IMG/VR virus record: IMGVR_UViG_3300047476_001426
Span: 32,001-96,000 of that record
Strand: one strand, 5' to 3'
Source: a virus
DNA: 64,000 nucleotides
Shown here: piece by piece, positions 1 through 64,000 of the stretch
How the letters are laid out: each line of letters starts with the position of its first letter
Position numbering within the stretch: position 1 is the first letter of the stretch
The notes under the pieces: model-generated
Database searches by the model: none
The model's input: only the letters and a program-made list of their open reading frames with translations
What the model was told of the DNA's origin: nothing
Position numbers and translations under genes: made by a program

Positions 1-48
1 AAATAGCATATAACACATTAATAAAATACGAAATATTAATATCAGAAG

Positions 49-1122
49 ATGAATAACAAAGAAAACATAGAAAAACTGTCAGTGGCTTTAGAAAACCTAA
101 CCACTAAGACTAATAACATATACTTTTTGGTATATGACACAAAAAACAATCCAAGAGCTTCGGTTAAACATATCTATGATATGGCATTAACATTGAAACA
201 AAATGGGTATAACGCTAAATTACTTGTTGAGGACAAAACTTACACCGGAGTAAATTCTTGGTTAGGTGATACATACACTGAATTAGAAGTTGTCACCATT
301 AAGGATGACCGTGTTGAAATTAAAATTGAGGACGTAATTGTTGTTCCTGAATATTATTCAAATGTTTTGGAATCCATGGCAAACATAAGATGTGTGAAAG
401 TCATGTTAGTTCAACAAAAAGAATATATATTTGAGACCTTACCAATTGGAAGTAGATGGTCTGATTATGGATTTGATAGAGTAATCACAACTACTGAGTT
501 TTCAAAGAAATACATAGGTGAAATTTTTAACGAATCTTTAGTTCATATAATTCCACCAATCATTAGCGACGAGTTTAAGGTAACTGAAAAAAATACAAAA
601 CCTATTATTGCTATTCTGTGTAAAGATAGGTCAACAAATAAAAGAATTATCTCAGAATTTTATGTTCGTTATCCACATTTAAGATGGTTAACATTTAGAG
701 ACATGGTTAATATGTCCTATCAAGAATTTGCGGATAATTTGAGAGAATGTGTTGTTTCAGTTTGGGTAGATGATGACTCAACCTTTGGTACGTTCCCATT
801 AGAATCCATGAAATCGGGTGTACCTGTTATTGGAAAGATTCCTAAAAACGAACCTGATTGGTTAAGTGAAAATGGTATGTGGACATACGACGATTCAAAA
901 ATTGTTGAAATTCTTGGTACATACATCAATGCATGGTTAGAAGGTGTGGAGATTAATGATGAAGTAAAACAGAAAATGAAAGATACCCTTTTACCATACG
1001 AAACGGAAATCACAAAAAATAACATTTTGAATATTTTCGACTCATTCATTAATAAAAGAATTGAGGCAATCGAAAAGGCATTAAATAAAATAAAAGAAGA
1101 AACAAAAGAAGAAATCGCATGA
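49..1122 (+). CDS. Putative glycosyltransferase (GT-B/GT4-like)
   Basis: 357-aa ORF; C-terminal FGTFPLESMKSGVPVIG resembles the GT-B nucleotide-sugar-binding signature (E-x7-G-x-P-V). Confidence 0.6.
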   Translation: MNNKENIEKLSVALENLTTKTNNIYFLVYDTKNNPRASVKHIYDMALTLKQNGYNAKLLVEDKTYTGVNSWLGDTYTELEVVTIKDDRVEIKIEDVIVVPEYYSNVLESMANIRCVKVMLVQQKEYIFETLPIGSRWSDYGFDRVITTTEFSKKYIGEIFNESLVHIIPPIISDEFKVTEKNTKPIIAILCKDRSTNKRIISEFYVRYPHLRWLTFRDMVNMSYQEFADNLRECVVSVWVDDDSTFGTFPLESMKSGVPVIGKIPKNEPDWLSENGMWTYDDSKIVEILGTYINAWLEGVEINDEVKQKMKDTLLPYETEITKNNILNIFDSFINKRIEAIEKALNKIKEETKEEIA

Positions 1123-1898
1123 AAGACATATCAATAATTTTACCAATCCATAAATGGGATGAGGAATATGAAACAATGTTTAAGAACGCATTTAGTTCGG
1201 TAGAGCAATTTTATAATGACGTTAAATTATTAATTGTTGGACCATCTAATATCGTTTCCAAAATAAAAATAGACGAAACCAATTTAGAATACCACATTAT
1301 CGAAAACACAGGTAATCATGATTTTTGTTCACAAGTAAATTTGGGAATTGAAAAATGTGAAACAGAATGGTTTTCAATTTTGGAGGTTGATGATGAATAT
1401 CACAAAAACTGGTTGACGTTAGTAAATTCATATAGAAAAGAAAACCCAGAAGTTAGTGCGTTTTTGAGTTTAGTTAAAGACATTAACGTCGAGGGTAATT
1501 TCTTAAGTTATACCAACGAAGCAACTTGGGCATACGGATTTACAGATAAACAAGGGTTTTTAGATAATGAAGCTCTTTTAGAATATCAAAATTTCCAAAT
1601 CAATGGTGGTCTTTATAAAACATCGGTTATTACCGAATATGGTAAGTTAAAATCAAACATTAAGTTAACTTTTGGGTATGAATTCTTACTGAGATTAACC
1701 CACAATAATGTTATCGTAATGACTATCCCAAGATTAGGATACCAACACGTCAATTTCAGAGAAGACTCGTTATTTTGGAGTTACAAAAATTCCGATAGTA
1801 TGAAACTATCTCCTGAAGAGGTTAAATTTTGGTTGGATACAGCAAAAAAAGAATTTTTCTTTAAAAATAATAGAGACATAAACTATGTAGAAAATTAA
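1119..1898 (+). CDS. Glycosyltransferase family 2-like protein
   Basis: N-terminal ISIILPIH, NLGIEKCETEWFSILEVDD (GT-A DxD region); overlaps the upstream stop (ATGA). Confidence 0.7.
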   Translation: MKDISIILPIHKWDEEYETMFKNAFSSVEQFYNDVKLLIVGPSNIVSKIKIDETNLEYHIIENTGNHDFCSQVNLGIEKCETEWFSILEVDDEYHKNWLTLVNSYRKENPEVSAFLSLVKDINVEGNFLSYTNEATWAYGFTDKQGFLDNEALLEYQNFQINGGLYKTSVITEYGKLKSNIKLTFGYEFLLRLTHNNVIVMTIPRLGYQHVNFREDSLFWSYKNSDSMKLSPEEVKFWLDTAKKEFFFKNNRDINYVEN

Positions 1899-1900
1899 AT

Positions 1901-2599
1901 ATGCCGCGTAAACGAACCCAAAAAATTTATTTTGGGGAGGAACAAGAACAAGCGGTTGTAAGATATTTAGAATCCGACTCCGATAGCGAAAAGAATAAGA
2001 TATTCAATGAATATTTAAGAGAACCTCTCACAATAATGGTCGAAAGTATTATTCGACGTTATAAATTATATAGAAAAGACTTTGAATTCGTAGATATACA
2101 TGCGGATACGATGTCTTTTCTTATGACTAAGATTAACAAATTCGACCATACAAAAAACCATAAAGCTTATTCTTATTTCGGAACCATTTGTAAAAATTAC
2201 TTAATGGGTGCGATTCAAAAGGATGCTAAGGAAATGAACAGAAATGTGTCCTATGACGACATTTCATCCGATTTAGAAGAGAGTACGGAACATTCTTATT
2301 CTATAGACGAATATCATATTGATTATAAAGATGTGATAATAAAATTCATTATTGAGTTGGAGACGTTTATGGAGGAGGAAGAACTAAACGAAAATGAACA
2401 AAAATTAGGATATGCGTTAATTGAGATTTTTAGCAACTTTGAAAAAATCTTCCAAGTTGGTGAAGGTAATAAATTTAATAAGAACCTGATTTTATTGTCA
2501 TTACGTGAAATGACATCACTTTCAACTAAAGAAATAAGAATATCATTGAAAAGATATAAAAAAGTTTATGAAGGTATCATGATTGGATTCATAAATTAA
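1901..2599 (+). CDS. Phage sigma factor, gp55-like (late transcription)
   Basis: KFDHTKNHKAYSYFGTICKNYL resembles the region-2 motif of T4-like gp55 sigma factors (FDPxK..AYFT). Confidence 0.55.
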   Translation: MPRKRTQKIYFGEEQEQAVVRYLESDSDSEKNKIFNEYLREPLTIMVESIIRRYKLYRKDFEFVDIHADTMSFLMTKINKFDHTKNHKAYSYFGTICKNYLMGAIQKDAKEMNRNVSYDDISSDLEESTEHSYSIDEYHIDYKDVIIKFIIELETFMEEEELNENEQKLGYALIEIFSNFEKIFQVGEGNKFNKNLILLSLREMTSLSTKEIRISLKRYKKVYEGIMIGFIN

Positions 2600-2620
2600 T
2601 AATTTCTCTATTTATATATT

Positions 2621-2995
2621 ATGAGGGAAAAGAAAAACATTATCTCGTTAGATACTGATTCTGCATTAGCATTAATGCAAGAGATTTATAACGATATCGT
2701 TGAACAAAAAAACACCGCATCCATGATAACAAAAAAAATGTTAACATTCATGAAGGATGCTGAGGATATGAGTGTAATTGGTCCCGTCATTAAAGAACAA
2801 CAAAAAATACTAAACGATTGTACTGAAAAAAAGATTTCGTTAGTTAAGTTACAAAGTGCTCTATTAAAACAAACTCAAGGAAGTGGTCCTAACTCAGCTG
2901 GTGGTAAACTACAACTTACAGATGAAGATAGAGTCTTGTTAGAAAAACTGATGAATGATTCAGAAGGTGAATCGTCAGGAATATATAGAGACTAA
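2621..2995 (+). CDS. Hypothetical protein
   Basis: 124-aa ORF preceded by TATTTATA motif; tightly packed operon. Confidence 0.6.
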   Translation: MREKKNIISLDTDSALALMQEIYNDIVEQKNTASMITKKMLTFMKDAEDMSVIGPVIKEQQKILNDCTEKKISLVKLQSALLKQTQGSGPNSAGGKLQLTDEDRVLLEKLMNDSEGESSGIYRD

Positions 2996-4953
2996 TGAGT
3001 AATTCAAAAGAAACGAAAAAAAAACTTCAGGCACAGATTGAGTCAATCAAAAAAATTAACGATGACCCAAAAGGTGCCTCGAACTCTATTGCCGATTTAT
3101 ATCAAAATAATATACCTGACCCAAACGAATTATTTTCTAAAAAAAGTGATGATTTAAAAAATAAATTAAAATCTAAAGTAGAAAATAACAAAGACATCTT
3201 TAAAGATTTATTGGATGTTGCTGAGCAATTTATTACAAGCAACAAAAAGACAAAATCTGATACAACCTCAACTCAAAAAGAAAGTGTTCCTGTAAACGTA
3301 GATAAAAATCTTGTAAAGGGAAAAATAAAAAGATATGCGGTATCTTCTGCTAAGACCACTTTAAAATCAGCAAAACAAATTGCGGTAAAACATTTTTCCG
3401 AAGCTCTTTTTATGGGTGACGGTATTTGTGGTAGTCAATCCGTATTCAACATCGATTCTATTGCTTTAAAACCAGATGAATTTGATTTTTTAGATATATT
3501 CACACTTGACCCCGACTCTGATTGTGGTAATTTGGTTTATGAGAAAAAATCACCTGACAAGAACAAACAAAAAACAAATAGAAAACTCTACGATTTAATG
3601 TCGTCAGGTGGGTTATACACCTACTCATCTAATAATGGTAAAAATCTATTCACATCCCAATGGAGCGCATCAACACAACAATTCCTAATCACAGGTTTGA
3701 CTCAAGGAACCACAGGTGTGACAAAAGTTCAAGATTTTATTCAAGACTATTATGAATCTTTAGAATTCCCCGATATTGAAGAAATCATAAAGACATCCAT
3801 GATGTTAACAATACAAGGTGGGTCAAGTTGTAGTGATTCAAGTAAATTCACAATTTCACTGAATAAATCATTAAGACTTATTGATAAATTATTCAAAGTT
3901 TGTGGTTCAAGCACTCAAAAAGATGAATTAAAAAATCAAACTCCGGTTGATATGTTCAGTGAAAACGACCAAGATATTGAGTTTTATTTTGATTTCGACG
4001 ACGTGGAGGGTATTGATTTAGATGACGAACAAAACAGATTTAGAAGAGTATTAAAATTCAAAGATTGTTACAATTTTGAGGTTCCTGTTGATGATATGCA
4101 CATTGAAGATTTTATTTATTTAACTAACAATAAAAATATCGAACAGGCGGTTGATGATACTTTAGAAAATGTATCTAAAGATGCCTTATCAAAATCAGAT
4201 TCCTCATTTGATATTAGTGCGTTTTTAAATAATTTATTAAACAACTTCATTTTAAATCTACCGAAAGCTTTGGTAATGTCCATACTATCAGCCAAAATAT
4301 TTTTACCAATAATAATTTTATATAAAATATTTAAAACAGGTTTAACTAATGTCTATTTGAATAGTAAAGAACTGGCTAAGAAATTCTATAAAGCTTTGGG
4401 TAATATTATAAAAGATTTATTTTGGTTATTCATCAGAGAATTTTGGAAATTAATTAAAATTGATGTTTTATCATTTGTACAAACAATTGTACAAAGAATT
4501 ATTAAAAACAAATACAAAAGATACCTCCTAATCATAACATCATTAATAGTCTTATTAAAGAAATTATTACAAAATGAGATAAACAATTGTTACGATTTAT
4601 TCCAAACAATTTTATCGACTATAAACGCGGCACTTTCTCAAAGGGCACCAATAACAGTCCCTTCTATATTACTATTGTTTTCAGAATCCCTTCCAGGTTT
4701 TAGTCAAGATAGGGCGTTTATGAATGTGATGAATAAATTAGAAGCTTCAGGAGTACCAACAGGTCCACTTTATGGTGAATCAAATGACATTGGTAATTTG
4801 GTAAAATCCGTAATCGATGGATATACAGAAGAAAAAGATGCAAATGCGTTTGTAAAAATTGTATTAAAAGGTGGGGTTTTACCGGGACCACCATTAGCGG
4901 GAGGTGCGGTAATTCCACCGGGTTTAATATCAGGTGTAGGTAAAGAATTTTAA
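2995..4953 (+). CDS. Hypothetical protein, probably virion/baseplate-associated
   Basis: 652-aa ORF coupled to neighbours upstream of the gp5-like gene. Confidence 0.5.
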   Translation: MSNSKETKKKLQAQIESIKKINDDPKGASNSIADLYQNNIPDPNELFSKKSDDLKNKLKSKVENNKDIFKDLLDVAEQFITSNKKTKSDTTSTQKESVPVNVDKNLVKGKIKRYAVSSAKTTLKSAKQIAVKHFSEALFMGDGICGSQSVFNIDSIALKPDEFDFLDIFTLDPDSDCGNLVYEKKSPDKNKQKTNRKLYDLMSSGGLYTYSSNNGKNLFTSQWSASTQQFLITGLTQGTTGVTKVQDFIQDYYESLEFPDIEEIIKTSMMLTIQGGSSCSDSSKFTISLNKSLRLIDKLFKVCGSSTQKDELKNQTPVDMFSENDQDIEFYFDFDDVEGIDLDDEQNRFRRVLKFKDCYNFEVPVDDMHIEDFIYLTNNKNIEQAVDDTLENVSKDALSKSDSSFDISAFLNNLLNNFILNLPKALVMSILSAKIFLPIIILYKIFKTGLTNVYLNSKELAKKFYKALGNIIKDLFWLFIREFWKLIKIDVLSFVQTIVQRIIKNKYKRYLLIITSLIVLLKKLLQNEINNCYDLFQTILSTINAALSQRAPITVPSILLLFSESLPGFSQDRAFMNVMNKLEASGVPTGPLYGESNDIGNLVKSVIDGYTEEKDANAFVKIVLKGGVLPGPPLAGGAVIPPGLISGVGKEF

Positions 4954-4954
4954 A

Positions 4955-5152
4955 ATGGAATCAAATAGACTTAAAAATATTATAGAGAACGCTAAAGACA
5001 AATCAAATAAAGATTTATTTGAGGCGGAAGAATTTTTGTTTAAACAACACGAAGAACTTAAAACACACATAATTGATTTGACTCGTAAATTGGAATCTAT
5101 TGAAAATTTACATCAAGTAATAATTACTGAAATTGAAAATAGGAAAGTATAA
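4955..5152 (+). CDS. Small coiled-coil hypothetical protein
   Basis: 65-aa ORF with translational coupling on both sides. Confidence 0.55.
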   Translation: MESNRLKNIIENAKDKSNKDLFEAEEFLFKQHEELKTHIIDLTRKLESIENLHQVIITEIENRKV

Positions 5153-6711
5153 TGAAAATAATTGATTTAGGTGTTTGTATTGATAATAATGACCCAAAAG
5201 GATTAGGTAGAATTCGTGTGGTTGATTATGATGATTATATTGGTGGTAAATCTAATATAAAAGAAAACATACAACACTGGAGTAAAGATGACCCCTTTTT
5301 AGCTTCCCCATTTTTACCAAATAACATAAACTTTATTCCCGAACTTAAACAGGCGGTAAAAATAATCCGTTATGATACCGAAAAAACTACGGTAAACCAA
5401 GAATATATTGCGGGCCCGTTTTCAACTAGATATGATTTTAATTCTCAAGAATTTAACACACAAATATCTCAAACATCTTATGGGGTTTCGGTTGAAGATA
5501 AGGTTGATATAATAAAAAATGAACAAGGAAATTTACCCGAAAATTGTAAAGATGCCTTGTCAAAATATAAAGACTATTCTGTTGGAGGTAAATATGGGTC
5601 AGATGCTATTTTTACTCAGGACGGTTTAGTATTGAGGGGTGGTAAACTCGTTCAAAAAGATGTCACAAGTAATCAAAATAGAGAACTATTAACCAAAGGG
5701 TTCCCAATTGCTTCCGATAAAGTTGCTAAACTTCATTTGAAAAAATTTGGTCCTAAACAGTTTATTTCTGAAGAAACAAAAACAGAAGACATAACAGAAA
5801 ACTCAAATCTTAAATTTATCATTGAGTATGATATTAATGATTTAAGTAATCCTAATTATGTCAATTTTTATGTTTACCAAATAAAACCAAATGTTTCTAA
5901 AAAATATAACTCAAGTAATTTCACTGAATCAACACAAACCGTATCAGGGGAAACAATTTTTTTAACCGAATCGGGTAACACATATACTTTTAGAAGTGAC
6001 TTAAACTCAATTACAGATTATAGTGGTTCTACATTAACAAAGAAAGTTCAATTAATCTATCAAGAAATTAGAAATAAATTAAGTACAATTCAGAGTAATG
6101 GGTTCACAGGTATAGTATCGTTTAAAATTTTAACCGACCTAATAGTCACACAAAGTGATTCAAACGTGTATCCATTCTTCTTTAGACCCACAGATGAGTT
6201 TCAAAATCGAACTGTAACAACAACAGAAAGTGATAATAGATTAAAAATATTTAATAACGTTAAACTACCTGGCTCCACTTCAAAATCTAGCTTAGTCTAT
6301 AGTAAAGATAAGGTGAACCCCAACACAAGACGGGTTGAGAAATCTGTAAAAGTTTTAAAAAATGACAGTACATCGGTGGAACAAACTTTTGGGAATGTTA
6401 CCGCGGATAAAATTTTCCTTTTGTCAACAGATACAAATTTCACAGACAAAAAGATAGATTTCCCAACACTTAATTCATATGAATATGAACAATCTGATTA
6501 CATCGAAAAAATAGACCCAAATACCTATTCATTAGTTAGGGGGGAAATTTTATTGGATTTTATAGATGCCATGTACAATGTGCTCACAACACATGTACAC
6601 AATATCAACAAACCATATGTTAAATCGGATTACGACGCTCACACCAAATTGGATTTATTATACAACAAATTAAGAGATGAATTGATAAATAAATCAATTA
6701 AAATCAACTAA
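5152..6711 (+). CDS. Baseplate hub/central spike protein, gp5/VgrG-like
   Basis: N-terminal GVCIDNNDPKGLGRIRV (gp5 OB-fold signature) and C-terminal THVH (HxH metal-binding spike-tip motif). Confidence 0.6.
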   Translation: MKIIDLGVCIDNNDPKGLGRIRVVDYDDYIGGKSNIKENIQHWSKDDPFLASPFLPNNINFIPELKQAVKIIRYDTEKTTVNQEYIAGPFSTRYDFNSQEFNTQISQTSYGVSVEDKVDIIKNEQGNLPENCKDALSKYKDYSVGGKYGSDAIFTQDGLVLRGGKLVQKDVTSNQNRELLTKGFPIASDKVAKLHLKKFGPKQFISEETKTEDITENSNLKFIIEYDINDLSNPNYVNFYVYQIKPNVSKKYNSSNFTESTQTVSGETIFLTESGNTYTFRSDLNSITDYSGSTLTKKVQLIYQEIRNKLSTIQSNGFTGIVSFKILTDLIVTQSDSNVYPFFFRPTDEFQNRTVTTTESDNRLKIFNNVKLPGSTSKSSLVYSKDKVNPNTRRVEKSVKVLKNDSTSVEQTFGNVTADKIFLLSTDTNFTDKKIDFPTLNSYEYEQSDYIEKIDPNTYSLVRGEILLDFIDAMYNVLTTHVHNINKPYVKSDYDAHTKLDLLYNKLRDELINKSIKIN

Positions 6712-6735
6712 AATGATATTTATACTATAAAAGGA

Positions 6736-8109
6736 ATGTCATACTATCGCTCATATTTTTCTAAAAACAATACTATAATTGAAAATAGTAGGGTCAACAC
6801 CGCAAAAAATCCAACAACTGAGATTTATTATGGCGATGGATATTCAAGATATATTTTTAAAGTTGATTTTACTGATTTACAATCCAAAGTGACTAATGGT
6901 GATTTAGTAATCACATCAGGAACGACACACTACCTGAAAATGACTAATACGGTAACCGGTGACCCTAAATTGGTAGGAGACGGTAAATCTAACGGAAAAT
7001 ACCGTGCCACGTCATTTGATTTAATTCTTTTTACGATACCACAATCATGGGATGAGGGTGTTGGTTATGATTATGAGTTCACCACTTATGATGATAATTT
7101 GGGTAATAAATTATACGATACCCGAGCGTCAAATTGGTATGATAGAACAACAACATCAGGTTGGACATATCCGGGAATTTACACAGGCGCAACAATACTA
7201 CAAACAATACATTTTGATAATGGTAATGAAGACATCAATGTAAACATCACCAACTATGTTAATGGTATTATTGTTTCAGGTAACACAGACCATGGATTAG
7301 GTTTAGCATTTACATCTGCTTTTGAAACAATTACCACGGGAGAGACTCAACAATCAGTTGCGTTTTTCTCAAAATACACACAAACTTTTTTTGAACCATT
7401 CGTTGAATCTGTATTTGATGATAGAATAGACGATAATAGACATAATTTCATTGAAGAAAGATATAATAATTTATACCTGTATGTCACTAAGGGTTCCAAT
7501 TTTTATAATTTAGATAGTAACCCTACGGTTGATATTTTAAACTCAAGTAGTGTTGCAATTTCGGGTTTGACAGGTCTGACTACCACAAGGATTAAAAAAG
7601 GTGTCTATAAAGTTAGATTTGGTTTGACAGGTCAGTTATGTGACGGTAAAAGATTCTTTTATGATAAATGGAAAGGATTATCTTTAGATGGTATATCAAT
7701 AAGTAATGTGACTCAGAAATTTGTACCCAAACCGTTCACATCGGGATACAGTATTGGTGCAAATCCAACAGAAACACAAAACTATAAAATTCAATTCTCT
7801 GGCATAAAACAAAATGAAAAAATTATCAGAGGTGAATTGAAAAAGATTGTACTTTATTTAAAATCAATTGAACAATCACGAACCATATTATTTGATGATG
7901 TTTACTATAGAATTTTCATAAAGGAAGGAAAAACAAATGTAATAATCTATGATTGGACTAAGACCGATGTCACCAATGAAAATTCATTTTATTTGGACAC
8001 ATCTTATTTGATACCGAGAGAATATTTTATTGAATTTAAAGCTAAAACATACACAGAAGAAATATTTTATAATGACTATATAAAGTTTGAAATATTATCT
8101 GAAATATAA
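6736..8109 (+). CDS. Putative virion structural protein
   Basis: 457-aa beta-rich, Thr/Gly-rich ORF preceded by TATTTATA. Confidence 0.5.
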   Translation: MSYYRSYFSKNNTIIENSRVNTAKNPTTEIYYGDGYSRYIFKVDFTDLQSKVTNGDLVITSGTTHYLKMTNTVTGDPKLVGDGKSNGKYRATSFDLILFTIPQSWDEGVGYDYEFTTYDDNLGNKLYDTRASNWYDRTTTSGWTYPGIYTGATILQTIHFDNGNEDINVNITNYVNGIIVSGNTDHGLGLAFTSAFETITTGETQQSVAFFSKYTQTFFEPFVESVFDDRIDDNRHNFIEERYNNLYLYVTKGSNFYNLDSNPTVDILNSSSVAISGLTGLTTTRIKKGVYKVRFGLTGQLCDGKRFFYDKWKGLSLDGISISNVTQKFVPKPFTSGYSIGANPTETQNYKIQFSGIKQNEKIIRGELKKIVLYLKSIEQSRTILFDDVYYRIFIKEGKTNVIIYDWTKTDVTNENSFYLDTSYLIPREYFIEFKAKTYTEEIFYNDYIKFEILSEI

Positions 8110-8123
8110 AAATATTTATTATT

Positions 8124-8585
8124 ATGAATAATTTAGATGGAATCATCAAAAAACACCTGAAGACACTAACTGAGGGTCAAATGCCACAAGAAAACTACAT
8201 GTTCTTTGGTAATATCGAACAAATGAAGAGACAATGTGAGTTGTTGATGCAAGAAGATAAAAATCAAATCGATTCAATTCTTAAACAACACGATTGGGCG
8301 CAAGACCACATTGCTGAAGCTAAGAGTTTATTGGACCAAGTATTTGATTTTCTGATGAATCAAACCAAAGGTGATGACCAAGAAAATAATGTCGATGATG
8401 ACCTTTTGAATGAAGAATATCAAATAGACGAAAGTAAAAATTGTCCTACTGACCCCGCTAAATGGTCAGCATCAAAATCAGCTGCTAAAGCTAAATTTGA
8501 TGTATACCCAAGTGCATATGCAAATGGTTGGGCGGCAAAGAATTATAAATCTAAAGGCGGTAGATGGAAAAAATGTAAAAAATAA
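8124..8585 (+). CDS. Hypothetical phage protein with basic C-terminal module
   Basis: 153-aa ORF; acidic N-terminal part then KWSASKSAAKAKFDVYPSAYANGW basic module. Confidence 0.6.
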   Translation: MNNLDGIIKKHLKTLTEGQMPQENYMFFGNIEQMKRQCELLMQEDKNQIDSILKQHDWAQDHIAEAKSLLDQVFDFLMNQTKGDDQENNVDDDLLNEEYQIDESKNCPTDPAKWSASKSAAKAKFDVYPSAYANGWAAKNYKSKGGRWKKCKK

Positions 8586-8588
8586 CCC

Positions 8589-9560
8589 ATGAAAATTACA
8601 GTCAACGAAGAGGATAAAAAATACATCCAAGAATGTCTTGAATCAGGTGAGGTTTTAAAAGAAGACCTTAGAAGATGGTTCAAAGAAAAATGGGTGGACG
8701 TAAGTCGTAAGGTTGACGGTAAACACCCACCTTGTGGTAGAAAAGATGCTGATGGTAAGGCATATCCAAAATGTAGGCCATCTAAAAAAGTTTCCAAAGA
8801 AACACCCAAAGTCGCTTCTTCATATGATAAAAAAGAAAAGAAAGCAATGACACAACAAAAAAGGAGGGCTGAAAAGAAAGACCCAAAAATTGGTAAGGGT
8901 AACGCCCCGACATTTACAAGATTTGATGAAAATATGATTAAGAACATAACAATAAACGTAGATGAAATAATTGATACATACAATCCACCTAAATTATGGT
9001 TAGTATCTGAATCAACCAACTTATTAAGTGAAGGTTTAAAGTATCATATTGAAAAAGAAAAACCGTTAATTGAAAATATATACAGAATTTATTCTGAAAA
9101 CTTTTTTAGTTTATTTAACGAATCAAGAGATTTATATAACAAAGGTGTTCTCGTACTTGACGGTGATGACTTAGAATTAGTCAAGACTGATATTGGTTTA
9201 ACGGGTATCTATGAAGGTGAGGAGGTTTATTTAGATATTCCTTTCATCTTAAATGAAGAAGAATATCTTGTTGAGGCTAAACATAGAGGTAAAAACGTAA
9301 AATTAAATAGACCATTTAGAACTTCGGGTGGACCTAAAAAATTCGCGGTATACGTTAAAAACAACAGTGGTAATATTGTTAAAGTAACTTTCGGTGACCC
9401 AAATCTTAGAGTCAGAAACAATAATAGAGCAGCGGCAAAATCTTTTAGAGCACGTCACAAATGTGACCAAAAGAAAGATAGAACAACGGCTGGATATTGG
9501 AGTTGTAACATCTCAAGATATAGAAAGGCTCTCGGTATCAAATCATCAAACCCTTGGTAA
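8589..9560 (+). CDS. Hypothetical phage protein with two basic Cys-containing modules
   Basis: 323-aa ORF; LRRWFKEKWVD..CGR..YPKCRP and KSFRARHKC..AGYWSC modules typical of large-phage proteins. Confidence 0.6.
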   Translation: MKITVNEEDKKYIQECLESGEVLKEDLRRWFKEKWVDVSRKVDGKHPPCGRKDADGKAYPKCRPSKKVSKETPKVASSYDKKEKKAMTQQKRRAEKKDPKIGKGNAPTFTRFDENMIKNITINVDEIIDTYNPPKLWLVSESTNLLSEGLKYHIEKEKPLIENIYRIYSENFFSLFNESRDLYNKGVLVLDGDDLELVKTDIGLTGIYEGEEVYLDIPFILNEEEYLVEAKHRGKNVKLNRPFRTSGGPKKFAVYVKNNSGNIVKVTFGDPNLRVRNNNRAAAKSFRARHKCDQKKDRTTAGYWSCNISRYRKALGIKSSNPW

Positions 9561-9856
9561 TGGATTTCCCATTCAAAGAAGAATTAAAAGAAGGATTTCA
9601 TGTTAGAACATTCACCTCAGATTTAACTGAGATGGAATTGAAGTGGCATTTTGACGAAGAAGATAGGATTGTTATTTGTGAACATGAAACTGATTGGATG
9701 TTTCAAATGGATGATGAATTACCCACACAAATTAAAAAAAATACCCCCATTTTTATACATGAGGGTACTTATCATAGACTTATTAAAGGAACGGGTAACT
9801 TAATTATTAAAGTTAAAAAACTTAATAATAATACACCTGAACACCACACTCATTGA
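9560..9856 (+). CDS. Small cupin-like hypothetical protein
   Basis: ATG overlaps the upstream TAA (TAATG); WHFD...HEGTYHRLIKG cupin-like His pattern. Confidence 0.5.
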   Translation: MDFPFKEELKEGFHVRTFTSDLTEMELKWHFDEEDRIVICEHETDWMFQMDDELPTQIKKNTPIFIHEGTYHRLIKGTGNLIIKVKKLNNNTPEHHTH

Positions 9857-10262
9857 GAAGTTGTTGACTTTTCATCTGTGATTCCACCCATTTCTCTTTG
9901 TTTTTAGTGGTACACTCTGTTTTACACCAAACCACTTTAATTCCCGAATTAACAATACCTCTAGCACAATCCATACACGGTAATCCCGAAGTAAGGTATA
10001 TTGTGGAATTTTTCAGAGAAACACCAATACGTGCGGCGTTATAGATTGCATTACGTTCAGCGTGTTCAAACCAAAAGTATTTCTCAGGTCTTTCCTGACG
10101 TTCTTCTTTAGTATCGTCTAATCCCCTCGGGAATGAATTATAACCCGTAGAAAGTACCTCATTATCAATACCAACGATTACCGCACCAATCTGTGTAGAT
10201 TTATCTTTTGATTTAAGTTTTACTTGTTCTGCAATGTTTAAAAAATATTCTGTCCAGTTCAT
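9822..10262 (-). CDS. dCMP deaminase
   Basis: HAERNA and PCMDC zinc-binding motifs of the cytidine/dCMP deaminase family. Confidence 0.9.
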   Translation of the reverse strand: MNWTEYFLNIAEQVKLKSKDKSTQIGAVIVGIDNEVLSTGYNSFPRGLDDTKEERQERPEKYFWFEHAERNAIYNAARIGVSLKNSTIYLTSGLPCMDCARGIVNSGIKVVWCKTECTTKNKEKWVESQMKSQQLLNECGVQVYYY

Positions 10263-10612
10263 ATTAGTTTTTGATTTGAAATATAATGAATTCTATTGTT
10301 AGAGTAAATTGACATACTTTGAGCAATACCTTTTTCAACCAATTTACCCATTTCCCTACAACTATTTGAATCTCTTGTATCAATACCAACAATAAACTTA
10401 CCATCTGATTGTTTTTGATATGTTACAGGTCTGATATATTTTTCATTATCATCCATGATAAGATATTTTATCATTTCTTCTTTGGTTTGTTTACATTCAA
10501 TATTTCTAGTATCAACCAAATTCTTTAAAACATCTAACCGTAATTTATTATAGTCAATTGGTTCATCGGATTTTAAACTATTTGCAATTTGTTTTTTAGT
10601 CATTTTACCCAT
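10259..10612 (-). CDS. Hypothetical protein
   Basis: 117-aa ORF coupled to the dCMP deaminase gene. Confidence 0.55.
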   Translation of the reverse strand: MGKMTKKQIANSLKSDEPIDYNKLRLDVLKNLVDTRNIECKQTKEEMIKYLIMDDNEKYIRPVTYQKQSDGKFIVGIDTRDSNSCREMGKLVEKGIAQSMSIYSNNRIHYISNQKLI

Positions 10613-10644
10613 AGAATATAAATATAATTAAAATATTTGGCAAT

Positions 10645-10673
10645 AAAAAAGGGGGACTAATGTCCCCCTTTCT
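10645..10673 (-). terminator. Intrinsic terminator after the major capsid gene
   Basis: AAAGGGGGAC-TAAT-GTCCCCCTTT hairpin with a U-tract on the minus strand. Confidence 0.85.
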
Positions 10674-10691
10674 ATTATGAGATTGAAATGA

Positions 10692-12449
10692 TTATCTCAA
10701 GGTGTCAAGACTGAATGTAGTCAAACCACCAACGTTAATCACACCAAAGTAACGGTTGTTAACCATTTTCTTAGCGTATCTTGTCATGATACCTTTGATT
10801 GGTGTAAAGTTGAATGGGTTGTACATTGTAGGTGTCAATTGTAATGGAACGTATGGTGCGTAAATGTAACCAGCGTCCAACAATGATTTACCTTTGTGAC
10901 CGATGATGATTTTACCTGATGGTAAATAAGGGTCACGGTAAACTTGGTAACGACCTGCTAATGAACCGATTTTCTCGATACCCATGTTGTATTGGTCTTG
11001 CTCAGGGTTTGCGTTTGATACGTGGAAGTATTCCAAGTCATCAAATACTGCAGATACCTCAGAAGATACAACAATCCAGTTAGCTCCACCTCTTAAGGTA
11101 GTTTTGTGGATTTGAGCTGAGATTTGGTTAATCTTGGTAACCAAAGTTTGGTTCCAGTCTTTTTGAGTGTAACCAGCGAATGATGAACCACCATTACCGT
11201 ATCTCCACTCATTGTAGTCCCATTTAGCTGACCAAGCGGCACCTTTACGGATGTCACGAAGGATTTCACGGTCGATTTCTGCTGCGATTTGCTCAGACAA
11301 TAAAGCTGTCAATTCTGCTTCAGCATCGATGTTGTGGAATGCACTTACGTCTTGAGCCAATTCAGGAGACCAGCTAGCTCTTAACTTTCTTTCAGTTACA
11401 GAAACTGTTACTGATTGAAGGTCGAAAGATACTTCACCGATTTCTTCTTCGAATTCAAGTGAACTGTATTCTCTCCAAGAAACTTTAAGGTCAGTTGCTG
11501 CCAATGTAGAACCTGCAACTACGTAGTCTGTGTAACCAGTTGTTACACCGTTATATTTTTGTAAGTCAACTTGAAGGTAGATAACACCTTCAGCGTCACA
11601 AATGTTGTCATATTTACCTGTTCTACCAGTACCTTTGCTTCCGTATTCAACAATACCTTTACCGTATTTTTGAGTTACAACGTTGAAAGGGATGTTAGCG
11701 GCTACAGTTGCACCTAAGTGACTATATAGACCACTATCAATTCCTGATTGAGTAAATACTGTTAATGAAGCCAAGAATTCTTCAGTGTCCATAACTTGAC
11801 CGTTAGGACCTGCAAGTTTAGCCGCACCATCGTAAGTTGTGAAACCTGAAAGTTTTAAGATTACACTTGAAACTGAAGTACCTGAAGCGATTGCTGATTG
11901 TGTACTAGCAACACCGTTACTGAATGTTACGAATTCAATAGAAGTACCTGTGATAGTTGAATAGGTACCTTTTGAATAATCGAACAAACCTGAATCTACT
12001 GAATCACTTGACTCATAGAAACGGTCGTACAAGTTATTACCTGTGTAACCAGCAGCTGGGTCAGTCTCAGCACTTGGGAATCCGTAAGGTTGACGGTGAG
12101 CGTTGTCGCTTCTGTCTTGGATTTTAGGTACGAAGTAGAACAATTTACCGATAGGTAAGTTCATTGCTTGTACTGAAACGATGTCATTCGCTAATAATTT
12201 AGAGAATACACGACGGATGATAGGGAATACTACAGTTTCGAAAGAACCTGAAGCATCGGCTACAGCCGCTTCGTTGATTAGGTATGAAGCTTGGTTTTCA
12301 TACAATTGTGCGATGTTGTCTTTTTGGTGACCGTTAAGACCCTCAAGGAATCCTAAGTCGTCCCATTTTTTGATGGTATCTTCTTTGATAACACGAAGGT
12401 GCTTAAGACCGATGTTACCAACCATACCTGATTCTAATAATGCTCCCAT
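10692..12449 (-). CDS. gp23: Major capsid protein, T4 gp23-like
   Basis: LANDIVSVQAMNLPIGKLFY, RKLRASWSPELAQD, YAPYVPL and GIMTRYA motifs of the gp23 family. Confidence 0.95.
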   Translation of the reverse strand: MGALLESGMVGNIGLKHLRVIKEDTIKKWDDLGFLEGLNGHQKDNIAQLYENQASYLINEAAVADASGSFETVVFPIIRRVFSKLLANDIVSVQAMNLPIGKLFYFVPKIQDRSDNAHRQPYGFPSAETDPAAGYTGNNLYDRFYESSDSVDSGLFDYSKGTYSTITGTSIEFVTFSNGVASTQSAIASGTSVSSVILKLSGFTTYDGAAKLAGPNGQVMDTEEFLASLTVFTQSGIDSGLYSHLGATVAANIPFNVVTQKYGKGIVEYGSKGTGRTGKYDNICDAEGVIYLQVDLQKYNGVTTGYTDYVVAGSTLAATDLKVSWREYSSLEFEEEIGEVSFDLQSVTVSVTERKLRASWSPELAQDVSAFHNIDAEAELTALLSEQIAAEIDREILRDIRKGAAWSAKWDYNEWRYGNGGSSFAGYTQKDWNQTLVTKINQISAQIHKTTLRGGANWIVVSSEVSAVFDDLEYFHVSNANPEQDQYNMGIEKIGSLAGRYQVYRDPYLPSGKIIIGHKGKSLLDAGYIYAPYVPLQLTPTMYNPFNFTPIKGIMTRYAKKMVNNRYFGVINVGGLTTFSLDTLR

Positions 12450-12483
12450 TTTAGTATTGATTTTTAATTTTTAAGTTTATTGT

Positions 12484-13749
12484 TTATTTTAATTTCGACA
12501 TCAAATCTTTCATTCTCTTGAATTGTGGATTCTCATATGCTTTAGATTCCGACAATACTTTTTGAGATGAAGAAGAAGTTGGTGCCGTAGTTATTTTATC
12601 AACCACTGATTCAGTCACAGGTTTTTTAGTGTCTAATTCAGTTTTTATAGAACTATATAAGTTCTTAGACTCTTTCAAGGTTGAAATTGAATCGAATCTC
12701 TTTAAGATGTTTAACTTCTCTTGTTTGGTGGTTGAGTGTTCAGTAAACAAACGAGTGGCGTAAGCTAAGTTGGCGTTAAAGACAGCAACTTCATTCAACT
12801 TTTCTTTGAATAATACAAGAGCTTTCTTGTACTCATCATTTTGTTTTTTAAGTTTGCTAACTTCTTCGTTGATTTCTTCTCTCTTATTACCAGCTTGGAA
12901 TTTCTTTTTGGATTTAATTCCTCCATGATATCCATTACCCATAGTACGAGCAGATTCCTCAACATCACCTTCGATAGAATCATCACCTTCTTCGTAAGTT
13001 TCATCAACATATTCTTCTAATGATTCACCTCCTAAGGTTTCATCATCATCTTCATATGACATGTCTTCGTTTGTATCATCAAGTTCGATTTCGTAAACAG
13101 TTTCTTCAGTGTCATCCATCATTTCTTCTAAAGATTCATCTGAATATTCTGATTCATCACCTTCTCCCAAATTTTCATCGGAATATTCTGATTCATCACC
13201 TTCTTCTAAATCTTCTTCAGACATCATAGTTTCATCTAAGTCTTCTTCACCTAACTTAATGATATACTCATCATCACCGTCAGACAATTCAATGTGGTCA
13301 TCATCTTTTTTCACGATTACACCATCTTCAGGACTCATTGCTTTGAAAACTTTTAAAATTTCGTCTTCATCAGCACCTGTCATATCAACAACATCATCAT
13401 CATCGTTTCCGAATCCACCCATGTCAAGCATGTTGTCATCGTCTTCTTCAGATGAATCTTTGTCCTCAATACCTTTAGCTGGCTCATCAGATGAATCGTC
13501 ATCATCTTCGTCTGAGTTATCGTCCCCTATTTCATCATCAGCAACGGCTGACACATCATCTGTGGGGTCTTCGTCAGGAGTAGGTTGTTCTTTAACTTCC
13601 TTCTCCTCATCTTCCATTGATTCTTTCAACAAATCACCTAGTTCTTGCTTCATGGTAGATGCAAGTATACCTTTTGCGTTTGCCTTAACTGCCTCTTCAA
13701 GAGTCTGTACTTGAAGTAATGCTTGTTCTAGAATGGATTTTTCGCTCAT
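12484..13749 (-). CDS. gp22: Prohead core scaffolding protein, gp22-like
   Basis: Highly acidic, coiled-coil C-terminus; lies between protease and capsid genes as in T4. Confidence 0.75.
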   Translation of the reverse strand: MSEKSILEQALLQVQTLEEAVKANAKGILASTMKQELGDLLKESMEDEEKEVKEQPTPDEDPTDDVSAVADDEIGDDNSDEDDDDSSDEPAKGIEDKDSSEEDDDNMLDMGGFGNDDDDVVDMTGADEDEILKVFKAMSPEDGVIVKKDDDHIELSDGDDEYIIKLGEEDLDETMMSEEDLEEGDESEYSDENLGEGDESEYSDESLEEMMDDTEETVYEIELDDTNEDMSYEDDDETLGGESLEEYVDETYEEGDDSIEGDVEESARTMGNGYHGGIKSKKKFQAGNKREEINEEVSKLKKQNDEYKKALVLFKEKLNEVAVFNANLAYATRLFTEHSTTKQEKLNILKRFDSISTLKESKNLYSSIKTELDTKKPVTESVVDKITTAPTSSSSQKVLSESKAYENPQFKRMKDLMSKLK

Positions 13750-13829
13750 TTTATTAAATATATTTTCCTATAAATATGTCGATAATGTAAAAAAATACGG
13801 TTTATAGCGTGATAAACTATAATAAATTA

Positions 13830-14513
13830 TTATTTACCCAAATAAGTATCTAACTTGGACATTAGATTTTTCATCCTATCCGAGTCTACGGGTTTTTCTT
13901 GAATTGATTCTTGATATTGGTCTCTGTCCTTTAAATCGGCAAAAACATACGCACCTGGCGTACTTGGGGATGATACTAAGTCAAAACAAACTAATTCAAA
14001 ATCTTCTTGAACTATGTTTTGACCTTTGATGTTTTTTAATGAACCCACACCTCTTGAAGAAATACCAAGAGTTGCACCATTCATTAATAACATTGCAGCT
14101 TGGTCCCCTTTGGTACTAACTATACCCATTTTCTTCCAAGCGGGAGAAGTAAATAATTTAATCTTACCCATCAAGATTTTTCCATCCCACCATGTTTCTA
14201 ATATGGAATGTGAAACTCTATCTAAATCGATAAGGGAAGATGTTGGGTGATTTAATTCATTTAACGCACTACCTTTTTTAATTAAGGTTTGATATTTTTC
14301 GTTTTCTCTTTTTAAAATGCTTTCAGGATATATTCTACCGTTTTTATTTGGGGTATCATATTTTTGCAAAACTGCGTAAAGGATTATATCTTGTGAATAA
14401 TCCACATCCTTCATTTCAGAAATTATTTTCTGATTCTCTAATGGTGATATATAACCGGCATCGTATTCTATTAGTATACCTTTACCGGTTTCGTTTGGGC
14501 CGAGTATTTTCAT
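13830..14513 (-). CDS. gp21: Prohead protease, gp21-like
   Basis: NKNGRIYP, ELNHP, LGISSRGVGS and FDLVSSPS motifs. Confidence 0.93.
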   Translation of the reverse strand: MKILGPNETGKGILIEYDAGYISPLENQKIISEMKDVDYSQDIILYAVLQKYDTPNKNGRIYPESILKRENEKYQTLIKKGSALNELNHPTSSLIDLDRVSHSILETWWDGKILMGKIKLFTSPAWKKMGIVSTKGDQAAMLLMNGATLGISSRGVGSLKNIKGQNIVQEDFELVCFDLVSSPSTPGAYVFADLKDRDQYQESIQEKPVDSDRMKNLMSKLDTYLGK

Positions 14514-14548
14514 CCAACTTTTTTATAATAAATACCCCGAATACTGAA

Positions 14549-14974
14549 TTAATTCTTCTTTTCAAAGAAATTAAATAAAGTTTCGTCCGTTAAAACGGTA
14601 TCTACTATAGATTCTGATAAGTTGGATATAATGTTTCTAACCTCTTTTGACCTTACATCAAAAAATTTTTCTACATATAAAGTTATTTCAAGGTCCATGA
14701 ATGACCTTTTGTTTTCTTTTATACCATTGGTTTTAATATCTAAATCGACTATTGATTCTCTCTTGAATAGTTCAGAATTTAGAGAATAGATTTTCTCCTT
14801 AATCTGTCTTCTGGTTTTTGATATTAGTTTATCAAAGTCATGGTCGATTATTGTGGGTTGGGTCCATGAGTTTAGTTGAATGTAGACCGTTTTTAAGTTC
14901 TTGTAATCAACAGTGCCGTACCCAATCTTTACATTATTGTGTACACCGATTGAAATAAACTTTCCTTTTTTCAT
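14549..14974 (-). CDS. Hypothetical protein
   Basis: 141-aa ORF in the head module, divergent from rpsU. Confidence 0.6.
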   Translation of the reverse strand: MKKGKFISIGVHNNVKIGYGTVDYKNLKTVYIQLNSWTQPTIIDHDFDKLISKTRRQIKEKIYSLNSELFKRESIVDLDIKTNGIKENKRSFMDLEITLYVEKFFDVRSKEVRNIISNLSESIVDTVLTDETLFNFFEKKN

Positions 14975-15070
14975 TTAAATTTATCATACTTATATATTTT
15001 ATGGTGTATTTAAAATATACAGAATAAACTTAACAAATCAAAATATTTCAATTATATTTAAAAAAAACTT

Positions 15071-15271
15071 ATGATAATCGTAAACGTCAGTAAAGAGAAG
15101 AACCTTGAATCTGCATTAAAAAAATACAAATACAAGGTTCAAAAGACTAAACAAAATGATAAATTGAGGGAGAAACAGGAATATACCAAACCCTCAGTTG
15201 CTAAAAGAAGTAAAAAGTTAAAAGCCATCTACAAACAACAATTATTCACGAATCAAGAAAAATCAAATTAG
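15071..15271 (+). CDS. rpsU: Phage-encoded 30S ribosomal protein bS21
   Basis: 66 aa, basic; V..EKNLESALKKYK.K...LREKQEYTKPSVAKR matches the bS21 pattern. Confidence 0.9.
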   Translation: MIIVNVSKEKNLESALKKYKYKVQKTKQNDKLREKQEYTKPSVAKRSKKLKAIYKQQLFTNQEKSN

Positions 15272-16003
15272 ACCGTTTTTCAATTCAATCAATTTGTAGT
15301 AATTGTATTTAGTATTCTCTGATTTATCTACTTCAGATTTTACATTATTAAGTTTACTTACCACCGAATCCTCGGTCGATTCTTTTAAAAGTGAATCAAG
15401 TTTATTATTCAATTCTTTTTTAATACTTTCCATTTCAAGAACCAGTTCTTCATTTGTCATGGAAACAATCTTATTAAAAATTCCTTTTTGCTCTTCATTT
15501 AAAAAATCTGCGTATTTGATATTGAAATTATTTACCAAGACGGCATTTAATAAAGAATGGTTTTCAATTTGAATTGGGGAAGGTTCAACAACTTCTTGTT
15601 TCTTTTCAGAAACTAAGTGATTTATTAAGTTTTCTCTCGCGTCAATTTTAGATGCAATGTTATGCATGTTTGATTCTTCAGATAAAACATCTAAATCATT
15701 GTAAACCGAACTATTCTCCACAACAACATCTTTGAGAGATTTACCGAACTCTTTCATTTCTTTTTTCAAAGATTTCATCTTATCAATCAAAATAGGTTCA
15801 ATAGATTCCACATACAATTTTGCTTTATCCTTACTTTTAATATTGAGATTTTCTATGTTTTCATAAAACATATACATCTCAACCAAAGATTTATTTGATT
15901 TTAATTTTTTTACCAAATCTTTAATTTCACCTTTATTATTAGAGGTGTACGATTCGGTTAATTTTGTTAACAGTTTTGTTTTTAATTCACCAAAGTTTGT
16001 CAT
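15263..16003 (-). CDS. Hypothetical helical protein (head module)
   Basis: 246-aa ORF directly downstream of the portal gene. Confidence 0.6.
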   Translation of the reverse strand: MTNFGELKTKLLTKLTESYTSNNKGEIKDLVKKLKSNKSLVEMYMFYENIENLNIKSKDKAKLYVESIEPILIDKMKSLKKEMKEFGKSLKDVVVENSSVYNDLDVLSEESNMHNIASKIDARENLINHLVSEKKQEVVEPSPIQIENHSLLNAVLVNNFNIKYADFLNEEQKGIFNKIVSMTNEELVLEMESIKKELNNKLDSLLKESTEDSVVSKLNNVKSEVDKSENTKYNYYKLIELKNGLI

Positions 16004-16008
16004 TTTAG

Positions 16009-17817
16009 TTATTCGTTTAAGAAGTCTTTTAGTTTATTTTCTATTTCATAAATATTCTGTTGAGCTTTATCCATGTTAAATAAATCTTTTAAATTTTCAT
16101 CTTCACCTAACATGCTCAATATATTATGTTTTTTTGTTTCATTTTCACTCAATGGCGCTTCACCTCCAGCTGGTGGTGGCGGTGGTGGTGCGGATGCTCC
16201 CATGTCTCCACCCATTTCTCCTCCTCCTTCAGGTGCTTCACCACCTTCTTGTCTCTCTTCTTCAGGTACACCATACTTAGAATCTACATCATCAAATACT
16301 CCTGAACGTTTAATTACATTTTGGGTATTTGTTAATTCAAATCCTATCGCCCTTTCAAGTCTTTGTTGTTGTAAATCCAACACAACTTCACTATCACTCA
16401 TACCAAGAATGTTTTTCTTAGCCCATGTGTGAGAAACAGGGAGGATACCTATTTGAGATTGGTCTGATGTTGCATCTTTATATAGAGTAATTTTCTCTTT
16501 CCACTGTTCAATTCTTAATAAATCAGATTGTGCTGATGGATTGGTTAACGATAATGTGAAGTTATCCAATTCATCTTCTAAACCAAGTAAATAAAGATGG
16601 ATTAATGCAATCTTATTTAATTCTTGAATTATAGATTTTTGAATTCTATTGATTGTTCTCGCAAAACGTATATCCATTAATGCAAGAGTCTTACCATCAC
16701 CAACGACCTCTTCAAATCCTAAGAATGCTTTTGGGATACGAAGGGCCGCTAACATTTTCTTTTGGATGTACTCAATATCTGCGATTTCACCTAAGTTTTG
16801 TGCTCCCGCTAAAGTCTCGATTGGGTTTGTTTGTGCTGGGTCACGAACAGGTATGAAATAATCTTGGTCTACCGCCATTTGATTATATCTCATATCGACT
16901 TGACCGTTTCTCGAGTCCACTATTTGGTCTCTCTTGAATTTGTTTGCAACACGTTGTACATACGCTTCAATATCTTTGTCATCCATGTTACCAACAAAGA
17001 TTTTAAACACTCTTCTTTCAGGTGCTCTCGTTGTTCTATAAATCAACATCGCATCCTCCGCCAAAAGTAATTGTTTCCAAATCCTTCTTATTTTATCTAA
17101 CATAGAAGTACCGTAAGGTAATTTTCTATCATCCCCCAACAATCTAAAGTGTGCAATTTCCCAAGCTTGAAATTCCAAATCTTTATTCTTCCATTGAAAT
17201 CTTAATTCTCTGGTTGGTAATTGCATTGCATTTTGTTGGTTGGGTGTTTTACTTTCTTTACCCTCGTGTCTTTCTATTTCAATATTTGGTAATTGTTGAC
17301 AACCAATAATACCTCTCTCAGGGTCGATTTTTAAATAAACAAAGTTGTCTCCGTATTTACACACACCTCTTGTCCACATTTGTAGATTAGTGTTTAAATC
17401 TAATCTATTAATGAATAAATCTTCAAGAATACTTTTAATTCTTGTAGATTCTGAGAATATAGTTAAAATTTCACCCTTTTCTGATAGAGTTGTTGATTCT
17501 TCAGCATAAATGTCTAACGCCGCTGAAATCTCAGGAGTAAACTCCATTGATTCATAATCATAATACGCCGATAACCTGTTAGGTTCGTAGTATACTGATT
17601 GGTTATAAAGAGATTGGTCGAGTTTTGTCCATTTATCTGCGATGTATTGACTTTGTTGAGCTTGCAACATCGCTTTCTCATATTCTTCTCGACTATTTGT
17701 TTTTAAAATTTGCTCTTTATCAAAATTGAAAGACGGTGCTTCTTCAGGAGTCACCTTACCGGGAAACCCAAATACTTTTGTTAACCTCTGAAAAACCGTC
17801 AAATTACTTTCTGCCAT
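16009..17817 (-). CDS. gp20: Portal protein, T4 gp20-like
   Basis: EDAMLIYRTTRAPERRVF, DYFIPVR, IETLAG and ALRIPKAFL motifs. Confidence 0.95.
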   Translation of the reverse strand: MAESNLTVFQRLTKVFGFPGKVTPEEAPSFNFDKEQILKTNSREEYEKAMLQAQQSQYIADKWTKLDQSLYNQSVYYEPNRLSAYYDYESMEFTPEISAALDIYAEESTTLSEKGEILTIFSESTRIKSILEDLFINRLDLNTNLQMWTRGVCKYGDNFVYLKIDPERGIIGCQQLPNIEIERHEGKESKTPNQQNAMQLPTRELRFQWKNKDLEFQAWEIAHFRLLGDDRKLPYGTSMLDKIRRIWKQLLLAEDAMLIYRTTRAPERRVFKIFVGNMDDKDIEAYVQRVANKFKRDQIVDSRNGQVDMRYNQMAVDQDYFIPVRDPAQTNPIETLAGAQNLGEIADIEYIQKKMLAALRIPKAFLGFEEVVGDGKTLALMDIRFARTINRIQKSIIQELNKIALIHLYLLGLEDELDNFTLSLTNPSAQSDLLRIEQWKEKITLYKDATSDQSQIGILPVSHTWAKKNILGMSDSEVVLDLQQQRLERAIGFELTNTQNVIKRSGVFDDVDSKYGVPEEERQEGGEAPEGGGEMGGDMGASAPPPPPPAGGEAPLSENETKKHNILSMLGEDENLKDLFNMDKAQQNIYEIENKLKDFLNE

Positions 17818-17869
17818 GTATATAAATAGTTTATGAGAATATAATTAATTCTATTATGATAATAAAGGT

Positions 17870-19645
17870 TTATCTTTTTTTACCGAACAACCACGCGTAC
17901 TGTTGATAGTTTTCTTTTGTTGCATTGTTATTGTGTCTTGGGATACTTGGGTCATTATCCATAGACATCGAACCTATTTGGTCAAACGCGGTCCCATATG
18001 AATAAAATGATTTATTTGGTTCGTATGTTCTTTCAGATAGTGTCCATGACTCTAACATCGCTTTATTTGCGTTTTCATTTTTAGTCAATTGACTAAAGGA
18101 AATATCCCCAACATATAAAGCCATCGACATACTCATAATAGCATCATCATGAGCCCCTTTCATGTGGTCAGGTCTACCATTTATATAGACAAACGTATTT
18201 AATTCGTTCATCAATCTAGCGGACCTAACCTGAAAACCTTTCCTCAATTGTTCCTCAAATGCTGCAACGATTTGTGTTCGTTTATTATTGAAATTTAATC
18301 CAGGAATTTTTTCCATTGCTTTAGAATTATATTCCCAAATATTCTTGGTATTAATACCATCAATGTATAAATTCTTGTAGTTTAATTCTTGAAGTTTTCT
18401 TGATGTTGCAACACCCATACCTCCCGTAATATCGACAACAATAAACGCTTCATATAGAATACCCCATTTATATGCAATGGATGCTAAATCATCTGGTGGT
18501 ATTTTTCCAATATATTCCGCAACTTGTTCTCTCTCGTCGAAATCGATAATATTAATTGATGAGAAATCCTCACTATCACCACGGGATACGTCAACACCCA
18601 TAATATATTTGTGACCTTGTATTGGTTCTTTCCATTGCCAAAAGGTCCCCTGCATATATTTTTCCTTTGGGTCCCTCAACATATTTTTTACAATATTATC
18701 TTGAACCTCACTTGGGATTACACCATCACCTGAACCTAAGAAGTCACATTCTAACTCTTGTGCGATTTTACGTCTATCAAATTTGAATTTTTTAGACATT
18801 GCTTCAAACCATGAAGAAAGTGGTTTATAACCGTCTTCTTCATATTGTTTATAGTTGGCGATATCAAAATCGTACATAACAACTTCATCATCATCATATT
18901 GTTCCCTGTTCAACATATAGTGAACAATATCTGAACATTTAACCCATCTTAAATCTTTTGTATATCGAGGGTCTTTAAACCATCTTAAATCGGTAATGTG
19001 AAAATCGTTAACACCTCTGATTGCTTGGTCATATACACCATAATAAATTGGGTCAAATCCATTAGGTGTAGAAATCAAAATAATTTTACCACCCGTTGAT
19101 AATGACGCCATTGATGCTGCCCAAAAATCCTCACCAGCTTCAATATATGCAGCCTCGTCAAATACAAGTATTGTAGGGGTGTAACCACGTAAAGCATCCG
19201 CAGATGTTGCGACCGCTTTCACCTCACACCCATTGTTTAATCTAAATCTACTTTCAGAGTTTTTATCGGGAGAAAACCCAACATTTAACCAATCAGGCCA
19301 TTGGTCTAAAAAATGTCTAATTTTGTTAGCCATCTCCACCGCGGTATCCTTTTTGTTTGCGATGACAAGAACCCTTTCAGGGTTTTCGGGTTTTGCTAAT
19401 TGTAACTTTTTAGAAATCCAAGCAGCAGTTACTGTTGTAACACCGGCCTGTCTATATTTTCTAGTTATATTTTCGTTATAATGTTCGTAATCTTTGAGTA
19501 ACTGAATTTGGTCAGGAAACAACTCTAACGGCACATATCTTTTTTGAGTATTGTCATATGTTTGAAGATACGTTTTTAATGCGTAGGTAGTATCTTTCAT
19601 TATACGAGCATACTCTTTTAATTGTTCAATTTTTTGATTACTCAT
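17870..19645 (-). CDS. gp17: Terminase large subunit, gp17-like
   Basis: KYRQAGVTT Walker A, LVFDEAA Walker B, ISTPNG, nuclease GVDVSRG and HDDAIM. Confidence 0.95.
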   Translation of the reverse strand: MSNQKIEQLKEYARIMKDTTYALKTYLQTYDNTQKRYVPLELFPDQIQLLKDYEHYNENITRKYRQAGVTTVTAAWISKKLQLAKPENPERVLVIANKKDTAVEMANKIRHFLDQWPDWLNVGFSPDKNSESRFRLNNGCEVKAVATSADALRGYTPTILVFDEAAYIEAGEDFWAASMASLSTGGKIILISTPNGFDPIYYGVYDQAIRGVNDFHITDLRWFKDPRYTKDLRWVKCSDIVHYMLNREQYDDDEVVMYDFDIANYKQYEEDGYKPLSSWFEAMSKKFKFDRRKIAQELECDFLGSGDGVIPSEVQDNIVKNMLRDPKEKYMQGTFWQWKEPIQGHKYIMGVDVSRGDSEDFSSINIIDFDEREQVAEYIGKIPPDDLASIAYKWGILYEAFIVVDITGGMGVATSRKLQELNYKNLYIDGINTKNIWEYNSKAMEKIPGLNFNNKRTQIVAAFEEQLRKGFQVRSARLMNELNTFVYINGRPDHMKGAHDDAIMSMSMALYVGDISFSQLTKNENANKAMLESWTLSERTYEPNKSFYSYGTAFDQIGSMSMDNDPSIPRHNNNATKENYQQYAWLFGKKR

Positions 19646-19658
19646 ATATATAAATATG

Positions 19659-19684
19659 AAAAAGGGTGGTTAAAACCACCCTTC
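19659..19684 (-). terminator. Intrinsic terminator
   Basis: AAGGGTGGT-TAAA-ACCACCCTT hairpin with a minus-strand U-tract. Confidence 0.75.
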
Positions 19685-19693
19685 AGTATTATT

Positions 19694-21043
19694 TTAAGAA
19701 GTAGGACCCTCTGGGTCGTCGTCATCATCTGAGAACCTAATCCCGATGTCTCCTAAGAAATCTCTTAAATCATCATCATCGGTTTCGTCACTTACTTGCT
19801 CCAAATCTTCGTTAAATCTCGACATTGCATCTTGATAATCTTGATTTTTTAACATTTGGTCAATCCCTTGTAATAATTCACCCATAAATCTTTTTCCATT
19901 TTCAGAACCTGATAAAACCTCCTTGGTGAAAACCAAAAATTCTTTAGCTGGTAATCTAAAAATACTCACCAAAAGATAGTTTTGTAATTCAAATTTAGTT
20001 TCATCAACCAAAATTTCTTCAGGGAACTGTCTTCTCATTCTTTCCCAAATCGCTGGACCTAATCTCAAATCCCATACTTCTTTTTCTAAAGTATCTTCAG
20101 ATTGTTCAACTTCGGACCATCTTGGGTCTTCATTACCTTCTTCATCTTTAGGTCTACCTTGAATTGCGAACAATTCTAAAACCCCTTTTATTAATTCATG
20201 AACTAATATTGGGAAATTAATTCCTCTAGCAACAATAGTTGGGGGTGTGGTGTTTCTTCTAACTTCTTGTTTACCACCTACACTTCCACCTCCACCGGCT
20301 CCACCCATCATCATTTTCATGGTGTCATCACTCAATTGCCAATACAGTGTGTCATTTACTGACATTAATATTCCATATTGATTAAGTAACGTTTCTGAAC
20401 CAGTAATTTCTCTAATTTTATCCGCAACAAAATGATACATGTAGTGACCTTTTTTAGATGCCCCCTGTATCATACTATTGATTAATCTTCTTTTTGCTTT
20501 TTCCAAATTCAAAGTACTCAAGTCATCAGATAAATCTTGTTCAATGTCAACAGGTTCCATGTTAGGTTCTTCCTCCATTTCTCTATTGAAATTTGATGTA
20601 TCTATTTGACCCATACCAACAATCTTAGCATCAAACTGTAATCTACCCTCAGGTATAGACATTTCTTTTTTTACTAATTCGATTGCTAATTGTTCGAGAG
20701 CTTCTTTGTGTTCTGATTCAGTTTGAATAATTTCATTGTGGGCATTCATCATCATTTGAGCAAGTGGCATTACACCAGCTTCACCCGTCATAGGGGTTTG
20801 TATACCAGTGTATTCTCTTACTTTAGCAACAACTTGTCTATATCTTTCCGAAGCCAATAATTCTTGGAAATTTTTATTCGGTTCGTCACCTGTCTGAGGT
20901 AAAGGTACTTTTTTTAAAGGTGTGTCACCTTGAGATAACTTATCTTGTATTCCTTGATAAGGTCTATCTTCTGTATCAAAATCCATTGGCATTTCATTAA
21001 TATCTTCCATTAAAGATAATAAATCTTTTTTTGTAAATCTCAT
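19694..21043 (-). CDS. Hypothetical protein (probable virion/internal head protein)
   Basis: 449-aa acidic ORF in a late-motif operon. Confidence 0.55.
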   Translation of the reverse strand: MRFTKKDLLSLMEDINEMPMDFDTEDRPYQGIQDKLSQGDTPLKKVPLPQTGDEPNKNFQELLASERYRQVVAKVREYTGIQTPMTGEAGVMPLAQMMMNAHNEIIQTESEHKEALEQLAIELVKKEMSIPEGRLQFDAKIVGMGQIDTSNFNREMEEEPNMEPVDIEQDLSDDLSTLNLEKAKRRLINSMIQGASKKGHYMYHFVADKIREITGSETLLNQYGILMSVNDTLYWQLSDDTMKMMMGGAGGGGSVGGKQEVRRNTTPPTIVARGINFPILVHELIKGVLELFAIQGRPKDEEGNEDPRWSEVEQSEDTLEKEVWDLRLGPAIWERMRRQFPEEILVDETKFELQNYLLVSIFRLPAKEFLVFTKEVLSGSENGKRFMGELLQGIDQMLKNQDYQDAMSRFNEDLEQVSDETDDDDLRDFLGDIGIRFSDDDDDPEGPTS

Positions 21044-21660
21044 TTTGATATTTTTTTCTTTTCTGCTAATGCCTTTGGTTTTGGGTCAGTACCCGGTCCT
21101 GGCTCATACGGGTCAATAGTTGGTTTCTCAGGTGTCTTCGGTTTAGTTGGGGTATCAACATCAGGTTTTGTTGGTGCCGGTGCTGGTTGTGATGCTACGA
21201 TTGCATCATATGACATAAACTCAGGAACACCATTGTGACCTTTACGGGCTTTACTCTTTGGCATTGGTTGGAACGTTTCACCAACCTTCTCATTTATAAC
21301 ACCCATGATGTCTTTTTTTGATGTAAAATGAGAATATTTTGATTCTGCCAAATCTAAAACCCACTCCTCAATTTCTTGAGATTTGTTTTCTTTGTGTTTT
21401 TTGTCATCACACTTACAATCTTTCATTCCACAAACGGAACAAACTTTAGTCTTATTTTTTTCTGTTAATTGAACATTAAATCCGGCGTCCGTATATTTTT
21501 TAACTTCAGCTGGAGACGTTGTCTTTTTCATCATAACAGAACCCGCCTCTTTTAAAACGGTGTTTGAAAGTGTTATAAGCTCATTATCACTTAAACGAGA
21601 AAGAGTTTTATCCGAAAACCCTTCCATAACTAATTTTTCGATGATTAATTTTCTATTCAT
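21040..21660 (-). CDS. Hypothetical protein
   Basis: 206-aa ORF with CxxC-x3-C-x-C and a Pro/Thr/Lys-rich tail. Confidence 0.55.
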   Translation of the reverse strand: MNRKLIIEKLVMEGFSDKTLSRLSDNELITLSNTVLKEAGSVMMKKTTSPAEVKKYTDAGFNVQLTEKNKTKVCSVCGMKDCKCDDKKHKENKSQEIEEWVLDLAESKYSHFTSKKDIMGVINEKVGETFQPMPKSKARKGHNGVPEFMSYDAIVASQPAPAPTKPDVDTPTKPKTPEKPTIDPYEPGPGTDPKPKALAEKKKISK

Positions 21661-22058
21661 GATTCTTTGAATTTAATTGATTTTTTTTCAAGGGTGAAAT
21701 TTCTTTCTTTTAATTTTTTTGAAACATTTTCATATGATTCACCGAAACGGAAAAATAACCTATCCTCTTCCAAATCAAAATTTGATTTTTCCCAAGCCAT
21801 GGCGATTATTCCGTCCACAGCATCAATAACACCGAAATAGTCAGAATTTTGTATTAATTCAAAAACTATGTCGGTGTCTTTTAGGAGACCTACTTGGTCT
21901 ATATATTCTATGTTTGGTGATTTTGGTGTAGATGTTGAAGATGCTGGTACGTCAAACCATTCGTCCATGTCTATCTCAGTAGATTCACTAAAAATGAATT
22001 CATACTGTTTTTGACCCTTATAATCGGTTCCGATTTCGTTGACATATATCAGTCTCAT
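21657..22058 (-). CDS. Hypothetical protein
   Basis: 133-aa ORF coupled to neighbours. Confidence 0.55.
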   Translation of the reverse strand: MRLIYVNEIGTDYKGQKQYEFIFSESTEIDMDEWFDVPASSTSTPKSPNIEYIDQVGLLKDTDIVFELIQNSDYFGVIDAVDGIIAMAWEKSNFDLEEDRLFFRFGESYENVSKKLKERNFTLEKKSIKFKES

Positions 22059-23081
22059 TTACTTAAAGTATTTACCTAATGTTTCAGATATACTTTTGTG
22101 GATTTCATTTTTTATTTCGTCCAAATCAATTTCTTTAACATCATCATTACCTAAATCGGCATATTTTGATAAATCAATTTCTTCTTCAGTTGACATTGGG
22201 GTATTGATGAATGACTCAAGTTTATCCATTACATCCATCTCACCTAAATCTCCCTCGTCACCTGTCGGTTCCGCTGGTGTGGTGTCATCATCAGCTGGTA
22301 CGTCTGGCATATCATCAGACATTGCAGCGTCGTCTTCAATTTCTCTATCGAATTTTTTACCTATTTCTTCAATGTCCTCATCATCAAGTTTATCCAAGTC
22401 AACGGCGGAAATAATCATATTCAAAACATATTTGATATCATCACTTTCCATTTTTTCTTTTTGGTCTCTTAATTCTTGACCAAGTTTACCTGAATATTTT
22501 TGAATTTCAGACATGTAATCAGATGGTTTAGCACCACCCATATCTCCTTCATCACCCATATCTGTTTCATCTGATGGTGGAACATCACCACCCATTTCGG
22601 GAGCAGGAGGAACATCACCACCCATTTCGGGAGCAGGAGGAACATCACCACCCATTTCAGGTGCGGGAGGAACATCACCACCCATATCAGGTGCTGGTAC
22701 AGGAGCTTCATTTGCTTGTCCTGAATTTTGTTTTAAAACATATTTTGTTGCTTCATTAAGTTCACCACCAGATAATAGTTGTAATCTTTTTAATGCCTCA
22801 GCATATGAATTAAATCTATTTTTATTTTTCATAAAAAGACCACCAATGTAGTCTAATGAACTTTCATTTAATCCTTTTTTTACGTAATAACCATCTTTCT
22901 CTTTAACAATACCAAATACGGAACCATTTACTGATTCAGATAGATATTCGGTTTTTGATGTTAATGATTGATTTGATGTAGTTGATTTTTTATCACTACC
23001 GTAATAGGTTAACTCAAGGATACGCTTCAATTTGTCGTCTCCGTTAAGTTTTTCGCTTCCTAGTGGTTTTAAATCTGCCAT
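22059..23081 (-). CDS. Acidic hypothetical protein with GGDVPPAPEM repeats
   Basis: 340-aa ORF preceded by the TATTTATA motif. Confidence 0.6.
   Translation of the reverse strand: MADLKPLGSEKLNGDDKLKRILELTYYGSDKKSTTSNQSLTSKTEYLSESVNGSVFGIVKEKDGYYVKKGLNESSLDYIGGLFMKNKNRFNSYAEALKRLQLLSGGELNEATKYVLKQNSGQANEAPVPAPDMGGDVPPAPEMGGDVPPAPEMGGDVPPAPEMGGDVPPSDETDMGDEGDMGGAKPSDYMSEIQKYSGKLGQELRDQKEKMESDDIKYVLNMIISAVDLDKLDDEDIEEIGKKFDREIEDDAAMSDDMPDVPADDDTTPAEPTGDEGDLGEMDVMDKLESFINTPMSTEEEIDLSKYADLGNDDVKEIDLDEIKNEIHKSISETLGKYFK
22579..22698. repeat. 30-bp coding tandem repeat (about 4 copies)
   Basis: GGAACATCACCACCCATTTCGGGAGCAGGA unit repeated; encodes (P)APEMGGDVP. Confidence 0.9.
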
Positions 23082-23155
23082 TTGTTTAAATGTTGATAAT
23101 TATATTATTCTTGTATCCTATAAATACATGCATATAACAAAAAAAATTATTCTGT

Positions 23156-23941
23156 TTACTGCGGTAGGGACAATTTTTTATTTCTGACCTTGGTTTTTAT
23201 ATCAAATAACTTCTCGATATAACCATTTCTTCTTAATAACTTGAAAGTTAAGTTTTCGTAGGAGTATTCACCTCCCACCTCTAATCCTGTTTGTCTGAAC
23301 TTTTTTAACTTATTCTTTAGTTCATCAACTTGTTTAATAACATCCTTACCTTCTTCTGCTTCCTTATCCAATTTATCAATTAACTTACCATACTCCTCAC
23401 TCTTTTCGATTATTTTCTTATCGTCTAAGTCAAACGCAGATTCCACTTTTTTAGGTTCAACAACCCAATCATTATTTAATATGGAATAAACACCGGTGGA
23501 TATACCGGGTGAGTCAATATCTTGTACATAAAATTCCACCTCAAAACCTTTAACCCTAATGTCATTCGATGAAGACCATGCTTTTTTCTTTAATTCGAAA
23601 AATTCTTGGATTATTTCATGAAAAACAATAGAATTGGATTTAGCGGAATCAAATTCATCAATATCAATGATGATATGAATATCTAAATCAGAGTATTTCG
23701 ACCAATTGTAATTTGCTAAAGAACCTGTAAAATGGATGTCGTAAATAAAAAAATCAATACCAAGAAAATCAAGAAACGCGTTTGTGTTTTCTAAAAGTTT
23801 CTCTCTAATTTCTTCTTTTAAGATGTAAGAATTTTTTGTCTTATCAAAAATTTCCAATGAAAGAGAATCCTTAGGAATAAAGGATTTCATTATTTCTTTG
23901 TCTTTTTCAACGTCTTCAATAAATTCTCTATAATGTTTCAT
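23156..23941 (-). CDS. Pol-beta-superfamily nucleotidyltransferase
   Basis: TGSLANYNWSKYSDLDIH (GS-x8-DxD) plus a third acidic residue in EVEFY. Confidence 0.75.
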   Translation of the reverse strand: MKHYREFIEDVEKDKEIMKSFIPKDSLSLEIFDKTKNSYILKEEIREKLLENTNAFLDFLGIDFFIYDIHFTGSLANYNWSKYSDLDIHIIIDIDEFDSAKSNSIVFHEIIQEFFELKKKAWSSSNDIRVKGFEVEFYVQDIDSPGISTGVYSILNNDWVVEPKKVESAFDLDDKKIIEKSEEYGKLIDKLDKEAEEGKDVIKQVDELKNKLKKFRQTGLEVGGEYSYENLTFKLLRRNGYIEKLFDIKTKVRNKKLSLPQ

Positions 23942-24183
23942 TTTATTTTTTTGTATTTGAAAGTTTTTGAAATGTTTGCATTAAAATGTTTTCCTTGAGA
24001 TTCCGCTTTTTTAAAATCTGTAAACGTTTCTAATGGAACTTTCTCATACTCATAAATAGAGCCATTATTAAATTCAATCATAAGATTGTTATCGTCAGTA
24101 TTGAAAATTGCTCTACTGATGTTTGAAGATGTTACCACCACCTCAATTAAGTTACCTTCTGTCTTTTCTAAAATAATTGCCAT
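23938..24183 (-). CDS. KTSC domain protein
   Basis: SSNI...L.IEFNNGSIYEY..VP......F..AES.GKHFNANI pattern. Confidence 0.85.
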   Translation of the reverse strand: MAIILEKTEGNLIEVVVTSSNISRAIFNTDDNNLMIEFNNGSIYEYEKVPLETFTDFKKAESQGKHFNANISKTFKYKKIK

Positions 24184-24384
24184 AATTTTTTAGATGTTAT
24201 TATACATAATAAATATCAAATAAAAAACCCGAGACGAATAAGTGGTATTTTTTGATTATGTTTGTAATGACCATATTCCGTGAATGCGTTTTAGACAATA
24301 TATCATTTTTATTTTTATACATTGAAAATGTCATTGTTTGTTTTTACGGGATATATTTTGTATACTTAAAGAAAAATAATTCAG

Positions 24385-26403
24385 ATGTCAGTAGATTTTT
24401 TCGAAGAAGGAAATGTTTCCAACCCCAAAAAGACGAGAAAGGGTTCTACCACCCCTATCCTTGATAATTTTTCAAGGGATTTAAACAAAATGGTTGAAGA
24501 AGGTAAAATTGACCCCGTCATCGGTAGAGATGGTGAGGTTAAGAGAATCGCTCAAATTTTATCTCGTAAAAAGAAAAACAACGTAGTAATTGTTGGTGAC
24601 GCAGGTGTTGGTAAATCTGCTTTGGTTGAAAAGTTGGCCCAACTAATTGTTAAGGGTGACTGCCCTTCAAATCTTTTAGATAAAAGGATTGTGTCACTTG
24701 ATTTGACATCATTAGTTGCTGGTACCAAATATAGAGGTCAATTTGAAGAAAGGATTAAGGCCATACTAAATGAATTACAAAACGAACCCAATGTAATTGT
24801 GTTTATTGATGAAATACATACGATGGTTGGTGCGGGTAATGCTAGTGGTTCCATGGATGCTGCTAATATCATGAAACCAGCTTTGGCGAGAGGTGAAATC
24901 CAATGTATCGGTGCAACCACCTTTGATGAATTTAAGAAACACATTGAGAAGGACGGTGCGTTGGTAAGAAGATTCCAAAAAATAATTTTAAAGGAACCGA
25001 CTAAAGAAGAAACGGTACAAATTTTAAATAACTTGAAGGAGTCATATCAAAACTTCCATAAAGTATTTTATGAACCGAATGTGTTTGAAACGATTGTTAA
25101 TCTTTCATCTAGATTTATCACAGATAGACAATTTCCTGATAAGGCGATTGATGTTATGGATGAACTTGGTTCAGACAAAAAAATCAACACCAAAATCCCT
25201 GAAGTGTTGGAAAAACTCAAAAAAGATTCTGACGAGCTAAAGGAAAGAAAAATACAGGTTGTTAAAAGTCAAAATTATGAACAAGCAGCAAAATTGAGGG
25301 ATGAAGAAAGGAAGATATTGAGTAGGTTAGATGAAGAGAAGAAAAAATGGTTGGAAAAACAAAAGGACAATAAAACACCCGTAACTATAGACGATGTATA
25401 TGATATTATCTCGCAAATGACAGGTGTGCCACTCTCTAAAATTGACGAGAGGGAGACAACAAACTTATTAAGTTTAGAAGAAAAATTAAAATCAAAAGTG
25501 ATTGGACAAGATGAGGCCATCTCAATCATATCAAAATCTATCAGAAGAAATAGAGTTGGTATTAAAGATACCAACAAACCTATTGGTTCGTTTATATTCT
25601 TAGGTTCAACAGGTGTTGGTAAAACCTACTTAGCTAAATCAATTGCAGAAATTTTATTTGGTGACCCTGATAAAGTTATACGAGTTGATATGAGTGAGTA
25701 CATGGAAAAACACAATGTTGCTAAACTAATAGGTTCTCCTCCGGGTTATGTTGGGTATGATGAAGGTGGTCAATTGACTGAAAAAATAAAAAACAATCCA
25801 TTTTCAGTTGTCCTATTTGATGAGGTTGAAAAGGCACATAAAGATGTCTTCAATATCCTACTTCAAATTTTGGACGAAGGTCACCTAACAGACTCCTTTG
25901 GTAGGAAGGTAAACTTCACAAATACAATTGTGATTATGACATCAAACATTGGTGCAAAAAAGGTTTCCGAATTTGGTAGAGGAGTTGGTTTTGACTCATC
26001 ATCATCAAACACACAGAATTTTGAAGTTAAAAAATCAATTGTTCAAAAATCTTTGAAACAACATTTTAACCCCGAGTTTTTAAATAGGGTTGATGACATT
26101 ATCAGTTTCAATTCGTTAGATAAAGACGTTATTAAACAAATTATTGGAATTGAACTGAATAAATTGGTTGTGAGATTGAAAGACAAAAACTTCAAAATTT
26201 CATTTGATAAAACAATCATTGAAAGAATTTCAGAACTCAACACACAAGAAGATTATGGTGCTAGACCTATTAAAAGAATCATTCAAAACCTTTGTGAAGA
26301 CTTCTTAAGTGATTCAATTTTGAAAGGTGATATTAAAGAAAATGAAAACATTACTTTGAAATTTAAAGATGGTGAAATAAAAATTTTTAAAAAAAAGGTC
26401 TAA
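24385..26403 (+). CDS. clpC: ClpC/ClpA-like double-AAA+ ATPase lacking the N-terminal Clp domain
   Basis: GDAGVGKS and GSTGVGKT Walker A, FIDEIH and FDEVEKAH Walker B, GYVGY pore loop, UVR-like middle domain, VGF loop. Confidence 0.85.
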   Translation: MSVDFFEEGNVSNPKKTRKGSTTPILDNFSRDLNKMVEEGKIDPVIGRDGEVKRIAQILSRKKKNNVVIVGDAGVGKSALVEKLAQLIVKGDCPSNLLDKRIVSLDLTSLVAGTKYRGQFEERIKAILNELQNEPNVIVFIDEIHTMVGAGNASGSMDAANIMKPALARGEIQCIGATTFDEFKKHIEKDGALVRRFQKIILKEPTKEETVQILNNLKESYQNFHKVFYEPNVFETIVNLSSRFITDRQFPDKAIDVMDELGSDKKINTKIPEVLEKLKKDSDELKERKIQVVKSQNYEQAAKLRDEERKILSRLDEEKKKWLEKQKDNKTPVTIDDVYDIISQMTGVPLSKIDERETTNLLSLEEKLKSKVIGQDEAISIISKSIRRNRVGIKDTNKPIGSFIFLGSTGVGKTYLAKSIAEILFGDPDKVIRVDMSEYMEKHNVAKLIGSPPGYVGYDEGGQLTEKIKNNPFSVVLFDEVEKAHKDVFNILLQILDEGHLTDSFGRKVNFTNTIVIMTSNIGAKKVSEFGRGVGFDSSSSNTQNFEVKKSIVQKSLKQHFNPEFLNRVDDIISFNSLDKDVIKQIIGIELNKLVVRLKDKNFKISFDKTIIERISELNTQEDYGARPIKRIIQNLCEDFLSDSILKGDIKENENITLKFKDGEIKIFKKKV

Positions 26404-26511
26404 ATATTCAAGCTTTTTAAAAAAACATATATATTTATATTCACACAGGACATCTTTGCCGATTTCCTCTCGTTTTTATAGTCTGTGGTGTTGAAACCAC
26501 AAAATGACCAC

Positions 26512-26541
26512 AAACCCCCGACTCACCGTTGGGGGTTTTTT
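26512..26541 (+). terminator. Intrinsic terminator
   Basis: AAACCCCCGAC...GTTGGGGGTTT hairpin followed by a T-run. Confidence 0.8.
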
Positions 26542-26568
26542 ATTTTTGGTATTCTAAAAATAATTCAT

Positions 26569-26576
26569 TATATTTG
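26569..26576 (+). promoter_or_regulatory. Bacteroidota sigma70 -7 element
   Basis: TATATTTG (TAnnTTTG) 18 nt upstream of the kinase gene. Confidence 0.65.
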
Positions 26577-26594
26577 TGATAAAGTAACTTTAAC

Positions 26595-27008
26595 ATGGAA
26601 TATACAAAAGATTTGATACTTGTTCGTGGTATCCCGGGTTCTGGTAAATCGACTTTGGGTGAGGTAATATTATACACCCCAAATAATCCAATGAAACCTT
26701 TATCTGCGGATGATTACTTCATGGATAAAGAAGGTAATTACAACTTTGACCCCTCAAAAATAAGGGAGGCCCATAACGACTGCCAACAAAGATGTGCAAA
26801 CCTGATGATGAATTCAGTTGTCAGAGTTGTGGTTTCAAATACATTCACTCAAGAATGGGAAATGGAACCATATTTTGAAATGGGTCGTCGATATGGTTAT
26901 AGAGTCCATACAATCATTGTTGAAAATAGACACGGTGGTGAGAATGTTCATGGGGTCCCTGAAGACAAAATAGACATAATGAAAAACCGATTTGAAGTTA
27001 AGTTGTGA
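26595..27008 (+). CDS. P-loop polynucleotide-kinase-like protein (AAA_33)
   Basis: RGIPGSGKST Walker A, SADDYF, VVVSNTF...EMEPY, HGVPED. Confidence 0.8.
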   Translation: MEYTKDLILVRGIPGSGKSTLGEVILYTPNNPMKPLSADDYFMDKEGNYNFDPSKIREAHNDCQQRCANLMMNSVVRVVVSNTFTQEWEMEPYFEMGRRYGYRVHTIIVENRHGGENVHGVPEDKIDIMKNRFEVKL

Positions 27009-28075
27009 TAGATAGACTGAAAAAATATCATGAAGATGGGTTGTTAATGAGACAAACACACCCAACTAAAGATTTGTACATATGGAATTATACCCCAAGA
27101 GTACAGTATGAATCTTTATGGGATGATATTACTACGCAATGTCGTGGACTCATTACAACTCATTCAGGTGAAGTCATATCAAGACCATTCGGTAAGTTTT
27201 TTAACTATGAAGAGGTTATTGATAAGGATTTAATTCCATGGGACAGTGAGTATGCTCACGTTCAAACAAAAATGGATGGTTCTCTTGGTATATTGTTTTT
27301 TTATGATGGTGAATGGATTATGGCAACAAGAGGTTCATTTACATCTGAACAATCAATTCGAGGATTAGAGATTATAAAATCAAAATACGATTTGAGTAAG
27401 TTTTCTGAGAAATTCACTTATCTATGTGAAATAATTTATCCTGAGAATAGAATCGTGGTAAATTACGGTGAGGATAAAATCACATTCTTATCTATAACCA
27501 CTCCTGAATCAGAATTAAATTGGGCAACATCAATAGCAATATTCCATTCATCAGATATCAAAGAAGAGGACATTGTTGATAGTACTATGGTGACCTTCAA
27601 TAAAGAAACTTTTGAAACTTACAAAAATCTAAACATACCAAATGAAGAGGGATTTGTTATTAGGTTCTACCCTTCTAATTTTAGAATGAAAATAAAGTTT
27701 GAGGAGTATGTTCGTTTACATAGAATATTAACGAATGTGTCTAATAGAGATATATGGGAAGTGCTCCGTACCAATGGTGATATGAAGGAAATACTTGATG
27801 GTGTACCAGATGAATTTTACGATTGGGTTCGCAAAACTAAAGAAGATTTATTATTTCAATACAAACACTTGGAACGTGAATATCAATGGATTTTTAAAAT
27901 CATTAATAGAGCACCCAACATAGAAAATCGAGCGGTTTTCGCGGAATACGCAAAAAGATATAAACACCCTTCAATATTGTTTAATATGTTGGATAATAAG
28001 GATTACTCTCAACAAATTTGGAAGTTAATCTATCCTTCGTATTCGAAACCATTTAATACAAATGAAGATAATTAG
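27005..28075 (+). CDS. T4 Rnl1-like RNA ligase
   Basis: KMDGSLG adenylation motif, PFGKFFN, EGFV, FRMKIK. Confidence 0.88.
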   Translation: MIDRLKKYHEDGLLMRQTHPTKDLYIWNYTPRVQYESLWDDITTQCRGLITTHSGEVISRPFGKFFNYEEVIDKDLIPWDSEYAHVQTKMDGSLGILFFYDGEWIMATRGSFTSEQSIRGLEIIKSKYDLSKFSEKFTYLCEIIYPENRIVVNYGEDKITFLSITTPESELNWATSIAIFHSSDIKEEDIVDSTMVTFNKETFETYKNLNIPNEEGFVIRFYPSNFRMKIKFEEYVRLHRILTNVSNRDIWEVLRTNGDMKEILDGVPDEFYDWVRKTKEDLLFQYKHLEREYQWIFKIINRAPNIENRAVFAEYAKRYKHPSILFNMLDNKDYSQQIWKLIYPSYSKPFNTNEDN

Positions 28076-28502
28076 TAAGAAAAATTATTCAATGAAAACA
28101 AGAATTTATTTGGACGATGTGAGAACACCTGTTGAAAAAGACCAATGGGTTGTTGTTAGGAATTACGAGGAGTTCGTAAATAAAGTTAGTGAGATTGGTT
28201 TGGAGAACATCTCCTTAATATCGTTAGACCATGATTTAGGGGAAACCGCAATGGCGGAATGGCATCGTAATGTTTATCACAACTACGAGTTAGATTACGA
28301 TAATATCCTTGAGAAAACAGGAATGGATTGCACCAAATGGTTGGTTGAACAATGGATGGACGGTAAACCTGTTGTTGACGTTGTTGTCCACTCCGCGAAT
28401 GCGATTGGTAGTGGTAACATGATGGGTTATATTAACAATTATCGACATATTAATAGACTACCTCAGAATTGTATTAGGGTTCAGATTGAACACACTGTCT
28501 AA
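28062..28502 (+). CDS. Cyclic-phosphate-processing receiver-like domain protein
   Basis: IYLDDVR, ISLDHDLG, TGMDC, VHSAN motifs; start may be the ATG at 28092. Confidence 0.75.
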   Translation: MKIISKKNYSMKTRIYLDDVRTPVEKDQWVVVRNYEEFVNKVSEIGLENISLISLDHDLGETAMAEWHRNVYHNYELDYDNILEKTGMDCTKWLVEQWMDGKPVVDVVVHSANAIGSGNMMGYINNYRHINRLPQNCIRVQIEHTV

Positions 28503-28586
28503 AATTTCTCCGAACTTTTTGGTTAAAAGTTTGTTTGTGTCGGTTTTTATTGTCATATTTGTGATGAACCAAAAATTAAATCGACA

Positions 28587-28931
28587 ATGTCAACAAAAGA
28601 ACCGAACAAACCAAAAGACACGGTAATTAAAAAGCTAATACTAAAACAAGATTATAAAAACTTCAGTGATTTTTATAACATCAACAAAGAATCCATTTAC
28701 AGAACCTTAGCTAATCTTTTTAAAAGTTTGAAGAGAAAGGATAAACAAGTGGTTATTTTAGTTTTGGGAGCTAAAATTAATGGACTACAATGGGAGACCG
28801 AGCTAAAGTTTAAAAGACAAGAATCGGTTGTTTTAGTCAGAGATATTTTACCTTTCTTCGAACAAAATGAAGATTACGAAACTTGCGGTGAAATAACGGA
28901 AACCTACAATAAGATTTTAGAGATTCAATAA
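28587..28931 (+). CDS. Hypothetical protein with C-terminal UVR-like helix
   Basis: FFEQNEDYETCGEI resembles the UvrB/UvrC (E.YE.A..I) motif. Confidence 0.5.
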   Translation: MSTKEPNKPKDTVIKKLILKQDYKNFSDFYNINKESIYRTLANLFKSLKRKDKQVVILVLGAKINGLQWETELKFKRQESVVLVRDILPFFEQNEDYETCGEITETYNKILEIQ

Positions 28932-31219
28932 GACGAAGAGGATAAATTAGCATCTCCTTTTACAATATACTTAATATTGAAAATTATTGAGGTATTGGTA
29001 AAATTAATTGTGAAATTAGATACTGGTTGCACATTGTTGAAATTCGATAAAGTTATAGAATTAAAATCTGAAGATGTGTACCAATACACTTCGTTAAATG
29101 GTATCATTCCACTAATATTTGCACCCAATAGATAAGCATCAGAAATATTAATTTTACCGTCTTTATTTATATCACCCGCTTTCATTTTAGGACCATTGTT
29201 AAGAACTAAACCTGGTTGAAGTTGGGTTGGAGTATTTTCGTTTTGTGACTCATTAAAAACTTCATTAAAGTCACTCGATGTCAAAGATGGTGTGTACGTT
29301 GGTACTATCTTATAAGTTGAGTTGTATTTGGTTGGGTTAAATGTAAATGAACCTGTTGCACCAACTATTGCGGTCTGTAATAGAGTCTCGACCCCATTTT
29401 CAACCAAATAAAATTTTAATTCAGGTCTTACAGATAAACCTGAAGGGATAGTAACTGTTCCTGATATTGTTTCTGTTATTATTGTAACAGAACCTGAAGA
29501 ACTAAATGCAAATCCACACGTCCCACTCTGTAATTGTGCTCTGAATAGGGTTTTTACGGATATATTTGAATAAGACTGTGATGTGGTTGTATTGACAATA
29601 TCGGTCCACGTAACACCATCATTTGTCGACCTTTGCCATTTAACAATACTACCACTATAACCACTTAAAGTTACTGTTCCTGAGTTTGTTGTTGTGGTAT
29701 GAATCGATGATGATACCGAACCACCAACAGGAGGTGTACCTGATGTCACGGTAATCGTTTTTGAGTCTGAATTAACCGCACTACCACAGTTTGGTGTTTG
29801 TACTTGAACTCGATAATAATAAGTTCCAGCAGAGTTTAACGTTTCTATTAAACTTGTAGTTGTATTAGAAATATCAGTCCAATTTACATTGTCTGTTGAA
29901 CGTTGCCATTTATTGACATTACCTTGTTGACCCGATAATGTTAGTTCTACTTGACCACCGGCACATATTGAATTATTAACTGCAAATATTGTACCCGATT
30001 TTGTTGGTTTAACTGACAAGAACACACTTGATGTTGGTAAACTTGAGCAAGTTGTTGGACTGGTTGAATTTACAATTGCTCTATAGTATGTTGTTTTAGT
30101 TAGATTAGTTAAGGTAATAGTTGATGATGTGCTTGATATTGTTGTACCAGCGGTAAAAAAGTTATCAAATGAAGATTCCCATCTCACAATACTACCTGTA
30201 TATCCATTAAGTGTTAGTGTTGTACTATTACTACCTGAACAAACATTAATATCACCACCACTAATATACCCACTTGATGCCCCACTAATTTCTACGTTTC
30301 TTGTTAATATGGTTGTACTTGTGGTGATGTCACCTGGCATGTCACCATATTCACAAATATATCCGGGTAGAGATGTGTTTGGTAAATCATTCCATTGACC
30401 TAAATTACCTGAATAAAATTGACCGTAATGTTCTCCACCAGCATTATTAGGTTCCCCACCCGCCCATTTTGCATATTGACCTGTAACAGCAGTACTACCA
30501 TTGGAAAATTGAGTTCCCTTCTCAGGTCCTGTAACCCAATGCCACTTTTGTTCAACGGCTGCTTGTGATGCGAACGTAGTGGTACCTTTAGCGGTATTGA
30601 CCACACCCATTTCATCTGAAGCACCAAACCAACCATCTGATGACATTAATTTCCAAATAAAATTATTTTCCGCCTCAGATGACATTGTTGCCAAATAACC
30701 CGCTCTACCAAAATATGAACGATTTTCTGCGGATGTTTTTGAATTTGTCCATGTTGTTGAACCAGAAACATATTCATAAAAATGTTCAGTTAATGGGTTG
30801 TAAAATACAATTCCCGCAACAAATGTTACTCTTCTTTGTAGTGCATAACAGGTAGAGGTTGTTGACCTAAATTCAACTCCTCTTAAAACCGTTTCCCAAT
30901 TTGAAGCTGTTGTTGTTCCATTAAAAACTAACACCCCTGTGGTTGTATTGAATGCGGAAACAGTAATACCAGACGGTAAAGTTGCTGTTGACCTTAATTG
31001 GTCACCACTTACGCCACTTATGTAACTTTGAGATATTTGAACTCTAAACCCATTAATCGTACCATTCGCAGTCAAAGTAAGATTCGGGTCAACCTTTGTC
31101 CAAGTATTAAAACTTGCGGAAAGTGTACCCGTACTCGATGTACCTAAAGAAACTGATGTTGCTTGTGAGTAACCGAGAATCGGTAAAATTAAAAGTAATA
31201 TAAAAATTAAATTTCTCAT
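28925..31219 (-). CDS. Secreted protein: C-type lectin, Ig-like repeats and dockerin-like domain
   Basis: Signal peptide; YLAT..SEAEN, WFGASD, WAGGEPNN, WND, YICEY (CTL); repeated WQRST modules; GDINKDGKINISD dockerin-like loop. Confidence 0.75.
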   Translation of the reverse strand: MRNLIFILLLILPILGYSQATSVSLGTSSTGTLSASFNTWTKVDPNLTLTANGTINGFRVQISQSYISGVSGDQLRSTATLPSGITVSAFNTTTGVLVFNGTTTASNWETVLRGVEFRSTTSTCYALQRRVTFVAGIVFYNPLTEHFYEYVSGSTTWTNSKTSAENRSYFGRAGYLATMSSEAENNFIWKLMSSDGWFGASDEMGVVNTAKGTTTFASQAAVEQKWHWVTGPEKGTQFSNGSTAVTGQYAKWAGGEPNNAGGEHYGQFYSGNLGQWNDLPNTSLPGYICEYGDMPGDITTSTTILTRNVEISGASSGYISGGDINVCSGSNSTTLTLNGYTGSIVRWESSFDNFFTAGTTISSTSSTITLTNLTKTTYYRAIVNSTSPTTCSSLPTSSVFLSVKPTKSGTIFAVNNSICAGGQVELTLSGQQGNVNKWQRSTDNVNWTDISNTTTSLIETLNSAGTYYYRVQVQTPNCGSAVNSDSKTITVTSGTPPVGGSVSSSIHTTTTNSGTVTLSGYSGSIVKWQRSTNDGVTWTDIVNTTTSQSYSNISVKTLFRAQLQSGTCGFAFSSSGSVTIITETISGTVTIPSGLSVRPELKFYLVENGVETLLQTAIVGATGSFTFNPTKYNSTYKIVPTYTPSLTSSDFNEVFNESQNENTPTQLQPGLVLNNGPKMKAGDINKDGKINISDAYLLGANISGMIPFNEVYWYTSSDFNSITLSNFNNVQPVSNFTINFTNTSIIFNIKYIVKGDANLSSSSY

Positions 31220-32976
31220 AAATTTATCTTACTACCAACTAAGAAAAATGATAGAATTGGAAATTCAGGGTTTGTACTCATGTTCGCTTTATAGTTAACA
31301 TTTAACTTAAAACGCTTTGAGATTTGATAGTCAAAACCACTACCAATAAAACCACTCACATATCTATCAGTTATTGATACATTGTCTTTAGATGAATAAA
31401 CTAAGGGTGTTGAAATAACGTATAATTCGGGTGACACAATTAATTTTTTACCAACTTTAAATGGTCTTGTGTAAAAAGCGGTGATAGATGGTGAATAATA
31501 ACCATTCTTTTCTTCCGATATAATCGTTGCTGCTGCACTTACGTTAAAACCCGTAATACCATATTTCCCACCATTTAAAATACCACTATAACCAATAAAC
31601 CCTAAATAATTACCATAAGTGTAAACTCCTGTCAGGTTTATGTTATGAATGAACTTCAACTTTTTTGTTTTATTGTAATGTATTTTAGTATATTTTGTTG
31701 ACACAGCAAACTGTTTGAAATTTAACCAAACCATACCAGTTACACCATAACTTGATAAACCTGTCATTGACGATTTACTTGTTCCAATGTTTACTATTGG
31801 GGTGAAAGTTCTATTCAAATTTTGAGCGGAGGTAACATCAGAAGAAACAATGATAGGGTTAGACCTCGCACTACCCCCACCACCTGATTTACCTTTTCCA
31901 CCACTGTTTGAACCACCAGAACCACCGGCATTATTATCATTGTGAGCATCGTTGTTCATTTGTGTTGTTGCACCAACTTCTTCACCTTGTTGTTGGGTGT
32001 TGTTTTGATTATTATTTCCATTAGAGGTACCCGTTCCACCACTATTTGAGTTTCCTGAACCTCCGCTATTTCCTGTGGTAGTAGAACCTCCAGAACCCCC
32101 GTTATTACCTGAAGTTCCCGAACTTCCCGAACCATTATTTCCTGTGTTTGTTCCGTTGGTTGTTCCCGAACCACCTGTTGTGCTCGAACCATTTGAACCC
32201 CCGTTATTTGATGGAGACCCATTTCCGTTATTAGAACTACCTGTTGACCCTGAACCACCGTTGTTCGAACCAGAATTGTTTGATGGGGTTGACCCATTAG
32301 AGTTACCCGAACCTACAGATGGTTGAGTCGTTGAATTTCCCCCCTGAGTTGAGTTACCTGTACTTGATGACGTTCCTCCATTTGTTGAATTTCCACTTCC
32401 TTGAGTCGAGTTACTTCCTCCATTTGTTGAATTAGTTCCTGAATTCGATTGGGATTGTCCTCCATTTTGAGTTGTACTATTATTCGTAGTATTTGATTGA
32501 GATGAATTACTTCCATTTCCTTGATTATTATTGTTTTTCTTCTTATCAGAATTTTTATTATCCTTACCACCAGCATCACTACTACCCGAAGAACCAGTTT
32601 CTAAACTAGATGATTGTGCTTGACTACTTGACAATATCGAACTCACAACTGATTGAACCGTACTACCAATAATTTGTGCGGTTATTTGGTTTTGAGTTAC
32701 TTGACCCTGTTGTTGTGAACATGGGTTTGTTTGTCTGTATGTGGTATAAACCTGATTTACCCAATTGGAAAATGTTCCATTGGATAAATCGTTCGCGTCA
32801 AAACTACCAACATTATTTAAAAAAATAATCATCGTTTTACCCCCCTGTATTGGTACACTAAATATTGTGACTTCTTTTGTACAAGGGTCTATAAAAGTAT
32901 ACGTTGATACTTGTGCTTTCGATACATTATATACGAAAGTAAGAAAAAATGTTAATATTAATGTCTTAATGTTCAT
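31216..32976 (-). CDS. Secreted protein with G/S/N/T-rich linker and putative C-terminal beta-barrel
   Basis: Signal peptide; about 250-aa low-complexity linker; alternating-hydrophobic strands ending FFLVGSKINL. Confidence 0.6.
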   Translation of the reverse strand: MNIKTLILTFFLTFVYNVSKAQVSTYTFIDPCTKEVTIFSVPIQGGKTMIIFLNNVGSFDANDLSNGTFSNWVNQVYTTYRQTNPCSQQQGQVTQNQITAQIIGSTVQSVVSSILSSSQAQSSSLETGSSGSSDAGGKDNKNSDKKKNNNNQGNGSNSSQSNTTNNSTTQNGGQSQSNSGTNSTNGGSNSTQGSGNSTNGGTSSSTGNSTQGGNSTTQPSVGSGNSNGSTPSNNSGSNNGGSGSTGSSNNGNGSPSNNGGSNGSSTTGGSGTTNGTNTGNNGSGSSGTSGNNGGSGGSTTTGNSGGSGNSNSGGTGTSNGNNNQNNTQQQGEEVGATTQMNNDAHNDNNAGGSGGSNSGGKGKSGGGGSARSNPIIVSSDVTSAQNLNRTFTPIVNIGTSKSSMTGLSSYGVTGMVWLNFKQFAVSTKYTKIHYNKTKKLKFIHNINLTGVYTYGNYLGFIGYSGILNGGKYGITGFNVSAAATIISEEKNGYYSPSITAFYTRPFKVGKKLIVSPELYVISTPLVYSSKDNVSITDRYVSGFIGSGFDYQISKRFKLNVNYKANMSTNPEFPILSFFLVGSKINL

Positions 32977-32986
32977 GGTGTATATT

Positions 32987-33011
32987 AAAAAAGGGGTTTT
33001 ACCCCCTTTTT
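32987..33011. terminator. Bidirectional-looking intrinsic terminator
   Basis: AAAAAAGGGG-TTTTA-CCCCCTTTTT. Confidence 0.7.
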
Positions 33012-33035
33012 ATTAGTATTATCAAACATTATTAA

Positions 33036-33821
33036 TTATTTAGGGAATACACCCTTTTTTATCATTCTTAATAGAATTCTAGAACACGCAATATCTAATG
33101 CTTTTTTGGTGCTAATCCCTATTGTCGATTGATTAAATTTAACTTCACTTAAATTATCGTCATTTAGTAAACTTAATTCTCTAACGGTAACCGCTTCACC
33201 CAATCCACTAGCAGCAATTATTTGACCCGTTTCCGCATCGGTAAATCTAACTTGTAACCCTAATCTTGTAACAACAGTGTTTTTAACACCATTACTAAGA
33301 TTAACCGTCTCATCCTCACTCACTGAAAATTCATAAACTTCAATTGTAACAAAATAGTGTGCTAAACGTATTTTTCCTCTACCATCTAATGTGTCATAAC
33401 TAATACCCGCTTGAGAGGCTTGGTATTGTTTCACCATTCTATTTTTGATTTCGGTTTTGTCCTCAGTAAATGTGAATCTATTTAAATTCTCCAAATATTC
33501 TAATGTTATATTTGCCACACCTAAACCCACCTTCTTTTCTTTTAATTCAGGATATTGTTCGTATACCTCATCACTGATACCAATTTTTAAAATTTGTATT
33601 GGTATTTGGGGGCCATCGTAATCCATTAAAGAATCGATACTAACATTAGTCTCAAATGATGCTTTATATTGTTCTGTTTGAGTTTTACCAACAACCTGTG
33701 CACTTACAGTATTAGCAAAAACAAACATCAATACAAACCATAGTATTATCAGAATTACTGGTGATAATAGTTTTTCTATGACAAATTTTTTCATTTTACT
33801 CGGGGTCTTGTATTTTACCAC
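33036..33821 (-). CDS. CsgG/HfaB-like periplasmic or outer-membrane protein
   Basis: Signal peptide; LENLNRFTFTE, AHYFVTIEVYEF, LQVRFTDAETGQIIAASGLGEA resemble the CsgG fold. Confidence 0.6.
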   Translation of the reverse strand: MVKYKTPSKMKKFVIEKLLSPVILIILWFVLMFVFANTVSAQVVGKTQTEQYKASFETNVSIDSLMDYDGPQIPIQILKIGISDEVYEQYPELKEKKVGLGVANITLEYLENLNRFTFTEDKTEIKNRMVKQYQASQAGISYDTLDGRGKIRLAHYFVTIEVYEFSVSEDETVNLSNGVKNTVVTRLGLQVRFTDAETGQIIAASGLGEAVTVRELSLLNDDNLSEVKFNQSTIGISTKKALDIACSRILLRMIKKGVFPK

Positions 33822-34332
33822 ATTTTAAACATTCCAACTCACCGTCATTGTCTTGGTCGCCCCAAACATGTTCACATTGTCTATGTTCAAAATATTCATC
33901 AATTATACCGTCATTATCATAATCTAAACCATCCATAACACCATCACCATCTTCATCGATTTCAACACCGACCTTTGACGATGATTCTGTAATTACTTCA
34001 TTTTTAGTTTCATTGCTTGACGATTTCATGTCAGCAGTGTTTGAAAAAGAAACACCATCTTCCTCATCCATTTTTTGGACTAACATTTTATCCTTATCGG
34101 TATCACTGAACCAATAATCAATGATTTTACCATAAGAACCAATGAAAGCACCTAATAAAAGAAGTAGTAGTTCTTTCCATTCACCACCGATTTCATTTTT
34201 ACCTATAATCGCGGCGAAAATACCGGCCATAATAAACATAAAACCACCCAAGACGATAGCGGTAATAAACCACCTTCTTCTCATCATTGCGTTAAGAAGG
34301 TCTCTAAATCCGGTTGGTTGATTGTTTACCAT
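33796..34332 (-). CDS. Two-TM membrane protein with DxDxDG calcium-binding repeats
   Basis: Two hydrophobic helices; DEDGDG, DYDNDG, DQDNDG; terminal C..H/CxxC. Confidence 0.6.
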   Translation of the reverse strand: MVNNQPTGFRDLLNAMMRRRWFITAIVLGGFMFIMAGIFAAIIGKNEIGGEWKELLLLLLGAFIGSYGKIIDYWFSDTDKDKMLVQKMDEEDGVSFSNTADMKSSSNETKNEVITESSSKVGVEIDEDGDGVMDGLDYDNDGIIDEYFEHRQCEHVWGDQDNDGELECLKCGKIQDPE

Positions 34333-34667
34333 TGTGGCTCCTTTTCTTTAAATTCATCACCCTCTTTTTTAGGTTTTGCGGGTTCTGACTTAACCGGTTT
34401 TTCAACCACTCTTTCTTTTATTATGGTTGTGTTACCACCACCACTTGATGACGTATTCTTAGAAGAATTGTCAACATTCAAATTAATTACAGGTGCTGCT
34501 TGCTGTGTTTGAGTTGGTTCCTTTTCTTTGTCATCACCCCCACCAAATAAGGTGGTGGTAAAGTAAGTTCCACCCGCCATAACCGCAGTGGTAATAACCC
34601 CAATAATTGTTTTCTTAAGTCCTGACCATGTTCCGTCAGATTCTGGTACGTTTGTTTCTTCGCTCAT
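34326..34667 (-). CDS. Single-TM low-complexity protein
   Basis: One hydrophobic helix followed by a Thr/Gln/Lys/Pro-rich tail. Confidence 0.55.
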   Translation of the reverse strand: MSEETNVPESDGTWSGLKKTIIGVITTAVMAGGTYFTTTLFGGGDDKEKEPTQTQQAAPVINLNVDNSSKNTSSSGGGNTTIIKERVVEKPVKSEPAKPKKEGDEFKEKEPQW

Positions 34668-34671
34668 TGTT

Positions 34672-36585
34672 TTAAACTTTTACAAATTGTTTAGTTAATT
34701 GTTTATTATAATTATGCAAAACCAAGTAATAATTACCGGCTGCGGATGATGTCATATCGATTTGTTTATATGCAATTTTCTCTGATGAATTGGTTGTAAC
34801 AGAACCGATGTTTTTCACCAATTGACCTCTTACATCATAAATTGAACCGTTCATTTCCATGTTTGGATTTGGGAATCTAATTTCAATTTCAAACCATCCA
34901 CTTGTTGGGTTTGGTCTTATTGATGCTGTAATCTCATCAATTGATTGGTCTGTAGGTGGTGCCATTTTATACATGATAACCGCAACACTACTAACCAAAT
35001 CAATATTTAAATGGTCACCCTTCTCATCTGATGCATCCATTAATTGTCTCACATAAATGTTACTTACAATATCATTACCACCAATTGGTGAGAATTTAAG
35101 TTTAAATGGTGTTGATTGACCTATTAAACCATCTTTCATCTGATTGTTCATCCCACCGAATCTAATTGTACCATTAGAAGCATCGTGAGTAACATATTGT
35201 AACCATGGACCACCATTAAAATTTGATATAATCTCCTCAAACTTAACTTTAGTTTTATCGTATTTCATTTCAAACTGTAAACCATAATTGTTATCACCAT
35301 TTGTGTTAACATTGAATGGTACATATAATGGTTGACTTCCTGATGCTGAAGTATTAGGTATTTCAACATCTAATTTACCTTTAAACACCGCCTTAGCAAC
35401 TAATACCCCCGATGAGTTCCATACTCTTGATGAATACGTTCTGTCTACGTCACCTTGAATAAAGTACTTAATGTTTACTGTTTTATTAACTAAACCAACA
35501 CTATCCGTGATAAAATTGGTTGCGGTTAAATGGTTTGGCCAATCATTCCATTGAGTTGAACCTAAAACTAAAGAATCATAAACACTCGCGTGGAAAGTTC
35601 TAATCATTGTTGTGGTATCTATCTTTTTCATACCACTTACGTTCGCGTAAATTAGATATGGGTCACCACCATCCAATTTTCCGTTTTGGTTCATATCACC
35701 AATAAGGTATGCCAAACCATTTTTTAAGTATTGTTGTCCAAATCCTTGGTTAACGTCTGTAATTGTGTATTCATCATATGTCTTTACAGCGTCTGATATT
35801 GTAACCGCGTAATCTCTGAAGACTTCCATACTATCTGCTGGAAATCTAACCAATAATTTATATTTGGTATTTTTATCTACATTGTTTAATGAGTAGTTAC
35901 CAGCGGTGTCACATAAAGAAGATGAAACAAATGTGCCTGTATTATACTTTGTACATATTACTGTTGGTCTTCTACCGGCCAATTTCATTGTTGGAGGTAA
36001 TTCAACAACACCACTAATCACCAAGTTACCCAAAAGTTCAAGGTGCATATCTTGTACATTTAAGATTGCGATGTTATCACCAATTGTAGAACCGTCATAC
36101 TTAAACATTCTTGCCCAGTTAATTTCAACACTGTCAGCATCAAAGTTTGATTCTACGTCATTAATAATAAATTTGTTATGTATTAAAAATGTGTCTTGTG
36201 TTATTTGAGAACCACTTGAAAGTACCAAGAAATTTCTTGCCACAGTATAGTTGGTATCACTTGTGTATGAATACAAACCTGTACCTGAACTGTAACTTGA
36301 ATATTTGTAATTGTTAAAGAATTTTATCGAAAGTGCTGGAGTCATGGTACTCACAGTTGGGTCAACAGTAGTTGATACGTGAGTAAAAAGTTGTTTCCTA
36401 TATTGGAAATCAACTTGGAATGTTCTCACATCAACCGCGGATGCTGGTGTGTATTTAAACACAACATCTAAAGTATCACCTCTTTTGATAGTTTTATACG
36501 CAACGGGGTTACCTATTTCAGGTGTTTGTGAAAACGCCATTGTCGTGACAAATAAAGTAATTAGGGATAAAATTATTTTTTTCAT
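34672..36585 (-). CDS. T9SS-type cargo protein with cohesin-like and dockerin-like domains
   Basis: Signal peptide; cohesin-like FQVDFQY and LQFEMKYD...GTIRFGG; GDMNQNGKLDGGD; C-terminal IRPNPTSG..IYDVRGQLV..IDM...GNYYL..KQFVK (T9SS type A CTD). Confidence 0.8.
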   Translation of the reverse strand: MKKIILSLITLFVTTMAFSQTPEIGNPVAYKTIKRGDTLDVVFKYTPASAVDVRTFQVDFQYRKQLFTHVSTTVDPTVSTMTPALSIKFFNNYKYSSYSSGTGLYSYTSDTNYTVARNFLVLSSGSQITQDTFLIHNKFIINDVESNFDADSVEINWARMFKYDGSTIGDNIAILNVQDMHLELLGNLVISGVVELPPTMKLAGRRPTVICTKYNTGTFVSSSLCDTAGNYSLNNVDKNTKYKLLVRFPADSMEVFRDYAVTISDAVKTYDEYTITDVNQGFGQQYLKNGLAYLIGDMNQNGKLDGGDPYLIYANVSGMKKIDTTTMIRTFHASVYDSLVLGSTQWNDWPNHLTATNFITDSVGLVNKTVNIKYFIQGDVDRTYSSRVWNSSGVLVAKAVFKGKLDVEIPNTSASGSQPLYVPFNVNTNGDNNYGLQFEMKYDKTKVKFEEIISNFNGGPWLQYVTHDASNGTIRFGGMNNQMKDGLIGQSTPFKLKFSPIGGNDIVSNIYVRQLMDASDEKGDHLNIDLVSSVAVIMYKMAPPTDQSIDEITASIRPNPTSGWFEIEIRFPNPNMEMNGSIYDVRGQLVKNIGSVTTNSSEKIAYKQIDMTSSAAGNYYLVLHNYNKQLTKQFVKV

Positions 36586-37079
36586 AGTATTAATTTGTTA
36601 ATTAAGGTTTGAGTTGTTTTCTTTAATGCCGAACTAGCAGATTGTTGATTGAATTTACCACCCTCATCAATCATAATAGTTGAGGTTGAAATTTCAGTGG
36701 ATTTACCCTCTGAGAATTCCTGTTTAATTTTTTTATCACCTTTATATAGGACACCTTTCATTCTTATAACGGTAGTTGTCTTGTCTTCGTGAAAAATACT
36801 AACCCCCGAGTTAGTGGTTACAATATCAAAAAATATGAGCTCGACTTTAATTTTATAGTCCGCCTTATTTTTATCTGTAATCAGAATTAAACTGTCCTGT
36901 TCGTTTATGATTTCTTCTATTATATTTTTTACACCAAAAGCCAAATTTTTATTTTCGGTAAACGGACCAATCTTAATGTTGTTGATTACTGTGTCAACAA
37001 CAATAGTTTGTGCGTTCAGATTGGAAAACCCAAATGATATTAAAAAAAATAGTAATATGATTGGCAGTCTTGTCATCAC
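36582..37079 (-). CDS. Secreted protein, CsgG/LpoB-like fold candidate
   Basis: Signal peptide; LAFGVKNIIEE...KADYKIKVELIFF pattern similar to 33036-33821. Confidence 0.45.
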   Translation of the reverse strand: MMTRLPIILLFFLISFGFSNLNAQTIVVDTVINNIKIGPFTENKNLAFGVKNIIEEIINEQDSLILITDKNKADYKIKVELIFFDIVTTNSGVSIFHEDKTTTVIRMKGVLYKGDKKIKQEFSEGKSTEISTSTIMIDEGGKFNQQSASSALKKTTQTLINKLIL

Positions 37080-37116
37080 AAAAAAGAAAAAAACGGGGCA
37101 CTGAGCCCCGTATTAA

Positions 37117-37371
37117 TTACTCAGATACTGAATCGTCTGATTTTTTCTTATGTGAGAACTTGTCTAAAGTATCTGCACCCATTCCAATGGCAGTAATTAC
37201 CATTACCGCATTTACCAATTCTTCTGATGGTTTAATGTCACCATGTGTAAAAGAGTTTGCCATCATGGTTCCGCAAAGGAAAAGTGCACCTAATAGTGCG
37301 ATTACCGGTTTGATTGAAGTTGACCCTCTTTCATCTTTGAATAGGTCAATAATCCATTTTTTAAAGTTCAT
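37117..37371 (-). CDS. Small two-TM membrane protein (holin-like)
   Basis: 84 aa, two hydrophobic segments, charged C-terminus. Confidence 0.5.
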   Translation of the reverse strand: MNFKKWIIDLFKDERGSTSIKPVIALLGALFLCGTMMANSFTHGDIKPSEELVNAVMVITAIGMGADTLDKFSHKKKSDDSVSE

Positions 37372-37492
37372 AGTTGTAATTTAGTTTAGTTTTATTATTT
37401 GGTTTATTATAAATACCTCGGCAATCGAGATTGTCATATATATTATTTTAAAAAAAATTTTAACTTTTCTTGTTTTTTCGAATACTTATTAG

Positions 37493-37500
37493 TATCTTTG
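37493..37500 (+). promoter_or_regulatory. Bacteroidota sigma70 -7 element driving tRNA cluster 1
   Basis: TATCTTTG, 30 nt upstream of leader ORF 1. Confidence 0.75.
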
Positions 37501-37530
37501 TAAAAGATTTCAAAAATTAAATAAATTTCG

Positions 37531-37620
37531 ATGATACGTTCAACACATACAATGTCGTTTACAATCTGTTCAAAATGGGCGGAGGTAGCTGATATTTGCA
37601 TGTCCCGAGGTGTCTTCTAA
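37531..37620 (+). CDS. Leader peptide 1 (MIRSTHTMSFTICSKWAEVADICMSRGVF)
   Basis: 29-codon ORF between promoter and terminator; its 3' end carries a perfect antiterminator strand. Confidence 0.75.
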   Translation: MIRSTHTMSFTICSKWAEVADICMSRGVF

Positions 37621-37647
37621 GTTGTTTAATTTTAAAAACGATAAAAG

Positions 37648-37677
37648 AAACCTCGGGAGAAATCTCGAGGTTTTTTT
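37648..37677 (+). terminator. Attenuator terminator 1
   Basis: AAACCTCGGGA-GAAA-TCTCGAGGTTT followed by TTTT. Confidence 0.85.
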
Positions 37678-37684
37678 GTTTTAT

Positions 37685-37754
37685 GGGCCTGATGTCAACG
37701 GCAGACCGTCTGATTTGCAATCAGAACGATTGGGTTCGATTCCCACAGTGTCCA
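37685..37754 (+). tRNA. tRNA-Ala(TGC), irregular acceptor stem
   Basis: TCTGA-TTTGCAA-TCAGA anticodon arm, GGTTCGATTCC T arm, G3:U70-like pair; bulge in acceptor stem. Confidence 0.65.
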
Positions 37755-37760
37755 CAAAGA

Positions 37761-37783
37761 TGTTCTTTGACATATTGGTTTAA
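37761..37783 (+). promoter_or_regulatory. boxA-like antitermination element, copy 1
   Basis: TGTTCTTTGACATATTGGTTTAA, identical to 40682-40704. Confidence 0.6.
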
Positions 37784-37786
37784 TTT

Positions 37787-37860
37787 GGTACCGTAGCTCA
37801 GTTGGTAGAGCACCAGACTGAAAATCTGGGTTGTCACTGGTTCAAATCCAGTCGGTACCA
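37787..37860 (+). tRNA. tRNA-Phe(GAA)
   Basis: Full cloverleaf; CCAGA-CTGAAAA-TCTGG. Confidence 0.93.
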
Positions 37861-37962
37861 CATAGTGTTGGCTTCAAGTCCCATTAGGGAAGTACACTTA
37901 AATAAAACATACACGGGGAAAGTGTTGACTGCAGAAACAGCGAGTACCAACGAAGGGGTAAT

Positions 37963-38036
37963 GTCTTCGTAGCTCAGTTGGTTAGAGCACCTCACTTTTA
38001 ATGAGGGAGTCACGCGTTCGAGTCGCGTCGGGGACA
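37963..38036 (+). tRNA. tRNA-Lys(TTT)
   Basis: Full cloverleaf; CCTCA-CTTTTAA-TGAGG. Confidence 0.93.
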
Positions 38037-38178
38037 CAAAGGTTGATTGGGGAATGATTATGTCTATAGTTCGAGAGTGGATACTGACTGACATAATCGG
38101 AGTTTGGAGGTATTCACCGTAGTAATGCCAATCGTAAAAGGAGATGTCCACTGAACCATCTTCTCCTTTCCTTGACTT

Positions 38179-38252
38179 AGTTCCTTAGCTCAGTTGGTTA
38201 GAGCATCTGCCTTACATGCAGAGGGTCGTTGGTTCGAATCCGACAGGGACTA
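38179..38252 (+). tRNA. tRNA-Val(TAC)
   Basis: Full cloverleaf; TCTGC-CTTACAT-GCAGA. Confidence 0.93.
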
Positions 38253-38318
38253 CAATAAACTAAAAATTGCATCAATAAACAAGGTTAGTTTATCGTGGCA
38301 AAAACAAGTTTAATAAAC

Positions 38319-38389
38319 ACGGGTGTGGTGAAAGGGTATCATACCGGTCTCCAAAACCGTTGTTGGGAGTTCGAATCTCTCCACCCGTG
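38319..38389 (+). tRNA. tRNA-Trp(CCA)
   Basis: ACGGGTG/CACCCGT acceptor; CGGT-CTCCAAA-ACCG. Confidence 0.88.
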
Positions 38390-38410
38390 CAAACTTTAAA
38401 AATAAAAACA

Positions 38411-38842
38411 ATGAACAATCAAATAGGAATCGATGCCGCAAAAATAAAATTTGAGGCTGAGAAAATGAAACTAAAAGAAGAAAGGGAACGAAGGATTAAA
38501 GAGTTTTGGGAAAACGGTATACCCAAATTAAATAATCCTGAAGACGTACCAACACTTCCAAGGGTGGATGAAAAAGAATGGAAAGAATACTATGTACCAA
38601 GATTGATTGATGCTGGTGCAATCCCTAAAAAAGATTTAATCCATGGTCAGATTTATATCGGTGAACATAGAAATACAACCATAGCAAGATGGAATCAGGA
38701 AACAAACAAATTCGACCACATGAGATATAAGTTTGGTTGGGCGAAAGATGATTGTAACCATTTTGAAGATGATGATGGATTCGCATTGTTTGTCCCAATT
38801 AGATTAGGAACACAAGAAGAATGGGATGAAAGAATTAAATAA
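38411..38842 (+). CDS. Hypothetical protein in the tRNA array
   Basis: ATG at 38411 after an A-rich leader; 143 aa. Confidence 0.65.
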   Translation: MNNQIGIDAAKIKFEAEKMKLKEERERRIKEFWENGIPKLNNPEDVPTLPRVDEKEWKEYYVPRLIDAGAIPKKDLIHGQIYIGEHRNTTIARWNQETNKFDHMRYKFGWAKDDCNHFEDDDGFALFVPIRLGTQEEWDERIK

Positions 38843-38847
38843 ATGAT

Positions 38848-38921
38848 GCTCTCGTAGTTCAATGGATTAGAACATTTCACTACGGATGAAAGGGTTGGGA
38901 GTTCGAGTCTCTCCGAGAGTA
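38848..38921 (+). tRNA. tRNA-Arg(ACG)
   Basis: TTTCA-CTACGGA-TGAAA; full cloverleaf. Confidence 0.9.
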
Positions 38922-38926
38922 CAATA

Positions 38927-38998
38927 GGGTCAGTTTGGTCATGGAGGCCGGTTAGTCTGCAAAACTAACGGAGTTGGTTCGATTCCAACATTGACCTC
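38927..38998 (+). tRNA. tRNA-Cys(GCA)
   Basis: GTTAGT-CTGCAAA-ACTAAC; T arm GTTGG-TTCGATT-CCAAC; weak D arm. Confidence 0.8.
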
Positions 38999-39053
38999 AA
39001 TATAAGGTCTGAACCTAATAGTGGGGGATTATTAGGTGTGGACCTTATAATAT

Positions 39054-39128
39054 GGTAGATATAGTTCAGTTGGTTAGAACGTCTGATTGTGGTTCAGAAG
39101 GTCGTCGGTTCGAATCCGATTATTTACC
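39054..39128 (+). tRNA. tRNA-His(GTG)
   Basis: TCTGA-TTGTGGT-TCAGA; encoded G-1:C73. Confidence 0.92.
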
Positions 39129-39135
39129 CAAACAT

Positions 39136-39212
39136 TGGAATATAGCTCAATTGGTTAGAGCATTCGTCTGATACGCGAAAGGTTATAGGTTCGATTCCTA
39201 TTATTCCAACCA
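39136..39212 (+). tRNA. tRNA-Ile(GAT)
   Basis: TTCGT-CTGATAC-GCGAA; encoded CCA. Confidence 0.93.
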
Positions 39213-39217
39213 AACAT

Positions 39218-39291
39218 TGCGGGGTGGACTGGAGAGGTTCCAGCTCAGTCTCATAAGCTGAATGACGTGGGTTCGATTCCCACCCCCGCAA
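39218..39291 (+). tRNA. tRNA-Met(CAT), fMet-like body
   Basis: TGCGGGG/CCCCGCA acceptor; TCAGT-CTCATAA-GCTGA (lacks the three G-C pairs of classical initiators). Confidence 0.8.
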
Positions 39292-39460
39292 CTTTTTCAT
39301 TGAACATTTTGAAATATGGAATTTCATGTTTATATTTTAATTGTTCGTTTGTTCTTTGAAATAAAAATATGGATATAACTAGGGTCGAGCCAGATTTTGC
39401 CACGGTTATGTCAAGGGTTGGAAGGACCAGAGCTGGCCGTGACTACTCCAACCCACTATT

Positions 39461-39534
39461 GCCTCCTTAGCTCAGTTGGCCAGAGCGCCTCACTTGTAAT
39501 GAGGATGTCGTTGGTTCGAATCCGACAGGAGGCT
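39461..39534 (+). tRNA. tRNA-Thr(TGT)
   Basis: CCTCA-CTTGTAA-TGAGG. Confidence 0.93.
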
Positions 39535-39631
39535 CTGCAGGGTTTTCGGTGTAAAGGGTGTCAAAACCCACCTGAGCAAAACCTAACATATGTCCACTAT
39601 GTGTTAGGGTAATGTGGATAAAACCGAAATT

Positions 39632-39703
39632 GGTCTCATAGTTAAACGGCTATAATGCAGCCCTGTCACGGCTGAGTTCGGGGTTCGATTCCCCGTGGGA
39701 CCG
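39632..39703 (+). tRNA. tRNA-Asp(GTC)
   Basis: CAGCC-CTGTCAC-GGCTG. Confidence 0.93.
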
Positions 39704-39994
39704 CAATGAGTAAGAGATACTCAGGAAGATTGGCTACATTCTGTAAAAAAGTAGTGGTGGTAAAAAAATCCTCGACCTTAATGAGGTATCGATTTGGATA
39801 AAACGGTAGCAAGACTCTGCACCGCCGACGTATAGAGTTGACAGGTTTTTATGTGGTAAGACACTAATGAAAAAGACCCAATGAAGGAGGACGCTTTTAA
39901 GCAATATGTTCAGAGAGCGTTGGGGGATATGGTTCTCGAAACAGTGAGAGAAACCCGTTAAAATCTACTTATTGTAATCTCAGATAAGGAAATT

Positions 39995-40080
39995 GGAGAG
40001 TTGGCAGAGCTGGTTGAACGCGGCGGTCTTGAAAACCGTTTTACTGAAAGGTAACGGGGGTTCGAATCCCTCACTCTCCG
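39995..40080 (+). tRNA. tRNA-Ser(TGA)
   Basis: GCGGT-CTTGAAA-ACCGT with a long variable arm. Confidence 0.92.
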
Positions 40081-40088
40081 CAAATTAT

Positions 40089-40163
40089 GGCCCTTTCGTC
40101 TATCGGTTAGGACAGGTCCCTTTCACGGACCAGAGACGGGTTCGATTCCCGTAGGGGCTACCA
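40089..40163 (+). tRNA. tRNA-Glu(TTC)
   Basis: GGTCC-CTTTCAC-GGACC; encoded CCA. Confidence 0.92.
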
Positions 40164-40179
40164 AACAAAAAAAACCAAT

Positions 40180-40422
40180 ATGTTAGAGAAAATTTTAGAA
40201 CAATATGAGAGTGAGGAAATCTTAATTGCCGATGGATTTGATAATGCGGTTATAGGTATTGATGAATCCACAATGAGATTAATTTATTCCGTTGAGAAGT
40301 GTATAAACATCCTAATGGAACAAGGAATGGATATGACAGAAGCGGTTGAATACTTTGATTTCAACGTCTCAGGTTCATATGTTGGTGAGAAGACTCCAAT
40401 ATGGTGTGATGATTTATTTTAA
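40180..40422 (+). CDS. Small acidic hypothetical phage protein
   Basis: 80 aa; ADGFDNAVIG...YSVEKC..EAVEYFDFN..GSYVGE.TP pattern common in phages. Confidence 0.7.
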   Translation: MLEKILEQYESEEILIADGFDNAVIGIDESTMRLIYSVEKCINILMEQGMDMTEAVEYFDFNVSGSYVGEKTPIWCDDLF

Positions 40423-40462
40423 AAAAAAATTTAAAATTATTTGTAAATAAAAAAACTTTTCG

Positions 40463-40470
40463 TATCTTTG
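40463..40470 (+). promoter_or_regulatory. Bacteroidota sigma70 -7 element driving tRNA cluster 2
   Basis: TATCTTTG with upstream TTTG (-33 element). Confidence 0.8.
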
Positions 40471-40487
40471 TGATAGTTATTTAAGAA

Positions 40488-40592
40488 ATGATGAACTTGG
40501 TATACATACAACAACCGTTGAACAATCCACTTAGTGGTAATGGGAGAGGTATATATTTATGTGACCCAAGTTCGGAGTTAGTCAAATTATAA
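40488..40592 (+). CDS. Leader peptide 2 (MMNLVYIQQPLNNPLSGNGRGIYLCDPSSELVKL)
   Basis: 34-codon ORF between promoter and terminator; carries antiterminator strand AAGTTCGG. Confidence 0.75.
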   Translation: MMNLVYIQQPLNNPLSGNGRGIYLCDPSSELVKL

Positions 40593-40616
40593 GGATAAGA
40601 TAACCTACTATAGATG

Positions 40617-40649
40617 ACCCGAACTTAAATAAAAAAGTTCGGGTTTTTT
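40617..40649 (+). terminator. Attenuator terminator 2
   Basis: ACCCGAACTT-loop-AAGTTCGGGT followed by TTTTT. Confidence 0.85.
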
Positions 40650-40681
40650 GTTTTTAGAGTTTTTTGTTTTTATATTTGAAG

Positions 40682-40704
40682 TGTTCTTTGACATATTGGT
40701 TTAA
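40682..40704 (+). promoter_or_regulatory. boxA-like antitermination element, copy 2
   Basis: Exact 23-nt repeat of 37761-37783. Confidence 0.6.
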
Positions 40705-40710
40705 GTAGTT

Positions 40711-40795
40711 GCCGAGGTGATGGAATGGTAGACATGAGGGACTTAAAATCCCTTGGACAGTAATGTTCGTGTGGGTTCGACTCCCATCCTCGGTA
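40711..40795 (+). tRNA. tRNA-Leu(TAA)
   Basis: AGGGA-CTTAAAA-TCCCT, long variable arm. Confidence 0.92.
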
Positions 40796-40800
40796 CAAAA

Positions 40801-40999
40801 GAAACTTCCTTACAGAAGGTGATAATGCTTCACTGAAAGGACTACTGACTTCCAAGTGGGTCGCAACCACAATCGGAAGGTACGACACGGCTCAGTAGAC
40901 TCTGTAACGGACCCTGCTCTATGGTGCACACATAACAGGTGATGGGGAACAAACCATCGGTAAAATCTAAACCCACGGTGAGCGTGGAAGGAATGTTTC
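40801..40999 (+). ncRNA. Unclassified multibranch structured RNA
   Basis: End-to-end stem GAAAC.TTCCTT/AAGGAA.GTTTC; internal TTACAGA/TCTGTAA, CTACTGA/TCAGTAG and several hairpins. Confidence 0.55.
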
Positions 41000-41009
41000 T
41001 TTTTTTAAT

Positions 41010-41083
41010 GTCTCCGTAGCTCAGCTGGATAGAGCAACAGCCTTCTAAGCTGTGGGTCATTGGTTCGAATCCAATCGGGGATA
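41010..41083 (+). tRNA. tRNA-Arg(TCT)
   Basis: ACAGC-CTTCTAA-GCTGT. Confidence 0.93.
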
Positions 41084-41085
41084 CT

Positions 41086-41225
41086 AAGATAGTGGTCACT
41101 CTCACAATGAAAGTCGACAAAGTAGTTGTGAGGTTCATAGTGTTCAGCACCCTCGGCCAGTGCACTGATAAAACTCAGAAGAAGCCGTTAAGATTGGAGC
41201 GAGACGGGTACTCCATCACTATCTT
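41086..41225 (+). ncRNA. Unclassified structured RNA
   Basis: Closing stem AAGATAGTG/CACTATCTT; internal CTCACAA/TTGTGAG and TGGAG/CTCCA hairpins. Confidence 0.5.
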
Positions 41226-41230
41226 TTTTT

Positions 41231-41305
41231 CGGGATGTAGCGTAGTCCGGTTATCGCGCATGGTTTGGGACCATGAGGTCGCAGGTTCGAATCCTGCTAT
41301 CCCGA
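41231..41305 (+). tRNA. tRNA-Pro(TGG)
   Basis: CATGG-TTTGGGA-CCATG. Confidence 0.93.
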
Positions 41306-41355
41306 CAAAGTCCGAGAGTAATTAACTCGGTACCTGAGAGGTTCGAAACTCTCGA

Positions 41356-41449
41356 TTGATTATGGTGTAATGGCGCACAGCAGAACGGAGTACGGGCATC
41401 GGCCTCGAAAGGGGACGCAGGATTAAGGTTCGAATCCTTATTAATCAGC
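41356..41449 (+). ncRNA. tRNA-like RNA with anticodon arm replaced
   Basis: Acceptor TTGATTA/TAATCAG, D arm GTGT/GCAC, T arm TAAGG-TTCGAAT-CCTTA; about 45-nt non-canonical middle. Confidence 0.6.
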
Positions 41450-41651
41450 AAGCCGTCTTTTTTCATACTCGCACCGATGAGGGGGACTGTTGAGACGTTA
41501 AAGTAACAGTGTAAAGCAATCGGGGGTTTATCCAAGTTACCCACAAACTGGGGTCGTTTTCCTTACCGAAGGAGTTTCCCGACCAATAAACTGAAACTCA
41601 AACGATAGAAAAAAGTAGGGACACATGGGGAAGCTTTAACCCGTCCCGAAA

Positions 41652-41750
41652 TAGTCAGGTGAGTTGGTACTCACGGAGGGTCGTTAAATGGAAAGATACC
41701 ACATCGACGAGGTGGTAAATGCCGAACAGGTTCGAGTCCTGTCCTGACTA
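41652..41750 (+). ncRNA. tRNA-like RNA, TAGTCAGG class, copy 1
   Basis: TAGTCAGG/CCTGACTA stem, GTGAG/CTCAC arm, ACAGG-TTCGAGT-CCTGT; no 7-nt anticodon loop. Confidence 0.6.
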
Positions 41751-41823
41751 CTAAGTAGAGAGAACCGTGAGTTTGCGGATGGAAACAACCATAAAACGAG
41801 CATACGTCATACTCTACTTAACA

Positions 41824-41918
41824 TAGTCAGGTTTGGTACAAGGTCGGTTCGAGTCCGATGGAAGGTCATGGATGTCGGGTAGCTCCCTGTAGAGAGGTTC
41901 GATTCCTCTCCTGACTAC
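41824..41918 (+). ncRNA. tRNA-like RNA, TAGTCAGG class, copy 2 (two T arms)
   Basis: Same terminal stem; TCGG-TTCGAGT-CCGA and AGAGG-TTCGATT-CCTCT. Confidence 0.6.
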
Positions 41919-41995
41919 GATACGGTGTTGACCTGTCCGCGACCGAAATGTATACAAAACAGTGGAGGGTGACAAATAGGGAGAGACCTGTACAT

Positions 41996-42136
41996 GATTA
42001 AGTGGCGAAATTGGTTTACGCGCTGGTCAGTACCCAAAAGAGTGTTGAATGGGGAAAACTGGTGGACATACTACAGACACGAGTAGTAGGAGATTATGTC
42101 TTTAAATCCGTACAGGTTCGAATCCTGTCTTAATCT
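41996..42136 (+). ncRNA. tRNA-like RNA with a long insertion in place of the anticodon arm
   Basis: GATTAAG/CTTAATC acceptor, Leu-type D arm GCGAAATTGGTTTACGC, ACAGG-TTCGAAT-CCTGT. Confidence 0.6.
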
Positions 42137-42263
42137 CGAATGTGGTTCGATTCCACTCGTTAACTGAGGTTTTGGAAAGTAGTCCAATGGAGGTACACAC
42201 TCCACTTAGAAATAAGGTAGAATGATGGAGAACAGTTTGGAGGTGTGGGAAGACACACAAAAT

Positions 42264-42335
42264 TCCTCGATAGCTCAGCGGTAGAGCAAACGGCTGTTAA
42301 CCGTTAGGTCCCAAGTTCGAATCTTGGTCGGGGAG
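42264..42335 (+). tRNA. tRNA-Asn(GTT)
   Basis: AACGG-CTGTTAA-CCGTT. Confidence 0.93.
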
Positions 42336-42411
42336 CAAAAAAATCGTTGATGGAAACATCGAAGGTGTACAATACTAGTAACACCGTAGGTTTGGCGATG
42401 TCCTACAATAG

Positions 42412-42492
42412 GCCTTGGTGGTGGAATGGTAGACACGCTAGTCTTAGGAACTAGTGGCGAAAGTCGTGTCGGTTCGAGTCCGACCTGAGGTA
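42412..42492 (+). tRNA. tRNA-Leu(TAG)
   Basis: CTAGT-CTTAGGA-ACTAG. Confidence 0.92.
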
Positions 42493-42497
42493 CAAAT

Positions 42498-42601
42498 TCA
42501 TTCTTAGTGTTATGAGGTAAAACACTTTGACTCTCACATCGCCTGGTTAGTACTGACCCGAATGTGAGACGAGTAAGTTGGTTCGAATCCAACAGAATGG
42601 A
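42498..42601 (+). ncRNA. tRNA-like RNA with an extended hairpin replacing the anticodon arm
   Basis: TCATTCT/AGAATGG acceptor, GTGTT/AACAC D arm, TCTCACAT/ATGTGAGA hairpin, GTTGG-TTCGAAT-CCAAC. Confidence 0.65.
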
Positions 42602-42663
42602 CAACCCGTCGAAAGCTCATGTTGGTCCGAGTGAGATGGAAACGCGGATATCGGACCCGTTAT

Positions 42664-42745
42664 TGGAAGGTGGGTGAGTGGTTAAAACCGGCAGACTGTA
42701 AATCTGCTCCCATTGGGTACGGGGGTTCGAATCCCTCCCTTCCAA
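42664..42745 (+). tRNA. tRNA-Tyr(GTA)
   Basis: GCAGA-CTGTAAA-TCTGC, variable arm. Confidence 0.92.
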
Positions 42746-42758
42746 CAAAAATATCATT

Positions 42759-43310
42759 ATGAAAAAAAATAAAATAATTTCAGAGATGTTATCAAACATC
42801 ACACCTGAAATGAAAGAAAAATGGAAACAAGAGAGAATTGAACGTAAAAACAAATTAACACCCGAATATCAACTCGGATATTATGTTGGTTTGGAAATTG
42901 TTCACAGATATCTACCAACTCTTTCTACTGATATGATACAATCTCGCACCGTGATTGAAGTTTCTGAAGAAGATACTTTAGAAAATGAAAGATTGGATAC
43001 CGAATGGTATACAACAACAAAACACGGTGGAGAATGGAATGGTGTTGATGAAAACGGCAATAAAGAGAAATGGGATTTATACCATCAACACAATAAAATG
43101 TTGGGAAGGAAATACCTACCAAATCCATTGGAGTGTTACATGAGTTTGTTAAATGTTCAAAACATGGATGAATTTAAAAAAGGTTTAAGGTTCGCATTGT
43201 GGGATTGTGATATGTGTTCATACAATATTGAACCTGAAAACATAAAAATTTACGATGATGAACAAGCCATGTTTACTATTATCGAATTTCAATTAGATTC
43301 AGTGGTGTAG
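42759..43310 (+). CDS. Hypothetical protein in the tRNA array
   Basis: 183-aa ORF; its TAG stop overlaps the 5' end of tRNA-Ile(TAT). Confidence 0.65.
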   Translation: MKKNKIISEMLSNITPEMKEKWKQERIERKNKLTPEYQLGYYVGLEIVHRYLPTLSTDMIQSRTVIEVSEEDTLENERLDTEWYTTTKHGGEWNGVDENGNKEKWDLYHQHNKMLGRKYLPNPLECYMSLLNVQNMDEFKKGLRFALWDCDMCSYNIEPENIKIYDDEQAMFTIIEFQLDSVV

Positions 43311-43377
43311 CTCAATTGGTGAGAGCAGGACTCTTATACAGTCAAGGTTATGGGTTCAAATCCCGTCATCACTACCA
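43301..43377 (+). tRNA. tRNA-Ile(TAT)
   Basis: GACT-CTTATAC-AGTC anticodon arm; encoded CCA. Confidence 0.85.
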
Positions 43378-43428
43378 ATTATCGGTTAAATAACCGATAA
43401 AATAAATTATCGTCGATTTGAACGATAT

Positions 43429-43502
43429 GGTCCCTTAGCTCAGTTGGTTAGAGCAACTGACTCATAATCAGTAGGCCCACGGTTCAAGCCCGTGAGGGAC
43501 CA
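43429..43502 (+). tRNA. tRNA-Ile2 or Met (CAT)
   Basis: ACTGA-CTCATAA-TCAGT; body resembles bacterial lysidine-type Ile2. Confidence 0.85.
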
Positions 43503-43527
43503 CAGAGATATTTATATATAAAAAACT

Positions 43528-43980
43528 ATGGGAATAGAATTAAAAAAGAAAAAACAACTTATCGAAAGATTAAATAAAAGGTTGTTATCGGAAGCCGAAA
43601 TGGAATGTCCAAAACCAACTCAAGATTTGGAATTAAACACCAAAAACAGAGATAAATCAATAAAGGCAGATTATATTAAATATGGTCCACTTAATATTGA
43701 TGAACCGGGAGATTATTGGGAAATGGTTGCATCCGATTGGGATACAACTGTTGAGGCAGCAAAAAAATCACTATGTGGTAATTGTGTTGCTTTTGATATT
43801 TCACCAAGAATGGATGAATGTATGCCGGGTTCTGTTTCTGATGACAGCGGTAGATTAGGTTACTGTTGGATGCATCATTTTAAATGTCATTCAGCAAGAA
43901 CATGTAAAACATGGGCTAAAGGTGGACCTATTACCGAAGACACGGTTTCATACGAATGGCAAGAAAAAAATAAAGAATAA
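43528..43980 (+). CDS. Cys-rich hypothetical phage protein
   Basis: 150 aa; CGNCVAF, GYCWMHHFKCHSARTC; preceded by TATTTATA. Confidence 0.7.
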   Translation: MGIELKKKKQLIERLNKRLLSEAEMECPKPTQDLELNTKNRDKSIKADYIKYGPLNIDEPGDYWEMVASDWDTTVEAAKKSLCGNCVAFDISPRMDECMPGSVSDDSGRLGYCWMHHFKCHSARTCKTWAKGGPITEDTVSYEWQEKNKE

Positions 43981-44043
43981 ATGTAGTCGTACCCTTAACT
44001 CCAAAACTCACAACTGAGTCTCTGTTATGGGAAGGCTACTCCC

Positions 44044-44116
44044 GCGGAAATAGCTCAGTTGGTAGAGCATCACCTTGCCAAGGTGAGGGTCGCGAGTTCG
44101 AGTCTCGTTTTCTGCT
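44044..44116 (+). tRNA. tRNA-Gly(GCC)
   Basis: TCACC-TTGCCAA-GGTGA. Confidence 0.93.
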
Positions 44117-44185
44117 CTAAGTAAACCTTAAAAAGGGCCCTTCCGTTGGTACGACAACGGCTTGTTGAGCCCGGGTTTACTTTTT

Positions 44186-44257
44186 GCGAATATCGTATAA
44201 TGGTCATTACTTCAGACTTCCAATCTGAAGATGTCAGTTCGATTCTGACTATTCGCT
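44186..44257 (+). tRNA. tRNA-Gly(TCC)
   Basis: TCAGA-CTTCCAA-TCTGA. Confidence 0.92.
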
Positions 44258-44310
44258 CAATCATTATAGTGGTCACTAAATCGGGTTAGTGAAAATCTAT
44301 TTGATATTAT

Positions 44311-44381
44311 TGTCCTGTGGTGTAACGGCAGCACATCTGGTTTTGGTCCAGAGAATTGAGGTTCGAATCCTTGCGGGACAA
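44311..44381 (+). tRNA. tRNA-Gln(TTG)
   Basis: TCTGG-TTTTGGT-CCAGA. Confidence 0.92.
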
Positions 44382-44439
44382 CAAAATTTTTAAATTATGA
44401 AAAAAGAAAGAGACTTCTATTAGGTAACACTAATAGAAT

Positions 44440-44709
44440 ATGTCAAAACACAGAAACAGAGCTAAGCTCAAAAACGCAGAATGTGGTAGGGATTACCACC
44501 TAATTTCTTTAAACGAATGGTATCCCCTTTATTGGGATGAGGGGTACAACTTCTATCCACGATGGAGAAGAGGTTACAAAAATCCCAACAAGACAATTCC
44601 AATCTTTAAAGTACGTGAGTACAGAACTTGGAAGTACAACAGAAAAAACCAATATGTTGAGAGGAAAGTTACCCAAGTTGGTGAAGGGGACGGTTTGCTA
44701 AACCGTTAG
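44440..44709 (+). CDS. Small basic hypothetical protein (3' end overlaps tRNA-Ser)
   Basis: Arg/Lys/Trp-rich ORF ending in YRTWKYNRKNQY-type motif common in phages. Confidence 0.5.
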   Translation: MSKHRNRAKLKNAECGRDYHLISLNEWYPLYWDEGYNFYPRWRRGYKNPNKTIPIFKVREYRTWKYNRKNQYVERKVTQVGEGDGLLNR

Positions 44710-44750
44710 GTCGAGTAATCGGCGCGAGGGTTCGAGCCCCTCACTTTCCG
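44663..44750 (+). tRNA. tRNA-Ser(GCT)
   Basis: ACGGT-TTGCTAA-ACCGT, long variable arm. Confidence 0.92.
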
Positions 44751-44781
44751 CAAAATACTTATAAGTAGAATAATATGTAAT

Positions 44782-45243
44782 ATGACAAAATTTAGAACAT
44801 TGTACGGAACACCCATAACTGACGTTATTGGTTACATCAAAGATTATTTGGTTGATAAAACTGATGTTGAGATATTAATTGGTTCGGATTCACAATCATT
44901 TAGTAATTCAAAAACAGTTTACGGGGTGGTTATTGCTCTTTACACAACAGGTAAAGGTGCACACGTACTATGTACTAAAGATATCACACCATTTGAAAAA
45001 GACACATCAAGTAGATTAATGACCGAAGTTTGGAAAGCTGTTGAAGTTGCCGAACATTTGAGAAATAATGGTTTACCAAAAGCCACATGGATTGATATAG
45101 ATTTAAATCCCGACCCAAGATATAAATCAAACAAAGTTTTGAGACAAGCAGTTGGTTTGGTTGAAGGTATGGGATACAAGGTAAGATACAAACACGCAGG
45201 TGCTATGGTGACTTACAGTGCAAACCATTTGGTAAGAATTTAA
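44782..45243 (+). CDS. YkuK-like RNase H-fold protein
   Basis: ILIGSDSQ, RLMTEV, WIDIDLN..SN..GLVEGMGY pattern. Confidence 0.7.
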   Translation: MTKFRTLYGTPITDVIGYIKDYLVDKTDVEILIGSDSQSFSNSKTVYGVVIALYTTGKGAHVLCTKDITPFEKDTSSRLMTEVWKAVEVAEHLRNNGLPKATWIDIDLNPDPRYKSNKVLRQAVGLVEGMGYKVRYKHAGAMVTYSANHLVRI

Positions 45244-45310
45244 AAAAAAGATAAGAGGGCTTGTTTTTTTAAAAAAGTCCTTTTATCTTTGTAATGTAAT
45301 ATTTATAGTC

Positions 45311-45652
45311 ATGAGAAAAAACTAGATTAACAGACTTGTAGTCGTAACCCGTAAAGACTTAAAACCCGGGTACCAAATTGCACAATCGGGACATGCAATC
45401 TCTCAGTTCATTTTAGAACACCCCGAATTGTCGAAACGATGGAACAACAGTTATCTGATTTCATTATCCATCGATTCAGAAGAAAAATTACAACAATTAC
45501 TTTTTAGGTTAGAAGATTCAGGAATACCTGTATCTCATTTCATTGAACCCGATATCGGGAATCAATTAACATCTATTTGCTTTCTCGAAACCGAGGAAAC
45601 AAAAAGATTCACATCATCATTGCCTTTATCCTTAAAGGAATATAATAAATAA
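45311..45652 (+). CDS. Pth2-like peptidyl-tRNA hydrolase with in-frame TAG at codon 5
   Basis: MRKN*INRLVVVTRKDLKPGYQIAQSGHA...EPDIGNQLTSI; VVVTRKDL..G..IAQ..HA is the Pth2 N-terminal catalytic motif. Confidence 0.75.
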
Positions 45653-45672
45653 ACAATTTAATCTTAAAAATT

Positions 45673-45927
45673 ATGAAGTAGATTAACAAAAAATGTGAAA
45701 TTATTTTTCACTTCAACAAGAAACACTTGGAAAATCCGACGATTCCAATGTGGGTTGTGAAATGTCGGGGCGACACTTATTATGTTCATCATGTTGATGT
45801 CTCACCGGGTGTGGGATTCTCAACAAAAGAAACTCCCGATAACCCTCATACCAAAGGGAGTATAAAATTCAAAGCAAATTTGGAAATTGAGGAAAACAAT
45901 AACATAATAACAGCTAAAATTTTTTAA
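45673..45927 (+). CDS. Hypothetical protein with in-frame TAG at codon 3
   Basis: MK*INKKCEIIFHFNKKHLENPTIPMWVVK...; A-rich leader before the ATG; frame continuous with ORF 45727-45927. Confidence 0.65.
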
Positions 45928-45929
45928 AA

Positions 45930-46268
45930 ATGAAAAATACAAAACACAACCCAACAATGATGATTAAATCATCTTTCTCGAACAAGATTCATAATCTTTT
46001 AGGTATCAAACACAAACCATATTCAAAAGAGTGGTTTGAAGGTATGAAACAAAGAAGAGAATTGACTAATGAAGAAAAGTCTAAACTTTTTGATGAAATT
46101 ATGAAGGTGTATGTTGAAACATCCGACGAATTGGTAAACTATCGTAAAGATAGGAGATTAAAAAAATGGGTCAACAAAAAACGTTTAGAAAGAGGATATG
46201 TCCCAAAGAAAAAAACAAAAAAAGAAGATTATGAAAAAAATCTTCAAAATGATTTGGAGATATCTTAA
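45930..46268 (+). CDS. Basic hypothetical protein
   Basis: 112-aa ORF coupled to the previous gene. Confidence 0.55.
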   Translation: MKNTKHNPTMMIKSSFSNKIHNLLGIKHKPYSKEWFEGMKQRRELTNEEKSKLFDEIMKVYVETSDELVNYRKDRRLKKWVNKKRLERGYVPKKKTKKEDYEKNLQNDLEIS

Positions 46269-46385
46269 TTAATATCTACTTTTGAATTGTGATTGAAAAG
46301 TGACAGTGACAAATAGACCAAGTGGGGCACACGTAAAATTGTATCAGTCGAAAGTCGAGGTGATAGACCACCATCAATCACAAAC

Positions 46386-46457
46386 GGTCTCGTGGTGTAG
46401 CGGTAACATTACGGTCTCTAAAACCGATAGTCACGGGTTCAAATCCCGTCGGGACCA
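46386..46457 (+). tRNA. Amber suppressor tRNA (anticodon CTA)
   Basis: GGTCTCG/CGGGACC acceptor; CGGT-CTCTAAA-ACCG anticodon arm (CTA at 46418-46420); ACGGG-TTCAAAT-CCCGT. Confidence 0.88.
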
Positions 46458-46564
46458 CAACAAAAAAAAATATTTTTAAAAAAAATTACAAAAATACTTG
46501 TTTTTTAAAAAAAGTTTTGTATCTTTGTACCACAACAATAAATAATACATTTAATACGACATTT

Positions 46565-48637
46565 ATGACAACAAGAAATTTAGTTGCATTTCAAAAGAAT
46601 TTGGTGTGTTCACCAAACGACGGTCAAGATAACAGAATCGCTGTAGCAACCGTACAATCCCACCTAATGCAATGGGGTTACATGTTAGACGAAGACGCTT
46701 TCTTCGCATTAGCCAAATCAGATTTATCGTTTATTCAAAACTTCAATGATGAAGTGTTGAATCATTTGAAAAATGTAATGGGAGGTAAACGTAATTACCA
46801 ACCTTTATATAAAAACTTCCCACAAGAAGTGATGGTTATGTCCGACTTCGAATTGTACATGAATGCAATCATTCATTATTGGAGTAACGGTCAATGGGAA
46901 CCATCTACCCATACTTACGAAAAAGAAATCAAGTTTGAGAAAATCAAATACAACTTGATTAAGTATGGTACTTCGGAAAGATTCTCAAAAATCTTCACTG
47001 ACTTAGTGTCAATAAACACATCGTTAACTCCTCAAGACCTTGAGATTGTTAAATGGTTTGTTGAGAGCGGTGAAACATTAGTCTTCCCTGACACAATTCC
47101 ATTCAAAGAGAATTTGTGTACATTGGCGGCAATGGGAATCTCGGGATTACCAGTTAAGACTTCAACCGATGTGTTAAGAATCGCCGTTCATCTTTCAGGT
47201 GGTGATATTAGTTTACCAAAAGTTCCTCAAAAGGAAATTAGGGCAAGTGTATGGACCACCCAAAGGATTACGAATCCTGAAAGAGAAAAGTTTAAATTCA
47301 AGAAATTCTCTCGTAAAGAGAGAAAATACATCTTGGGTTTACTGGAGAACACAAACTGTGACCCACGTGAAATGGTTTTAAGAGACCAACGTTGGGTACG
47401 TTTAGGTGAAATATTACACCCGGGTGAATATAAAAACCAATTCCCTAAGTCTTTCGAGGCCTTCAACAAAATCCGAAACGAGAAAGTTAAATCTTGGTTC
47501 GCACTTGTTAACGAAGGTTTCAATAAAGGATTAGAGAATGGTTTGAGAGTTTTGTCTCAAAGACCTGGTGAGTTCTCTCGTAGAATGGATTGGTTGGTTC
47601 GTACATATCCAAAAGATATTGAACTGATTATGAAGTTCTTCGGAGAAGCGGTAAAAGGTACATCAAACAAAGTATTGTTTGAAGTTTACACTCACTTTGA
47701 AAATCGTACTGAACCTATGGATAATAGGTCTATTATGATAAAAGGGGCGAGAAAACGTACCACATTACCATCACTACCAGCAATCCCTAAAGAGATTGTG
47801 GAAACCATCCACTCTAAATTATTCGAAACACTTAGAGATAAGTTTTCGGTAATGGAATCTTTAGGTAACTGTTGGATTGATGAGGAATTGAAAAAAATTC
47901 CTTTACCAACCAACATGAGAAGTATGAACTTCTCAACTAAACCAACAATCAGAGGTCAAAGAGTTCCACTCGATAACCCTGATGCAAAAGTTATCAGACC
48001 GTTTGTTCATTGGATGGATAAACGTGGTAGCGAAGACTTGGATTTAAGTGTTACGTTTGTTGGTGAAAAGGTGTCAGAAGTACTATCTTTCAGTAACTTG
48101 AGAGTTGGTAAATCTTGTCACTCAGGGGATGTGAGACATAGACAGGGTCCTTGTGCCGAGTACATCGACATTGATATTCAAGATGCATTGAAAAGAGGAT
48201 TCAAATATGCAGTCATTGATGTGAGAAACTTCAATGGAGGTACTTTGAGTTCACTTGAAACGTCTTTTGGTATCATGGAACGAGAACACCCTGAATCAAA
48301 CAAAACATGGTTACCTGAAACAATTTCAAATTGTCAATCATTGGAATCAGCGTCGTCAAACACATTGATTTCTATTATTGACCTTGAAACTAAGGAGTAC
48401 ATCATGTTGGATATTGATTCATCAGGTTTCGTTACCGCAAGAGGTGACTTCAAACACACTCTTAAAGTGATTCAACAATACGCTGAATTACCAAAAGTAA
48501 GTGTTTATGACCTTATTCTTCTACACGTAGAAGGTCGAGGAAAACAAGTTACCCTTGATGAAAATGTCGACGTACACTTCAAGTACGAGGACTTCTGTTA
48601 CTCTTATGAGGAAACAGGAAAATTAATGGGTGTGTAA
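46565..48637 (+). CDS. Large alpha-helical protein with C-terminal TerD-like domain (Ro/TROVE-like candidate)
   Basis: ATG at 46565 after a TATCTTTG promoter (46520); EDLDLSV..HSGDV..AEYIDID TerD-type motifs; N-terminal helical region unassigned. Confidence 0.6.
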   Translation: MTTRNLVAFQKNLVCSPNDGQDNRIAVATVQSHLMQWGYMLDEDAFFALAKSDLSFIQNFNDEVLNHLKNVMGGKRNYQPLYKNFPQEVMVMSDFELYMNAIIHYWSNGQWEPSTHTYEKEIKFEKIKYNLIKYGTSERFSKIFTDLVSINTSLTPQDLEIVKWFVESGETLVFPDTIPFKENLCTLAAMGISGLPVKTSTDVLRIAVHLSGGDISLPKVPQKEIRASVWTTQRITNPEREKFKFKKFSRKERKYILGLLENTNCDPREMVLRDQRWVRLGEILHPGEYKNQFPKSFEAFNKIRNEKVKSWFALVNEGFNKGLENGLRVLSQRPGEFSRRMDWLVRTYPKDIELIMKFFGEAVKGTSNKVLFEVYTHFENRTEPMDNRSIMIKGARKRTTLPSLPAIPKEIVETIHSKLFETLRDKFSVMESLGNCWIDEELKKIPLPTNMRSMNFSTKPTIRGQRVPLDNPDAKVIRPFVHWMDKRGSEDLDLSVTFVGEKVSEVLSFSNLRVGKSCHSGDVRHRQGPCAEYIDIDIQDALKRGFKYAVIDVRNFNGGTLSSLETSFGIMEREHPESNKTWLPETISNCQSLESASSNTLISIIDLETKEYIMLDIDSSGFVTARGDFKHTLKVIQQYAELPKVSVYDLILLHVEGRGKQVTLDENVDVHFKYEDFCYSYEETGKLMGV

Positions 48638-48744
48638 TATCACCCACTAAGTTCTTTGAAATTTTGTAATAGGGGTTAATCAGGCGTAAATGGTTAACAT
48701 AAAAATGTAGTGAAGCTCGTTCCCTTCCTTACTAAAAAATATTA

Positions 48745-49257
48745 TATGTGGCTATGTGAGTCACTGAGAGGATAACGTTTACCTACTATAGAAATCACGG
48801 AGTGGTACTATTTTAGGTCTTAGAGAAGGTGAAAGTATCGGTGCAAACGTCTTACTTCTAACATACAACTATCAGATACAACGTTAGACACACAATCTCC
48901 ACATAACTTCTTAGACGGCTATGTATTGGGTTACTTCTATAAAATACAATTGGATGTAAAACCACCCGTACTCTTTCCGTCAACCATTTTAATGGCTACG
49001 TATTCAGTTACTTCTATCTTTGACTTCAACTCAAAACCGATTACTGATACATTTTCCATTTACTTTAGTTCTTTGATAAAAACATTGATGGCTATTGACC
49101 TTGTTACTTCTAGCTGGTTAACTCAGGTTCGATTCCTGAATTATCCTCGAAAGAGGGTGATTTATTACAAGTCATATTTCCATCTAACTTCTTTACCGGC
49201 TATGAGTGTAGTTACTTCTATCCTTTATTATACGATTTTACTCATTCAATTTCTGGT
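48745..49257 (+). ncRNA. Array of five Y-RNA-like RNAs sharing a GGCTAY...GTTACTTCT module
   Basis: Units 48745-48905, 48914-48981, 48991-49060, 49087-49184, 49195-49257, each closed by its own terminal stem. Confidence 0.75.
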
Positions 49258-49265
49258 TTTTATAT

Positions 49266-49389
49266 GAGGGGTGTAGCTCAGTTGGTAGAGCACGTATTAC
49301 TGGTTTAATTTCTGTTAATACGGCTATAAGCTAAGTTACTTCTTAGGCTGTTAACCTCGTGGTCGTAGGTTCGAATCCTACCACCCCTC
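49266..49389 (+). ncRNA. tRNA-Asn(GTT)-like RNA with the array module inserted in the anticodon stem
   Basis: AGGGGTG/CACCCCT acceptor, canonical D and T arms, CG[50 nt]AGG-CTGTTAA-CCTCG. Confidence 0.75.
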
Positions 49390-49450
49390 CTAATTGTTTC
49401 ATGTGAAACAATGATAAACAACAAATTAACAACATTTTAAAACAACAAAA

Positions 49451-49897
49451 ATGGCAAAAACAACAACCGACGAAAAAGTTAAACAATTGTTTGACCTCGT
49501 ACAAGAAAAAAAATTAGCAATCGAAAAGGCGGAAAGACCTTGTTGGAAAACAAGTTGTAATTTCGGATTCTCAGCAAATTCTGCACATGACAGGACATCA
49601 ATTCCATTAGTGACTGATGTTCGTAAACTCGTAGAAATGTACGCTTTCTTAATGGAAAGACGTGATAAATCTGAAAGTGCTGCGAAAGAGCTTGGAGTTG
49701 ATTACAATTTCACTTGGTTAGGATTTACAGTAGAGGAATGGAAAGACGATTTTCAAACTCGAGTGAATCAAATTTCAGTTCAAGAAAAACGTAAAGAACT
49801 CGCCGAATTAGAATCTCGTTTGAACGCAATTATTTCACCTGAATTAAGAGCACAAATGGAATTAGAGGCAATTGAAAAATTACTCAGTTCTAAGTAA
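49451..49897 (+). CDS. Coiled-coil hypothetical protein
   Basis: 148-aa ORF with an A-rich leader. Confidence 0.65.
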   Translation: MAKTTTDEKVKQLFDLVQEKKLAIEKAERPCWKTSCNFGFSANSAHDRTSIPLVTDVRKLVEMYAFLMERRDKSESAAKELGVDYNFTWLGFTVEEWKDDFQTRVNQISVQEKRKELAELESRLNAIISPELRAQMELEAIEKLLSSK

Positions 49898-49964
49898 AAA
49901 CTTTTCTTAGTTTTAAAAAACTAAGTGGTGGAGTCGTACCGAAAAACCGGTCGTCCTATTAAGT

Positions 49965-49992
49965 AAGGGGTTGGGAAACTGACCCCTTTTTT
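49965..49992 (+). terminator. Intrinsic terminator
   Basis: AAGGGGTT...GACCCCTT followed by TTTT. Confidence 0.75.
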
Positions 49993-50023
49993 AAATAAAA
50001 TAATTTATATATATTTACAATAT

Positions 50024-50743
50024 ATGAGAATAGTTTGTATATCCGATACCCACTCTTTACATCCGTATATGTCACACGACATACCGAATGGTGATATATT
50101 AATACATTCTGGTGATTGTACAAATATTGGTGAAGAAAATGATGTTCGCGAGTTTATTACTTGGTTCCAAAATATTCGGGGATTTAGTCATAAAATTTTT
50201 ATTGCAGGAAATCATGATTTTGCATTTGAAAGAGAACCTTCATGGTTGAATCTTTATACCGACCCAAATATTTTAACAGAACACAATGTGACATATTTGG
50301 AAGATAGTGAATTAGAGATTGTGAGTTCTGAATTTTCAAGACCAATAAAAATATACGGTAGTCCGTGGCAACCCGAATTTTACGATTGGGCTTTTAACTT
50401 ACCGAGAAATGGTGAAGTTTTGGCATCAAGATGGGCGGATATACCTGATAATACGGATATTTTAATTACCCATGGACCTCCACACGGTATTAGAGACTTT
50501 ACTCCCACAAATTTACAAGTAGGATGTGAATTACTAAGAAGTAGAGTTTTTGAAATAAGACCGTTATTACATGTTTTTGGACATATACACGGTGCTTATG
50601 GTGGTGTTGAGGTAGATGGTATTACTTTTGCAAATGCATCAATTTGTACTGAAAGATATAAACCAACAAATAAACCATTAGTTTTTGATTTAACAGAAAA
50701 TAATGGTAATTTTACAATTACATACGTAGACGAAGAAAATTAA
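50024..50743 (+). CDS. Calcineurin-like metallophosphoesterase (MPPED-like)
   Basis: ISDTH, HSGD, AGNHD, THGPP, FGHIH motifs. Confidence 0.88.
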   Translation: MRIVCISDTHSLHPYMSHDIPNGDILIHSGDCTNIGEENDVREFITWFQNIRGFSHKIFIAGNHDFAFEREPSWLNLYTDPNILTEHNVTYLEDSELEIVSSEFSRPIKIYGSPWQPEFYDWAFNLPRNGEVLASRWADIPDNTDILITHGPPHGIRDFTPTNLQVGCELLRSRVFEIRPLLHVFGHIHGAYGGVEVDGITFANASICTERYKPTNKPLVFDLTENNGNFTITYVDEEN

Positions 50744-50770
50744 TTATCTTTGTTTCGTTCTTTGATTTAT

Positions 50771-51167
50771 GGGGGTGTATGGAATCGATTGGCATTGATA
50801 TCCTAAATGGGCACGTAGTCGGACTTCATCTACGACTTAAATCTACGGTGGAAAAATTCAAACGGCAACGTTTACAACAACATGGAAGTAGCAGGTCTTC
50901 TTGCAACTTCTAAAGTTGCTGCCTAATCGGCAGTAACTAACGGGTCGGTGGACACATAACCTTGGAACAGAAGTCCTTACAGTGTAATACCACTTAGAGT
51001 GTTAGGAGAATGGCCTGACTGTCTCTTTAAATTATAGTCAGGAACAGGTTTGTTGTTTTTCTGTGTATGAAATCAAATATTTGTTGGTTGTGAATAACCA
51101 AATAAACGTGTAGTCCATTTATGGTATGATGAGCAAGACGCGGGTTCGAAACCCGCCACCTCCACCA
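50771..51167 (+). ncRNA. ssrA: tmRNA
   Basis: GGGGGTG/CACCTCC-A-CCA acceptor with G3:U70, T arm GCGGG-TTCGAAA-CCCGC, tag ORF 50864-50926 GNVYNNMEVAGLLATSKVAA*. Confidence 0.92.
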
Positions 51168-51170
51168 AAT

Positions 51171-51200
51171 AAGAAGGGGACCCTAAAGGTCCCCTTTTTT
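51171..51200. terminator. Bidirectional terminator between ssrA and the DUF2589-like genes
   Basis: AAGGGGACC-CTAAA-GGTCCCCTT with a T-run. Confidence 0.85.
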
Positions 51201-51687
51201 ATTGTTTTGTTGGATTAATATTTGGTTCAGACATATTTTGAATGTAACCATCTATGATTCTACTGACCGCTTCAGGTTTGTCATCTGATTTAAATTTTAC
51301 TTTAATCTTAGCCATTCCATAGTCGTCAATATTTTTACCTGAGTCAACTTTTATTCCTCTGATATTGTGTTTGTAATCTTTTTTCTTAAAAATCCCTAAA
51401 AGTGATTTTTTTAAATTTGATACATCACATGAATCATCGTCAAAAAGAAGTCTGGCGTCAAATTCGACATCCAATTCGTTTAACCCAATTGAAGAATGGT
51501 CCGCTAAAATATAATAAGGAACCACTATTTCTTTTTCCCCAACTTTAAAAGTTGTTGTTATTGGTGTACCATCTTCATTGAAATAATTTTTTAAATTATC
51601 AATGTGTTGTCTTTCACTAATACTTTGGGCAACCATAGCCGCCTCTAAAAGACCACCAATAAGTTCTTCAATATTTAATTTTGACAT
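51199..51687 (-). CDS. DUF2589-like protein
   Basis: LIGGLLEAAMVAQ..., VPYYILADHSSIGLNELDVEF pattern. Confidence 0.55.
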   Translation of the reverse strand: MSKLNIEELIGGLLEAAMVAQSISERQHIDNLKNYFNEDGTPITTTFKVGEKEIVVPYYILADHSSIGLNELDVEFDARLLFDDDSCDVSNLKKSLLGIFKKKDYKHNIRGIKVDSGKNIDDYGMAKIKVKFKSDDKPEAVSRIIDGYIQNMSEPNINPTKQ

Positions 51688-51742
51688 TATTAAAAATTAT
51701 GTTAATTAAATATAACACAATTTTTTGACAAAATCAAATACC

Positions 51743-52339
51743 TTATTTACTTGGGTCTGCCGTTAAAGGAATCAAAGATGGTTCTAACATCTGAGTAAGA
51801 TAATCAGACAACTTTAACATACCCTCAGTTGGTGGTAATTGTTCTGCGTGAACTTTAACTTCATATTTAGCTGAGTTATCTGTACTTCTTGTGTTTTCCT
51901 TATGAGTGGCAACTTTACCTGCAACAGTTGCTGAGAATTTCATACCCCACCAACTAGCAGATGCTGTCGCAGAATATGATGATTCACTATCAGAACTCTC
52001 TTGAGATGTTTCTGAAGTTTTAACTTCCATTGTAAATCCAATGTCGGCAGAAGTGATTGCTAAAGCCGGAAGTGGAACCAATGGTAACATTGGAACTTTA
52101 TTGTATAATTTTTGAATTTCTTGTTGACCTGTATCACCGTTTGTTACAACTCTATTCATTTCAACATCCAATGAACGAGCGGTAGTGTTACCGTCCTTAT
52201 CTTTTTCAAATGCAACTTCAGAGATGTATCTCCAAGTAACTTCATTTAATTTCGCTTGTCCTTTAGCCATACCGACAATTGGGGACACGATTAAGTCTTC
52301 AATAGGAAGACCCACAAATTGGTCTGCAATTCCTGCCAT
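51743..52339 (-). CDS. DUF2589-like protein
   Basis: FVGLPIEDLIVSPIVGMAKGQAKL, VPMLPLVPLPALAITSADIGF pattern. Confidence 0.65.
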   Translation of the reverse strand: MAGIADQFVGLPIEDLIVSPIVGMAKGQAKLNEVTWRYISEVAFEKDKDGNTTARSLDVEMNRVVTNGDTGQQEIQKLYNKVPMLPLVPLPALAITSADIGFTMEVKTSETSQESSDSESSYSATASASWWGMKFSATVAGKVATHKENTRSTDNSAKYEVKVHAEQLPPTEGMLKLSDYLTQMLEPSLIPLTADPSK

Positions 52340-52399
52340 AATTTTGTTTTTTTAGTTAATTTATATAACAATAAATATCATGAGTAATGGTAAAATCGT

Positions 52400-52603
52400 T
52401 TACCCAAATTTGACCAAACCTTTATATTGTTTTTTGATTTTATCAATTTCGTTCATCGCTTCAGTGTATGTTTTTTTAATCTCTTCATTCACTGTAAAAT
52501 CTAAAATTGTTTTACAATGTGGACAAGCGGAAACAGGATGTTTAATAATAAACTCTAAAGTTAATCCGAGTGGATTTTTACACATTGGACAAGGAAGTGC
52601 CAT
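52400..52603 (-). CDS. Zinc-ribbon protein
   Basis: CPMC and CPHC pairs. Confidence 0.7.
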   Translation of the reverse strand: MALPCPMCKNPLGLTLEFIIKHPVSACPHCKTILDFTVNEEIKKTYTEAMNEIDKIKKQYKGLVKFG

Positions 52604-52788
52604 GATATAATATATGAATGGAGATATTATTTATCAAGGATAAATAAATGAGGGGTATATAACGAACAAAGGAGTCGATTAAGACCCCCTTGCCGAGATG
52701 TGGATACCTCCTTTCGTTTTTAGTCTGATTATCATCTCATGGCGACCAAACCATTTGACTCTAATTATAAATATCTCGTAATCTTAAA

Positions 52789-53739
52789 TTATACGTATCT
52801 TTTGGCTAAAGTTTTTAACAAACCTATACCAATAACACCTGAAAGTGGGTTGAATCCTGAACCTTGTTCTTGTGATTCAATTTGACTTAAATCTTGGGGA
52901 TTTGTATTCTGAGCAATGTATTGACTGACTTGAGGGTCATTAGCCAACGCGGTTCTAAATTGTTCATTGTTCATCATATCATCTAATTGATTCATACTTA
53001 AATCAGGTAACCCGAACATTTTAGCAACTTCACTCGAAGCAACTATCGACCTAAACATGTCTCGTCTTGATTGTCTACCCGCTCTTGTTACATTCCACCA
53101 TTTACTCAACCAATTGCTTGGTTCCATACCTTTTTTTGCAACATATTGAGCCAATTTTTCATCTCTAAAAAAAGATTTCATTCCTGTTGCAACTGGTCCC
53201 TTACCTGTTAACATTTTAAGGTACCCTGCAGGTTGTTGACTTGCAATTTCTTTACCAATTCTCTGTGTTAACTGTACGGGTCTTAATTTTGATGCGGTTT
53301 GTTTTAATGAACCAATACCATCTGACATTTTTTGTGCCCATGACTTATTAATACCACCAACCGCATTGATGGTTTGTTTTACACCGGCATCATCAAAGTG
53401 TTTTGACATCTTTAAAAATTGTTCTTTTGCACTTGGATTTTGCATCAAATATTTTACTAAATCATCACTACTTCTCATTGCGGTTTTTCCAGCAACACCA
53501 GCACCTTTTAATACTCTGATAAATGGTTTTACAATGAAATCACCAACTGTTGGTATTAAAGCGATTAACATAAGTCCTGCGTAGATATACTCTTTTTTGT
53601 AGATATATCTAATGATTAGAATTATATCGGCGATTTCACCGATAATAGGGACAAAACCTGCAACCATTAAAATATTTTCAAGAGTGTCCTCCTTCAATAC
53701 TTGTCTATTTTCTAATATTTGTTTTTTAGTAAGTTTCAT
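52789..53739 (-). CDS. Probable virion protein with hydrophobic pre-toxin-TG-like segment
   Basis: LMVAGFVPIIGEIAD...ALIPTVGD repeats. Confidence 0.5.
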   Translation of the reverse strand: MKLTKKQILENRQVLKEDTLENILMVAGFVPIIGEIADIILIIRYIYKKEYIYAGLMLIALIPTVGDFIVKPFIRVLKGAGVAGKTAMRSSDDLVKYLMQNPSAKEQFLKMSKHFDDAGVKQTINAVGGINKSWAQKMSDGIGSLKQTASKLRPVQLTQRIGKEIASQQPAGYLKMLTGKGPVATGMKSFFRDEKLAQYVAKKGMEPSNWLSKWWNVTRAGRQSRRDMFRSIVASSEVAKMFGLPDLSMNQLDDMMNNEQFRTALANDPQVSQYIAQNTNPQDLSQIESQEQGSGFNPLSGVIGIGLLKTLAKRYV

Positions 53740-54338
53740 TAGTGAATAAATTTACAAAGTTTGTCTGCAATGGTCTCTCCCATGTTGGAATCTCTAATTA
53801 CTTCCCCGAACATGTTACCCGCGTATCCCGAAGCAATACCACCTAAGTCAAGACCATAATTATTTCTATCAACACCAATGGTACTACCAGCAATGTATCT
53901 TGATAACGCTTCTAAAACACTATCAATCATTTTTGGCATATGAGTTGAGCAATTTGACATGTCCTTGAATGGTAATAATATATCTCTCACATCGTAATCA
54001 GCGAACACTACCGATATTGTCGTTATTATTCCCTGATTTTTCCCACCAAAAACATATGTTAATAATACATTAATCACATATTCTTTAATTTGAGAACCAC
54101 CAGCACTTAATAAATTACCACTAATATCTACATTCGAAAGAGGATTCTCAACTCCCTGAATCGCAGATTCAACTTCTTCAATTGAATAACCTTCATTCAA
54201 AAGATTTGATGTGATGAAAAAATAACGTTCAAGAAAATACTCTTTATCTCTGATGTCATTTAACTCATCATACGAAGAATGTAATTTTCTTTCTCTTTCC
54301 TCAAGTAAAGTTTCGTTTATGTATTTTCTTAATTCCAT
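53739..54338 (-). CDS. Hypothetical protein
   Basis: 199-aa ORF coupled to neighbours. Confidence 0.55.
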   Translation of the reverse strand: MELRKYINETLLEERERKLHSSYDELNDIRDKEYFLERYFFITSNLLNEGYSIEEVESAIQGVENPLSNVDISGNLLSAGGSQIKEYVINVLLTYVFGGKNQGIITTISVVFADYDVRDILLPFKDMSNCSTHMPKMIDSVLEALSRYIAGSTIGVDRNNYGLDLGGIASGYAGNMFGEVIRDSNMGETIADKLCKFIH

Positions 54339-54349
54339 TGTTAATTATT

Positions 54350-56404
54350 TTATCTAATACCTCTATCACCACCTGACGGGGTTAAACCATATCTACTTTT
54401 CATTCTATTGGCCCCCGTACCTATACCAAAATTATATTGTTGTAAACAGAATTGTAATTGTTGTCTTTCAGTTTTTGATGCTGTTGCAACACCTTGTTGT
54501 TGGTCTCTCTCATCGATAGTTTTAAATAAAGATTTACAAGACTCACGATTTAAAGTTGTTGTTTTTGTTGCACTAGCCACTTTAGCGGGTTCGGTCTGAG
54601 TTGGTTCAGTTGGTTTGGTTGGTTCAGCTGGTTTTGGTGGGGTTATTGTTGAACCTGTGGTCGTTGTGGTGCCTGTTGTAGGGGTTGGTGTACCACCCTT
54701 ACATTTAGTCATTATACCATTATAAGTAAGTTCGTCGATAACGTCCATACCAAATTTATTTCTCATTACAGATAAGGTCAATGGACCAAAGTTACCTGTT
54801 TGATATTTTGATTCCATACCTAAACATCTTTGTACGTCTTGGATTTTTGGGTTTTTACAACCAAATGTGAATGGGAATTTATCACAATATCTATATTTTT
54901 CAGGTTGTGGTACAGGTGGAACTGGTACAGGTGGAACTGGTACAGGGGGTTTATCACCATCCCATGTAATTGAAATACCTGATAAGTCAGCGGTACCACC
55001 ACCTTGTTCACCACCACCTTTACCTGATTCAATTTTTTTAATCATATCATACATGTCTTGTTTTGCTTCAACTGATGAAGCTTTAAATGTTGCGATATAA
55101 TCTAAAGTAGTTTTTAATGGATAATCCATTAATCCCGACCTATTATAAATTTCTAAAAATTTCTTACCTTGACCATTATTTACGTATTTCTGTAATAAAT
55201 TTTTTGCATTTTGTAAATCATCACCTGATACTGGAAAATCCAAATAATCAATCATTCTATCAACGTCATTTGCTAATTCAGATGGTGCTTCATTCATTTC
55301 CATTTCAGGAATTGGTTGAACCACATTATTTTTACATGTCCATGAACCTCTTTTTGTTTTGAAGTCAAGGGTCCATACTCTACCATTCATAAAGAATCCT
55401 AAACCACCTAAATTGTCATATTCGGGATTACCAGTTTTTTTAACAACTACGACAGGACCTCCACTACCACTTGTAGTTAATTGTCCCATACCTTTATCCA
55501 CTAAGTTTCTCAAACAATCCGCCATTCCGTCTGTTAGATTTGGGTCCACTACGTTTCCACCCTCGTCTTCAACGATAACATCACTACCATCAGAATCGGT
55601 AAAATATGAGTATAACATATAAGCACCACCAGCCAATAATGCCCATTGGATTAATTGTTTAGAAACACGGACTTTTTTAATACCGTTTTCAATAACAATT
55701 TTAGTGGTTTTTTTACCTTGGTCCATAATCTTTTTTAACCATTCATGATATTTTTTACCACCACCCACTATTAATTTTTGACCTTGTTCAATTTTCGCAA
55801 TTTCAGCTGCCGTTTTTTCAGCATCTTTAACTGTAGTGGTTGCCGCTTTACCAGCCTCGGCACCCGTTTTAACGGTTTTACTAGCATCCGCAACACCTTT
55901 ATTTAAAAGATTTGTTATTTCTGCGGTCTTTCTACCTGTGGCTTTAGAGGCTAATTCGGCAAATTCTTTACCGGTAATACCCATTTCCGTATAATATTTA
56001 GAAACCGCTTTAAGGGCTTCAGGATTACCTTTTTGGGCCAATGACAATGCTCTCTCAATATTTTTTGCAAAATTTCCTTTAACAATTGAATTGATAAATT
56101 TAATTCTATTTGAACCCTTTAATGAGGGAATAAATTCTTTCATTGCAACTTTTAATTCTTGTTGAGATGCTTTATTTATTAAAGCGATTGCCTCATCAAC
56201 AGATTTTGCGTTTTTTAAGAATTTTATGTTACGTAGTACACCTAAAGCTTCTTCTCCTGATTTGGTAAAGGCCATTAATAATTCCTTAAAACCTTGTTCT
56301 CTACCTTCTTCTAATGAGGTTTCCTCTTCGATGTTATCTTTTACTTCATAAGACTCAACAAGATTTATGAACTTTCTAATCAGTAATGTGTCTTTGTTTT
56401 CCAT
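54350..56404 (-). CDS. Large probable virion protein with PVP repeat and peptidoglycan-binding-like motif
   Basis: IQDVQRCLG...TGNFGPLT resembles PG_binding_1; PPVPV repeats. Confidence 0.5.
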   Translation of the reverse strand: MENKDTLLIRKFINLVESYEVKDNIEEETSLEEGREQGFKELLMAFTKSGEEALGVLRNIKFLKNAKSVDEAIALINKASQQELKVAMKEFIPSLKGSNRIKFINSIVKGNFAKNIERALSLAQKGNPEALKAVSKYYTEMGITGKEFAELASKATGRKTAEITNLLNKGVADASKTVKTGAEAGKAATTTVKDAEKTAAEIAKIEQGQKLIVGGGKKYHEWLKKIMDQGKKTTKIVIENGIKKVRVSKQLIQWALLAGGAYMLYSYFTDSDGSDVIVEDEGGNVVDPNLTDGMADCLRNLVDKGMGQLTTSGSGGPVVVVKKTGNPEYDNLGGLGFFMNGRVWTLDFKTKRGSWTCKNNVVQPIPEMEMNEAPSELANDVDRMIDYLDFPVSGDDLQNAKNLLQKYVNNGQGKKFLEIYNRSGLMDYPLKTTLDYIATFKASSVEAKQDMYDMIKKIESGKGGGEQGGGTADLSGISITWDGDKPPVPVPPVPVPPVPQPEKYRYCDKFPFTFGCKNPKIQDVQRCLGMESKYQTGNFGPLTLSVMRNKFGMDVIDELTYNGIMTKCKGGTPTPTTGTTTTTGSTITPPKPAEPTKPTEPTQTEPAKVASATKTTTLNRESCKSLFKTIDERDQQQGVATASKTERQQLQFCLQQYNFGIGTGANRMKSRYGLTPSGGDRGIR

Positions 56405-56424
56405 TTTTTAATTTTTCTTATTTT

Positions 56425-57687
56425 TTATTTTGGTTGATTTTCATATTGTTTAATTATTTGGTCAACATCACCGTCTATTCTTGTAGACATTGCTGTACCT
56501 AATTGTTGGACATTTTCTCCTTCTTTTTTTCCCGCGTAGTAGTTACCTAATTTTTCCGCCCCACCGAATAAACCATAAGACCCAACTCCCCACTTAGCAC
56601 CTTTAAATGCCGCCCTTTCGAGCTCTGCAGCTGTTTTACCACCTTTAAATGCGGTTTTTAAAGGATTTACAATATCTGTTTTTACACCCTGTTTAGCGGT
56701 TTTAATGATTCCAGGTCCCTTTGTTGCGGTATTAAAAGTGTTTGTCAATGTTTCAACAATTTTATCTAATTTGCTTTTAGCTGTGTTTACCATTTGATTA
56801 ATTTTAGGTCCACCAAAAGTTTTTGTTAACCATTGAATTGGTTTCATTATCATGTTACCAATGAAACTAACACCTTTAGCCAATAATTGTATTAATTGTT
56901 TAATACCTGGTAGTTTTGCTAATTTTGCAATACTTCTACCCGTTGATTTAATTCCTGCTTTAAGTGCCTTAGCAGCACCACCTGTAGCGAGTAATCCAAG
57001 TAAACAAACGCCGATATCTAAATAACTCCAAATATCGTCTTTAAGTTTTCCTGTAGCTAACTGATATATTTTCCAAATACCAAGAGCACCCCATAAGATT
57101 GCCCCCGCGATTTTACCAACACCGATAGCACTTAACGCTACTTCAATACCGATGGTGACTGGATTTAATAAGAATCCTTCTAGTTGTTCGAAAAACCATG
57201 GTAAACCTTTATTTAAAACCCAACTAGCGGCATCCTTAACACTGTCCCAAACTTTACCCGCAACTGATTTAATTCCATCCCAAGTATCTCCAAGCCAACC
57301 TTCCACCAAATCATTTGGTGTTATTGGTAACATGTCTAACATTTTGGTTTTTACGAAATCCCAAGACTCTATTATTGTTTTATACGTAGATAAACTAAAA
57401 GTTTCTGAAGATTCATAGATTAAATTCATTCCATATCTAACTTCATACTCCGAAACTATACCTTTATCGTGGCTTATTAACGGGTAAATTAATTGTTTCA
57501 TCTTACGAAACAATTCATTATTTTCTATTAATTTGTGTTTGTAACTGTACGCGAATTGACTCTTAAACATTTCACAAATAAATGCCGGATGTGCAGAATC
57601 TAAAGTAAACTTTAGACCCGTTTCTAAATCCACAACCATATTTTCTAGTTGTAGGTATCTTTTATCTTTACTTACATCAAAAACCAT
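56425..57687 (-). CDS. Probable virion protein with glycine-rich hydrophobic hairpin
   Basis: 420 aa; EGWLGD cleavage-like site then two Gly/Ala-rich hydrophobic helices. Confidence 0.5.
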   Translation of the reverse strand: MVFDVSKDKRYLQLENMVVDLETGLKFTLDSAHPAFICEMFKSQFAYSYKHKLIENNELFRKMKQLIYPLISHDKGIVSEYEVRYGMNLIYESSETFSLSTYKTIIESWDFVKTKMLDMLPITPNDLVEGWLGDTWDGIKSVAGKVWDSVKDAASWVLNKGLPWFFEQLEGFLLNPVTIGIEVALSAIGVGKIAGAILWGALGIWKIYQLATGKLKDDIWSYLDIGVCLLGLLATGGAAKALKAGIKSTGRSIAKLAKLPGIKQLIQLLAKGVSFIGNMIMKPIQWLTKTFGGPKINQMVNTAKSKLDKIVETLTNTFNTATKGPGIIKTAKQGVKTDIVNPLKTAFKGGKTAAELERAAFKGAKWGVGSYGLFGGAEKLGNYYAGKKEGENVQQLGTAMSTRIDGDVDQIIKQYENQPK

Positions 57688-57728
57688 TTATTTTGAACTT
57701 TATAATATAAATATCACAGATATTTGAT

Positions 57729-57983
57729 TTATTTAAGTGGATTACCTTTACTTCTTTTCAAAAGTGAACCAACAACATCTGACCATTTGGTCACACCAAC
57801 TTGATTACCTGGCCCTCTTGTCACACCACTTTCCCATTTACCCACTTCAGGATATCCTTGTTTACTACCTGAACTACCAACACCACTTGTTGGTTGTGCT
57901 GCAGATGGGTCGTCACCTTGTTCATCCAATTGATTATCCCCAAATATTAATTTGTATTGTTTTTCAGAAATTATGATTTTCAT
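57729..57983 (-). CDS. Small hypothetical protein (MKIIISEKQYKLI N-terminus)
   Basis: Likely ATG at 57983, immediately after the upstream stop. Confidence 0.6.
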   Translation of the reverse strand: MKIIISEKQYKLIFGDNQLDEQGDDPSAAQPTSGVGSSGSKQGYPEVGKWESGVTRGPGNQVGVTKWSDVVGSLLKRSKGNPLK

Positions 57984-57984
57984 T

Positions 57985-58353
57985 TTATTCGTCGTATATG
58001 GTGTTGTCCTTTTTTGAGAACATTTTAATGAATTGTCCAGCTTTAGAGTTTGCTTCATCTTCAATTTCACCTCCAATATCGGGTGGTTGTACTTTCAATC
58101 TACCCTGTTCATATTGTTTATGGTGTACCATTTCGTGTGCTATACTTCTTAAAATATCCACAAGGGCTCTGTTTTTAACGTTGATACGAACCACTTGAGG
58201 TTCTTTAGAGTGATTATAACTTGCGGTAGTTTTTAATTTACCTCTTCCATTTTGTAGGACGATAACGGGACATTTTTCTAAGTCAAGTTCTTCTTTAACG
58301 AATTTGACAAAGTCCGAAATTTTTTCTTTTTTATTATCACCTAAAAAATCCAT
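57985..58353 (-). CDS. HExxH zincin-like protein
   Basis: LRSIAHEMVHHKQY. Confidence 0.65.
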   Translation of the reverse strand: MDFLGDNKKEKISDFVKFVKEELDLEKCPVIVLQNGRGKLKTTASYNHSKEPQVVRINVKNRALVDILRSIAHEMVHHKQYEQGRLKVQPPDIGGEIEDEANSKAGQFIKMFSKKDNTIYDE

Positions 58354-58431
58354 ACTTATAAATATTCTCTTCTCTTTAATTTATCCTATACTATATATAC
58401 AAATAACTTATTAATTGATATAATTACTGGT

Positions 58432-58761
58432 ATGATGGATTGGTATACTATAGAATATTTGTACCCGAGAGCACTGGATGTCTTCGCAAAAATGATGTTC
58501 CCAAATGTGGGTTTACCGTGTTTATCCATATTGCATTACTATGATATTAAAAAATTATACAAATTTTTTGATAAAAACGGTATCTATTTGACTGTTGAAA
58601 TGATGACTAAAAACAACTGGGTTTACAGTGTTTCATTAAATGAGGGTAAAATATTTTACCCGTGCCAAGATTCCCAAACAAATAGAGAATCAATAGAAGA
58701 ACAAGGATTTATGGAGTGTTTTAGGTTGTTAGAAATGAAACTAAAACCTGATGAGGATTAA
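58432..58761 (+). CDS. Hypothetical protein
   Basis: 109-aa ORF. Confidence 0.55.
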   Translation: MMDWYTIEYLYPRALDVFAKMMFPNVGLPCLSILHYYDIKKLYKFFDKNGIYLTVEMMTKNNWVYSVSLNEGKIFYPCQDSQTNRESIEEQGFMECFRLLEMKLKPDED

Positions 58762-58982
58762 ATTTTATTTTTAACTTTTCGTGAAAATAAAATATAGGAT
58801 AACCAAAAACATCCTGAAATGCAGTAAAAAATTATATCTGCAACCCAATACGAACCAGTGACCTCCATCAATAACTTGAATAAAGCGTCGTACCCGAATG
58901 GGAGAAAAAACATCGCTAGCATTAGTGATGTATCTCGATAAAGGGTCAATCTCGTCTCCTTGTGTCTCAGTTTTCGTATCAC
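58758..58982 (-). CDS. Small membrane protein
   Basis: Two hydrophobic segments. Confidence 0.4.
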   Translation of the reverse strand: MIRKLRHKETRLTLYRDTSLMLAMFFLPFGYDALFKLLMEVTGSYWVADIIFYCISGCFWLSYILFSRKVKNKI

Positions 58983-59048
58983 TATCGGGGTCCATAAGGG
59001 TGTATTAAAATACTTATGACTTAAAGTCTGTTTTTATTAAATATTAGA

Positions 59049-59969
59049 TTACTCTAACATTTTTTTAATTCCGTCCCTCAAAATTACAAAATTATTGTAA
59101 TTTGTACAGTTTTTTAATTCAGTTAAATCGGGTTTTCTCCACTTTGTATCGTTTTTCCACGCCTCCTTATATGAAACATTAAATTCAACACCCATGATTT
59201 CATGAATAATTTTGGATAGTTCTCCAATTGTTATTTCTTCATCAAAACCGATATTTAAAATTTTATTGTTGGTGTTTTCAATTAATTGTGTCATGATTTC
59301 AGCGTGGTCACTTACATAACAAAAAGAACGAGTTTGTTTACCATCCCCAAACAAATAAAAAGGTTCACCTGATTTAATTCTTTCGATAAATTCGGGTATT
59401 ACTTGACCATAACCATTTGTTGCCATTCTTGGGCCATATGTGTTAAATGGACGGACAATTAAATAATCTTTATCGTTTTCCTTAGCCCATAATCTAACCA
59501 AATATTCGCCTATGGCTTTAGATGATGCGTAAGAATCTCTATCGGCCATAGAATCTAAAATAATATATTCACTCTCTTTAGTTGGTACCTTGGGTTCTGG
59601 TCCATATACTTCTGAAGATGATGCATATACCACTTTTTTAACAGAACTACCACAAGAACTTAGTATATTCTGAGTTAAAACGATATTGTCATTACAAACT
59701 TTATATGGAATATCGTAAAAATATTTTGTACCATTTATTGCGGCATAATGAACAACAATCTCGGGATACTCAATATCCATAATAATTTTTGTCTGACTTA
59801 AATTCCTTAAATCTAATTCATAAAATCTAAAATTTTCGTGGATTGGTATATTAGACTTCTTACCTCTAAAAAAATTATCGACACCAACAACTTGATGTCC
59901 ATTGGAAAGAAGTGAATCACATAAATGAGAACCTAAAAAACCTGCAGCCCCTGTTACTAATATTTTCAC
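59049..59969 (-). CDS. NAD-dependent nucleotide-sugar epimerase/decarboxylase (extended SDR)
   Basis: GAAGFLG, ASSSEVYG, YASSK, RPFNTYGP, GKQTRSFCYV. Confidence 0.9.
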   Translation of the reverse strand: MKILVTGAAGFLGSHLCDSLLSNGHQVVGVDNFFRGKKSNIPIHENFRFYELDLRNLSQTKIIMDIEYPEIVVHYAAINGTKYFYDIPYKVCNDNIVLTQNILSSCGSSVKKVVYASSSEVYGPEPKVPTKESEYIILDSMADRDSYASSKAIGEYLVRLWAKENDKDYLIVRPFNTYGPRMATNGYGQVIPEFIERIKSGEPFYLFGDGKQTRSFCYVSDHAEIMTQLIENTNNKILNIGFDEEITIGELSKIIHEIMGVEFNVSYKEAWKNDTKWRKPDLTELKNCTNYNNFVILRDGIKKMLE

Positions 59970-59970
59970 T

Positions 59971-60768
59971 TTACTTTCTCATCCCTTTTGGGACTTTTTT
60001 TATGAATTTATCATTTTCTTTATCTATGAATTTGAAAATTTCTACATCGATATTGTACTTATCACACAAAACCTTCATTGCCTTTGTGTCTTTAGGTAAA
60101 CATACACCAGCATATCCACCAAATTCGTCATTAACATTCAAATAATGACTTTCTCCAACACCATGAAATAAAAACGCATCTTTTATTGCTCCGTAATTTG
60201 CACCAAAGTGTTGACACACTCGGTGAAATGAATTTGCAAATGTTATTTTAGTTGCTTTATAGGTGTTTGAGAAATATTTCATTAACTCGGCTTCAACAGT
60301 TTTCATTTTGACTCTATGTACAGGAAGAGTACCATGACTTTCAACTATTAAATCATAATCCGAGTCATTATCTACACCAACAACAAGAATATTATTGTTA
60401 AAAACAAAATCATTGAATGCACAACGTTCTTTCAAAAACTCAGGTACAAATGCAAACCTCAAATTTGAATATTGTAGTTTTAGTTTATCCGTGGTTCCCG
60501 GTTCTACCGTGCTTTTAATTGCAATTAATCCTGTGTAGTTTAAATCATTCAATTGACCAACAACACTATTCACTGCTGTCAAATCACATTCCTCATTTAA
60601 ACCGATTAATGTGCTCACTGTTAAATAAGTGATTTCACAACCTAAAACATCTTCTATTTTTGTCTCAGGCATTTTTATATCATATGCAGATACTTCATGT
60701 CCTATGTATTCAAAACCATCTTTGATGGCTTGACCTACAACACCGATACCTATGACTCCAATTTTCAT
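59971..60768 (-). CDS. UDP-glucose/GDP-mannose dehydrogenase family protein (short form)
   Basis: GIGVVG, KSTVEPGT, PEFLKE, AELMKY, GYAGVCLPKD. Confidence 0.88.
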   Translation of the reverse strand: MKIGVIGIGVVGQAIKDGFEYIGHEVSAYDIKMPETKIEDVLGCEITYLTVSTLIGLNEECDLTAVNSVVGQLNDLNYTGLIAIKSTVEPGTTDKLKLQYSNLRFAFVPEFLKERCAFNDFVFNNNILVVGVDNDSDYDLIVESHGTLPVHRVKMKTVEAELMKYFSNTYKATKITFANSFHRVCQHFGANYGAIKDAFLFHGVGESHYLNVNDEFGGYAGVCLPKDTKAMKVLCDKYNIDVEIFKFIDKENDKFIKKVPKGMRK

Positions 60769-60772
60769 AAAA

Positions 60773-62464
60773 TTAATTTTCTCTTCTTTCGTTGGGTTGA
60801 TAGTGTTTAATTCTATCGTGCCAAATCGGAGATGCTAATAACACCGCCGGTTTTAGTTTATTTTCTTTTGTTAATTGATACATATACGACATCCAAGTTT
60901 GTTCATACGGATGTGCCCATGTGGTTTCAATAAACATTTTATAATTACCTTCTTTGCTAACAATCATTGGCCAGTTTGCGTAATAGATTTCACCATCTAT
61001 ATACGATAAACCATCCATACTTCTAATATTCTTAAACTCTGTTAATGGTACATTAGGGTCCAAACCTGTTACGGGTAATTTGTCATAATGTGGCCAATCT
61101 CTTGTTCTAATATGTTGAGGTACGTTGTACCAAGAACATTGTTTATCATTATCAAAATACACCTCAGTGAAGGATAATTTTAAGAAATCAAATTGTTCCT
61201 TCAACATTATTCTGTGAACCAAATTATATAGATTTGGGATGTATTTTCTAAAACCATTTCTACAGAATTGACCTTCAATTTCAGGAGGATTAACCGTCAT
61301 ATCATCTTCAAAGAAGAACATAAAATCGGCATCAGAATTATGAAAATGTTCTGCGGCTGCTTGTCTACCACCACAAATTCCGGTGTTACCACCTAAACTA
61401 ATGTACTCAAATTTATAATGCTCCGCAATCTCTCTATTATTGTCTCGAGCTTCTTCGGTTGTTGAATTATCAAGTAAAACCAAATGAGGTCTATTCAACC
61501 AATCAGGTGTCTTTTCCATTGACGCAATGGTGTGTAGAACCTGTTCAGCGAAATTAAATGTTAAGACATATAGGTTTGTTTTAACCTTTTCAACATCCCT
61601 ATCTGTGTACTTAATAAATTTTTGGGATTCAGTTATTTTAGGTGCAACAATATCTACTTTTTCATCAATAACCGCTTGAGTGAATTTAACAATCAAACCA
61701 TTACCATCCAACTCAAACCTTTTATACAAATGAGGTTCATTATATGACATCAAAGTGAAGATACTTTCCTCTGTACCCATGTAACCAGTATTCAATGTAT
61801 TAGTCAACATTGAATAATATGTTGCATTTGCTTCGTGTATTTGTTGTTTGTGTCCACCGAATAAACCACCTCGACAAACGTATTCTACGTTCGCACGTGC
61901 AATCTTATTCATCTCACTAAAAGTAAATCCGTGGATTTCAGTTTCGGCTTGATATGGGTAACTTAAAAACAAGAAAGGATTACCATATTGTGGTAACTTA
62001 TCTAAAATGTTATTTTCAGTTATATGGGTATGTGGAACAGTATTTGTTATTCCCGCATCCAACCAAAAGAAATACTCAGTGTCAAACGGATTCCAAATGG
62101 ATGCGTCGTTTAACATGAACATTTTTGATTGTACAATTGGATTATAATACTCCAATACCGCTTGGGGTGAACCCGATAACCAACCAGCTTGATTTAACCA
62201 ATCAGGGTTTGTTCTAATTTGTTGTGTTTTATCCCAAAAAGGACTATATAAATTCTTAACGTCCTCAAGTTCTGTTATCCTAACATAGGTGTTTTCTCTT
62301 GTCCTTTTTTCCCAAACCAAATATTCATATTCCGCGGGAATGTAAATAAATAAGTTTTGAGGAATATCCAAGAACATTTTAAAGTGTTCTATATAGTGAG
62401 AGAAATCCCTACCGGGTCTACCTATATTCCACAATCCTGTTACTATGGTTAAATTATTGTTCAT
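60773..62464 (-). CDS. HtrL/YibB-like glycosyltransferase fused to a GT2-like domain
   Basis: TIVTGLWNIGR...FFWLDAG..GGLFGG (HtrL-like); C-terminal LLDNS..FFFEDD. Confidence 0.65.
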   Translation of the reverse strand: MNNNLTIVTGLWNIGRPGRDFSHYIEHFKMFLDIPQNLFIYIPAEYEYLVWEKRTRENTYVRITELEDVKNLYSPFWDKTQQIRTNPDWLNQAGWLSGSPQAVLEYYNPIVQSKMFMLNDASIWNPFDTEYFFWLDAGITNTVPHTHITENNILDKLPQYGNPFLFLSYPYQAETEIHGFTFSEMNKIARANVEYVCRGGLFGGHKQQIHEANATYYSMLTNTLNTGYMGTEESIFTLMSYNEPHLYKRFELDGNGLIVKFTQAVIDEKVDIVAPKITESQKFIKYTDRDVEKVKTNLYVLTFNFAEQVLHTIASMEKTPDWLNRPHLVLLDNSTTEEARDNNREIAEHYKFEYISLGGNTGICGGRQAAAEHFHNSDADFMFFFEDDMTVNPPEIEGQFCRNGFRKYIPNLYNLVHRIMLKEQFDFLKLSFTEVYFDNDKQCSWYNVPQHIRTRDWPHYDKLPVTGLDPNVPLTEFKNIRSMDGLSYIDGEIYYANWPMIVSKEGNYKMFIETTWAHPYEQTWMSYMYQLTKENKLKPAVLLASPIWHDRIKHYQPNERREN

Positions 62465-63239
62465 CTTTATTTTTTAATTTCTCATATACTTTGTTTATAC
62501 CTCTTTCTAAACCAACATATTCAATACCCAAATCAACAAACTGACCTTTATATGGTGTCGAATTTTCACCATCAATCACAATGGGTAATGAATAACTACT
62601 TAGATTATTTATCATCTCAGCAATCTCAATTGTTTTATATGTTTTATCATATGTGCATTCATATGTCTTTGGTAATTTATTACTATCACTAAAAATATAA
62701 TGTTTTACTAACGTTGTAAAGTCTTCCGAATAAAAAAAATCCATTTCTTTATTATCGAAAACTTTTAAAGGTTCTTTTTTGATGTATCTCAGAATGTTTG
62801 ATTTTATAAATCGAGTCTCCATTTCGTTTTCATCAAATACCGCAAATATTCTAATGTCAAAGAAATTTTCTTTTTCTTTTATAGAATTATGAATAACTTT
62901 TTTACTTAAACCATATGGTGAATCAGATTTATATATTTCCGCACCTGAACCAAAATGAATAAATCGACCATACTTATTTTGACAATTTAATAAATTATAA
63001 TACATTTTTAAATTGTCGTCCATCACCGTAAAATCATCCATTTTTAATCTACTACCACCCACAACAGCACAATGAATAACAACATCAAAATATCTATTTG
63101 AGAAAAATTTTAACGTTTCAAACGAATCAGTTAAATCAAAATCCTTTCTTGAAATTTTGGTGATTTCCAAAGAATTTTTAAAATTTTCAAAAATAATTTT
63201 TGAAATATATCCTTCTCCACCTGTTAATAAAATTTTCAT
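62454..63239 (-). CDS. NAD-dependent epimerase/dehydratase
   Basis: LLTGGEGYIS, HFGSGAE, YGLSK. Confidence 0.8.
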   Translation of the reverse strand: MKILLTGGEGYISKIIFENFKNSLEITKISRKDFDLTDSFETLKFFSNRYFDVVIHCAVVGGSRLKMDDFTVMDDNLKMYYNLLNCQNKYGRFIHFGSGAEIYKSDSPYGLSKKVIHNSIKEKENFFDIRIFAVFDENEMETRFIKSNILRYIKKEPLKVFDNKEMDFFYSEDFTTLVKHYIFSDSNKLPKTYECTYDKTYKTIEIAEMINNLSSYSLPIVIDGENSTPYKGQFVDLGIEYVGLERGINKVYEKLKNKDEQ

Positions 63240-64000
63240 TCCATTATTTGTTTCATTTGTTCTTCTGACAAATACGGATACATATTTTCTAAAGAATTGG
63301 ATATTATTTTTCCGTCTTCAGTTTTGGAACTTTGGACTCTTGGTATCAATAATTGATTCTCATTCATCATAATTTCACAAATAATTGGTCCGTCGTAATT
63401 CAAAACTTTATCAATACTATTTGAAAGTTCTATTTCATCCTTAAACCGAATAGATTTAATACCATACGCATCTGAAACTTTTAAAAAATCTGGTGAACTA
63501 ACTCCTGATTCCTTATTTGACCCAACATAATTACCATTAAACAAATTTTCTTGCATTAATGAGATGGCTAAATACCCATTATTATTTAAAATGAATATTT
63601 TGATTGGAATTTTATAATGGACAATTGTTTGTAGTTCTTGAATGTTCATTTGAAATCCACCATCACCCGCAATTAAAATCACATTTTTTGTTTTATCACC
63701 GTAATAAGCACCGATTGAGCCAGGTAATCCAAAACCCATAGAACAACACGCACTTGATGTGAATAATCTATTTTTACCATTCGTTTTTAATGATTGCATC
63801 GTACAAGTGTAACTCGTACCCATATCGGTCACTACGACATCATTATCTTTTAATTTTTTGGATAATATTTCCATAAAAGTAAAAGAATTAATTTTATCTT
63901 TAATTTTTACGTGAGGTTCTTTAAAAACTGGATAATCCCTTTTCCAATCCAGTGTTTTTTTAATCCATGAATCAAATTTTGGAATTTCTTTATATGATAA
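63236..64000 (-). CDS. Thiamine-pyrophosphate enzyme (acetolactate-synthase-like), 5'-truncated by the window edge
   Basis: SMGFGLPGSIGA, GDGGFQMNIQEL, LNNNGY TPP-binding motif; frame stays open to 64000. Confidence 0.85.
   Translation of the reverse strand, partial: LSYKEIPKFDSWIKKTLDWKRDYPVFKEPHVKIKDKINSFTFMEILSKKLKDNDVVVTDMGTSYTCTMQSLKTNGKNRLFTSSACCSMGFGLPGSIGAYYGDKTKNVILIAGDGGFQMNIQELQTIVHYKIPIKIFILNNNGYLAISLMQENLFNGNYVGSNKESGVSSPDFLKVSDAYGIKSIRFKDEIELSNSIDKVLNYDGPIICEIMMNENQLLIPRVQSSKTEDGKIISNSLENMYPYLSEEQMKQIME

Follow-up and report, generated by a model that had tools for sequence, protein, structure and literature searches.

A predicted T9SS cargo protein with cohesin-fold domains and its conserved gene block in a T4-like jumbo phage

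The w637 gene, its block and the carrier phage

The window analysed here is the whole stretch of 64,000 nt (positions 32,001 to 96,000) taken from the IMG/VR virus record IMGVR_UViG_3300047476_001426. The gene w637 (P0001) is located at 34672..36585 on the minus strand of the window, and its translated ORF of 637 aa was annotated as a putative T9SS-tagged cohesin scaffold protein. It belongs to a block of seven minus-strand genes in the order w165-w637-w113-w178-w261-w586-w764. This order was identical in 80 IMG/VR phage loci with varying flanks, and six of the seven genes were present in marine phage contigs. w637 shares the block with a pair of CsgG-family proteins and with a probable outer-membrane barrel; two further members are inner-membrane proteins, and the last gene encodes a C-type lectin. 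The strictly syntenic envelope module to which w637 belongs had gone unnoticed in an earlier note on this DNA made from the sequence alone. The protein is no one-off: lake and marine phages commonly carry it (>400 protein clusters).

The source contig is a T4-like jumbo phage. The earlier note had read w637 as phage-encoded, and this origin was supported by the T4-type capsid, portal, prohead protease, and terminase genes in the same 64-kb window, by relatives on contigs of up to 321 kb, and by the presence of the module in a cultured Flavobacterium phage. The w637 gene is separate from the run of head genes and has a tRNA array and genes for RNA repair as its neighbours. Integrase, phage lysozyme, and amidase_2 were not found in the 136-kb record, which is a fragment covering only 41% of the genome. 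In a collection of 50,697 phage records, megablast of the region matched tRNA genes only, and protein searches returned the immuto phages as the only relatives.

Among cultured phages, the module is known only from Flavobacterium phage immuto (NC_055915, 160 kb), which infects Flavobacterium sp. LMO8 and carries it as gp013-gp019. The host of the source phage is probably a Flavobacterium-type bacterium. The gp013 lectin corresponds to w764, gp014 and gp015 together to w637, gp016 to w113, gp017 to w261, gp018 to w586, and gp019 to w165. The immuto module differs in that its scaffold is made as two exported proteins and its flanking genes are not those of the source phage. In GenBank, gp015 is labelled just "cohesin domain-containing protein", and the annotation names neither T9SS nor CsgG.

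Misassembly, in which a host gene would have been fused to phage DNA, was rejected, and the probability that w637 arose in this way is almost negligible. The block and its phage flanks were found in 80 independent IMG/VR contigs and on a 318-kb ENA scaffold, and the cultured phage, whose genome is complete, likewise has the block within phage DNA. A pattern-based scan of 185,579 prokaryote species, one genome per species, gave no whole-protein cellular relative; it used just two peptide patterns and is therefore a weak negative. Nothing in support of misassembly was found in these data.

Domain architecture of w637

More than 400 full-length homologues of w637 were found, with identities of 53–91%. 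A search for shorter forms of the protein returned mostly fragments ended by contig edges. The dN/dS of w637 was 0.03–0.05 in all domains except the signal peptide (0.15–0.44). This low ratio argues that w637 is not a diversifying receptor-binding protein. The AF2 model was built from an alignment of 46 homologues and reached a mean pLDDT of 75.6. A sequence search of solved structures with the profile of the same 46 homologues gave only a match of the CTD to 5jvk, at chance level (E 0.55). PHROGs gave no match for w637, w764, w586, w261, w178, or w84.

Residues 1–19 (36529..36585, minus strand) form a predicted signal peptide. The N-terminus has a basic start followed by a hydrophobic core and the cleavage site AFS|Q, as in Sec signals. 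The residue at position −1 is small in the homologues, and Q20 is invariant (46/46). All five proteins of the block that carry a signal peptide fit the Q-rule of Bacteroidetes signal peptides (PMC5837995), as do the homologues in immuto. The signal peptide named in the earlier note was thus supported by the predicted cleavage and the invariant Gln20.

D1, the first cohesin-fold domain, spans about residues 20–186 (36028..36528, minus strand; AF2 pLDDT ~87). VIA-align of the AF2 model matched D1, here taken as residues 19–186, to the cohesin 2vo8 with Z 15.1 and rmsd 2.2 over 133 residues, followed by 2jh2 (Z 13.8), 2y3n (Z 12.9), and type II cohesins (Z 12–13). The second cohesin-fold domain, D3, spans about residues 401–547 (34945..35385, minus strand) and was assigned by the fold match of residues 403–542 to the solved cohesins 6kg8, 6kgf, and 4uyp (Z 15.2–15.6, rmsd 2.3–2.8, 132–145 residues). 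The top 34 rows of the structure comparison were cohesins without exception, and the fold is a jelly-roll beta-sandwich. Pfam Cohesin (PF00963) scored 16.9 bits at residues 411–488 of w637, below the cut-off of 24.1, and gave no match in D1. The homologues of D3 passed the threshold, with 36.7 bits for immuto gp015 and 43.4 bits for a marine 646-aa protein. The two cohesin-like beta domains proposed earlier are therefore upheld by the models (Z ~15 each); membership of the Pfam family holds in the D3 relatives and fails in w637 itself. As dockerin-binding modules, D1 and D3 are candidate partners only, a role that is indirectly supported.

D2 is a small beta-sandwich at residues 187–252 (35830..36027, minus strand; AF2 pLDDT ~90), which is homologous to w764 residues 584–638 and is X-module-like in position. 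It is followed by a dockerin-like module at residues 253–400 (35386..35829, minus strand), recognised by its profile and conserved motifs. The sequence DMNQNGKLDGGD at residues 297–308 (35662–35697) is a 12-residue F-hand loop with D/N at positions 1, 3, 5, 9, and 12. D297, N299, D305, and D308 of the loop are invariant among the homologues, and a helix is predicted directly after it at residues 309–316. A second invariant motif, GDVDR..SS (residues 378–386), lies ~80 residues downstream of the Ca loop and is off the loop pattern. AF2 confidence was low at residues 261–320 (pLDDT <50). Few parts of w637 are as conserved as this module, with a column identity of 0.77 and a dN/dS near 0–0.02 in close pairs.

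The dockerin-like profile also matched w764 at residues 649–763 (3e-8) and immuto gp014 at residues 257–359 (1e-4), and the joint D2+dockerin-like profile matched w764 at residues 584–763 (3e-12). Within the 136-kb record, this module with its F-hand loop is found in w637 and w764 only. Each of the two proteins has one canonical loop, not the two tandem repeats (~22 residues) of dockerins. Pfam Dockerin (PF00404) did not match w637, and the w764 module scored 19.4 bits with Pfam Dockerin_1, under the cut-off of 22.9. Because of the single loop and the missing Pfam match, the module is dockerin-like only; judged by its sequence, it is not a true dockerin. The loop named in the earlier note was borne out as a conserved, single Ca loop of the 12-residue F-hand pattern.

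The C-terminal part of w637 consists of a linker and a predicted T9SS type A sorting domain (residues 552–637; 34675..34932, minus strand), assigned with PF18962 and TIGR04183. PF18962 scored 31.5 bits at residues 558–635 (cut-off 27) and TIGR04183 scored 23.4 bits (cut-off 23), so that both curated cut-offs were passed by a small margin and the type A domain of the earlier note was recovered, also with TIGR04183. Among the matches listed, PF18962 was found in 118 of 120 w637 homologues. The domain was modelled as a 7-strand sandwich (pLDDT 81–88) at the extreme C-terminus, residues 558–636 of 637. Its invariant residues are P558-N559-P560, Y583-D584, G587, G617, Y619, L621, and F634, and K632 and K636 are nearly invariant (≥90%). 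It is the sole type A CTD in the 136-kb record. The type B CTD (PF13585) was not found in the record, but control genomes likewise gave no match, which makes this a weak negative. In its sequence, w637 has the full feature set of a T9SS type A cargo, as the earlier note had suggested, and these features are under purifying selection.

Flavobacterium species possess a T9SS, and many of their type A cargoes are released and not anchored. Surface display of w637 is therefore not assured. Flavobacterium T9SS and gliding mutants are known to resist phages, which counts for the idea that w637 is a decoy cargo. Such a decoy would jam or occupy the host T9SS, block receptors and gliding adhesins from reaching the surface, and exclude other phages. 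The CTD is conserved and functional-looking, and a chain with both cohesin and dockerin-like modules could self-associate. The lectin, the CsgG pair, and the barrel would be left unexplained by a decoy, however, and no feature of w637 points to a stalled translocation intermediate. We consider this explanation very unlikely.

The two-protein scaffold of phage immuto bears on how the modules may work. Immuto gp014 consists of D1, D2, and the dockerin-like module and has no CTD, and gp015 has its own signal peptide, a cohesin domain, and the CTD. The split falls exactly at the border of the dockerin-like module and D3, and the marine 646-aa protein aligns across both halves. The marine version keeps the cohesin-CTD protein with the CsgG and barrel partners, and no lectin or F-hand loop is visible in it. 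As no lectin was seen on the marine contigs, it is the part that can be missing from the block, and the conserved partner of the cohesin may be another member of the block.

These marine relatives also fit a w637 that is a released factor, soluble or vesicle-borne, whose cohesin folds bind a glycan or a host surface protein and do not pair with a dockerin. The export signals are equally explained by release, and cohesin-like folds are known outside cellulosomes, as in 2vo8 and 2jh2 from Clostridium perfringens glycosidases. On the other hand, the dockerin-like module is highly conserved and is otherwise found only in the neighbouring lectin protein, and the immuto split is most easily explained if the two halves still associate. 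A released factor is therefore unlikely in our view.

Partner genes and the promoter-like motif

The first gene of the block, w165 (36582..37079, minus strand), encodes a short exported CsgG-family paralogue with the signal peptide LNA|Q. It was assigned by hhalign against the w261 family (probability 94.6%, E 6e-8). The gene was present in 80/80 loci, and its homologue is immuto gp019. The other CsgG-family protein, w261 (33036..33821, minus strand), was assigned from its homologues and fold as an outer-membrane protein with the signal peptide VSA|Q and a probable start at Met10. The AF2 model of w261 (pLDDT 84.9) had CsgG 6lqh_A as the top PDB match, with Z 12.8 and rmsd 2.8 over 174 aa; the next-best match had Z 10.1. 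CsgG (PF03783) was matched by 17 of the 42 phmmer-linked homologues (best E 1.9e-25), and w261 itself had no direct Pfam CsgG match. w261 has no lipobox Cys, whereas its marine homologue has LTGC and the family consensus has the Cys. It is 57% identical to immuto gp017. The gene neighbourhoods of bacterial CsgG-like relatives were uninformative.

The gene w586 (31216..32976, minus strand) encodes an exported protein with an N-terminal domain, an S/G/N/T-rich linker of ~270 aa, and a C-terminal probable outer-membrane beta-barrel. Its nearest named Atlas clusters were all outer-membrane barrels (0.92–0.93), which serves as a lead only. Its homologues, immuto gp018 and a marine 305-aa protein, both end in F. 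The last gene, w764 (28925..31219, minus strand), was assigned by homology and profile as an exported C-type lectin with three Ig-like repeats and the C-terminal D2+dockerin-like module, whose Ca loop is DINKDGKINISD. The lectin domain of immuto gp013 shares 38% identity with it and matched Pfam Lectin_C at 3e-15. With E values up to 10, no Pfam family was matched by w261 or w165, by the barrel region of w586, or by the w764 Ig-like repeats.

The two remaining genes encode predicted membrane proteins. The w113 protein (34326..34667, minus strand) has one TM helix and a low-complexity tail; it was present in 80/80 loci and has homologues in immuto gp016 and a marine 116-aa protein. The w178 protein (33796..34332, minus strand) has a Cys-rich acidic tail of DxDxDG repeats; it was present in 67/80 loci and has a marine 104-aa homologue (E 7e-52). 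PHROGs gave chance-level matches only for w113 and w165.

Upstream of the block lies w84 (37117..37371, minus strand), an 84-aa holin-like protein with two hydrophobic helices, a charged tail, and no family match. It was detected in 17/80 loci and adjoined the block in 12 of these 17; in loci L081, L082, L084, and L085 it lies ~2 kb upstream of the w165 homologue. w84 is thus tied to the block in close relatives only. A promoter-like motif, TATTTATA (TATTTAT), was found by motif scan at 37408..37415 on the minus strand, upstream of w84 and preceding the block. The same motif precedes the portal, terminase, protease, and scaffold-position genes. The motif occurs 31 times, and in 15 cases a start codon follows in sense orientation within 60 nt, where 0.83 such cases would be expected. 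In divergent loci it precedes the w165 homologue by 12–30 nt. The T4 late promoter TATAAATA was considered as the motif in use and rejected, as the motif in gene orientation reads TATTTATA. A sigma-70 scan performed no better than on shuffled sequence. The motif common to the block and the head genes suggests that expression is probably late.

This motif, together with the holin-like w84 directly upstream in the source phage and its close relatives and the combination of inner- and outer-membrane proteins, would also fit a block that is exit machinery. In that case the block would breach the envelope as an alternative to spanins, with w637 as an outer-membrane-associated component. We regard this as quite improbable. 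A T9SS tag, two cohesin domains, and a C-type lectin are needless for lysis, and searches of the block and of the 136-kb record turned up neither a lipoprotein o-spanin nor a coiled-coil i-spanin nor an endolysin. The restriction of w84 to 17 loci, 12 of them with w84 adjoining the block, also argues against a lysis function.

A motif in common with structural genes could likewise mean that w637 is a virion-associated decoration or adsorption aid, and multi-Ig/beta-sandwich architectures are frequent among BFVD virion proteins. However, the Q-rule Sec signal and the T9SS tag would route w637 away from the cytoplasm, the site of T4-type assembly. The protein has no PHROG structural family, its gene stands next to the tRNA array and genes for RNA repair and apart from the head run, and its strong purifying selection is unlike that of host-range proteins. 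There is little chance, in our judgement, that w637 is a virion protein.

Proposed role and comparison with known systems

Our preferred reading, to which we give a probability of roughly 60%, is that w637 is a cargo of the host T9SS and serves as a surface scaffold within the seven-gene envelope block, made late. The gene would be transcribed, probably late, from the phage-type promoter common to the head genes. Sec would export the protein, signal peptidase I would cut before Gln20, and w637 would then fold in the periplasm. The T9SS would recognise the type A CTD and move the protein across the outer membrane, followed by surface attachment or release. Outside the cell, w637 may act as a small scaffoldin, with two cohesin-fold modules flanking the Ca-loop dockerin-like module, and it may work jointly with the CsgG pair, the probable outer-membrane barrel, and the two inner-membrane proteins. 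Some observations count against this reading: the CTD scores lie just over the cut-offs, w764 has no CTD of its own for crossing the outer membrane, and a terminator-like hairpin with a T-run lies between w84 and w165 (37093–37111).

Since the dockerin-like module also ends w764, it would most likely plug into a cohesin module. A cohesin/dockerin-like scaffold with w764, the 28925–31219 product that the earlier note had singled out, is indirectly supported: w764 holds the only other D2+dockerin-like copy in the 136-kb record, and in immuto the protein is divided exactly where the dockerin-like module gives way to the cohesin-CTD part. Pairing of lectin onto scaffold, or of scaffold onto scaffold, could give the infected cell a new sugar-binding coat. 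Our best guess at the purpose is surface remodelling late in infection. It could mask or occupy receptors and so spare progeny and competing phages from loss on infected cells and debris; alternatively, neighbouring host cells could be stuck together.

We speculate further, and only tentatively, that large T4-like phages of Flavobacteriia build a late sugar-binding coat in which a cohesin scaffold is exported and fixed by the T9SS and lineage-variable lectins are docked onto it by a one-loop, dockerin-like plug. The CsgG pair and the barrel would provide a second export or anchoring route, and the coat would glue neighbouring hosts to the dying cell ("sibling capture") or mask receptors and so save progeny from waste. 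This extended version is possible, and we rate it well below the reading of w637 as a T9SS-exported scaffold. If true, it would be a first on two counts, as a cohesin-dockerin-type assembly encoded by a virus and as a viral use of the T9SS.

Cellulosome scaffoldins, such as Clostridium thermocellum CipA and Acetivibrio ScaA/ScaB (PDB 3kcp, 4fl4, 3l8q), likewise have cohesin-fold modules. The likeness extends to a beta-sandwich followed by a Ca-loop module in one chain, and the partner w764 ends in the same module. Scaffoldins have two F-hand loops, whereas w637 has one and fails Pfam Dockerin. Their anchor is an SLH domain or sortase motif, in contrast to the T9SS CTD of w637. The passenger is an enzyme in cellulosomes and a lectin here; the w637 system moreover belongs to a phage with a Gram-negative host, and its binding is predicted only.

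The T9SS is known from Bacteroidota, where it serves enzymes, adhesins, and virulence factors of the cell itself. Type A CTD cargoes include RgpB of P. gingivalis and the lectin adhesin RemA of F. johnsoniae. w637 has the same Q-rule Sec signal and a C-terminal 80-aa beta-sandwich above the model cut-offs; it differs from these cargoes in being encoded by a virulent-type T4-like phage, and its secretion is predicted. In the literature searched, chiefly outside subscription journals, we found no paper on a phage-encoded T9SS cargo.

Pelagimyophages carry partial curli (CsgG/CsgF) clusters, for which aggregation ("sibling capture") was proposed by the authors (PMC7029224). Like the source phage, they are T4-like aquatic myophages whose CsgG-family genes form part of a small operon for exported proteins. 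However, they infect SAR11, which has no T9SS, and no cohesin, CTD, or lectin partner was reported for them (PMC7029224). Unlike in pelagimyophages, the CsgG pair in the w637 block is linked to a T9SS cargo. Huge phages encode sortase B plus its substrates and outer-membrane proteins (bioRxiv 10.64898/2026.10.24.761521), and P. gingivalis phages encode Q-rule proteins (PMC10367356). Behind both, as in the reading proposed here, stands the idea that large phages place their own proteins in the host envelope via host sorting signals. T9SS sorting domains and cohesin/dockerin-like modules are mentioned in neither of the two papers.

A virulent phage with its own T9SS cargo, if true, would have a new viral route to the outside of a still-intact host. 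A minimal Ca-loop plug-and-socket pair exported by the T9SS might also become a surface-display tool for Bacteroidota. Phage immuto and Flavobacterium sp. LMO8 are a cultured phage-host pair, which opens the question to direct testing. The block is very common in lake and marine metagenomes, and it therefore bears on the killing of abundant Flavobacteriia in nature. In these metagenomes, the CsgG-like partner alone was represented by more than 5,700 protein clusters.

Architecture and export signals of w637

The gene of the 637-aa protein w637 lies at 34672–36585 on the minus strand, exactly where the earlier note placed it. Its start shares 4 nt with the stop of the upstream gene, and the block genes downstream overlap or are separated by a few bases; w637 and its neighbours form a tight operon. 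The signal peptide comprises residues 1–19 and is followed by Gln20, invariant in 46/46 homologues, with Ser or Ala at position −1 in all of them. Gln directly follows the predicted cleavage in every signal-peptide protein of the block (AFS/Q, LNA/Q, VSA/Q, SKA/Q, GYS/Q), and the homologues in the cultured Flavobacterium phage immuto are likewise cut before Gln. The pattern is the Q-rule that holds for Bacteroidetes signal peptidase I substrates (PMC5837995), previously noted for proteins of Porphyromonas phages (PMC10367356), and obeying it marks these block proteins as true exports made in a Bacteroidota cell.

The type A C-terminal sorting domain (CTD) was also recovered. Residues 558–636 matched PF18962 with 31.5 bits (cut-off 27) and TIGR04183 with 23.4 bits (cut-off 23), and formed seven strands in the AlphaFold2 model. 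Invariant positions are those of PNP, YD..G and G.Y.L together with F634; K632 and K636 are nearly invariant. No other type A CTD occurs in the 136-kb record. At the sequence level w637 qualifies as T9SS type A cargo, one of the two systems that it would work like. A T9SS decoy carrying such a CTD is a very improbable reading.

The AlphaFold2 model, built from 46 homologues (mean pLDDT 75.6), was compared with solved structures. D3 (residues 403–542) matched solved cohesins (Z 15.2–15.6, rmsd 2.3–2.8), and for D1 (residues 19–186) the matches were 2vo8, a Clostridium perfringens cohesin (Z 15.1, rmsd 2.2), and cohesins of type II (Z 12–13). The two cohesin-like domains claimed from sequence therefore held as folds (Z about 15 each), but w637 itself scored 16.9 bits against Pfam Cohesin, under the threshold of 24.1. 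The aligned domains of immuto gp015 (36.7 bits) and a marine relative (43.4 bits) passed it. Judged on the model, both domains are cohesins by fold, and D3 also belongs to the cohesin family by homology.

The suggested dockerin-like loop, DMNQNGKLDGGD (297–308), fits a 12-residue F-hand loop, with invariant key residues and a predicted helix after it; AlphaFold2 was unsure of residues 261–320. The module has a single F-hand loop and w637 gave no Pfam Dockerin match, so identity as a true dockerin was rejected. Only w637 and w764 carry this module, together with the small beta-sandwich D2, in the 136-kb record. By analogy, its cohesin-fold and dockerin-like modules may make w637 a miniature scaffoldin. 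A released factor without a scaffold role is unlikely, though the least so of the alternatives to a scaffold.

The seven-gene block and its phage

The order w165-w637-w113-w178-w261-w586-w764 was found in every locus with sufficient DNA (tblastn of neighbours, 80 IMG/VR loci), and the outer flanks (cREC_REC, RNA ligase, ClpB-like) are retained in close relatives only. w261 (33036–33821, −) is a CsgG-family protein: Pfam CsgG was matched by 17/42 of its phmmer-linked homologues (best E 1.9e-25), and its model (pLDDT 84.9) had CsgG 6lqh_A as top structural match (Z 12.8; next 10.1). w165 (36582–37079, −) is a shorter w261 paralogue (hhalign probability 94.6%). w586 (31216–32976, −) has a signal peptide, a long S/G/N/T linker and a C-terminal region whose sequence resembles an outer-membrane barrel; its homologues end in Phe, and its Atlas neighbours, a lead only, are all barrels. 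w764 (28925–31219, −) has a signal peptide, a C-type lectin domain assigned via immuto gp013 (Pfam 3e-15), three Ig-like repeats and a C-terminal copy of D2 and the dockerin-like module (profile E 3e-12, loop DINKDGKINISD), without a CTD. w113 (34326–34667, −) and w178 (33796–34332, −) are small membrane proteins. The first 100 residues of w178 are extremely conserved, extending to marine phages (E 7e-52), and its C-terminal half, after the membrane helices, has three DxDxDG-type acidic loops and a CxH...CxxC motif.

The window covers bases 32001–96000 of a 136,485-bp IMG/VR virus record (CheckV completeness 41%), with a G+C content of about 0.29–0.43. It encodes T4-type major capsid protein Gp23, prohead protease, portal Gp20 and large terminase, and 26 tRNA genes are also present. 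Since contigs bearing w637 relatives reach 318–321 kb, the source is a T4-like jumbo phage. No integrase was found in the 136-kb fragment, 41% complete by CheckV. Misassembly, raised as a possible refutation, was excluded by the block having phage flanks in IMG/VR loci, on large contigs and in immuto.

Relatives, constraint and proposed role

w637 is common in nature. Metagenomes contain over 400 clusters of homologues at full length (about 630 aa, 53–91% identity), nearly all with PF18962, and IMG/VR holds 115 relatives. A pattern-based scan of one genome per prokaryote species turned up no cellular relative of the complete protein. Against close relatives, pairwise dN/dS was 0.03–0.05 (where dS was 0.5–1.06), with constraint in every domain, including the CTD and dockerin-like module; only the short signal peptide was looser (0.15–0.44). 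This pattern does not fit a fast-evolving receptor-binding protein.

The whole block occurs in immuto (160 kb, host Flavobacterium sp. LMO8) as gp013–gp019. Here two genes, gp014 and gp015 (NC_055915, 6842–8666), together correspond to the fused 637–646-aa protein of other lineages, and a marine 646-aa homologue aligns over both. gp014 combines a signal peptide with a weak D1 and the D2 and dockerin-like part, and lacks a CTD; gp015, labelled in GenBank merely as 'cohesin domain-containing protein', has a cohesin and the CTD. The split falls exactly at the border between dockerin-like module and cohesin. Since gp015 has gained a signal peptide of its own, the two genes reflect a true split, and a frameshift was rejected. 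Most simply, halves still useful after the split would bind each other, which indirectly supports a dockerin-like/cohesin contact.

Six of the seven block genes have homologues on marine TARA contigs, among them a CsgG-like lipoprotein and w586 in a 305-aa form; neither the lectin nor the F-hand loop was found in their available DNA. The cohesin-CTD protein, two membrane proteins, the CsgG pair and the barrel therefore make up the part that stays constant. From these sequences the variable part appears to be the lectin, so the cohesin may have another conserved partner. An Endonuclease_NS gene, whose product appears exported, lies between the w178-like and w113-like genes of two marine loci (L086, 5782–6402; L087, 2321–2941).

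For w637, the analysis established domain architecture, both export signals, constraint, synteny and ownership by a phage; the earlier interpretation, surface display of a scaffold through the host T9SS, is partly supported. w637 would be exported by Sec, cleaved at Q20 and directed through the T9SS by its CTD. Outside the cell it would act as a scaffold, with dockerin-like modules from the lectin or another scaffold copy plugging into its cohesin modules. We speculate that its purpose, late in infection, is receptor masking, exclusion or adhesion between cells. w637 would join known kinds, namely envelope-targeted phage proteins, T9SS cargo and cohesin scaffolds, and the cultured phage-host system makes the question testable. 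CsgG/CsgF clusters in T4-like pelagimyophages have been published with an aggregation hypothesis (PMC7029224). A 2026 preprint on huge phages describes sortase-based display and outer-membrane proteins, with no mention of T9SS (bioRxiv 10.64898/2026.10.24.761521). The literature searched yielded no account of T9SS cargo encoded by a phage, nor of a cohesin/dockerin-like pair in a phage.

Expression timing and neighbouring genes

Read in gene orientation, the motif TATTTAT(A) precedes the portal, terminase, protease and scaffold-position genes and others by 4–51 nt (for example 17821–17828, 19649–19656, 13769–13776, 10617–10624 and 37408–37415). Of its 31 occurrences, 15 have a start codon no more than 60 nt downstream, where 0.83 would be expected. 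In this lineage it probably corresponds to the T4 late promoter TATAAATA, and the leaders are very short. Genes such as the kinase-like ORF at 26595, heading the RNA-ligase operon, instead have a host-type TAnnTTTG promoter element upstream.

The motif also precedes w84 (37117–37371, −), the 84-aa ORF before the block, here as TATTTATA, and a T-run hairpin follows this ORF. w84 looks like a holin, having two hydrophobic helices and a charged tail at its C-terminus; it adjoins the block in close relatives only. That w637 itself belongs to the phage exit machinery is improbable. In distant loci without w84, the motif lies 12–30 nt upstream of the w165 homologue, often right after a terminator hairpin. 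Because block and virion genes share it, we infer co-expression, and the block is probably expressed late. A virion protein, which would share this timing, is a very doubtful identity for w637.

The tRNA array (37787–46458) ends in a tRNA-Pyl call by ARAGORN (46386–46458, +) with anticodon CTA, of amber-suppressor type; the window ORFs read open under table 11. At 24385–28502 (+), a ClpB-type double AAA+ gene comes first, then a kinase-like ORF, a T4 Rnl1-type RNA ligase and a cREC_REC protein (cyclic-phosphate processing receiver), together resembling a set for RNA repair. Sugar-nucleotide enzymes and glycosyltransferases (epimerases/dehydratases, UDP-glucose dehydrogenase-like, GT2, HtrL_YibB) are clustered at 59049–63874 (−) and 1119–1898 (+). 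They may enable the phage to modify glycans on the host surface as well, and such glycans could be what the block lectin binds.

Follow-up and report, generated by a model that had tools for sequence, protein, structure and literature searches.

Transcription attenuation by leader peptides is established for the amino-acid operons (trpL, hisL, leuL, pheL, thrL, and ilvL), in which a promoter-proximal short ORF is followed by an intrinsic terminator with a competing antiterminator, and the position of the ribosome on the leader decides the outcome. The pheST attenuator, with its pheM leader, regulates Phe-tRNA synthetase, a component of the decoding apparatus, through cognate codons. T-box riboswitches, which sit upstream of translation-apparatus genes, convert tRNA status into a choice between terminator and antiterminator. 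In rRNA (rrn) operons, boxA elements are positioned before the 16S and before the 23S, and rrn boxA is necessary and sufficient for assembly of the antitermination complex (PMC10250234).

Here we analyzed a 64-kb stretch (referred to as the window) of the 136-kb genome of a freshwater phage, in which two units resembling the amino-acid operon attenuators precede two tRNA arrays. Both units show a promoter-proximal short ORF, an intrinsic terminator, and a competing antiterminator and, as proposed here, the position of the leader ribosome would likewise decide the outcome. We propose, with a probability of about 0.78 judged from the sequence evidence, that both are ribosome-mediated transcription attenuators, each sensing the decoding of those codons that its own gated tRNAs read. 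Unless stated otherwise, all features described below lie on the + strand.

Two leader units and two tRNA arrays

The first unit starts with the predicted promoter P1 (37470-37500), which is of the Bacteroidota -33/-7 type and consists of TTG, a 20-nt spacer, and TATCTTTG (37493-37500). P1 is among the few full TTG-N18-21-TAnnTTTG matches in the 136-kb genome, and its box is kept in relatives. The ATG of leader ORF 1 (37531-37620; 29 codons plus the stop) lies approximately 30 nt 3' of P1, and the predicted intrinsic terminator, a hairpin with a GAAA loop followed by a U-run of 7 T, was located by a terminator scan at 37644-37677. Its 5' arm (segment 3, 37650-37658) is common to the antiterminator and the terminator, and segment 4 (37663-37677) comprises the 3' arm (37663-37671) and the U-run (37671-37677). 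The antiterminator strand (segment 2, 37603-37611) lies within codons 25-27 and ends 6 nt before the stop; its sequence, TCCCGAGGT, is the exact 9-nt reverse complement of the 5' arm, ACCTCGGGA. The initial annotation had claimed a promoter, a 29-codon ORF, a terminator, and then tRNA genes, together with a perfect 9-nt antiterminator complement; the sequence and the ORF and terminator scans bore out this arrangement, and the complement is exact, while the terminator's own 3' arm includes one G-U pair. A possible anti-antiterminator strand (segment 1, 37533-37541) pairs with 37607-37614 in one prediction only, the minimum-free-energy structure of the whole leader, and this pairing is weak and poorly conserved among relatives. 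Four of the seven ACCTCGR sites of the window fall in 37415-37671.

The gene upstream of unit 1 (37117-37371) is on the opposite strand, so only transcripts from P1 can reach terminator 1. Downstream, a tRNA-Ala(TGC)-like gene (37685-37754) was detected by the Rfam tRNA model (31.8 bits; gathering score, 29) and by that model only, having been missed by ARAGORN; relatives have a canonical Ala-TGC gene in this position. The gene starts 8 nt past the U-run in the window, and within approximately 13 nt of it in relatives; in the window, therefore, no room is left for a promoter, and expression could come only from read-through.

A second promoter-ORF-terminator unit (40441-40651), not mentioned in the initial annotation, precedes tRNA array 2 and replicates the first. 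Its promoter P2 (40441-40470) again combines TTG, a spacer, and TATCTTTG, and is followed by leader ORF 2 (40488-40592; 34 codons). The predicted anti-antiterminator strand of this unit (segment 1, 40493-40500, codons 2-4) is an exact 8-nt complement of 40566-40573, and in this pairing one position is changed on both sides between the window and one group of relatives (L004). The antiterminator strand (segment 2, 40568-40575), an 8-nt complement of the terminator 5' arm at 40619-40626, sits in codons 27-30. It ends 14 nt before the stop, and a terminating ribosome would therefore cover it only marginally. The predicted terminator (40616-40651) has arms at 40616-40626 and 40635-40645, then a T-run. 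Between this terminator and the following array motif lies a promoter-like box (40648-40678; TTG, 20 nt, TATATTTG); unit 1 has no such box between its terminator and motif. The box could bypass attenuator 2, so that array 2 may have a basal promoter and its gating by unit 2 may be partial.

Every tRNA gene of the genome falls in one of the two arrays. Array 1 (37787-40163) contains 13 tRNAs called by ARAGORN, namely Phe, Lys, Val, Trp, Arg-ACG, Cys, His, Ile-GAT, Met, Thr, Asp, Ser-TGA, and Glu, to which Ala-TGC adds the fourteenth; one 143-aa ORF (38411-38842) lies inside it. Array 2 (40711-44751) contains Leu-TAA, Arg-TCT, Pro, Asn, Leu-TAG, Tyr, Ile-TAT, Met, Gly-GCC, Gly-TCC, Gln, and Ser-GCT, with small ORFs interspersed. 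The promoters, the boxA-type motif described below, and a neighboring protein with a type IX secretion sorting domain point to a Bacteroidota host. Pfam names 2 of 10 neighboring ORFs.

The codons of each leader match the array that follows it. Array-1 tRNAs read 27 of the 29 codons of leader 1, and each of the 14 tRNAs has at least one codon there; CGN is the only form of Arg and TCN the only form of Ser, Leu, Asn, Pro, Gln, and Tyr are absent, and the off-set codons are ATA and GGT. This content, as claimed in the initial annotation, was correct on recount, and the probability test proposed there was run against the codon usage of 102 long ORFs of the 136-kb genome, in which 60% of codons belong to set 1: the chance of at least 27 of 29 matching codons is 1.1e-4, and that of covering all 14 tRNAs is 1.7e-4. 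In leader 2, array-2 tRNAs read 27 of 34 codons (P = 5e-6), including 23 of the first 24, and all 11 array-2 tRNA classes are represented. None of 400,000 random ORFs reached the codon count together with the full tRNA coverage of either leader. The match is also reciprocal, as leader 1 has only 5 of 29 codons in set 2 and leader 2 has 9 of 34 in set 1, and it extends to isoacceptors, with CGN, TCN, and ATY in leader 1 versus AGA, AGT, and ATA in leader 2. Jointly, the two leaders leave none of the 20 amino acids out. In either leader, the off-set codons fall in pairing segments, and this location explains them.

Leader families and relatives

We then considered the match between leaders and arrays across phages. 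A catalogue was compiled by a rule blind to codon content, promoter, and antiterminator: each terminator at most 300 nt ahead of a tRNA was paired with the longest ATG-initiated ORF of 18-50 codons whose end lies in the 100 nt before that terminator. It yielded 51 distinct units from diverse phages in 28 families, less than 45% identical; the loci were gathered via the boxA motif and two leader patterns, the families may share deep ancestry, and many arrays are cut by locus ends. The mean codon match of leaders to their own arrays was 0.556, compared with 0.394 +/- 0.017 when arrays were permuted among leaders, and the maximum of 200,000 permutations was 0.475 (P<5e-6). For 12 of the 28 arrays, the own leader ranked first of 28. 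The agreement is visible in the leader peptides; for example, an Asp/Glu/Leu/Val/Ala array or a Pro/Gln/Tyr/Thr/Gly/Lys array follows a leader rich in those residues. Several families with large arrays showed no excess codon match. The tracking of downstream tRNA content by leader codon sets, which the initial annotation had put forward for testing in related phages, was seen across the 28 families.

The antiterminator recurs in a similar manner. In 20 of the 28 families, at least 6 nt of the leader exactly complement the 5' arm of its own terminator, the stems differing among families, and in these 20 families the segment keeps a constant position ahead of the stop (median distance, 10 nt) and of the arm (39 nt). 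Compared with shuffled sequences, the antiterminator was individually significant in 16 of 28 families (P<0.05; Fisher combined P = 3.6e-21), and no clear antiterminator was found in 8 of 28. A -7 box within 90 nt upstream of the ORF was present in 17 of 28 families.

These comparisons bear on an explanation that we regard as improbable, in which the leaders are independent micro-genes with leaky terminators, the arrays are constitutive through read-through or post-terminator promoters, and the codon match serves another purpose without controlling transcription, the ORF being, for example, a translated reporter or sink of tRNA function. The promoter-like box behind terminator 2 speaks in its favor, and it is conserved: a TTG...TAnnTTTG box between terminator and boxA occurs in all unit-2 variants and in 7 of 28 families. 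Conservation of the peptides within families fits it as well. Between families, however, the peptides are unrelated, and yet their composition tracks the array. A free-standing gene would have no need of the 5'-arm complement that 20 of 28 families have at a fixed position, and the tRNA-Ala gene abuts the U-run. Moreover, the matching codons are concentrated upstream of segment 2: own-array codons account for 0.57 of the zone in which stalling would keep segment 2 free, and for 0.43 at or after segment 2 (Fisher P = 0.0016; paired Wilcoxon P = 0.006).

Closer relatives of the two units came from DNA-pattern scans of IMG/VR. The freshwater phage contigs retrieved (18 to 310 kb) contained unit 1 in 15 distinct variants and unit 2 in 11. 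Deposited phage records, queried by blastn with 37000-40200, yielded tRNA cross-hits only and no relative. Both leader ORFs stay open in the relatives. Variable columns at the three codon positions numbered 9/9/15 in leader 1 (13 variants) and 9/11/18 in leader 2 (11 variants), the indels within the ORFs were of 6 nt only (leader 1) or 3 nt only (leader 2), and the ORFs were 38% variable, compared with 47-87% for the 5' UTR and the post-stop spacer. The third-position variation, the in-frame indels, and the lower variability than in the flanks indicate that the leaders are coding. In unit 1, 96.6% of antiterminator cells pair in 13 relatives, and the L001/L009 lineage combines a G-to-A change in the 5' arm with a matching C-to-T change in the leader, a synonymous Ser change, so that the C-G pair is replaced by U-A in a compensatory manner and the 9-bp antiterminator is preserved. 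In unit 2, 95% of cells are paired in 11 variants. The initial annotation had offered the loss of the leader ORF or of the antiterminator pairing in relatives as grounds against an attenuator; both were kept, the ORF by its coding pattern and the pairing by this compensatory change. Covariation within families is nevertheless thin, with one compensated pair in unit 1, where 6 of 9 pairs are invariant, and none in unit 2, and the case rests on the cross-family test. In two relatives that have lost the array (L016/L017), the antiterminator segment is also gone, via a deletion between two GAGGT repeats, together with the U-run. The codon match is imperfect in relatives: Asn, Gln, Leu, or AGA codons occur among codons 2-4 or at the end of some leader-1 variants, and some leader-2 variants carry TCN or ACG codons.

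Predicted folds are compatible with a switch that acts during transcription. The nascent RNA of unit 1, up to the terminator loop, folds as the antiterminator (37600-37661, -24.4 kcal/mol, versus -16.6 kcal/mol for the terminator hairpin), and only the terminator can form once the footprint of a ribosome at the stop codon is masked; at full length, the best fold combines the terminator with a long leader hairpin. In unit 2, all of the classical pairings (1:2, 2:3, and 3:4) are available: in the untranslated RNA, 40493-40500 pairs with segment 2, and when the early codons are covered by a ribosome, segment 2 pairs with the 5' arm. Full-length folds favor the terminator by approximately 4 kcal/mol, even with a stalled ribosome, and the switch would therefore have to be kinetic, like known attenuators.

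That the leader is instead a structured RNA switch, read directly by uncharged tRNA in the manner of a T-box or by a phage or host protein, with an incidental ORF, is in our estimate very unlikely. The leader RNA does fold far above shuffled sequences (z = -6.0), and parts of leader 2 are nucleotide-invariant among variants, as such a switch would have it. Against this, Rfam covariance models applied to 36500-47500 at E values up to 1 found no Trp, His, Leu, Thr, or Phe leader, no T-box, and no riboswitch; the coding pattern described above is joined by an ATG-to-stop frame in 28 of 28 families; specifier sites for 10-14 different tRNAs are implausible on one RNA; and the tracking of codon sets is frame-dependent. 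Chance, that is, an AT-rich intergenic ORF beside an ordinary terminator with a post-hoc split of the tRNAs into two sets, is barely credible: the division was indeed chosen after seeing the data and short ORFs are abundant (163 ORFs of at least 25 aa in 14.5 kb), but it is the second terminator and the second boxA, and not codons, that define the division, leader 2 is an independent replicate, and the conservation and the 28-family tests contradict it.

A boxA-type motif ahead of each array

Between each terminator and its array lies a 21-nt motif, present in two copies in the genome, one ahead of each array (37763-37783 and 40684-40704). It is letter-perfect in many otherwise diverged phages, and we take it to resemble the boxA of Escherichia coli. 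Matches to its 16-nt core in a bacterial genome scan were mostly from Bacteroidota, and the core is identical to that of the boxA in Bacteroidota rrn spacers. Five rRNA operons, from Pedobacter, Flavihumibacter, Niabella, and Deminuibacter, were checked, and all five have the core in the 16S-23S spacer, behind tRNA-Ile and tRNA-Ala and at a distance of 87-213 nt from the 23S; a variant of the motif occurs approximately 145 nt before the 16S in two of the five, those with upstream sequence. Thus, the phage block of tRNA-Ala(TGC) followed by boxA copies the host rrn spacer. A promoter function of the 21-nt motif was also considered and rejected, as neither the sigma-70 nor the Bacteroidota -7 consensus fits and the motif corresponds to the host rrn spacer boxA.

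Past boxA, a polymerase that has read through would probably be termination-resistant along the long untranslated array. Leader 2 contains Gly, Gln, and Ser-AGY codons, whose tRNAs lie 3.3-4 kb downstream, which is consistent with one long transcript. Metatranscriptome contigs cannot show RNA starts or ends and therefore do not bear on termination at 37675. One of them, from an RNA library and belonging to a relative, spans 37601-37831, with the terminator, tRNA-Ala, and boxA inside it and its end within tRNA-Phe; it hints weakly at read-through, although carried-over DNA is a possible source. The other contigs were mostly tRNA cross-matches from other organisms.

A leader-trailer helix around array 1 was considered separately. 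Array 1 is followed, directly behind its last tRNA, by a sequence complementary to boxA (40175-40189), which forms the best duplex in 9 kb (-24.8 kcal/mol). This complement overlaps the start of a conserved 80-aa ORF and is missing wherever that ORF is missing, and the helix is not established.

Proposed mechanism and comparison with known systems

We infer leader translation, termination at the hairpin, the stalling switch, the action of boxA, and the natural trigger, and on this basis the two attenuators would operate as follows. Host RNA polymerase would start at P1 or P2 and transcribe a short ORF with approximately one codon per array tRNA. When decoding is fast, the ribosome would reach the end of the ORF and cover segment 2, the terminator (segments 3 and 4) would fold, and transcription would stop before the array. 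When decoding is slow, with a tRNA scarce, uncharged, or cleaved, the ribosome would stall upstream and leave segment 2 free to pair with the 5' arm of the terminator, and the polymerase would read into tRNA-Ala, boxA, and the array. There, as happens in rRNA operons, the Nus factors of the host would probably assemble on boxA, and the polymerase could then complete the 2.4 to 4 kb of untranslated array. An attenuator placed ahead of an rrn-type boxA suggests a two-step logic in which the phage would decide first and then commit.

Attenuation had been proposed for unit 1 in the initial annotation, and this reading is now supported by unit 2, the relatives, the tracking of codons across families, the antiterminator covariation, the positional bias, and the read-through geometry of tRNA-Ala. 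The trigger suggested there, cleavage of host tRNA by anticodon nucleases, is a candidate, and control of the arrays may be less than complete. The leaders offer one to few codons per tRNA, compared with the codon runs of the trp, his, and leu leaders, and sensitivity to a partial shortage is therefore doubtful. More broadly, we think it reasonably probable that Bacteroidota phages carry modular sensors of decoding capacity, in which split tRNA operons, each with its own isoacceptor-specific leader and then a host-type boxA, would supply tRNAs on demand. Such demand would plausibly arise, and we lean to this view about as strongly, when host tRNAs are scarce, uncharged, or destroyed, for example by tRNA-targeting defense or by the phage's own host shut-off.

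If true, attenuation would here, for the first time, control the very tRNAs that are sensed. The regulation of phage tRNAs is largely unknown, and the debate on why phages carry them (codon-usage compensation, host tRNA decay, or escape from anticodon nucleases) has been without a regulatory handle. Decoding capacity would come under direct feedback if a leader samples every codon that its array serves: the shortage that opens the attenuator would be the shortage that the phage evolved to answer, which would make the question of tRNA carriage testable. Leader-peptide attenuation would thereby be extended to a stable RNA product, to an isoacceptor-specific, multi-tRNA design, and to Bacteroidota phages, and the leaders would offer a natural, re-programmable sensor of the availability of single tRNAs. 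In the full-text literature searched, whose coverage leaves out most subscription papers, no description of leader-peptide attenuation of tRNA genes was found.

Compared with known systems, both units show the anatomy of an attenuator, with a short ORF behind a promoter, matching codons, a terminator, an exclusive antiterminator, and a masking geometry, the last being marginal in unit 2. The closest likeness is to the multivalent thrL and ilvL, as the phage units would likewise sense more than one amino acid. The amino-acid operon attenuators, however, regulate biosynthetic enzymes through runs of one to three amino acids, whereas the phage units regulate tRNAs, and their leaders address 10-14 tRNAs with approximately one codon each. 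Unlike amino-acid leaders, the phage leaders also tell isoacceptor sets apart (CGN/AGR, TCN/AGY, and ATY/ATA), and they are phage-borne and from Bacteroidota. The pheST attenuator responds to one amino acid only and controls a protein in a cellular operon, in contrast to the multiple tRNAs of the phage-borne units. The T-box would be similar in coupling tRNA status to a terminator/antiterminator switch, but it works by direct contact with one uncharged tRNA and needs neither ribosome nor ORF, whereas the phage leader ORF has a coding signature. With rrn boxA, which acts through a complex of NusB/NusE, NusA, NusG, and SuhB, the phage motif shares the 16-nt core and the preceding tRNA-Ala(TGC); unlike rrn boxA, it heads tRNA arrays downstream of an attenuator, and its Nus binding is putative. 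What appears to be new here is the identification, by sequence, of the array-heading 21-nt motif as the boxA of Bacteroidota rRNA operons. Taken together, these comparisons describe a design with tRNAs as the product and approximately one codon per tRNA in a Bacteroidota phage.

A boxA motif ahead of each tRNA array

We observed an invariant 21-nt boxA-type motif at 37763-37783 and 40684-40704, one copy ahead of each of the two tRNA arrays. The 16-nt core of this motif is identical to the boxA of the 16S-23S spacer in Bacteroidota rRNA operons, and, judged by sequence, the phage motif probably serves as a loading site for Nus-factor antitermination. In unit 2, the promoter, leader ORF and terminator preceding array 2, a promoter-like box (TTG, 20 nt, TATATTTG; 40648-40678) was found between terminator 2 and the second boxA copy, and it was kept in all unit-2 variants. 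As a promoter, this box would bypass attenuator 2, the proposed ribosome-mediated leader-peptide switch of that unit.

Leader decay and additional RNA genes in related phages

In two relatives that have lost nearly all of their tRNA genes, L016 (2225-2413) and L017, leader 1 was decayed: the antiterminator segment was deleted, the terminator lacked a U-run, a pseudo-tRNA came next, and boxA now precedes a protein gene. Downstream of the tRNA arrays, a tmRNA gene was present in L017 (8020-8415) and in the related phage L018 (13556-13955), unlike in the genome of this window, where none was found. Four other related loci (L007, L012, L020 and L022) carried an extra conserved tRNA-like element of approximately 70 nt inserted between tRNA-Ala and boxA, which includes a T-arm, encodes its own CCA-like end and received no call from ARAGORN.

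Elements surrounding the two units

Upstream of unit 1, the corresponding unit ahead of array 1, the divergent gene (37117-37371) has a small minus-strand hairpin (37415-37431) in its 5' region. ACCTCGG is common to this hairpin and the terminator arm, and four of the seven ACCTCGR sites in the window cluster within 37415-37671. Farther upstream, a 637-aa phage protein (34672-36585, minus strand) carries a sorting domain for type IX secretion (Por_Secre_tail) at its C terminus.

Array 2 contains an Rfam freshwater-1 RNA motif (40903-40965) that is flanked by tRNA-Leu and tRNA-Arg and scored 72.5 bits, a value at the gathering score; RNA-library contigs matched its extent exactly, and contig depth there was high. 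An RNase H-like ORF (44782-45243) also lies inside this array. A tRNA with anticodon CTA (46386-46458), of the amber suppressor type and labeled Pyl by ARAGORN, belongs to neither gated array; the TATCTTTG promoter upstream of it is a separate one (45261-45291), and two ORFs also precede this tRNA gene.

Complements of the boxA region

Sequences complementary to the boxA region were detected at 40175-40189, 39897-39915 and 44649-44664. The first of these, directly 3' of the last tRNA of array 1, was the top duplex partner of the boxA region within 9 kb (-24.8 kcal/mol). Paired with the boxA region, 40175-40189 could form an rRNA-like leader-trailer helix; against this, however, the complement extends into the beginning of a conserved 80-aa ORF, and where this ORF was absent, the complement was absent as well. 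The order of tRNA-Ala(TGC) followed by the boxA motif in the phage is also that of the host 16S-23S spacer.

Follow-up and report, generated by a model that had tools for sequence, protein, structure and literature searches.

Known Leader-Controlled Systems

The closest described systems are the enterobacterial amino-acid attenuators (ilvGMEDA, thr, trpL, hisL, leuL, and pheL). Each combines a short, promoter-proximal open reading frame (ORF), four RNA segments that form mutually exclusive 1:2, 2:3, and 3:4 pairings, and an intrinsic terminator; whether transcription stops or reads through depends on where the ribosome stands among diagnostic codons. A single leader can sense more than one amino acid: Ile, Leu, and Val for ilvGMEDA; Thr and Ile for thr. 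Two other systems also feed the supply of a decoding component back through a leader terminator. One, pheST attenuation, senses a single amino acid and controls a synthetase; the other, the synthetase T-box, is untranslated and binds uncharged tRNA directly.

The tRNA genes of phages usually are viewed as constitutive, acting either as codon-usage helpers or as spares against tRNA-cleaving defences.

Here we describe a phage locus that shares with the enterobacterial attenuators the anatomy outlined above and, with the ilvGMEDA and thr leaders, the apparent sensing of more than one amino acid, but that would regulate tRNA genes instead of biosynthetic enzymes. Our reading, to which we assign a probability of about 0.8 on sequence evidence, is that a 34-codon leader ORF and its terminator (the leader 2 unit) form a ribosome-mediated (leader-peptide) transcription attenuator gating a block of tRNA genes (block 2). 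Enterobacterial leaders carry runs of codons for one to three amino acids, whereas here each of 12 tRNAs is represented by one to four codons. Unlike its enterobacterial counterparts, it belongs to a pair of leaders that separate isoacceptor boxes (AGA from CGN, AGY from TCN, ATA from ATY); it also is phage-borne, has promoters of Bacteroidota type and a boxA-type element behind it, and lacks similarity to Rfam leaders. Unlike pheST, it would read many codons, and its product is tRNAs; unlike a T-box, it would read translation speed. Full-text literature searches turned up no tRNA genes reported to be under the control of a leader peptide. New here are the target (tRNA genes), the sensor layout (a codon checklist with one entry per tRNA), and the context (a phage, with boxA).

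Two tRNA Blocks and a Shared boxA

The window, the whole stretch of DNA analysed, comprises 64,000 nucleotides (positions 32,001 to 96,000) of the IMG/VR virus record IMGVR_UViG_3300047476_001426, which is 136,485 bases long (a 136-kb genome). Its G+C content ranges from 29% to 43%, and DNA of the phage is present in many freshwater metagenomes. Three features point to the Bacteroidota as host phylum: a protein gene with a type IX secretion sorting domain (34672–36585, minus strand); promoters of the form TTTG-N19-TAnnTTTG; and an rRNA signal specific to the phylum, carried on the phage.

ARAGORN identified 26 tRNA genes in the window, every one on the plus strand. Two blocks hold all but one of these:

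37685–37754, plus strand: tRNA-Ala(UGC)-like element (scored at 31.8 bits by the Rfam tRNA model; gathering score 29)
37762–37778, plus strand: boxA-type element before tRNA-Phe (from sequence)
37787–40163, plus strand: tRNA block 1, 13 tRNAs (ARAGORN): Phe, Lys, Val, Trp, Arg-acg, Cys, His, Ile-gat, Met, Thr, Asp, Ser-tga, Glu
40683–40699, plus strand: boxA-type element GTTCTTTGACATATTGG, 11 nt ahead of tRNA-Leu
40711–44751, plus strand: tRNA block 2, 12 tRNAs (ARAGORN and Rfam): Leu-taa, Arg-tct, Pro, Asn, Leu-tag, Tyr, Ile-tat, Met, Gly-gcc, Gly-tcc, Gln, Ser-gct

Between the blocks lie an 80-codon ORF (40180–40422, a PHROG of unknown function) and the leader 2 unit; inside block 2 are small ORFs and one freshwater-1 RNA. 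The remaining tRNA, a solitary amber suppressor at 46386, was considered as an agent of TAG recoding. This role was rejected, as reading TAG as sense extends only six ORFs of at least 200 aa, each with one in-frame TAG.

The two blocks together leave a single gap in the code, Ala, and this gap is filled by the tRNA-Ala(UGC)-like element, which begins 8 nt past the terminator of leader 1. ARAGORN calls the element only at a relaxed threshold of 90%. It is kept in relatives of the phage (L001, L002, L007, L011, and L094), with compensatory changes in the anticodon stem of L011. If this element is counted and usual wobble assumed, each of the 61 sense codons is read by one block or the other, with ATG alone read by both. 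An earlier note on this DNA had proposed a two-channel sensor covering nearly the whole genetic code, and the inventory agrees with that proposal.

An identical 21-nt stretch lies just before the first tRNA of each block (37763–37783 and 40684–40704). A promoter was considered for it and rejected: the stretch sits in the Bacteroidota 16S–23S spacer, and it abuts terminators in phages. Exact matches to GTTCTTTGACATNTTGG in 185,579 species genomes come almost exclusively from Bacteroidota. In five annotated rRNA operons the sequence follows tRNA-Ile and tRNA-Ala, about 80–200 nt before 23S rRNA; operons with it between tRNA-Ala and 23S occur in Pedobacter, Flavihumibacter, and Niabella. Among 137 copies in fetched loci, 48 lie 6–11 nt before a tRNA, 47 of them in phage arrays. 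Because the 16S–23S spacer is the place of the spacer boxA, the element common to both blocks is, judged by sequence and location, the rRNA boxA of the host phylum, and it resembles the E. coli boxA. Like the rrn boxA (a NusB/NusE site of the leader and the 16S–23S spacer), to whose Bacteroidota spacer form it is identical, the 17-nt phage element heads a long untranslated stable-RNA transcript; unlike that boxA, it stands directly behind a putative attenuator, precedes tRNAs rather than rRNA, and binds Nus factors only putatively. A boxA works at the RNA level and needs transcription that enters from upstream, which fits the order promoter, attenuator, boxA, tRNAs.

Anatomy and Folding of Leader 2

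The earlier note had placed a promoter at 40463, an ORF at 40488–40592, a terminator with a T-run, and a leader segment complementary to the terminator at 40568–40575. All were recovered at these positions:

40440–40470, plus strand: promoter P1 of leader 2 (−33 TTTG at 40440–40443; 19-nt spacer; −7 box TATCTTTG at 40463–40470)
40488–40592, plus strand: leader ORF 2 (34 codons plus TAA; sensor zone roughly codons 3–24)
40492–40508, plus strand: region 1, the anti-antiterminator strand (MFE fold and nascent-RNA fold)
40566–40584, plus strand: region 2, the antiterminator strand (core AAGTTCGG at 40568–40575, within codons 27–30)
40617–40655, plus strand: intrinsic terminator of leader 2 (10–11 bp stem plus T-run; terminator scan and fold), comprising region 3, the 5' arm ACCCGAACTT (40617–40626); an 8-nt loop; region 4, the 3' arm AAGTTCGGGT (40635–40644); and the T-run

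P1 presumably represents the Bacteroidota sigma-A promoter type, TTTG-N19-21-TAnnTTTG, which the sigma-70 promoter scan does not take in. Its −7 box is kept in relatives L001, L002, L007, and L011 (the row for L093, which stood in reverse orientation in one DNA alignment, was set aside), and the leader ORF starts 17 nt past it. In other phages, 14 of 32 comparable units have a TAnnTTTG box 12–52 nt 5' of the leader ATG.

The RNA of leader 2 folds better than its shuffled versions (MFE, z −3.5): residues 40492–40508 pair with 40558–40574, and the terminator follows this hairpin. The core of region 2 is the exact complement of the terminator 5' arm, and the duplex between region 2 and that arm reaches −15.6 kcal/mol, against −9.1 ± 1.9 for shuffles (z −3.35). 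The alternative pairings 1:2, 2:3, and 3:4 thus all exist. Leader 2 has the set of parts found in ribosome-mediated attenuators: a terminator; a short ORF near the promoter; an antiterminator; a 1:2 pairing; and diagnostic codons.

Equilibrium folds of the full leader, with the ribosome represented by a mask, retained the terminator every time. The switch therefore has to be kinetic, as in the classical attenuators. Since equilibrium folds cannot test a kinetic switch, nascent RNA was folded to the end of the terminator 5' arm with everything up to the ribosome leading edge masked, that edge being assumed to lie at the A site plus 15 nt. When no ribosome is present, region 1 pairs with region 2 and the 5' arm stays unpaired. 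As long as the A site lies no further along than codon 22, the antiterminator forms at −13.6 kcal/mol and takes up the whole 5' arm; it is weak with the A site at codon 24, and absent from codon 26 onward.

The antiterminator duplex stops 6 nt before the stop codon. One detail of the geometry counts against the attenuator reading: the 8-nt core of region 2 ends 15 nt before that codon, and a terminating ribosome would cover only the 3' part of the core and the extended pairing.

Codon Match Between Each Leader and Its tRNAs

Codons 3–24 of leader 2 match the tRNAs that follow: 21 of the 22 are read by block-2 tRNAs, as a recount of the earlier note's figure confirmed, and 27 of 34 are read over the whole ORF (with codon sets drawn up by standard wobble rules, U34 being taken to read all four codons of a family box). 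Each of the 12 block-2 tRNAs has at least one codon in the leader. The off-set codons, which the earlier note had seen clustered at the 3' end, indeed start at codon 25, close to the point from which the antiterminator vanishes in the nascent folds.

Block 1 has a leader of its own, with the following features:

37493–37500, plus strand: leader 1 promoter −7 box TATCTTTG (from sequence)
37531–37620, plus strand: leader ORF 1, 29 codons
37644–37677, plus strand: terminator of leader 1 (9-bp core stem, GAAA loop, T-run)

The leader 1 antiterminator strand, TCCCGAGGT, lies at 37602–37610. The RNA again folds better than shuffles (z −5.9), much like leader 2, with a possible 1:2 hairpin ahead of the terminator; in the nascent-RNA fold the antiterminator is already formed without a ribosome, a point against the attenuator reading, as the default state of leader 1 may be either termination or read-through. 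The block-1 set accounts for 27 of the 29 leader 1 codons, and all 14 decoders are covered when the tRNA-Ala-like element is counted. The two leaders were said in the earlier note to be unrelated in sequence. That description does not wholly hold for their surroundings, which share the promoter type and the identical 21-nt element before the first tRNA.

Codons of split boxes are partitioned between the leaders as that note had claimed: AGA, AGT, and ATA in leader 2; CGN, TCN, and ATY in leader 1, the single exception being an ATA at codon 2 of leader 1.

Chance is a poor explanation for these matches, in agreement with the earlier assessment. Binomial probabilities are 1e-5 for leader 2 and 8e-5 for leader 1. 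The enrichment of either leader together with full tRNA coverage was reached in none of 400,000 random windows of 34 or 29 codons drawn from the long ORFs of this phage. In a ranking of all 696 small ATG ORFs in the genome, the leaders take first and third place, and among the best 10 of these 696 only the two leaders fully cover their own tRNA set.

A point against the attenuator reading is the presence of only one to four codons per tRNA, with no runs like those in classical attenuators, which may mean that a mild shortage gives little signal; this layout suggests sensitivity to severe rather than mild shortage.

Relatives of the Phage

Relatives were recovered as 80 IMG/VR loci with the neighbouring 80-codon gene. 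Eight of these (L001, L002, and L007–L012) carry the same two tRNA blocks, L011 lacking an intact tRNA-Leu(UAA), and their leaders are conserved as ORFs. Changes in codons 6–24 of leader 2 are mostly synonymous (CCG/CCC, AAT/AAC, CTT/CTA) or stay within the set. Non-synonymous changes in the central part of leader ORF 1 all remain inside set 1; they include Ser to Phe, Ala to Arg, Cys to Ala or Arg, Met to Val, an inserted Ile-Ile, and a Thr-Met swap.

The leader 2 ORF, region 2, and the terminator are kept in the relatives, and the pairings show compensation. In L002 and L007, a T to A change in region 1 accompanies an A to T change in region 2, preserving the 1:2 helix. In L186 and L093 the compensation is three-way, a T to A change in the 5' arm being matched by A to T changes in the 3' arm and in region 2.

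The earlier note would have counted its claim refuted if relatives with rearranged tRNA clusters retained their leader codons, and this outcome is partly seen. One lineage (L003–L006 and L021) has only four tRNAs (Leu-taa, Arg-tct, Met, and Gly-gcc), all of them behind its leader, in contigs of 134–171 kb that are only 43–55% complete. The leader is nevertheless kept, with 18 of 22 codons in the ancestral set and just 6 of 22 matching the lineage's own tRNAs; this retention counts against the attenuator model. Two additional out-of-set changes fall at codons for lost tRNAs (Tyr to His, Pro to Thr) and hint at relaxed constraint, in numbers too small to carry weight.

Leaders and Blocks Across Other Phages

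The 17-nt element common to both blocks, used as a probe, retrieved many unrelated phage tRNA arrays. A script then defined units by a terminator at most 260 nt 5' of a plus-strand tRNA and the longest ATG ORF of 15–50 codons ending just before that terminator; ORFs were picked without codon information. The window and 195 loci yielded 71 units (promoter, ORF, terminator, tRNAs) with 36 distinct peptides.

Many leaders of other phages share no sequence with those of the window, yet list their own tRNAs. The L085 leader is rich in codons for Thr, Gly, Tyr, Gln, Pro, and Lys, and stands ahead of exactly those tRNAs; the L185 leader covers 13 of 13 tRNAs. Across 29 units, the fraction of leader codons read by the unit's own block is 0.595, against 0.432 ± 0.018 for shuffled pairings of leaders with blocks (z 9.3), and coverage of the block's tRNAs is 0.916 against 0.707 ± 0.026 (z 8.0); neither value was reached in 100,000 permutations. 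The same holds for 16 leaders from IMG/VR phages with no 4-mer in common: codon fraction, 0.584 against 0.423 ± 0.024 (z 6.7); coverage, 0.884 against 0.699 ± 0.036 (z 5.2); 0 of 100,000 in each case. Where a phage has a second block for comparison, the codon fraction is 0.64 for the leader's own block versus 0.20 for the other, with the own block higher in 14 of 16 comparisons.

The match depends on the reading frame. Within the sensor zone it is 0.68 in frame, whereas the two alternative frames give 0.35 and 0.34 (P about 1e-5). It also depends on position. Codons 7–27 before the stop are enriched (0.52–0.85 against a background of about 0.42), whereas values stay at or near background in the final six codons and in about the first five. 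Such loss of the match at both ends of the ORF is expected if a late ribosome masks the antiterminator and if translation initiation constrains the first codons.

Complementarity likewise recurs. Leaders pair with the 5' arm of their terminators more strongly than dinucleotide-shuffled versions do (mean z −2.66; z below −2 in 19 of 32 units), and in most units the paired leader strand ends somewhere from about 10 nt before the stop to a few nt past it. The first tRNA lies only 7–15 nt past the terminator in 12 of 32 units, so read-through is the only visible route by which that tRNA could be transcribed. Frame-specific matching, co-variation across unrelated leaders, and the geometry of the antiterminator together favour the earlier note's view of the unit as an attenuator.

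A functional small peptide, or a leader RNA that binds tRNAs directly as a T-box does, could in principle lie behind such a unit, the terminator being incidental. The peptide is conserved within the leader-2 family, and leader RNAs that sense tRNAs exist in other bacteria. Across phages, however, the peptides are unrelated while their composition tracks the tRNA set, and the signal is tied to a reading frame and to ATG and stop boundaries, neither of which a translation-independent RNA needs. Between 36500 and 47500, moreover, Rfam returned no match at E values up to 1 to a T-box riboswitch or other cis-regulatory family. The same search, over the same interval and at the same E values, gave no match to a leader family (His_leader, Leu_leader, Thr_leader, Trp_leader, and similar), and a blastn comparison of the two leader regions with GenBank phages yielded no useful match. 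We regard the peptide and direct-binding explanations as scarcely credible.

Another explanation starts from the stretch between the leader 2 terminator and boxA, which contains one further candidate feature:

40672–40679, plus strand: candidate second promoter P2 (−7 box TATATTTG; possible −33 TTTG at 40649–40652)

The TAnnTTTG box at the P2 site is kept in the leader-2 family (L001, L002, L007, L011, L093, and L186) despite differing flanks, and phages commonly place a promoter behind a terminator. Leader, promoter, and terminator might then be a self-contained small gene or RNA unit, with block 2 transcribed from P2 through boxA; the terminator would insulate, and nothing would be attenuated. 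This arrangement leaves unexplained why the codons match the tRNAs behind the ORF in frame only; why unrelated leaders match their own blocks; why the 3' end of the ORF is complementary to the terminator 5' arm; and why the match stops where a ribosome would mask the antiterminator strand. Nor is a P2-like box general: just 6 of 32 units in other phages have one, the 26 without it including 12 that lack room for it, and none precedes the tRNA-Ala-like element at leader 1. An insulating terminator in place of an attenuator is, on this evidence, improbable. P2 may still have a role alongside the attenuator, since it could give block 2 a basal expression independent of attenuation, to which the attenuator perhaps only adds.

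A Model for Attenuation of tRNA Genes

The following model builds on anatomy, codon statistics, conservation, and co-variation across phages as observed facts; from these we infer the direction and size of the response and the cause of any natural shortage. Transcription–translation coupling in the Bacteroidota is assumed.

Host RNA polymerase would start at P1, and a ribosome would translate the 34-codon leader. If decoding is fast, the ribosome would reach the last ten codons or the stop and cover region 2 (40566–84), leaving regions 3 and 4 to form the terminator, and the transcript would end near 40650. If the ribosome is delayed at any codon up to about codon 22–24, region 2 would remain free and pair with region 3 as the latter emerges; no terminator would form, and polymerase would read on. 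The read-through complex would pass boxA, probably loading host Nus antitermination factors as in rRNA operons, and then traverse the 4-kb, largely untranslated block 2 (the blocks span 2.4–4 kb). With no translation at all, region 1 would hold region 2, and transcription would terminate.

Since the sensor codons correspond to the 12 tRNAs encoded past the terminator, the device would act as an OR gate: shortage of any one block-2 decoder would raise output of the whole block, and sufficient supply would shut the block off. Leader 1 would do the same for the complementary 14 decoders. The phage thus probably makes more block-2 tRNAs when ribosomes read their codons slowly.

The codon match by itself does not fix the sign of this response, and the opposite sign deserves consideration. 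In such a positive feedback, efficient translation of the leader, enabled by the phage tRNAs, would protect the transcript (from Rho, for example, or by coupling); block output would go up once those tRNAs had been made, and stalling would lower it. Presence of boxA behind the terminator does show that premature termination on an untranslated transcript matters to the phage. The antiterminator, however, lies at the 3' end of the ORF, where a ribosome completing the leader would mask it and one stalled further upstream would not, so that stalling would give read-through; and the absence of signal from the last six codons is not predicted by feedback through translation of the whole ORF. Positive feedback is very improbable.

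RNA data touch on the attenuation model at one point. Exact pieces of the tRNA blocks occur in four freshwater metatranscriptome assemblies, the matches leaving 40214–40615 uncovered. One RNA-library contig, belonging to a relative, extends from the 3' end of leader 1 across terminator 1 and reaches tRNA-Phe (37601–37831). Such bridging of terminator 1 is a weak hint of read-through, as DNA carry-over could also produce it.

Physiology and Prospects

The natural trigger for attenuation control could be a mismatch in codon usage, starvation, or tRNA-cleaving defences. With single codons per tRNA, a leader is better suited to register all-or-none loss than graded starvation, and this raises a more specific, tentative idea that we consider possible and somewhat doubtful: that the two leaders form a surveillance circuit for the cell's whole decoder set, in which loss of any tRNA causes a long stall and switches on the replacement block. 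Removal of tRNAs might come from a host anticodon nuclease, from another tRNA-targeting defence, or from the phage's own host shutdown. The leaders would then serve as a counter-defence sensor, and not as an aid to codon usage.

A leader of this kind would also be a compact part for sensing the loss of specific tRNAs. For uncultured phages, the leader rule would predict which tRNAs form one transcription unit, and the link to boxA suggests how such phages complete long untranslated transcripts. If the attenuation model is true, these would be the first tRNA genes regulated by the decoding speed of their own codons, and the phage would carry a natural multi-input sensor of tRNA supply.

Elements ahead of the tRNA blocks

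Both tRNA blocks, the first with 13 genes and the second with 12, are headed by the same 17-nt sequence, GTTCTTTGACATNTTGG, identical to the boxA antitermination signal in the 16S-23S spacer of rRNA operons from Bacteroidota, the phage's host phylum. Features discussed here, in window positions, are as follows.

34672-36585, minus strand: 637-residue phage protein carrying a C-terminal sorting domain for type IX secretion
37685-37754: tRNA-Ala(UGC)-like element, directly downstream of terminator 1 (the intrinsic terminator of leader 1)
37762-37778: boxA-type element preceding block 1
38360-38842, 42759-43310, 43528-43980, 44440-44709 and 44782-45243: small protein genes between tRNAs, in both blocks
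40683-40699: boxA-type element preceding block 2
40903-40965: freshwater-1 RNA (RF02979), between tRNA-Leu and tRNA-Arg of block 2
41307-42263: 957-nt stretch separating tRNA-Pro from tRNA-Asn in block 2
46386-46458: amber-suppressor tRNA (anticodon CTA), outside both blocks

In IMG/VR, many phage arrays carry the same boxA-type element ahead of their tRNAs, and on some gut-phage contigs it also lies ahead of unannotated non-coding stretches, structured in appearance (loci L081-L195 and L196-L275).

The tRNA-Ala(UGC)-like element has weak acceptor, D and T stems, and was not called by ARAGORN at default settings. Relatives keep it, with compensatory changes in the anticodon stem. A second tRNA-like element lies downstream of it in two relatives, L002 and L011.

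Variation within the blocks

The freshwater-1 RNA scores 72.5 bits (gathering score, 72), and exact-match contigs spanning its region (40811-40976) are present in an RNA library. The 957-nt stretch has no plus-strand ORF of at least 50 codons and no Rfam match; its minus strand holds one 97-codon ORF. Because tRNA-Pro and tRNA-Asn are adjacent in the relative L001, rather than 957 nt apart, this stretch looks like an insertion.

In the relative L011 (6530-7310), tRNA-Leu(UAA) is split just 3' of the anticodon. The insert matches a group I intron below threshold (29.2 bits, E 3e-5), and its 144-codon ORF has an HNH-like motif. A sister lineage (L003-L006 and L021; positions 6281-7770) has wholly lost block 1 and retains just four tRNAs, downstream of an intact leader 2 (the short ORF ahead of block 2).

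As to the amber-suppressor tRNA, TAG is the stop codon in only 4 of 140 long ORFs, yet the phage's long ORFs gave no sign of in-frame TAG recoding.

Protein genes

The 637-residue sorting-domain protein has a signal-peptide-like amino terminus. One of the small inter-tRNA genes encodes an RNase H-like protein (PF04308), and others belong to PHROGs of the class "unknown function"; all would be co-transcribed with the tRNAs of the blocks.

What the first reader, a model, noticed from the sequence alone, without database searches (positions are those of the whole stretch)
45311..45652. Pth2-like peptidyl-tRNA hydrolase interrupted by an amber codon at position 5
Seen: ATG AGA AAA AAC TAG ATT AAC AGA..., followed in frame by the intact Pth2 catalytic N-terminus (VVVTRKDL..GYQIAQSGHA) that the ORF track misses. 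Upstream are both a TATCTTTG (45284) and a TATTTATA (45300) motif. A CTA-anticodon tRNA lies 730 nt downstream of the gene end. Established: Pth recycles tRNA from dropped-off peptidyl-tRNA. Inference: expression needs amber read-through, so it is gated by suppressor level or RF1 weakness, a translational feedback switch. Alternative: re-initiation at the AUU codon after a 4-codon uORF.
Basis: partly seen in the sequence, partly recalled or inferred. Interest (0 to 1): 0.9.

Follow-up and report, generated by a model that had tools for sequence, protein, structure and literature searches.

The report
Stop-codon-gated phage hydrolase with own tRNA
A large freshwater phage puts the stop codon UAG a few codons into two small neighbouring genes, one of them like a tRNA-cleaning enzyme, and carries a UAG-reading tRNA in the same gene block. 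Dozens of distant phages keep this pairing, so the proteins are probably made only when that tRNA overrides the stop.

Summary
ATG 45311, three sense codons and TAG 45323-45325 lead in frame into an intact Pth2-fold ORF that ends at 45652. A tRNA with anticodon CTA lies at 46386-46458. The TAG is not an assembly error: three independent assemblies carry it.

It is not a private mutation either. Of 62 distinct IMG/VR homologues (36-96% identity), 52 keep an ATG, 1-11 further codons, then an in-frame stop.

The stop type follows the neighbouring suppressor anticodon:
- TAG with CTA: 42 homologues.
- TAA with TTA: 2, which arose independently on the protein tree.
- TGA with TCA: 1 lineage.
- No mismatched pair was found.

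The codon after the stop varies, which argues against a fixed AUU start. The next gene (45673-45927) has the same gate, ATG AAG TAG, kept in 13 of 16 relatives checked.

The 1.2-kb block is bounded by a duplicated promoter-like element, and a roughly 90% identical relative lacks it as a unit.

Best reading: translation is gated by the phage's own suppressor tRNA. What the enzyme does is unknown, and the Pth2 catalytic Lys is replaced by Tyr.

This scan has found the same pairing before on other DNA (234 notes, at least 168 genomes). I found no paper describing it. Nothing here is experimental.

The parts
45261..45293 (+). Promoter-like element, copy 1 (TTGTTTTTTWAAAAAAG, 5-6 nt, TATCTTTGTA). 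It contains a Bacteroidota-type -7 box TATCTTTG at 45284-45291.
   Evidence: the pattern occurs exactly twice in 64 kb, against 0 expected. That TAnnTTTG is the Bacteroidota -7 box is my own knowledge; no transcription start was mapped.
45311..45322 (+). Four-codon leader ATG AGA AAA AAC (M R K N).
   Evidence: All 52 gated homologues have an in-frame ATG 2-12 codons before the stop (2-4 codons in 45 of them).
45323..45325 (+). In-frame amber codon (the gate), followed by ATT.
   Evidence: It is present in independent assemblies. The base after the stop is a purine in 50 of 52 lineages.
45311..45652 (+). Pth2-fold gene, 113 codons including the TAG.
   Evidence: PF01981 at 25.8 bits. AlphaFold model pLDDT 92.5. 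Foldseek TM-scores of 0.70-0.75 for the best chains of the archaeal Pth2 crystal structures and human Bit1.
45673..45927 (+). Second gated gene g2, 84 codons: ATG AAG TAG (45679-45681) ATT AAC. It is a small all-beta protein of unknown function.
   Evidence: conserved directly downstream of the Pth2-like gene, with ATG-x-TAG kept in 13 of the 16 relatives' loci shown. Model pLDDT 90.1. No informative structural match.
45930..46268 (+). g3, a 112-aa Lys-rich protein with no in-frame stop.
   Evidence: conserved between g2 and the tRNA in many loci. No Pfam or PHROG hit.
46386..46458 (+). Suppressor tRNA with anticodon CTA, 73 nt, no encoded CCA.
   Evidence: ARAGORN. Its anticodon arm matches the window's tRNA-Trp(CCA) except for C35 to T, and discriminator A73 matches the window's tRNA-Gln. 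The isotype is unresolved.
46498..46529 (+). Promoter-like element, copy 2, in front of the next gene (ORF 46517-48637).
   Evidence: The two copies are 1237 nt apart. One contig of a roughly 90% identical relative joins 45246 to 46486, skipping 1239 nt (tables 5, 5c and 8).
37787..44751 (+). Array of 25 ordinary tRNA genes just upstream (context).

Best explanation
The gene is whole, and a stop codon is used as a gate on its translation.

Proposed mechanism:
- Ribosomes start at ATG 45311 on a short-leader mRNA made from the TATCTTTG promoter and translate M-R-K-N.
- At UAG the outcome depends on competition. If release factor 1 wins, a 4-residue peptide is released at almost no cost. If the phage's own tRNA(CUA) wins, a residue is inserted (probably Gln or Trp) and the 113-residue Pth2-fold protein is made.
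- The next gene, g2, is gated the same way at codon 3.
- The tRNA lies at the end of the same 1.2-kb block.

Consequence: both proteins appear only once the suppressor is made, processed and charged in that host, and in proportion to its activity.

Shown here: conservation of the gate, matching of stop type and anticodon, physical linkage, and the Pth2 fold.

Inferred: that the tRNA is expressed, charged and decodes the stop; which residue it inserts; and that the block is one transcript.

Guess: the enzyme hydrolyses peptidyl- or aminoacyl-tRNA that arises from suppression, or acts on the suppressor itself.
For: (1) Conservation. 52 of 62 distinct homologues (36-96% identity, GC 24-63%) keep an ATG, 1-11 further codons and an in-frame stop ahead of the K/R-L-x-V-x-T-R core. 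The flanking codons vary.

(2) Covariation of stop and anticodon:
- TAG with cta: 42.
- TAA with tta: 2.
- TGA with tca: 2 near-identical loci, counted as one lineage.
- TAG with tta: 1. An ochre-type anticodon also reads UAG by wobble (my own knowledge).
- No mismatched pair.
The two TAA/tta loci sit on separate branches inside a starred clade (100/96) whose other members are TAG-gated, 10 of the 11 with a cta tRNA in the held DNA. Starred branches force at least 2 changes. Their tRNAs are 79-80% identical to a cta tRNA of that clade.

(3) Start codons. In 46 of the 52 gated lineages there is no ATG, GTG or TTG between the stop and the third codon after the K/R anchor of the core. In 5 of the other 6 the only one lies inside the core itself. 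In this window the next in-frame canonical start is TTG 45428, behind the conserved motif.

(4) The codon after the stop varies: ATT 27, GTA 6, ATA 5, GTT 4, ACA 3, CTG 2 and five others. It is therefore not a fixed start codon.

(5) The base after the stop is A in 39, G in 11 and C in 2 of 52, against a purine background of 58% (p = 3e-10). This matches the classical finding that a 3' purine favours amber suppression (Bossi 1983; my own knowledge).

(6) Linkage. The suppressor lies within about 0.1-3.8 kb in 56 of 62 distinct loci. It is on the same strand as the gene in all but the TGA/tca pair. In several loci it is the only tRNA in 20 kb.

(7) g2 repeats the gate at codon 3 in 13 of the 16 relatives' loci shown. 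Its distant homologues start with a plain ATG and have an N-terminus of similar length.

(8) The genome fits a working suppressor. In the held 136 kb only these two genes need TAG as sense. TAG ends 4 of 140 ORFs of 100 aa or more. Four of 5 likely real TAG-ending genes have a TAA or TGA 0-3 codons later, against 29% within 4 codons for other genes (Fisher p = 0.03).

(9) Independent assemblies carry both TAGs.
Against: - There is no experimental evidence of any kind. Expression and charging of the tRNA, the inserted residue and the protein's N-terminus are all unknown.
- ATT, a known weak start codon, follows the stop here and in half of the lineages.
- One relative rated 100% complete (L065's 362-kb record) has the TAG gate. 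It carries tRNA-Cys(GCA) at the cassette position, and I found no CTA tRNA among its roughly 60 tRNA hits.
- Four other gated loci show no suppressor in the DNA held. Most of these are cut short.
- Nine ungated homologues still sit beside a suppressor tRNA (8 cta, 1 tta). The linkage therefore does not need the gate.
- Only about 41% of this genome is held, so 'only two gated genes' applies to that part alone.
- The Pth2 catalytic Lys is missing, so the activity being gated is uncertain.
Confidence: 0.72

Rival explanations
1. Translation of the Pth2-like protein starts at AUU 45326. This would be either direct initiation or re-initiation after the 4-codon mini-ORF terminates at UAG, and it would not depend on the suppressor tRNA. 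The mini-ORF would then be a short regulatory upstream ORF, in form like the lambda bar minigenes whose peptidyl-tRNA drops off and needs Pth.
For: - ATT follows the stop in 27 of 52 gated lineages and ATA in 5.
- The Pfam match begins at residue 9, so a protein starting at I6 would be complete.
- L065's complete phage has the gate but no CTA tRNA that I could find.
- Myrna has GTG TAG GTG and is annotated from the second GTG.
Against: - 18 of 52 lineages have GTA, GTT, ACA, AAC, AGA, AAA, ACT or GCC after the stop. None of these is a known start codon.
- This reading does not explain why the stop type follows the neighbouring tRNA's anticodon, including two independent TAA/tta switches and one TGA/tca lineage.
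- It does not explain why a suppressor tRNA is linked at all.
Confidence: 0.13
2. The phage simply uses genetic code 15 (TAG = Gln) throughout, like crAss-like and Lak phages. On this reading the two TAGs are ordinary recoded codons with no gating role.
For: - A suppressor tRNA(CUA) is present.
- TAG is rare as a terminator.
- Gene callers already read homologues with TAG = Q.
- Lak phages carry homologues.
- 59% of this genome is not held.
Against: - In 136 kb only two genes have an in-frame TAG, both within the first 5 codons and both in the tRNA's own block.
- Coverage by ORFs of 100 aa or more rises only from 0.889 to 0.913 when TAG is read as sense.
- TAG still ends some genes here and in most related loci.
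- The position of the stop is conserved over 36-96% identity, unlike scattered recoded codons.
Confidence: 0.1
3. The gene is a pseudogene, or the TAG is a sequencing or assembly error.
For: A single in-frame stop is the usual mark of a broken gene.
Against: - The stop is identical in three independent assemblies.
- It is conserved in 52 distinct homologues while flanking codons change.
- The rest of the frame is intact and gives a confident Pth2-fold model.
Confidence: 0.02

Closest known systems
Stop-codon recoding in phages with phage-encoded suppressor tRNAs (code 15, TAG read as Gln; crAss-like and Lak phages; bioRxiv 10.1101/2021.08.26.457843, PMC9523058)
   Same: A phage-encoded tRNA(CUA) decodes in-frame TAG in phage genes. 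In-frame stops are proposed there to delay expression until the suppressor is available.
   Different: Recoded phages have TAGs scattered through many, mostly late, genes. Here the held genome follows the standard code and has only two TAGs, each 2-4 codons after the ATG, in the suppressor's own gene block. The position is conserved across very distant phages. The preprint does not mention peptidyl-tRNA hydrolase.
prfB (RF2) autoregulation through an early in-frame UGA (PMC12421855)
   Same: An in-frame stop near the start of a translation-factor gene acts as a sensor for how well that stop codon is being read.
   Different: prfB continues by a +1 frameshift and senses its own product. Here the frame continues unshifted, the sensed molecule is a tRNA, and no feedback from the protein onto the tRNA has been shown.
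Archaeal and eukaryotic peptidyl-tRNA hydrolase 2 (Pfam PF01981; PDB 2zv3, 1xty, 1wn2, 3erj, 1q7s Bit1)
   Same: The fold (best-chain TM-scores 0.70-0.75) and the R-x-D-L ... A-Q-x-G-H-A motif. An invariant Asp (D81) lies in the loop that aligns with the Pth2 Asp loop.
   Different: The GKGK loop is shortened, and the Lys reported as catalytic in Sulfolobus Pth2 (my own knowledge) aligns with Tyr here. In homologues that position is N, Q, L, S or A. The activity has not been tested.
Suppressor tRNAs of standard-code cultured phages with no known target (XacN1, PMC5852040; phiKp24, PMC8386662)
   Same: These are large phages with many tRNAs, including a suppressor, and an otherwise standard code.
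   Different: Those papers report that they could not identify target genes or the tRNA's purpose. Here a conserved target lies next to the tRNA. XacN1's own homologue is a fused, ungated form.

Membership tests
Pth2 (PF01981) | Matches the family profile above the curated cut-off | tested here: met
   25.8 bits against a cut-off of 23. 25.2 bits in the six-frame search of the genome. A profile of 25 homologues hits PDB 2zv3 at E = 1.5e-6.
Pth2 (PF01981) | Pth2 alpha/beta fold | tested here: met
   Model pLDDT 92.5. Foldseek: 2zv3 TM 0.74, 3erj 0.74, 1q7s 0.73, 1xty 0.72, all at probability 1.00.
Pth2 (PF01981) | Catalytic Lys in the GKGK loop (K18 of Sulfolobus Pth2; my own knowledge) | tested here: not met
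   HMMER aligns Tyr21 to that Lys, and the loop is two residues shorter. The position varies in the family: Y, N, Q, L, S, A.
Pth2 (PF01981) | Catalytic Asp in the D-A-G-x-T loop | tested here: inconclusive
   E79-P80-D81 and T87 are invariant in 25 homologues. The sequence alignment places D81 one column away from the Pth2 Asp. No structural superposition of side chains was made.
Pth2 (PF01981) | Hydrolyses peptidyl-tRNA | not testable with these tools
   Needs an enzyme assay.
Code-15 recoded phages | Phage-encoded tRNA(CUA) | tested here: met
Code-15 recoded phages | In-frame TAG in many genes, so that the standard code breaks up the gene map | tested here: not met
   Only two genes need it in 136 kb. 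ORF coverage is 0.889 with TAG as stop and 0.913 with TAG as sense. Only about 41% of the genome is held.
prfB-type autoregulation | Early in-frame stop bypassed by a +1 frameshift, and sensed by the gene's own product | tested here: not met
   The frame continues unshifted. No link from the product back to decoding of the stop has been shown.
Suppressor-tRNA-gated Pth2-like cassette (this scan's recurring finding; no published family found) | An early in-frame stop in a Pth2-like gene, a linked suppressor tRNA with a matching anticodon, and an otherwise standard code | tested here: met

The most novel reading that the evidence does not exclude
The block is a self-contained homeostat for stop-codon suppression. 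The suppressor tRNA licenses synthesis of a Pth2-fold hydrolase, and of g2, through the early UAG. The hydrolase in turn acts on the suppressor's own aminoacyl- or peptidyl-tRNA and so sets the level of read-through in the infected cell. This would be a tRNA-sensed analogue of prfB autoregulation that phages and some bacteria carry as a mobile unit.
Probability: 0.15. Interest if true: 0.9.

Novelty: new variant of a known kind. Interest (0 to 1): 0.78.

Why it matters
Papers on cultured large phages say they cannot tell what suppressor tRNAs are for when the phage uses the standard code (PMC5852040, PMC8386662). This block supplies a conserved target next to the tRNA. With it comes a natural design in which a stop codon placed right after the start makes a protein's synthesis depend on a tRNA, at the cost of only a tiny peptide when read-through fails.

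It also matters for annotation. Gene callers truncate these genes, as with pT24 BPT24_235, or switch whole contigs to code 15 because of them.

The question is now testable in lab-grown phages. Tenacibaculum phage pT24 has ATG AAA TAG and a tRNA(CUA) 2.5 kb upstream.

Tried and rejected
- blastn of 44700-47000 against GenBank phages found no match.
- I tried to type the suppressor's isotype with home-made per-isotype HMMs built from 566 phage tRNAs. Cross-validation was right in only 181 of 244 cases. The window's tRNA scored Trp 34.9, Asp 31.9 and Gln 29.5, which is too close to call.
- g2 gave no leads: no Pfam or PHROG hit, nothing from the ESM Atlas (best score 0.81), nothing from Foldseek PDB at E of 0.001 or better, and a best VIA-align Z of 3.9. 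BFVD returned only uncharacterised phage proteins.
- RF-1 (PF00472) and GlnRS/GluRS (PF00749) were not found in the held 136 kb. The record is only about 41% complete, so this proves nothing.
- The RNA-library run X17 has no contig over 45276-45723, and contigs cannot show transcription in any case. There is no expression evidence either way.
- I looked for a CTA tRNA in the whole records behind L065, L022 and L053. ARAGORN found none. L053's record has odd tRNA-like genes with enlarged anticodon loops, which I did not resolve.
- The coverage gain from reading TAG as sense is a noisy measure across related loci: median 0.05, and 3 of 37 above 0.1. I use it only to say that most of these loci are not obviously recoded.

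Full report
**What is in the sequence**

The window is bases 32001-96000 of a 136,485-bp virus record with 33% GC. The record is linear and about 41% complete by CheckV. Freshwater metagenomes from at least nine studies hold this stretch.

- The window carries 26 tRNA genes. Twenty-five ordinary ones lie at 37787-44751, and one with anticodon CTA lies at 46386-46458.
- At 45311 the + strand reads ATG AGA AAA AAC TAG ATT AAC AGA.
- With TAG read as sense, the frame is open for 113 codons to TAA 45650-45652.
- Under table 11 the first canonical in-frame start after the TAG is TTG 45428, which lies behind the conserved motif.

**It is not an error or a private mutation**

- Contigs from three DNA runs of three studies cover 45147-45651. 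Their only listed difference from the window there is at 45523, and none is at either TAG.
- All eight close IMG/VR relatives keep the TAG while the leader codons differ.
- A profile search fetched 79 loci with 10-kb flanks. Among 62 distinct proteins, 52 have an in-frame ATG 2-12 codons before an in-frame stop (2-4 codons in 45 of them). The K/R-L-x-V-x-T-R-x-D-L core follows.
- These loci range from 24% to 63% GC.
- The 'Q' at this position in database proteins is not independent evidence. It comes from gene calling with TAG = Q.

**The stop matches the neighbouring tRNA**

ARAGORN finds a suppressor tRNA in the held DNA of 56 of the 62 distinct loci, about 0.1-3.8 kb from the gene. It is on the same strand in all but the TGA/tca pair, and it is sometimes the only tRNA in 20 kb.

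The pairing of gate and anticodon is:

| Gate stop | Suppressor anticodon | Distinct proteins |
|---|---|---|
| TAG | cta | 42 |
| TAA | tta | 2 |
| TGA | tca | 2 (near-identical, one lineage) |
| TAG | tta | 1 |
| TAG | none in the held DNA | 5 |
| none | cta | 8 |
| none | tta | 1 |
| none | none | 1 |

- There is no mismatched pair. For the TAG/tta case, an ochre-type anticodon also reads UAG by wobble (my own knowledge), and an ATG follows two codons after that stop.
- I built a maximum-likelihood tree of 57 rows. I left out L058, L067 and L089, which a further in-frame stop cuts short, and L066, L070 and L071, which are long forms. The tree has few columns and a midpoint root.
- On that tree all 47 rows on one side are gated (support 89/84). 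The mostly ungated forms lie on the other side.
- The two TAA/tta loci sit on different branches of a starred clade (100/96) whose other members are TAG-gated, 10 of the 11 with a cta tRNA in the held DNA. Starred branches force at least two changes.
- Their tRNAs are 79-80% identical to a cta tRNA of that clade. The anticodon and the gate therefore changed together, at least twice for TAA and once for TGA.

This is the strongest argument that the tRNA decodes the stop.

**Against a fixed AUU start**

- The codon after the stop is ATT in 27 lineages, GTA in 6, ATA in 5, GTT in 4, ACA in 3 and CTG in 2. AAC, AGA, AAA, ACT and GCC occur once each.
- Eighteen lineages therefore offer no known start codon at that place.
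- In 46 of the 52 gated lineages there is no ATG, GTG or TTG between the stop and the third codon after the K/R anchor of the core. In 5 of the other 6 the only one lies inside the core itself.
- The base after the stop is A in 39 and G in 11 of 52, against a 58% purine background (p = 3e-10). This fits the classical context effect, in which a 3' purine favours amber suppression (my own knowledge).
- For this window, which has ATT, initiation at AUU cannot be excluded.
- One relative weakens the case. L065's 362-kb record is rated complete and has the gate. It carries tRNA-Cys(GCA) at the cassette position, and I found no CTA tRNA among its roughly 60 tRNA hits.

**A second gate and the shape of the cassette**

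- The next gene, g2, starts ATG AAG TAG ATT AAC at 45673. The only in-frame start codon downstream of its TAG is TTG 45727.
- g2 follows the Pth2-like gene directly in many loci, at 52-99% identity to the window's copy. Of the 16 relatives' loci shown, 13 keep ATG-x-TAG at codon 3. Three distant ones start with a plain ATG.
- Its model is confident (pLDDT 90.1, all-beta) but matches nothing informative.
- Next come g3 (112 aa, Lys-rich, ungated) and then the tRNA.
- A 32-33-nt promoter-like element occurs exactly twice in the window. One copy is at 45261-45293, in front of the Pth2-like gene. The other is at 46498-46529, just behind the tRNA.
- One contig of a roughly 90% identical relative, from an RNA library, joins 45246 to 46486. 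It thus lacks the whole 1.2-kb block.
- The block therefore behaves as a unit that can be gained or lost.

**The genome otherwise uses the standard code**

- In the held 136 kb only these two genes need TAG as sense.
- ORF coverage rises from 0.889 to 0.913 when TAG is read as sense.
- TAG ends 4 of 140 ORFs of 100 aa or more.
- Four of 5 likely real TAG-ending genes have a TAA or TGA within 0-3 codons. For other genes the figure is 29% within 4 codons (Fisher p = 0.03).
- This is what one would expect if the suppressor is active.

**What the protein is**

- Pfam PTH2 is matched just above the cut-off, and PHROG 1866 (unknown function) at E = 1.6e-11.
- The model (pLDDT 92.5) superposes on archaeal Pth2 and human Bit1 structures with best-chain TM-scores of 0.70-0.75.
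- The A-Q-x-G-H-A motif and an E-P-D loop are invariant in 25 homologues.
- The GKGK loop is shortened, and the Lys known as catalytic in Sulfolobus Pth2 (my own knowledge) aligns with Tyr.
- It is a Pth2-fold protein, but peptidyl-tRNA hydrolase activity is not established.
- Nine ungated homologues also sit next to a suppressor tRNA (8 cta, 1 tta). In those with cta it starts about 280-570 nt after the beginning of the conserved core, close behind the gene.
- The protein's tie to suppressor tRNAs is therefore broader than the gate, which suggests that it works with the tRNA or on its consequences.

**The tRNA**

- It is 73 nt, with no encoded CCA and no long variable arm.
- Its anticodon arm equals the window's tRNA-Trp(CCA) except for C35 to T, and the D arm is also similar.
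- The 3' acceptor strand and discriminator A73 resemble the window's tRNA-Gln.
- Gln or Trp are the likely residues, but this is inference, because my isotype classifier was too weak.

**Cultured relatives**

tblastn finds homologues in 234 GenBank phage records.

- Tenacibaculum phage pT24 reads ATG AAA TAG and then an open 317-codon frame. The annotated CDS starts 43 codons after the TAG and cuts off the motif. The best-scoring of its four tRNA hits is tRNA(cta), 2.5 kb upstream.
- Mycobacterium phage Myrna gp84 reads GTG TAG GTG. A tRNA that ARAGORN types as cta lies just downstream, and the record calls it tRNA-Ser.
- XacN1 and Stenotrophomonas RAS14 have fused, ungated forms.

**Literature and earlier notes**

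- Full-text searches found no paper describing a suppressor-gated Pth2-like gene.
- The XacN1 paper states that no target of its CUA suppressors could be found.
- The phiKp24 paper leaves the purpose of its suppressor open.
- The stop-codon-recoding preprint does not mention peptidyl-tRNA hydrolase.
- This scan has noted the same pairing many times on other DNA: 234 notes in at least 168 genomes, including the two-gene form.
- A later check of one of those notes rated the observation as solid and the bold circuit reading at about 20%.

**Verdict**

The gene is whole, and the stop is very probably read through by the phage's own suppressor tRNA. What the gate is for, and what the enzyme does, remain open. 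Everything here rests on sequence comparison.

Noticed in passing
window 45673-45927: A second gene has the same early amber codon (ATG AAG TAG ATT AAC). It encodes a highly conserved 84-codon all-beta protein of unknown fold family and keeps the gate in 13 of the 16 relatives' loci shown.
   Followed up: yes
window 45261-45293 and 46498-46529: A 32-33-nt promoter-like element occurs only twice in 64 kb and brackets the cassette. One contig of a roughly 90% identical relative (run X17) joins 45246 to 46486, so it lacks the whole block.
   Followed up: partly
window 27047-28075, 42759-43310, 44440-44709; genome 31200-31880: Genes that end in TAG have a second stop (TAA or TGA) 0-3 codons later. 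This is more often than for genes ending in TAA or TGA (p = 0.03 on 5 genes).
   Followed up: partly
window 44782-45243: An RNase H-like gene (PF04308, E = 2e-16) sits between the last tRNA of the array and the cassette. It is conserved at that place in relatives.
   Followed up: no
window 46517-48637: A large conserved ORF of unknown function (phrog_33734, E = 6e-55) follows the cassette in many relatives, behind the second copy of the promoter-like element.
   Followed up: no
L065 10593-10664 (362-kb IMG/VR record): This complete jumbo phage has a TAG-gated Pth2-like gene, an ungated g2 and tRNA-Cys(GCA) where other phages have the suppressor. I found no CTA tRNA among its roughly 60 tRNA hits.
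   Followed up: partly
L127 93-312 and L128 125-336 (348-kb record behind L053): Pairs of Glu-like tRNA genes that ARAGORN cannot type. One member of each pair has an enlarged anticodon loop reading TCTATTCAG where its neighbour reads TCTTTTCAG, so it could be an odd UAG reader.
   Followed up: no
L134 1447-2400 (Tenacibaculum phage pT24, LC168164.1): The annotated CDS BPT24_235 starts at an internal Met. The frame really begins ATG AAA TAG 135 nt upstream and includes the conserved Pth2 motif, fused to a C-terminal extension of about 190 residues.
   Followed up: yes
L132 1966-2037 (Mycobacterium phage Myrna, NC_011273.1): ARAGORN reads the tRNA annotated as tRNA-Ser (gene 86), just downstream of the Pth2-like gp84, as anticodon CTA. 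gp84 itself is preceded by GTG TAG.
   Followed up: partly
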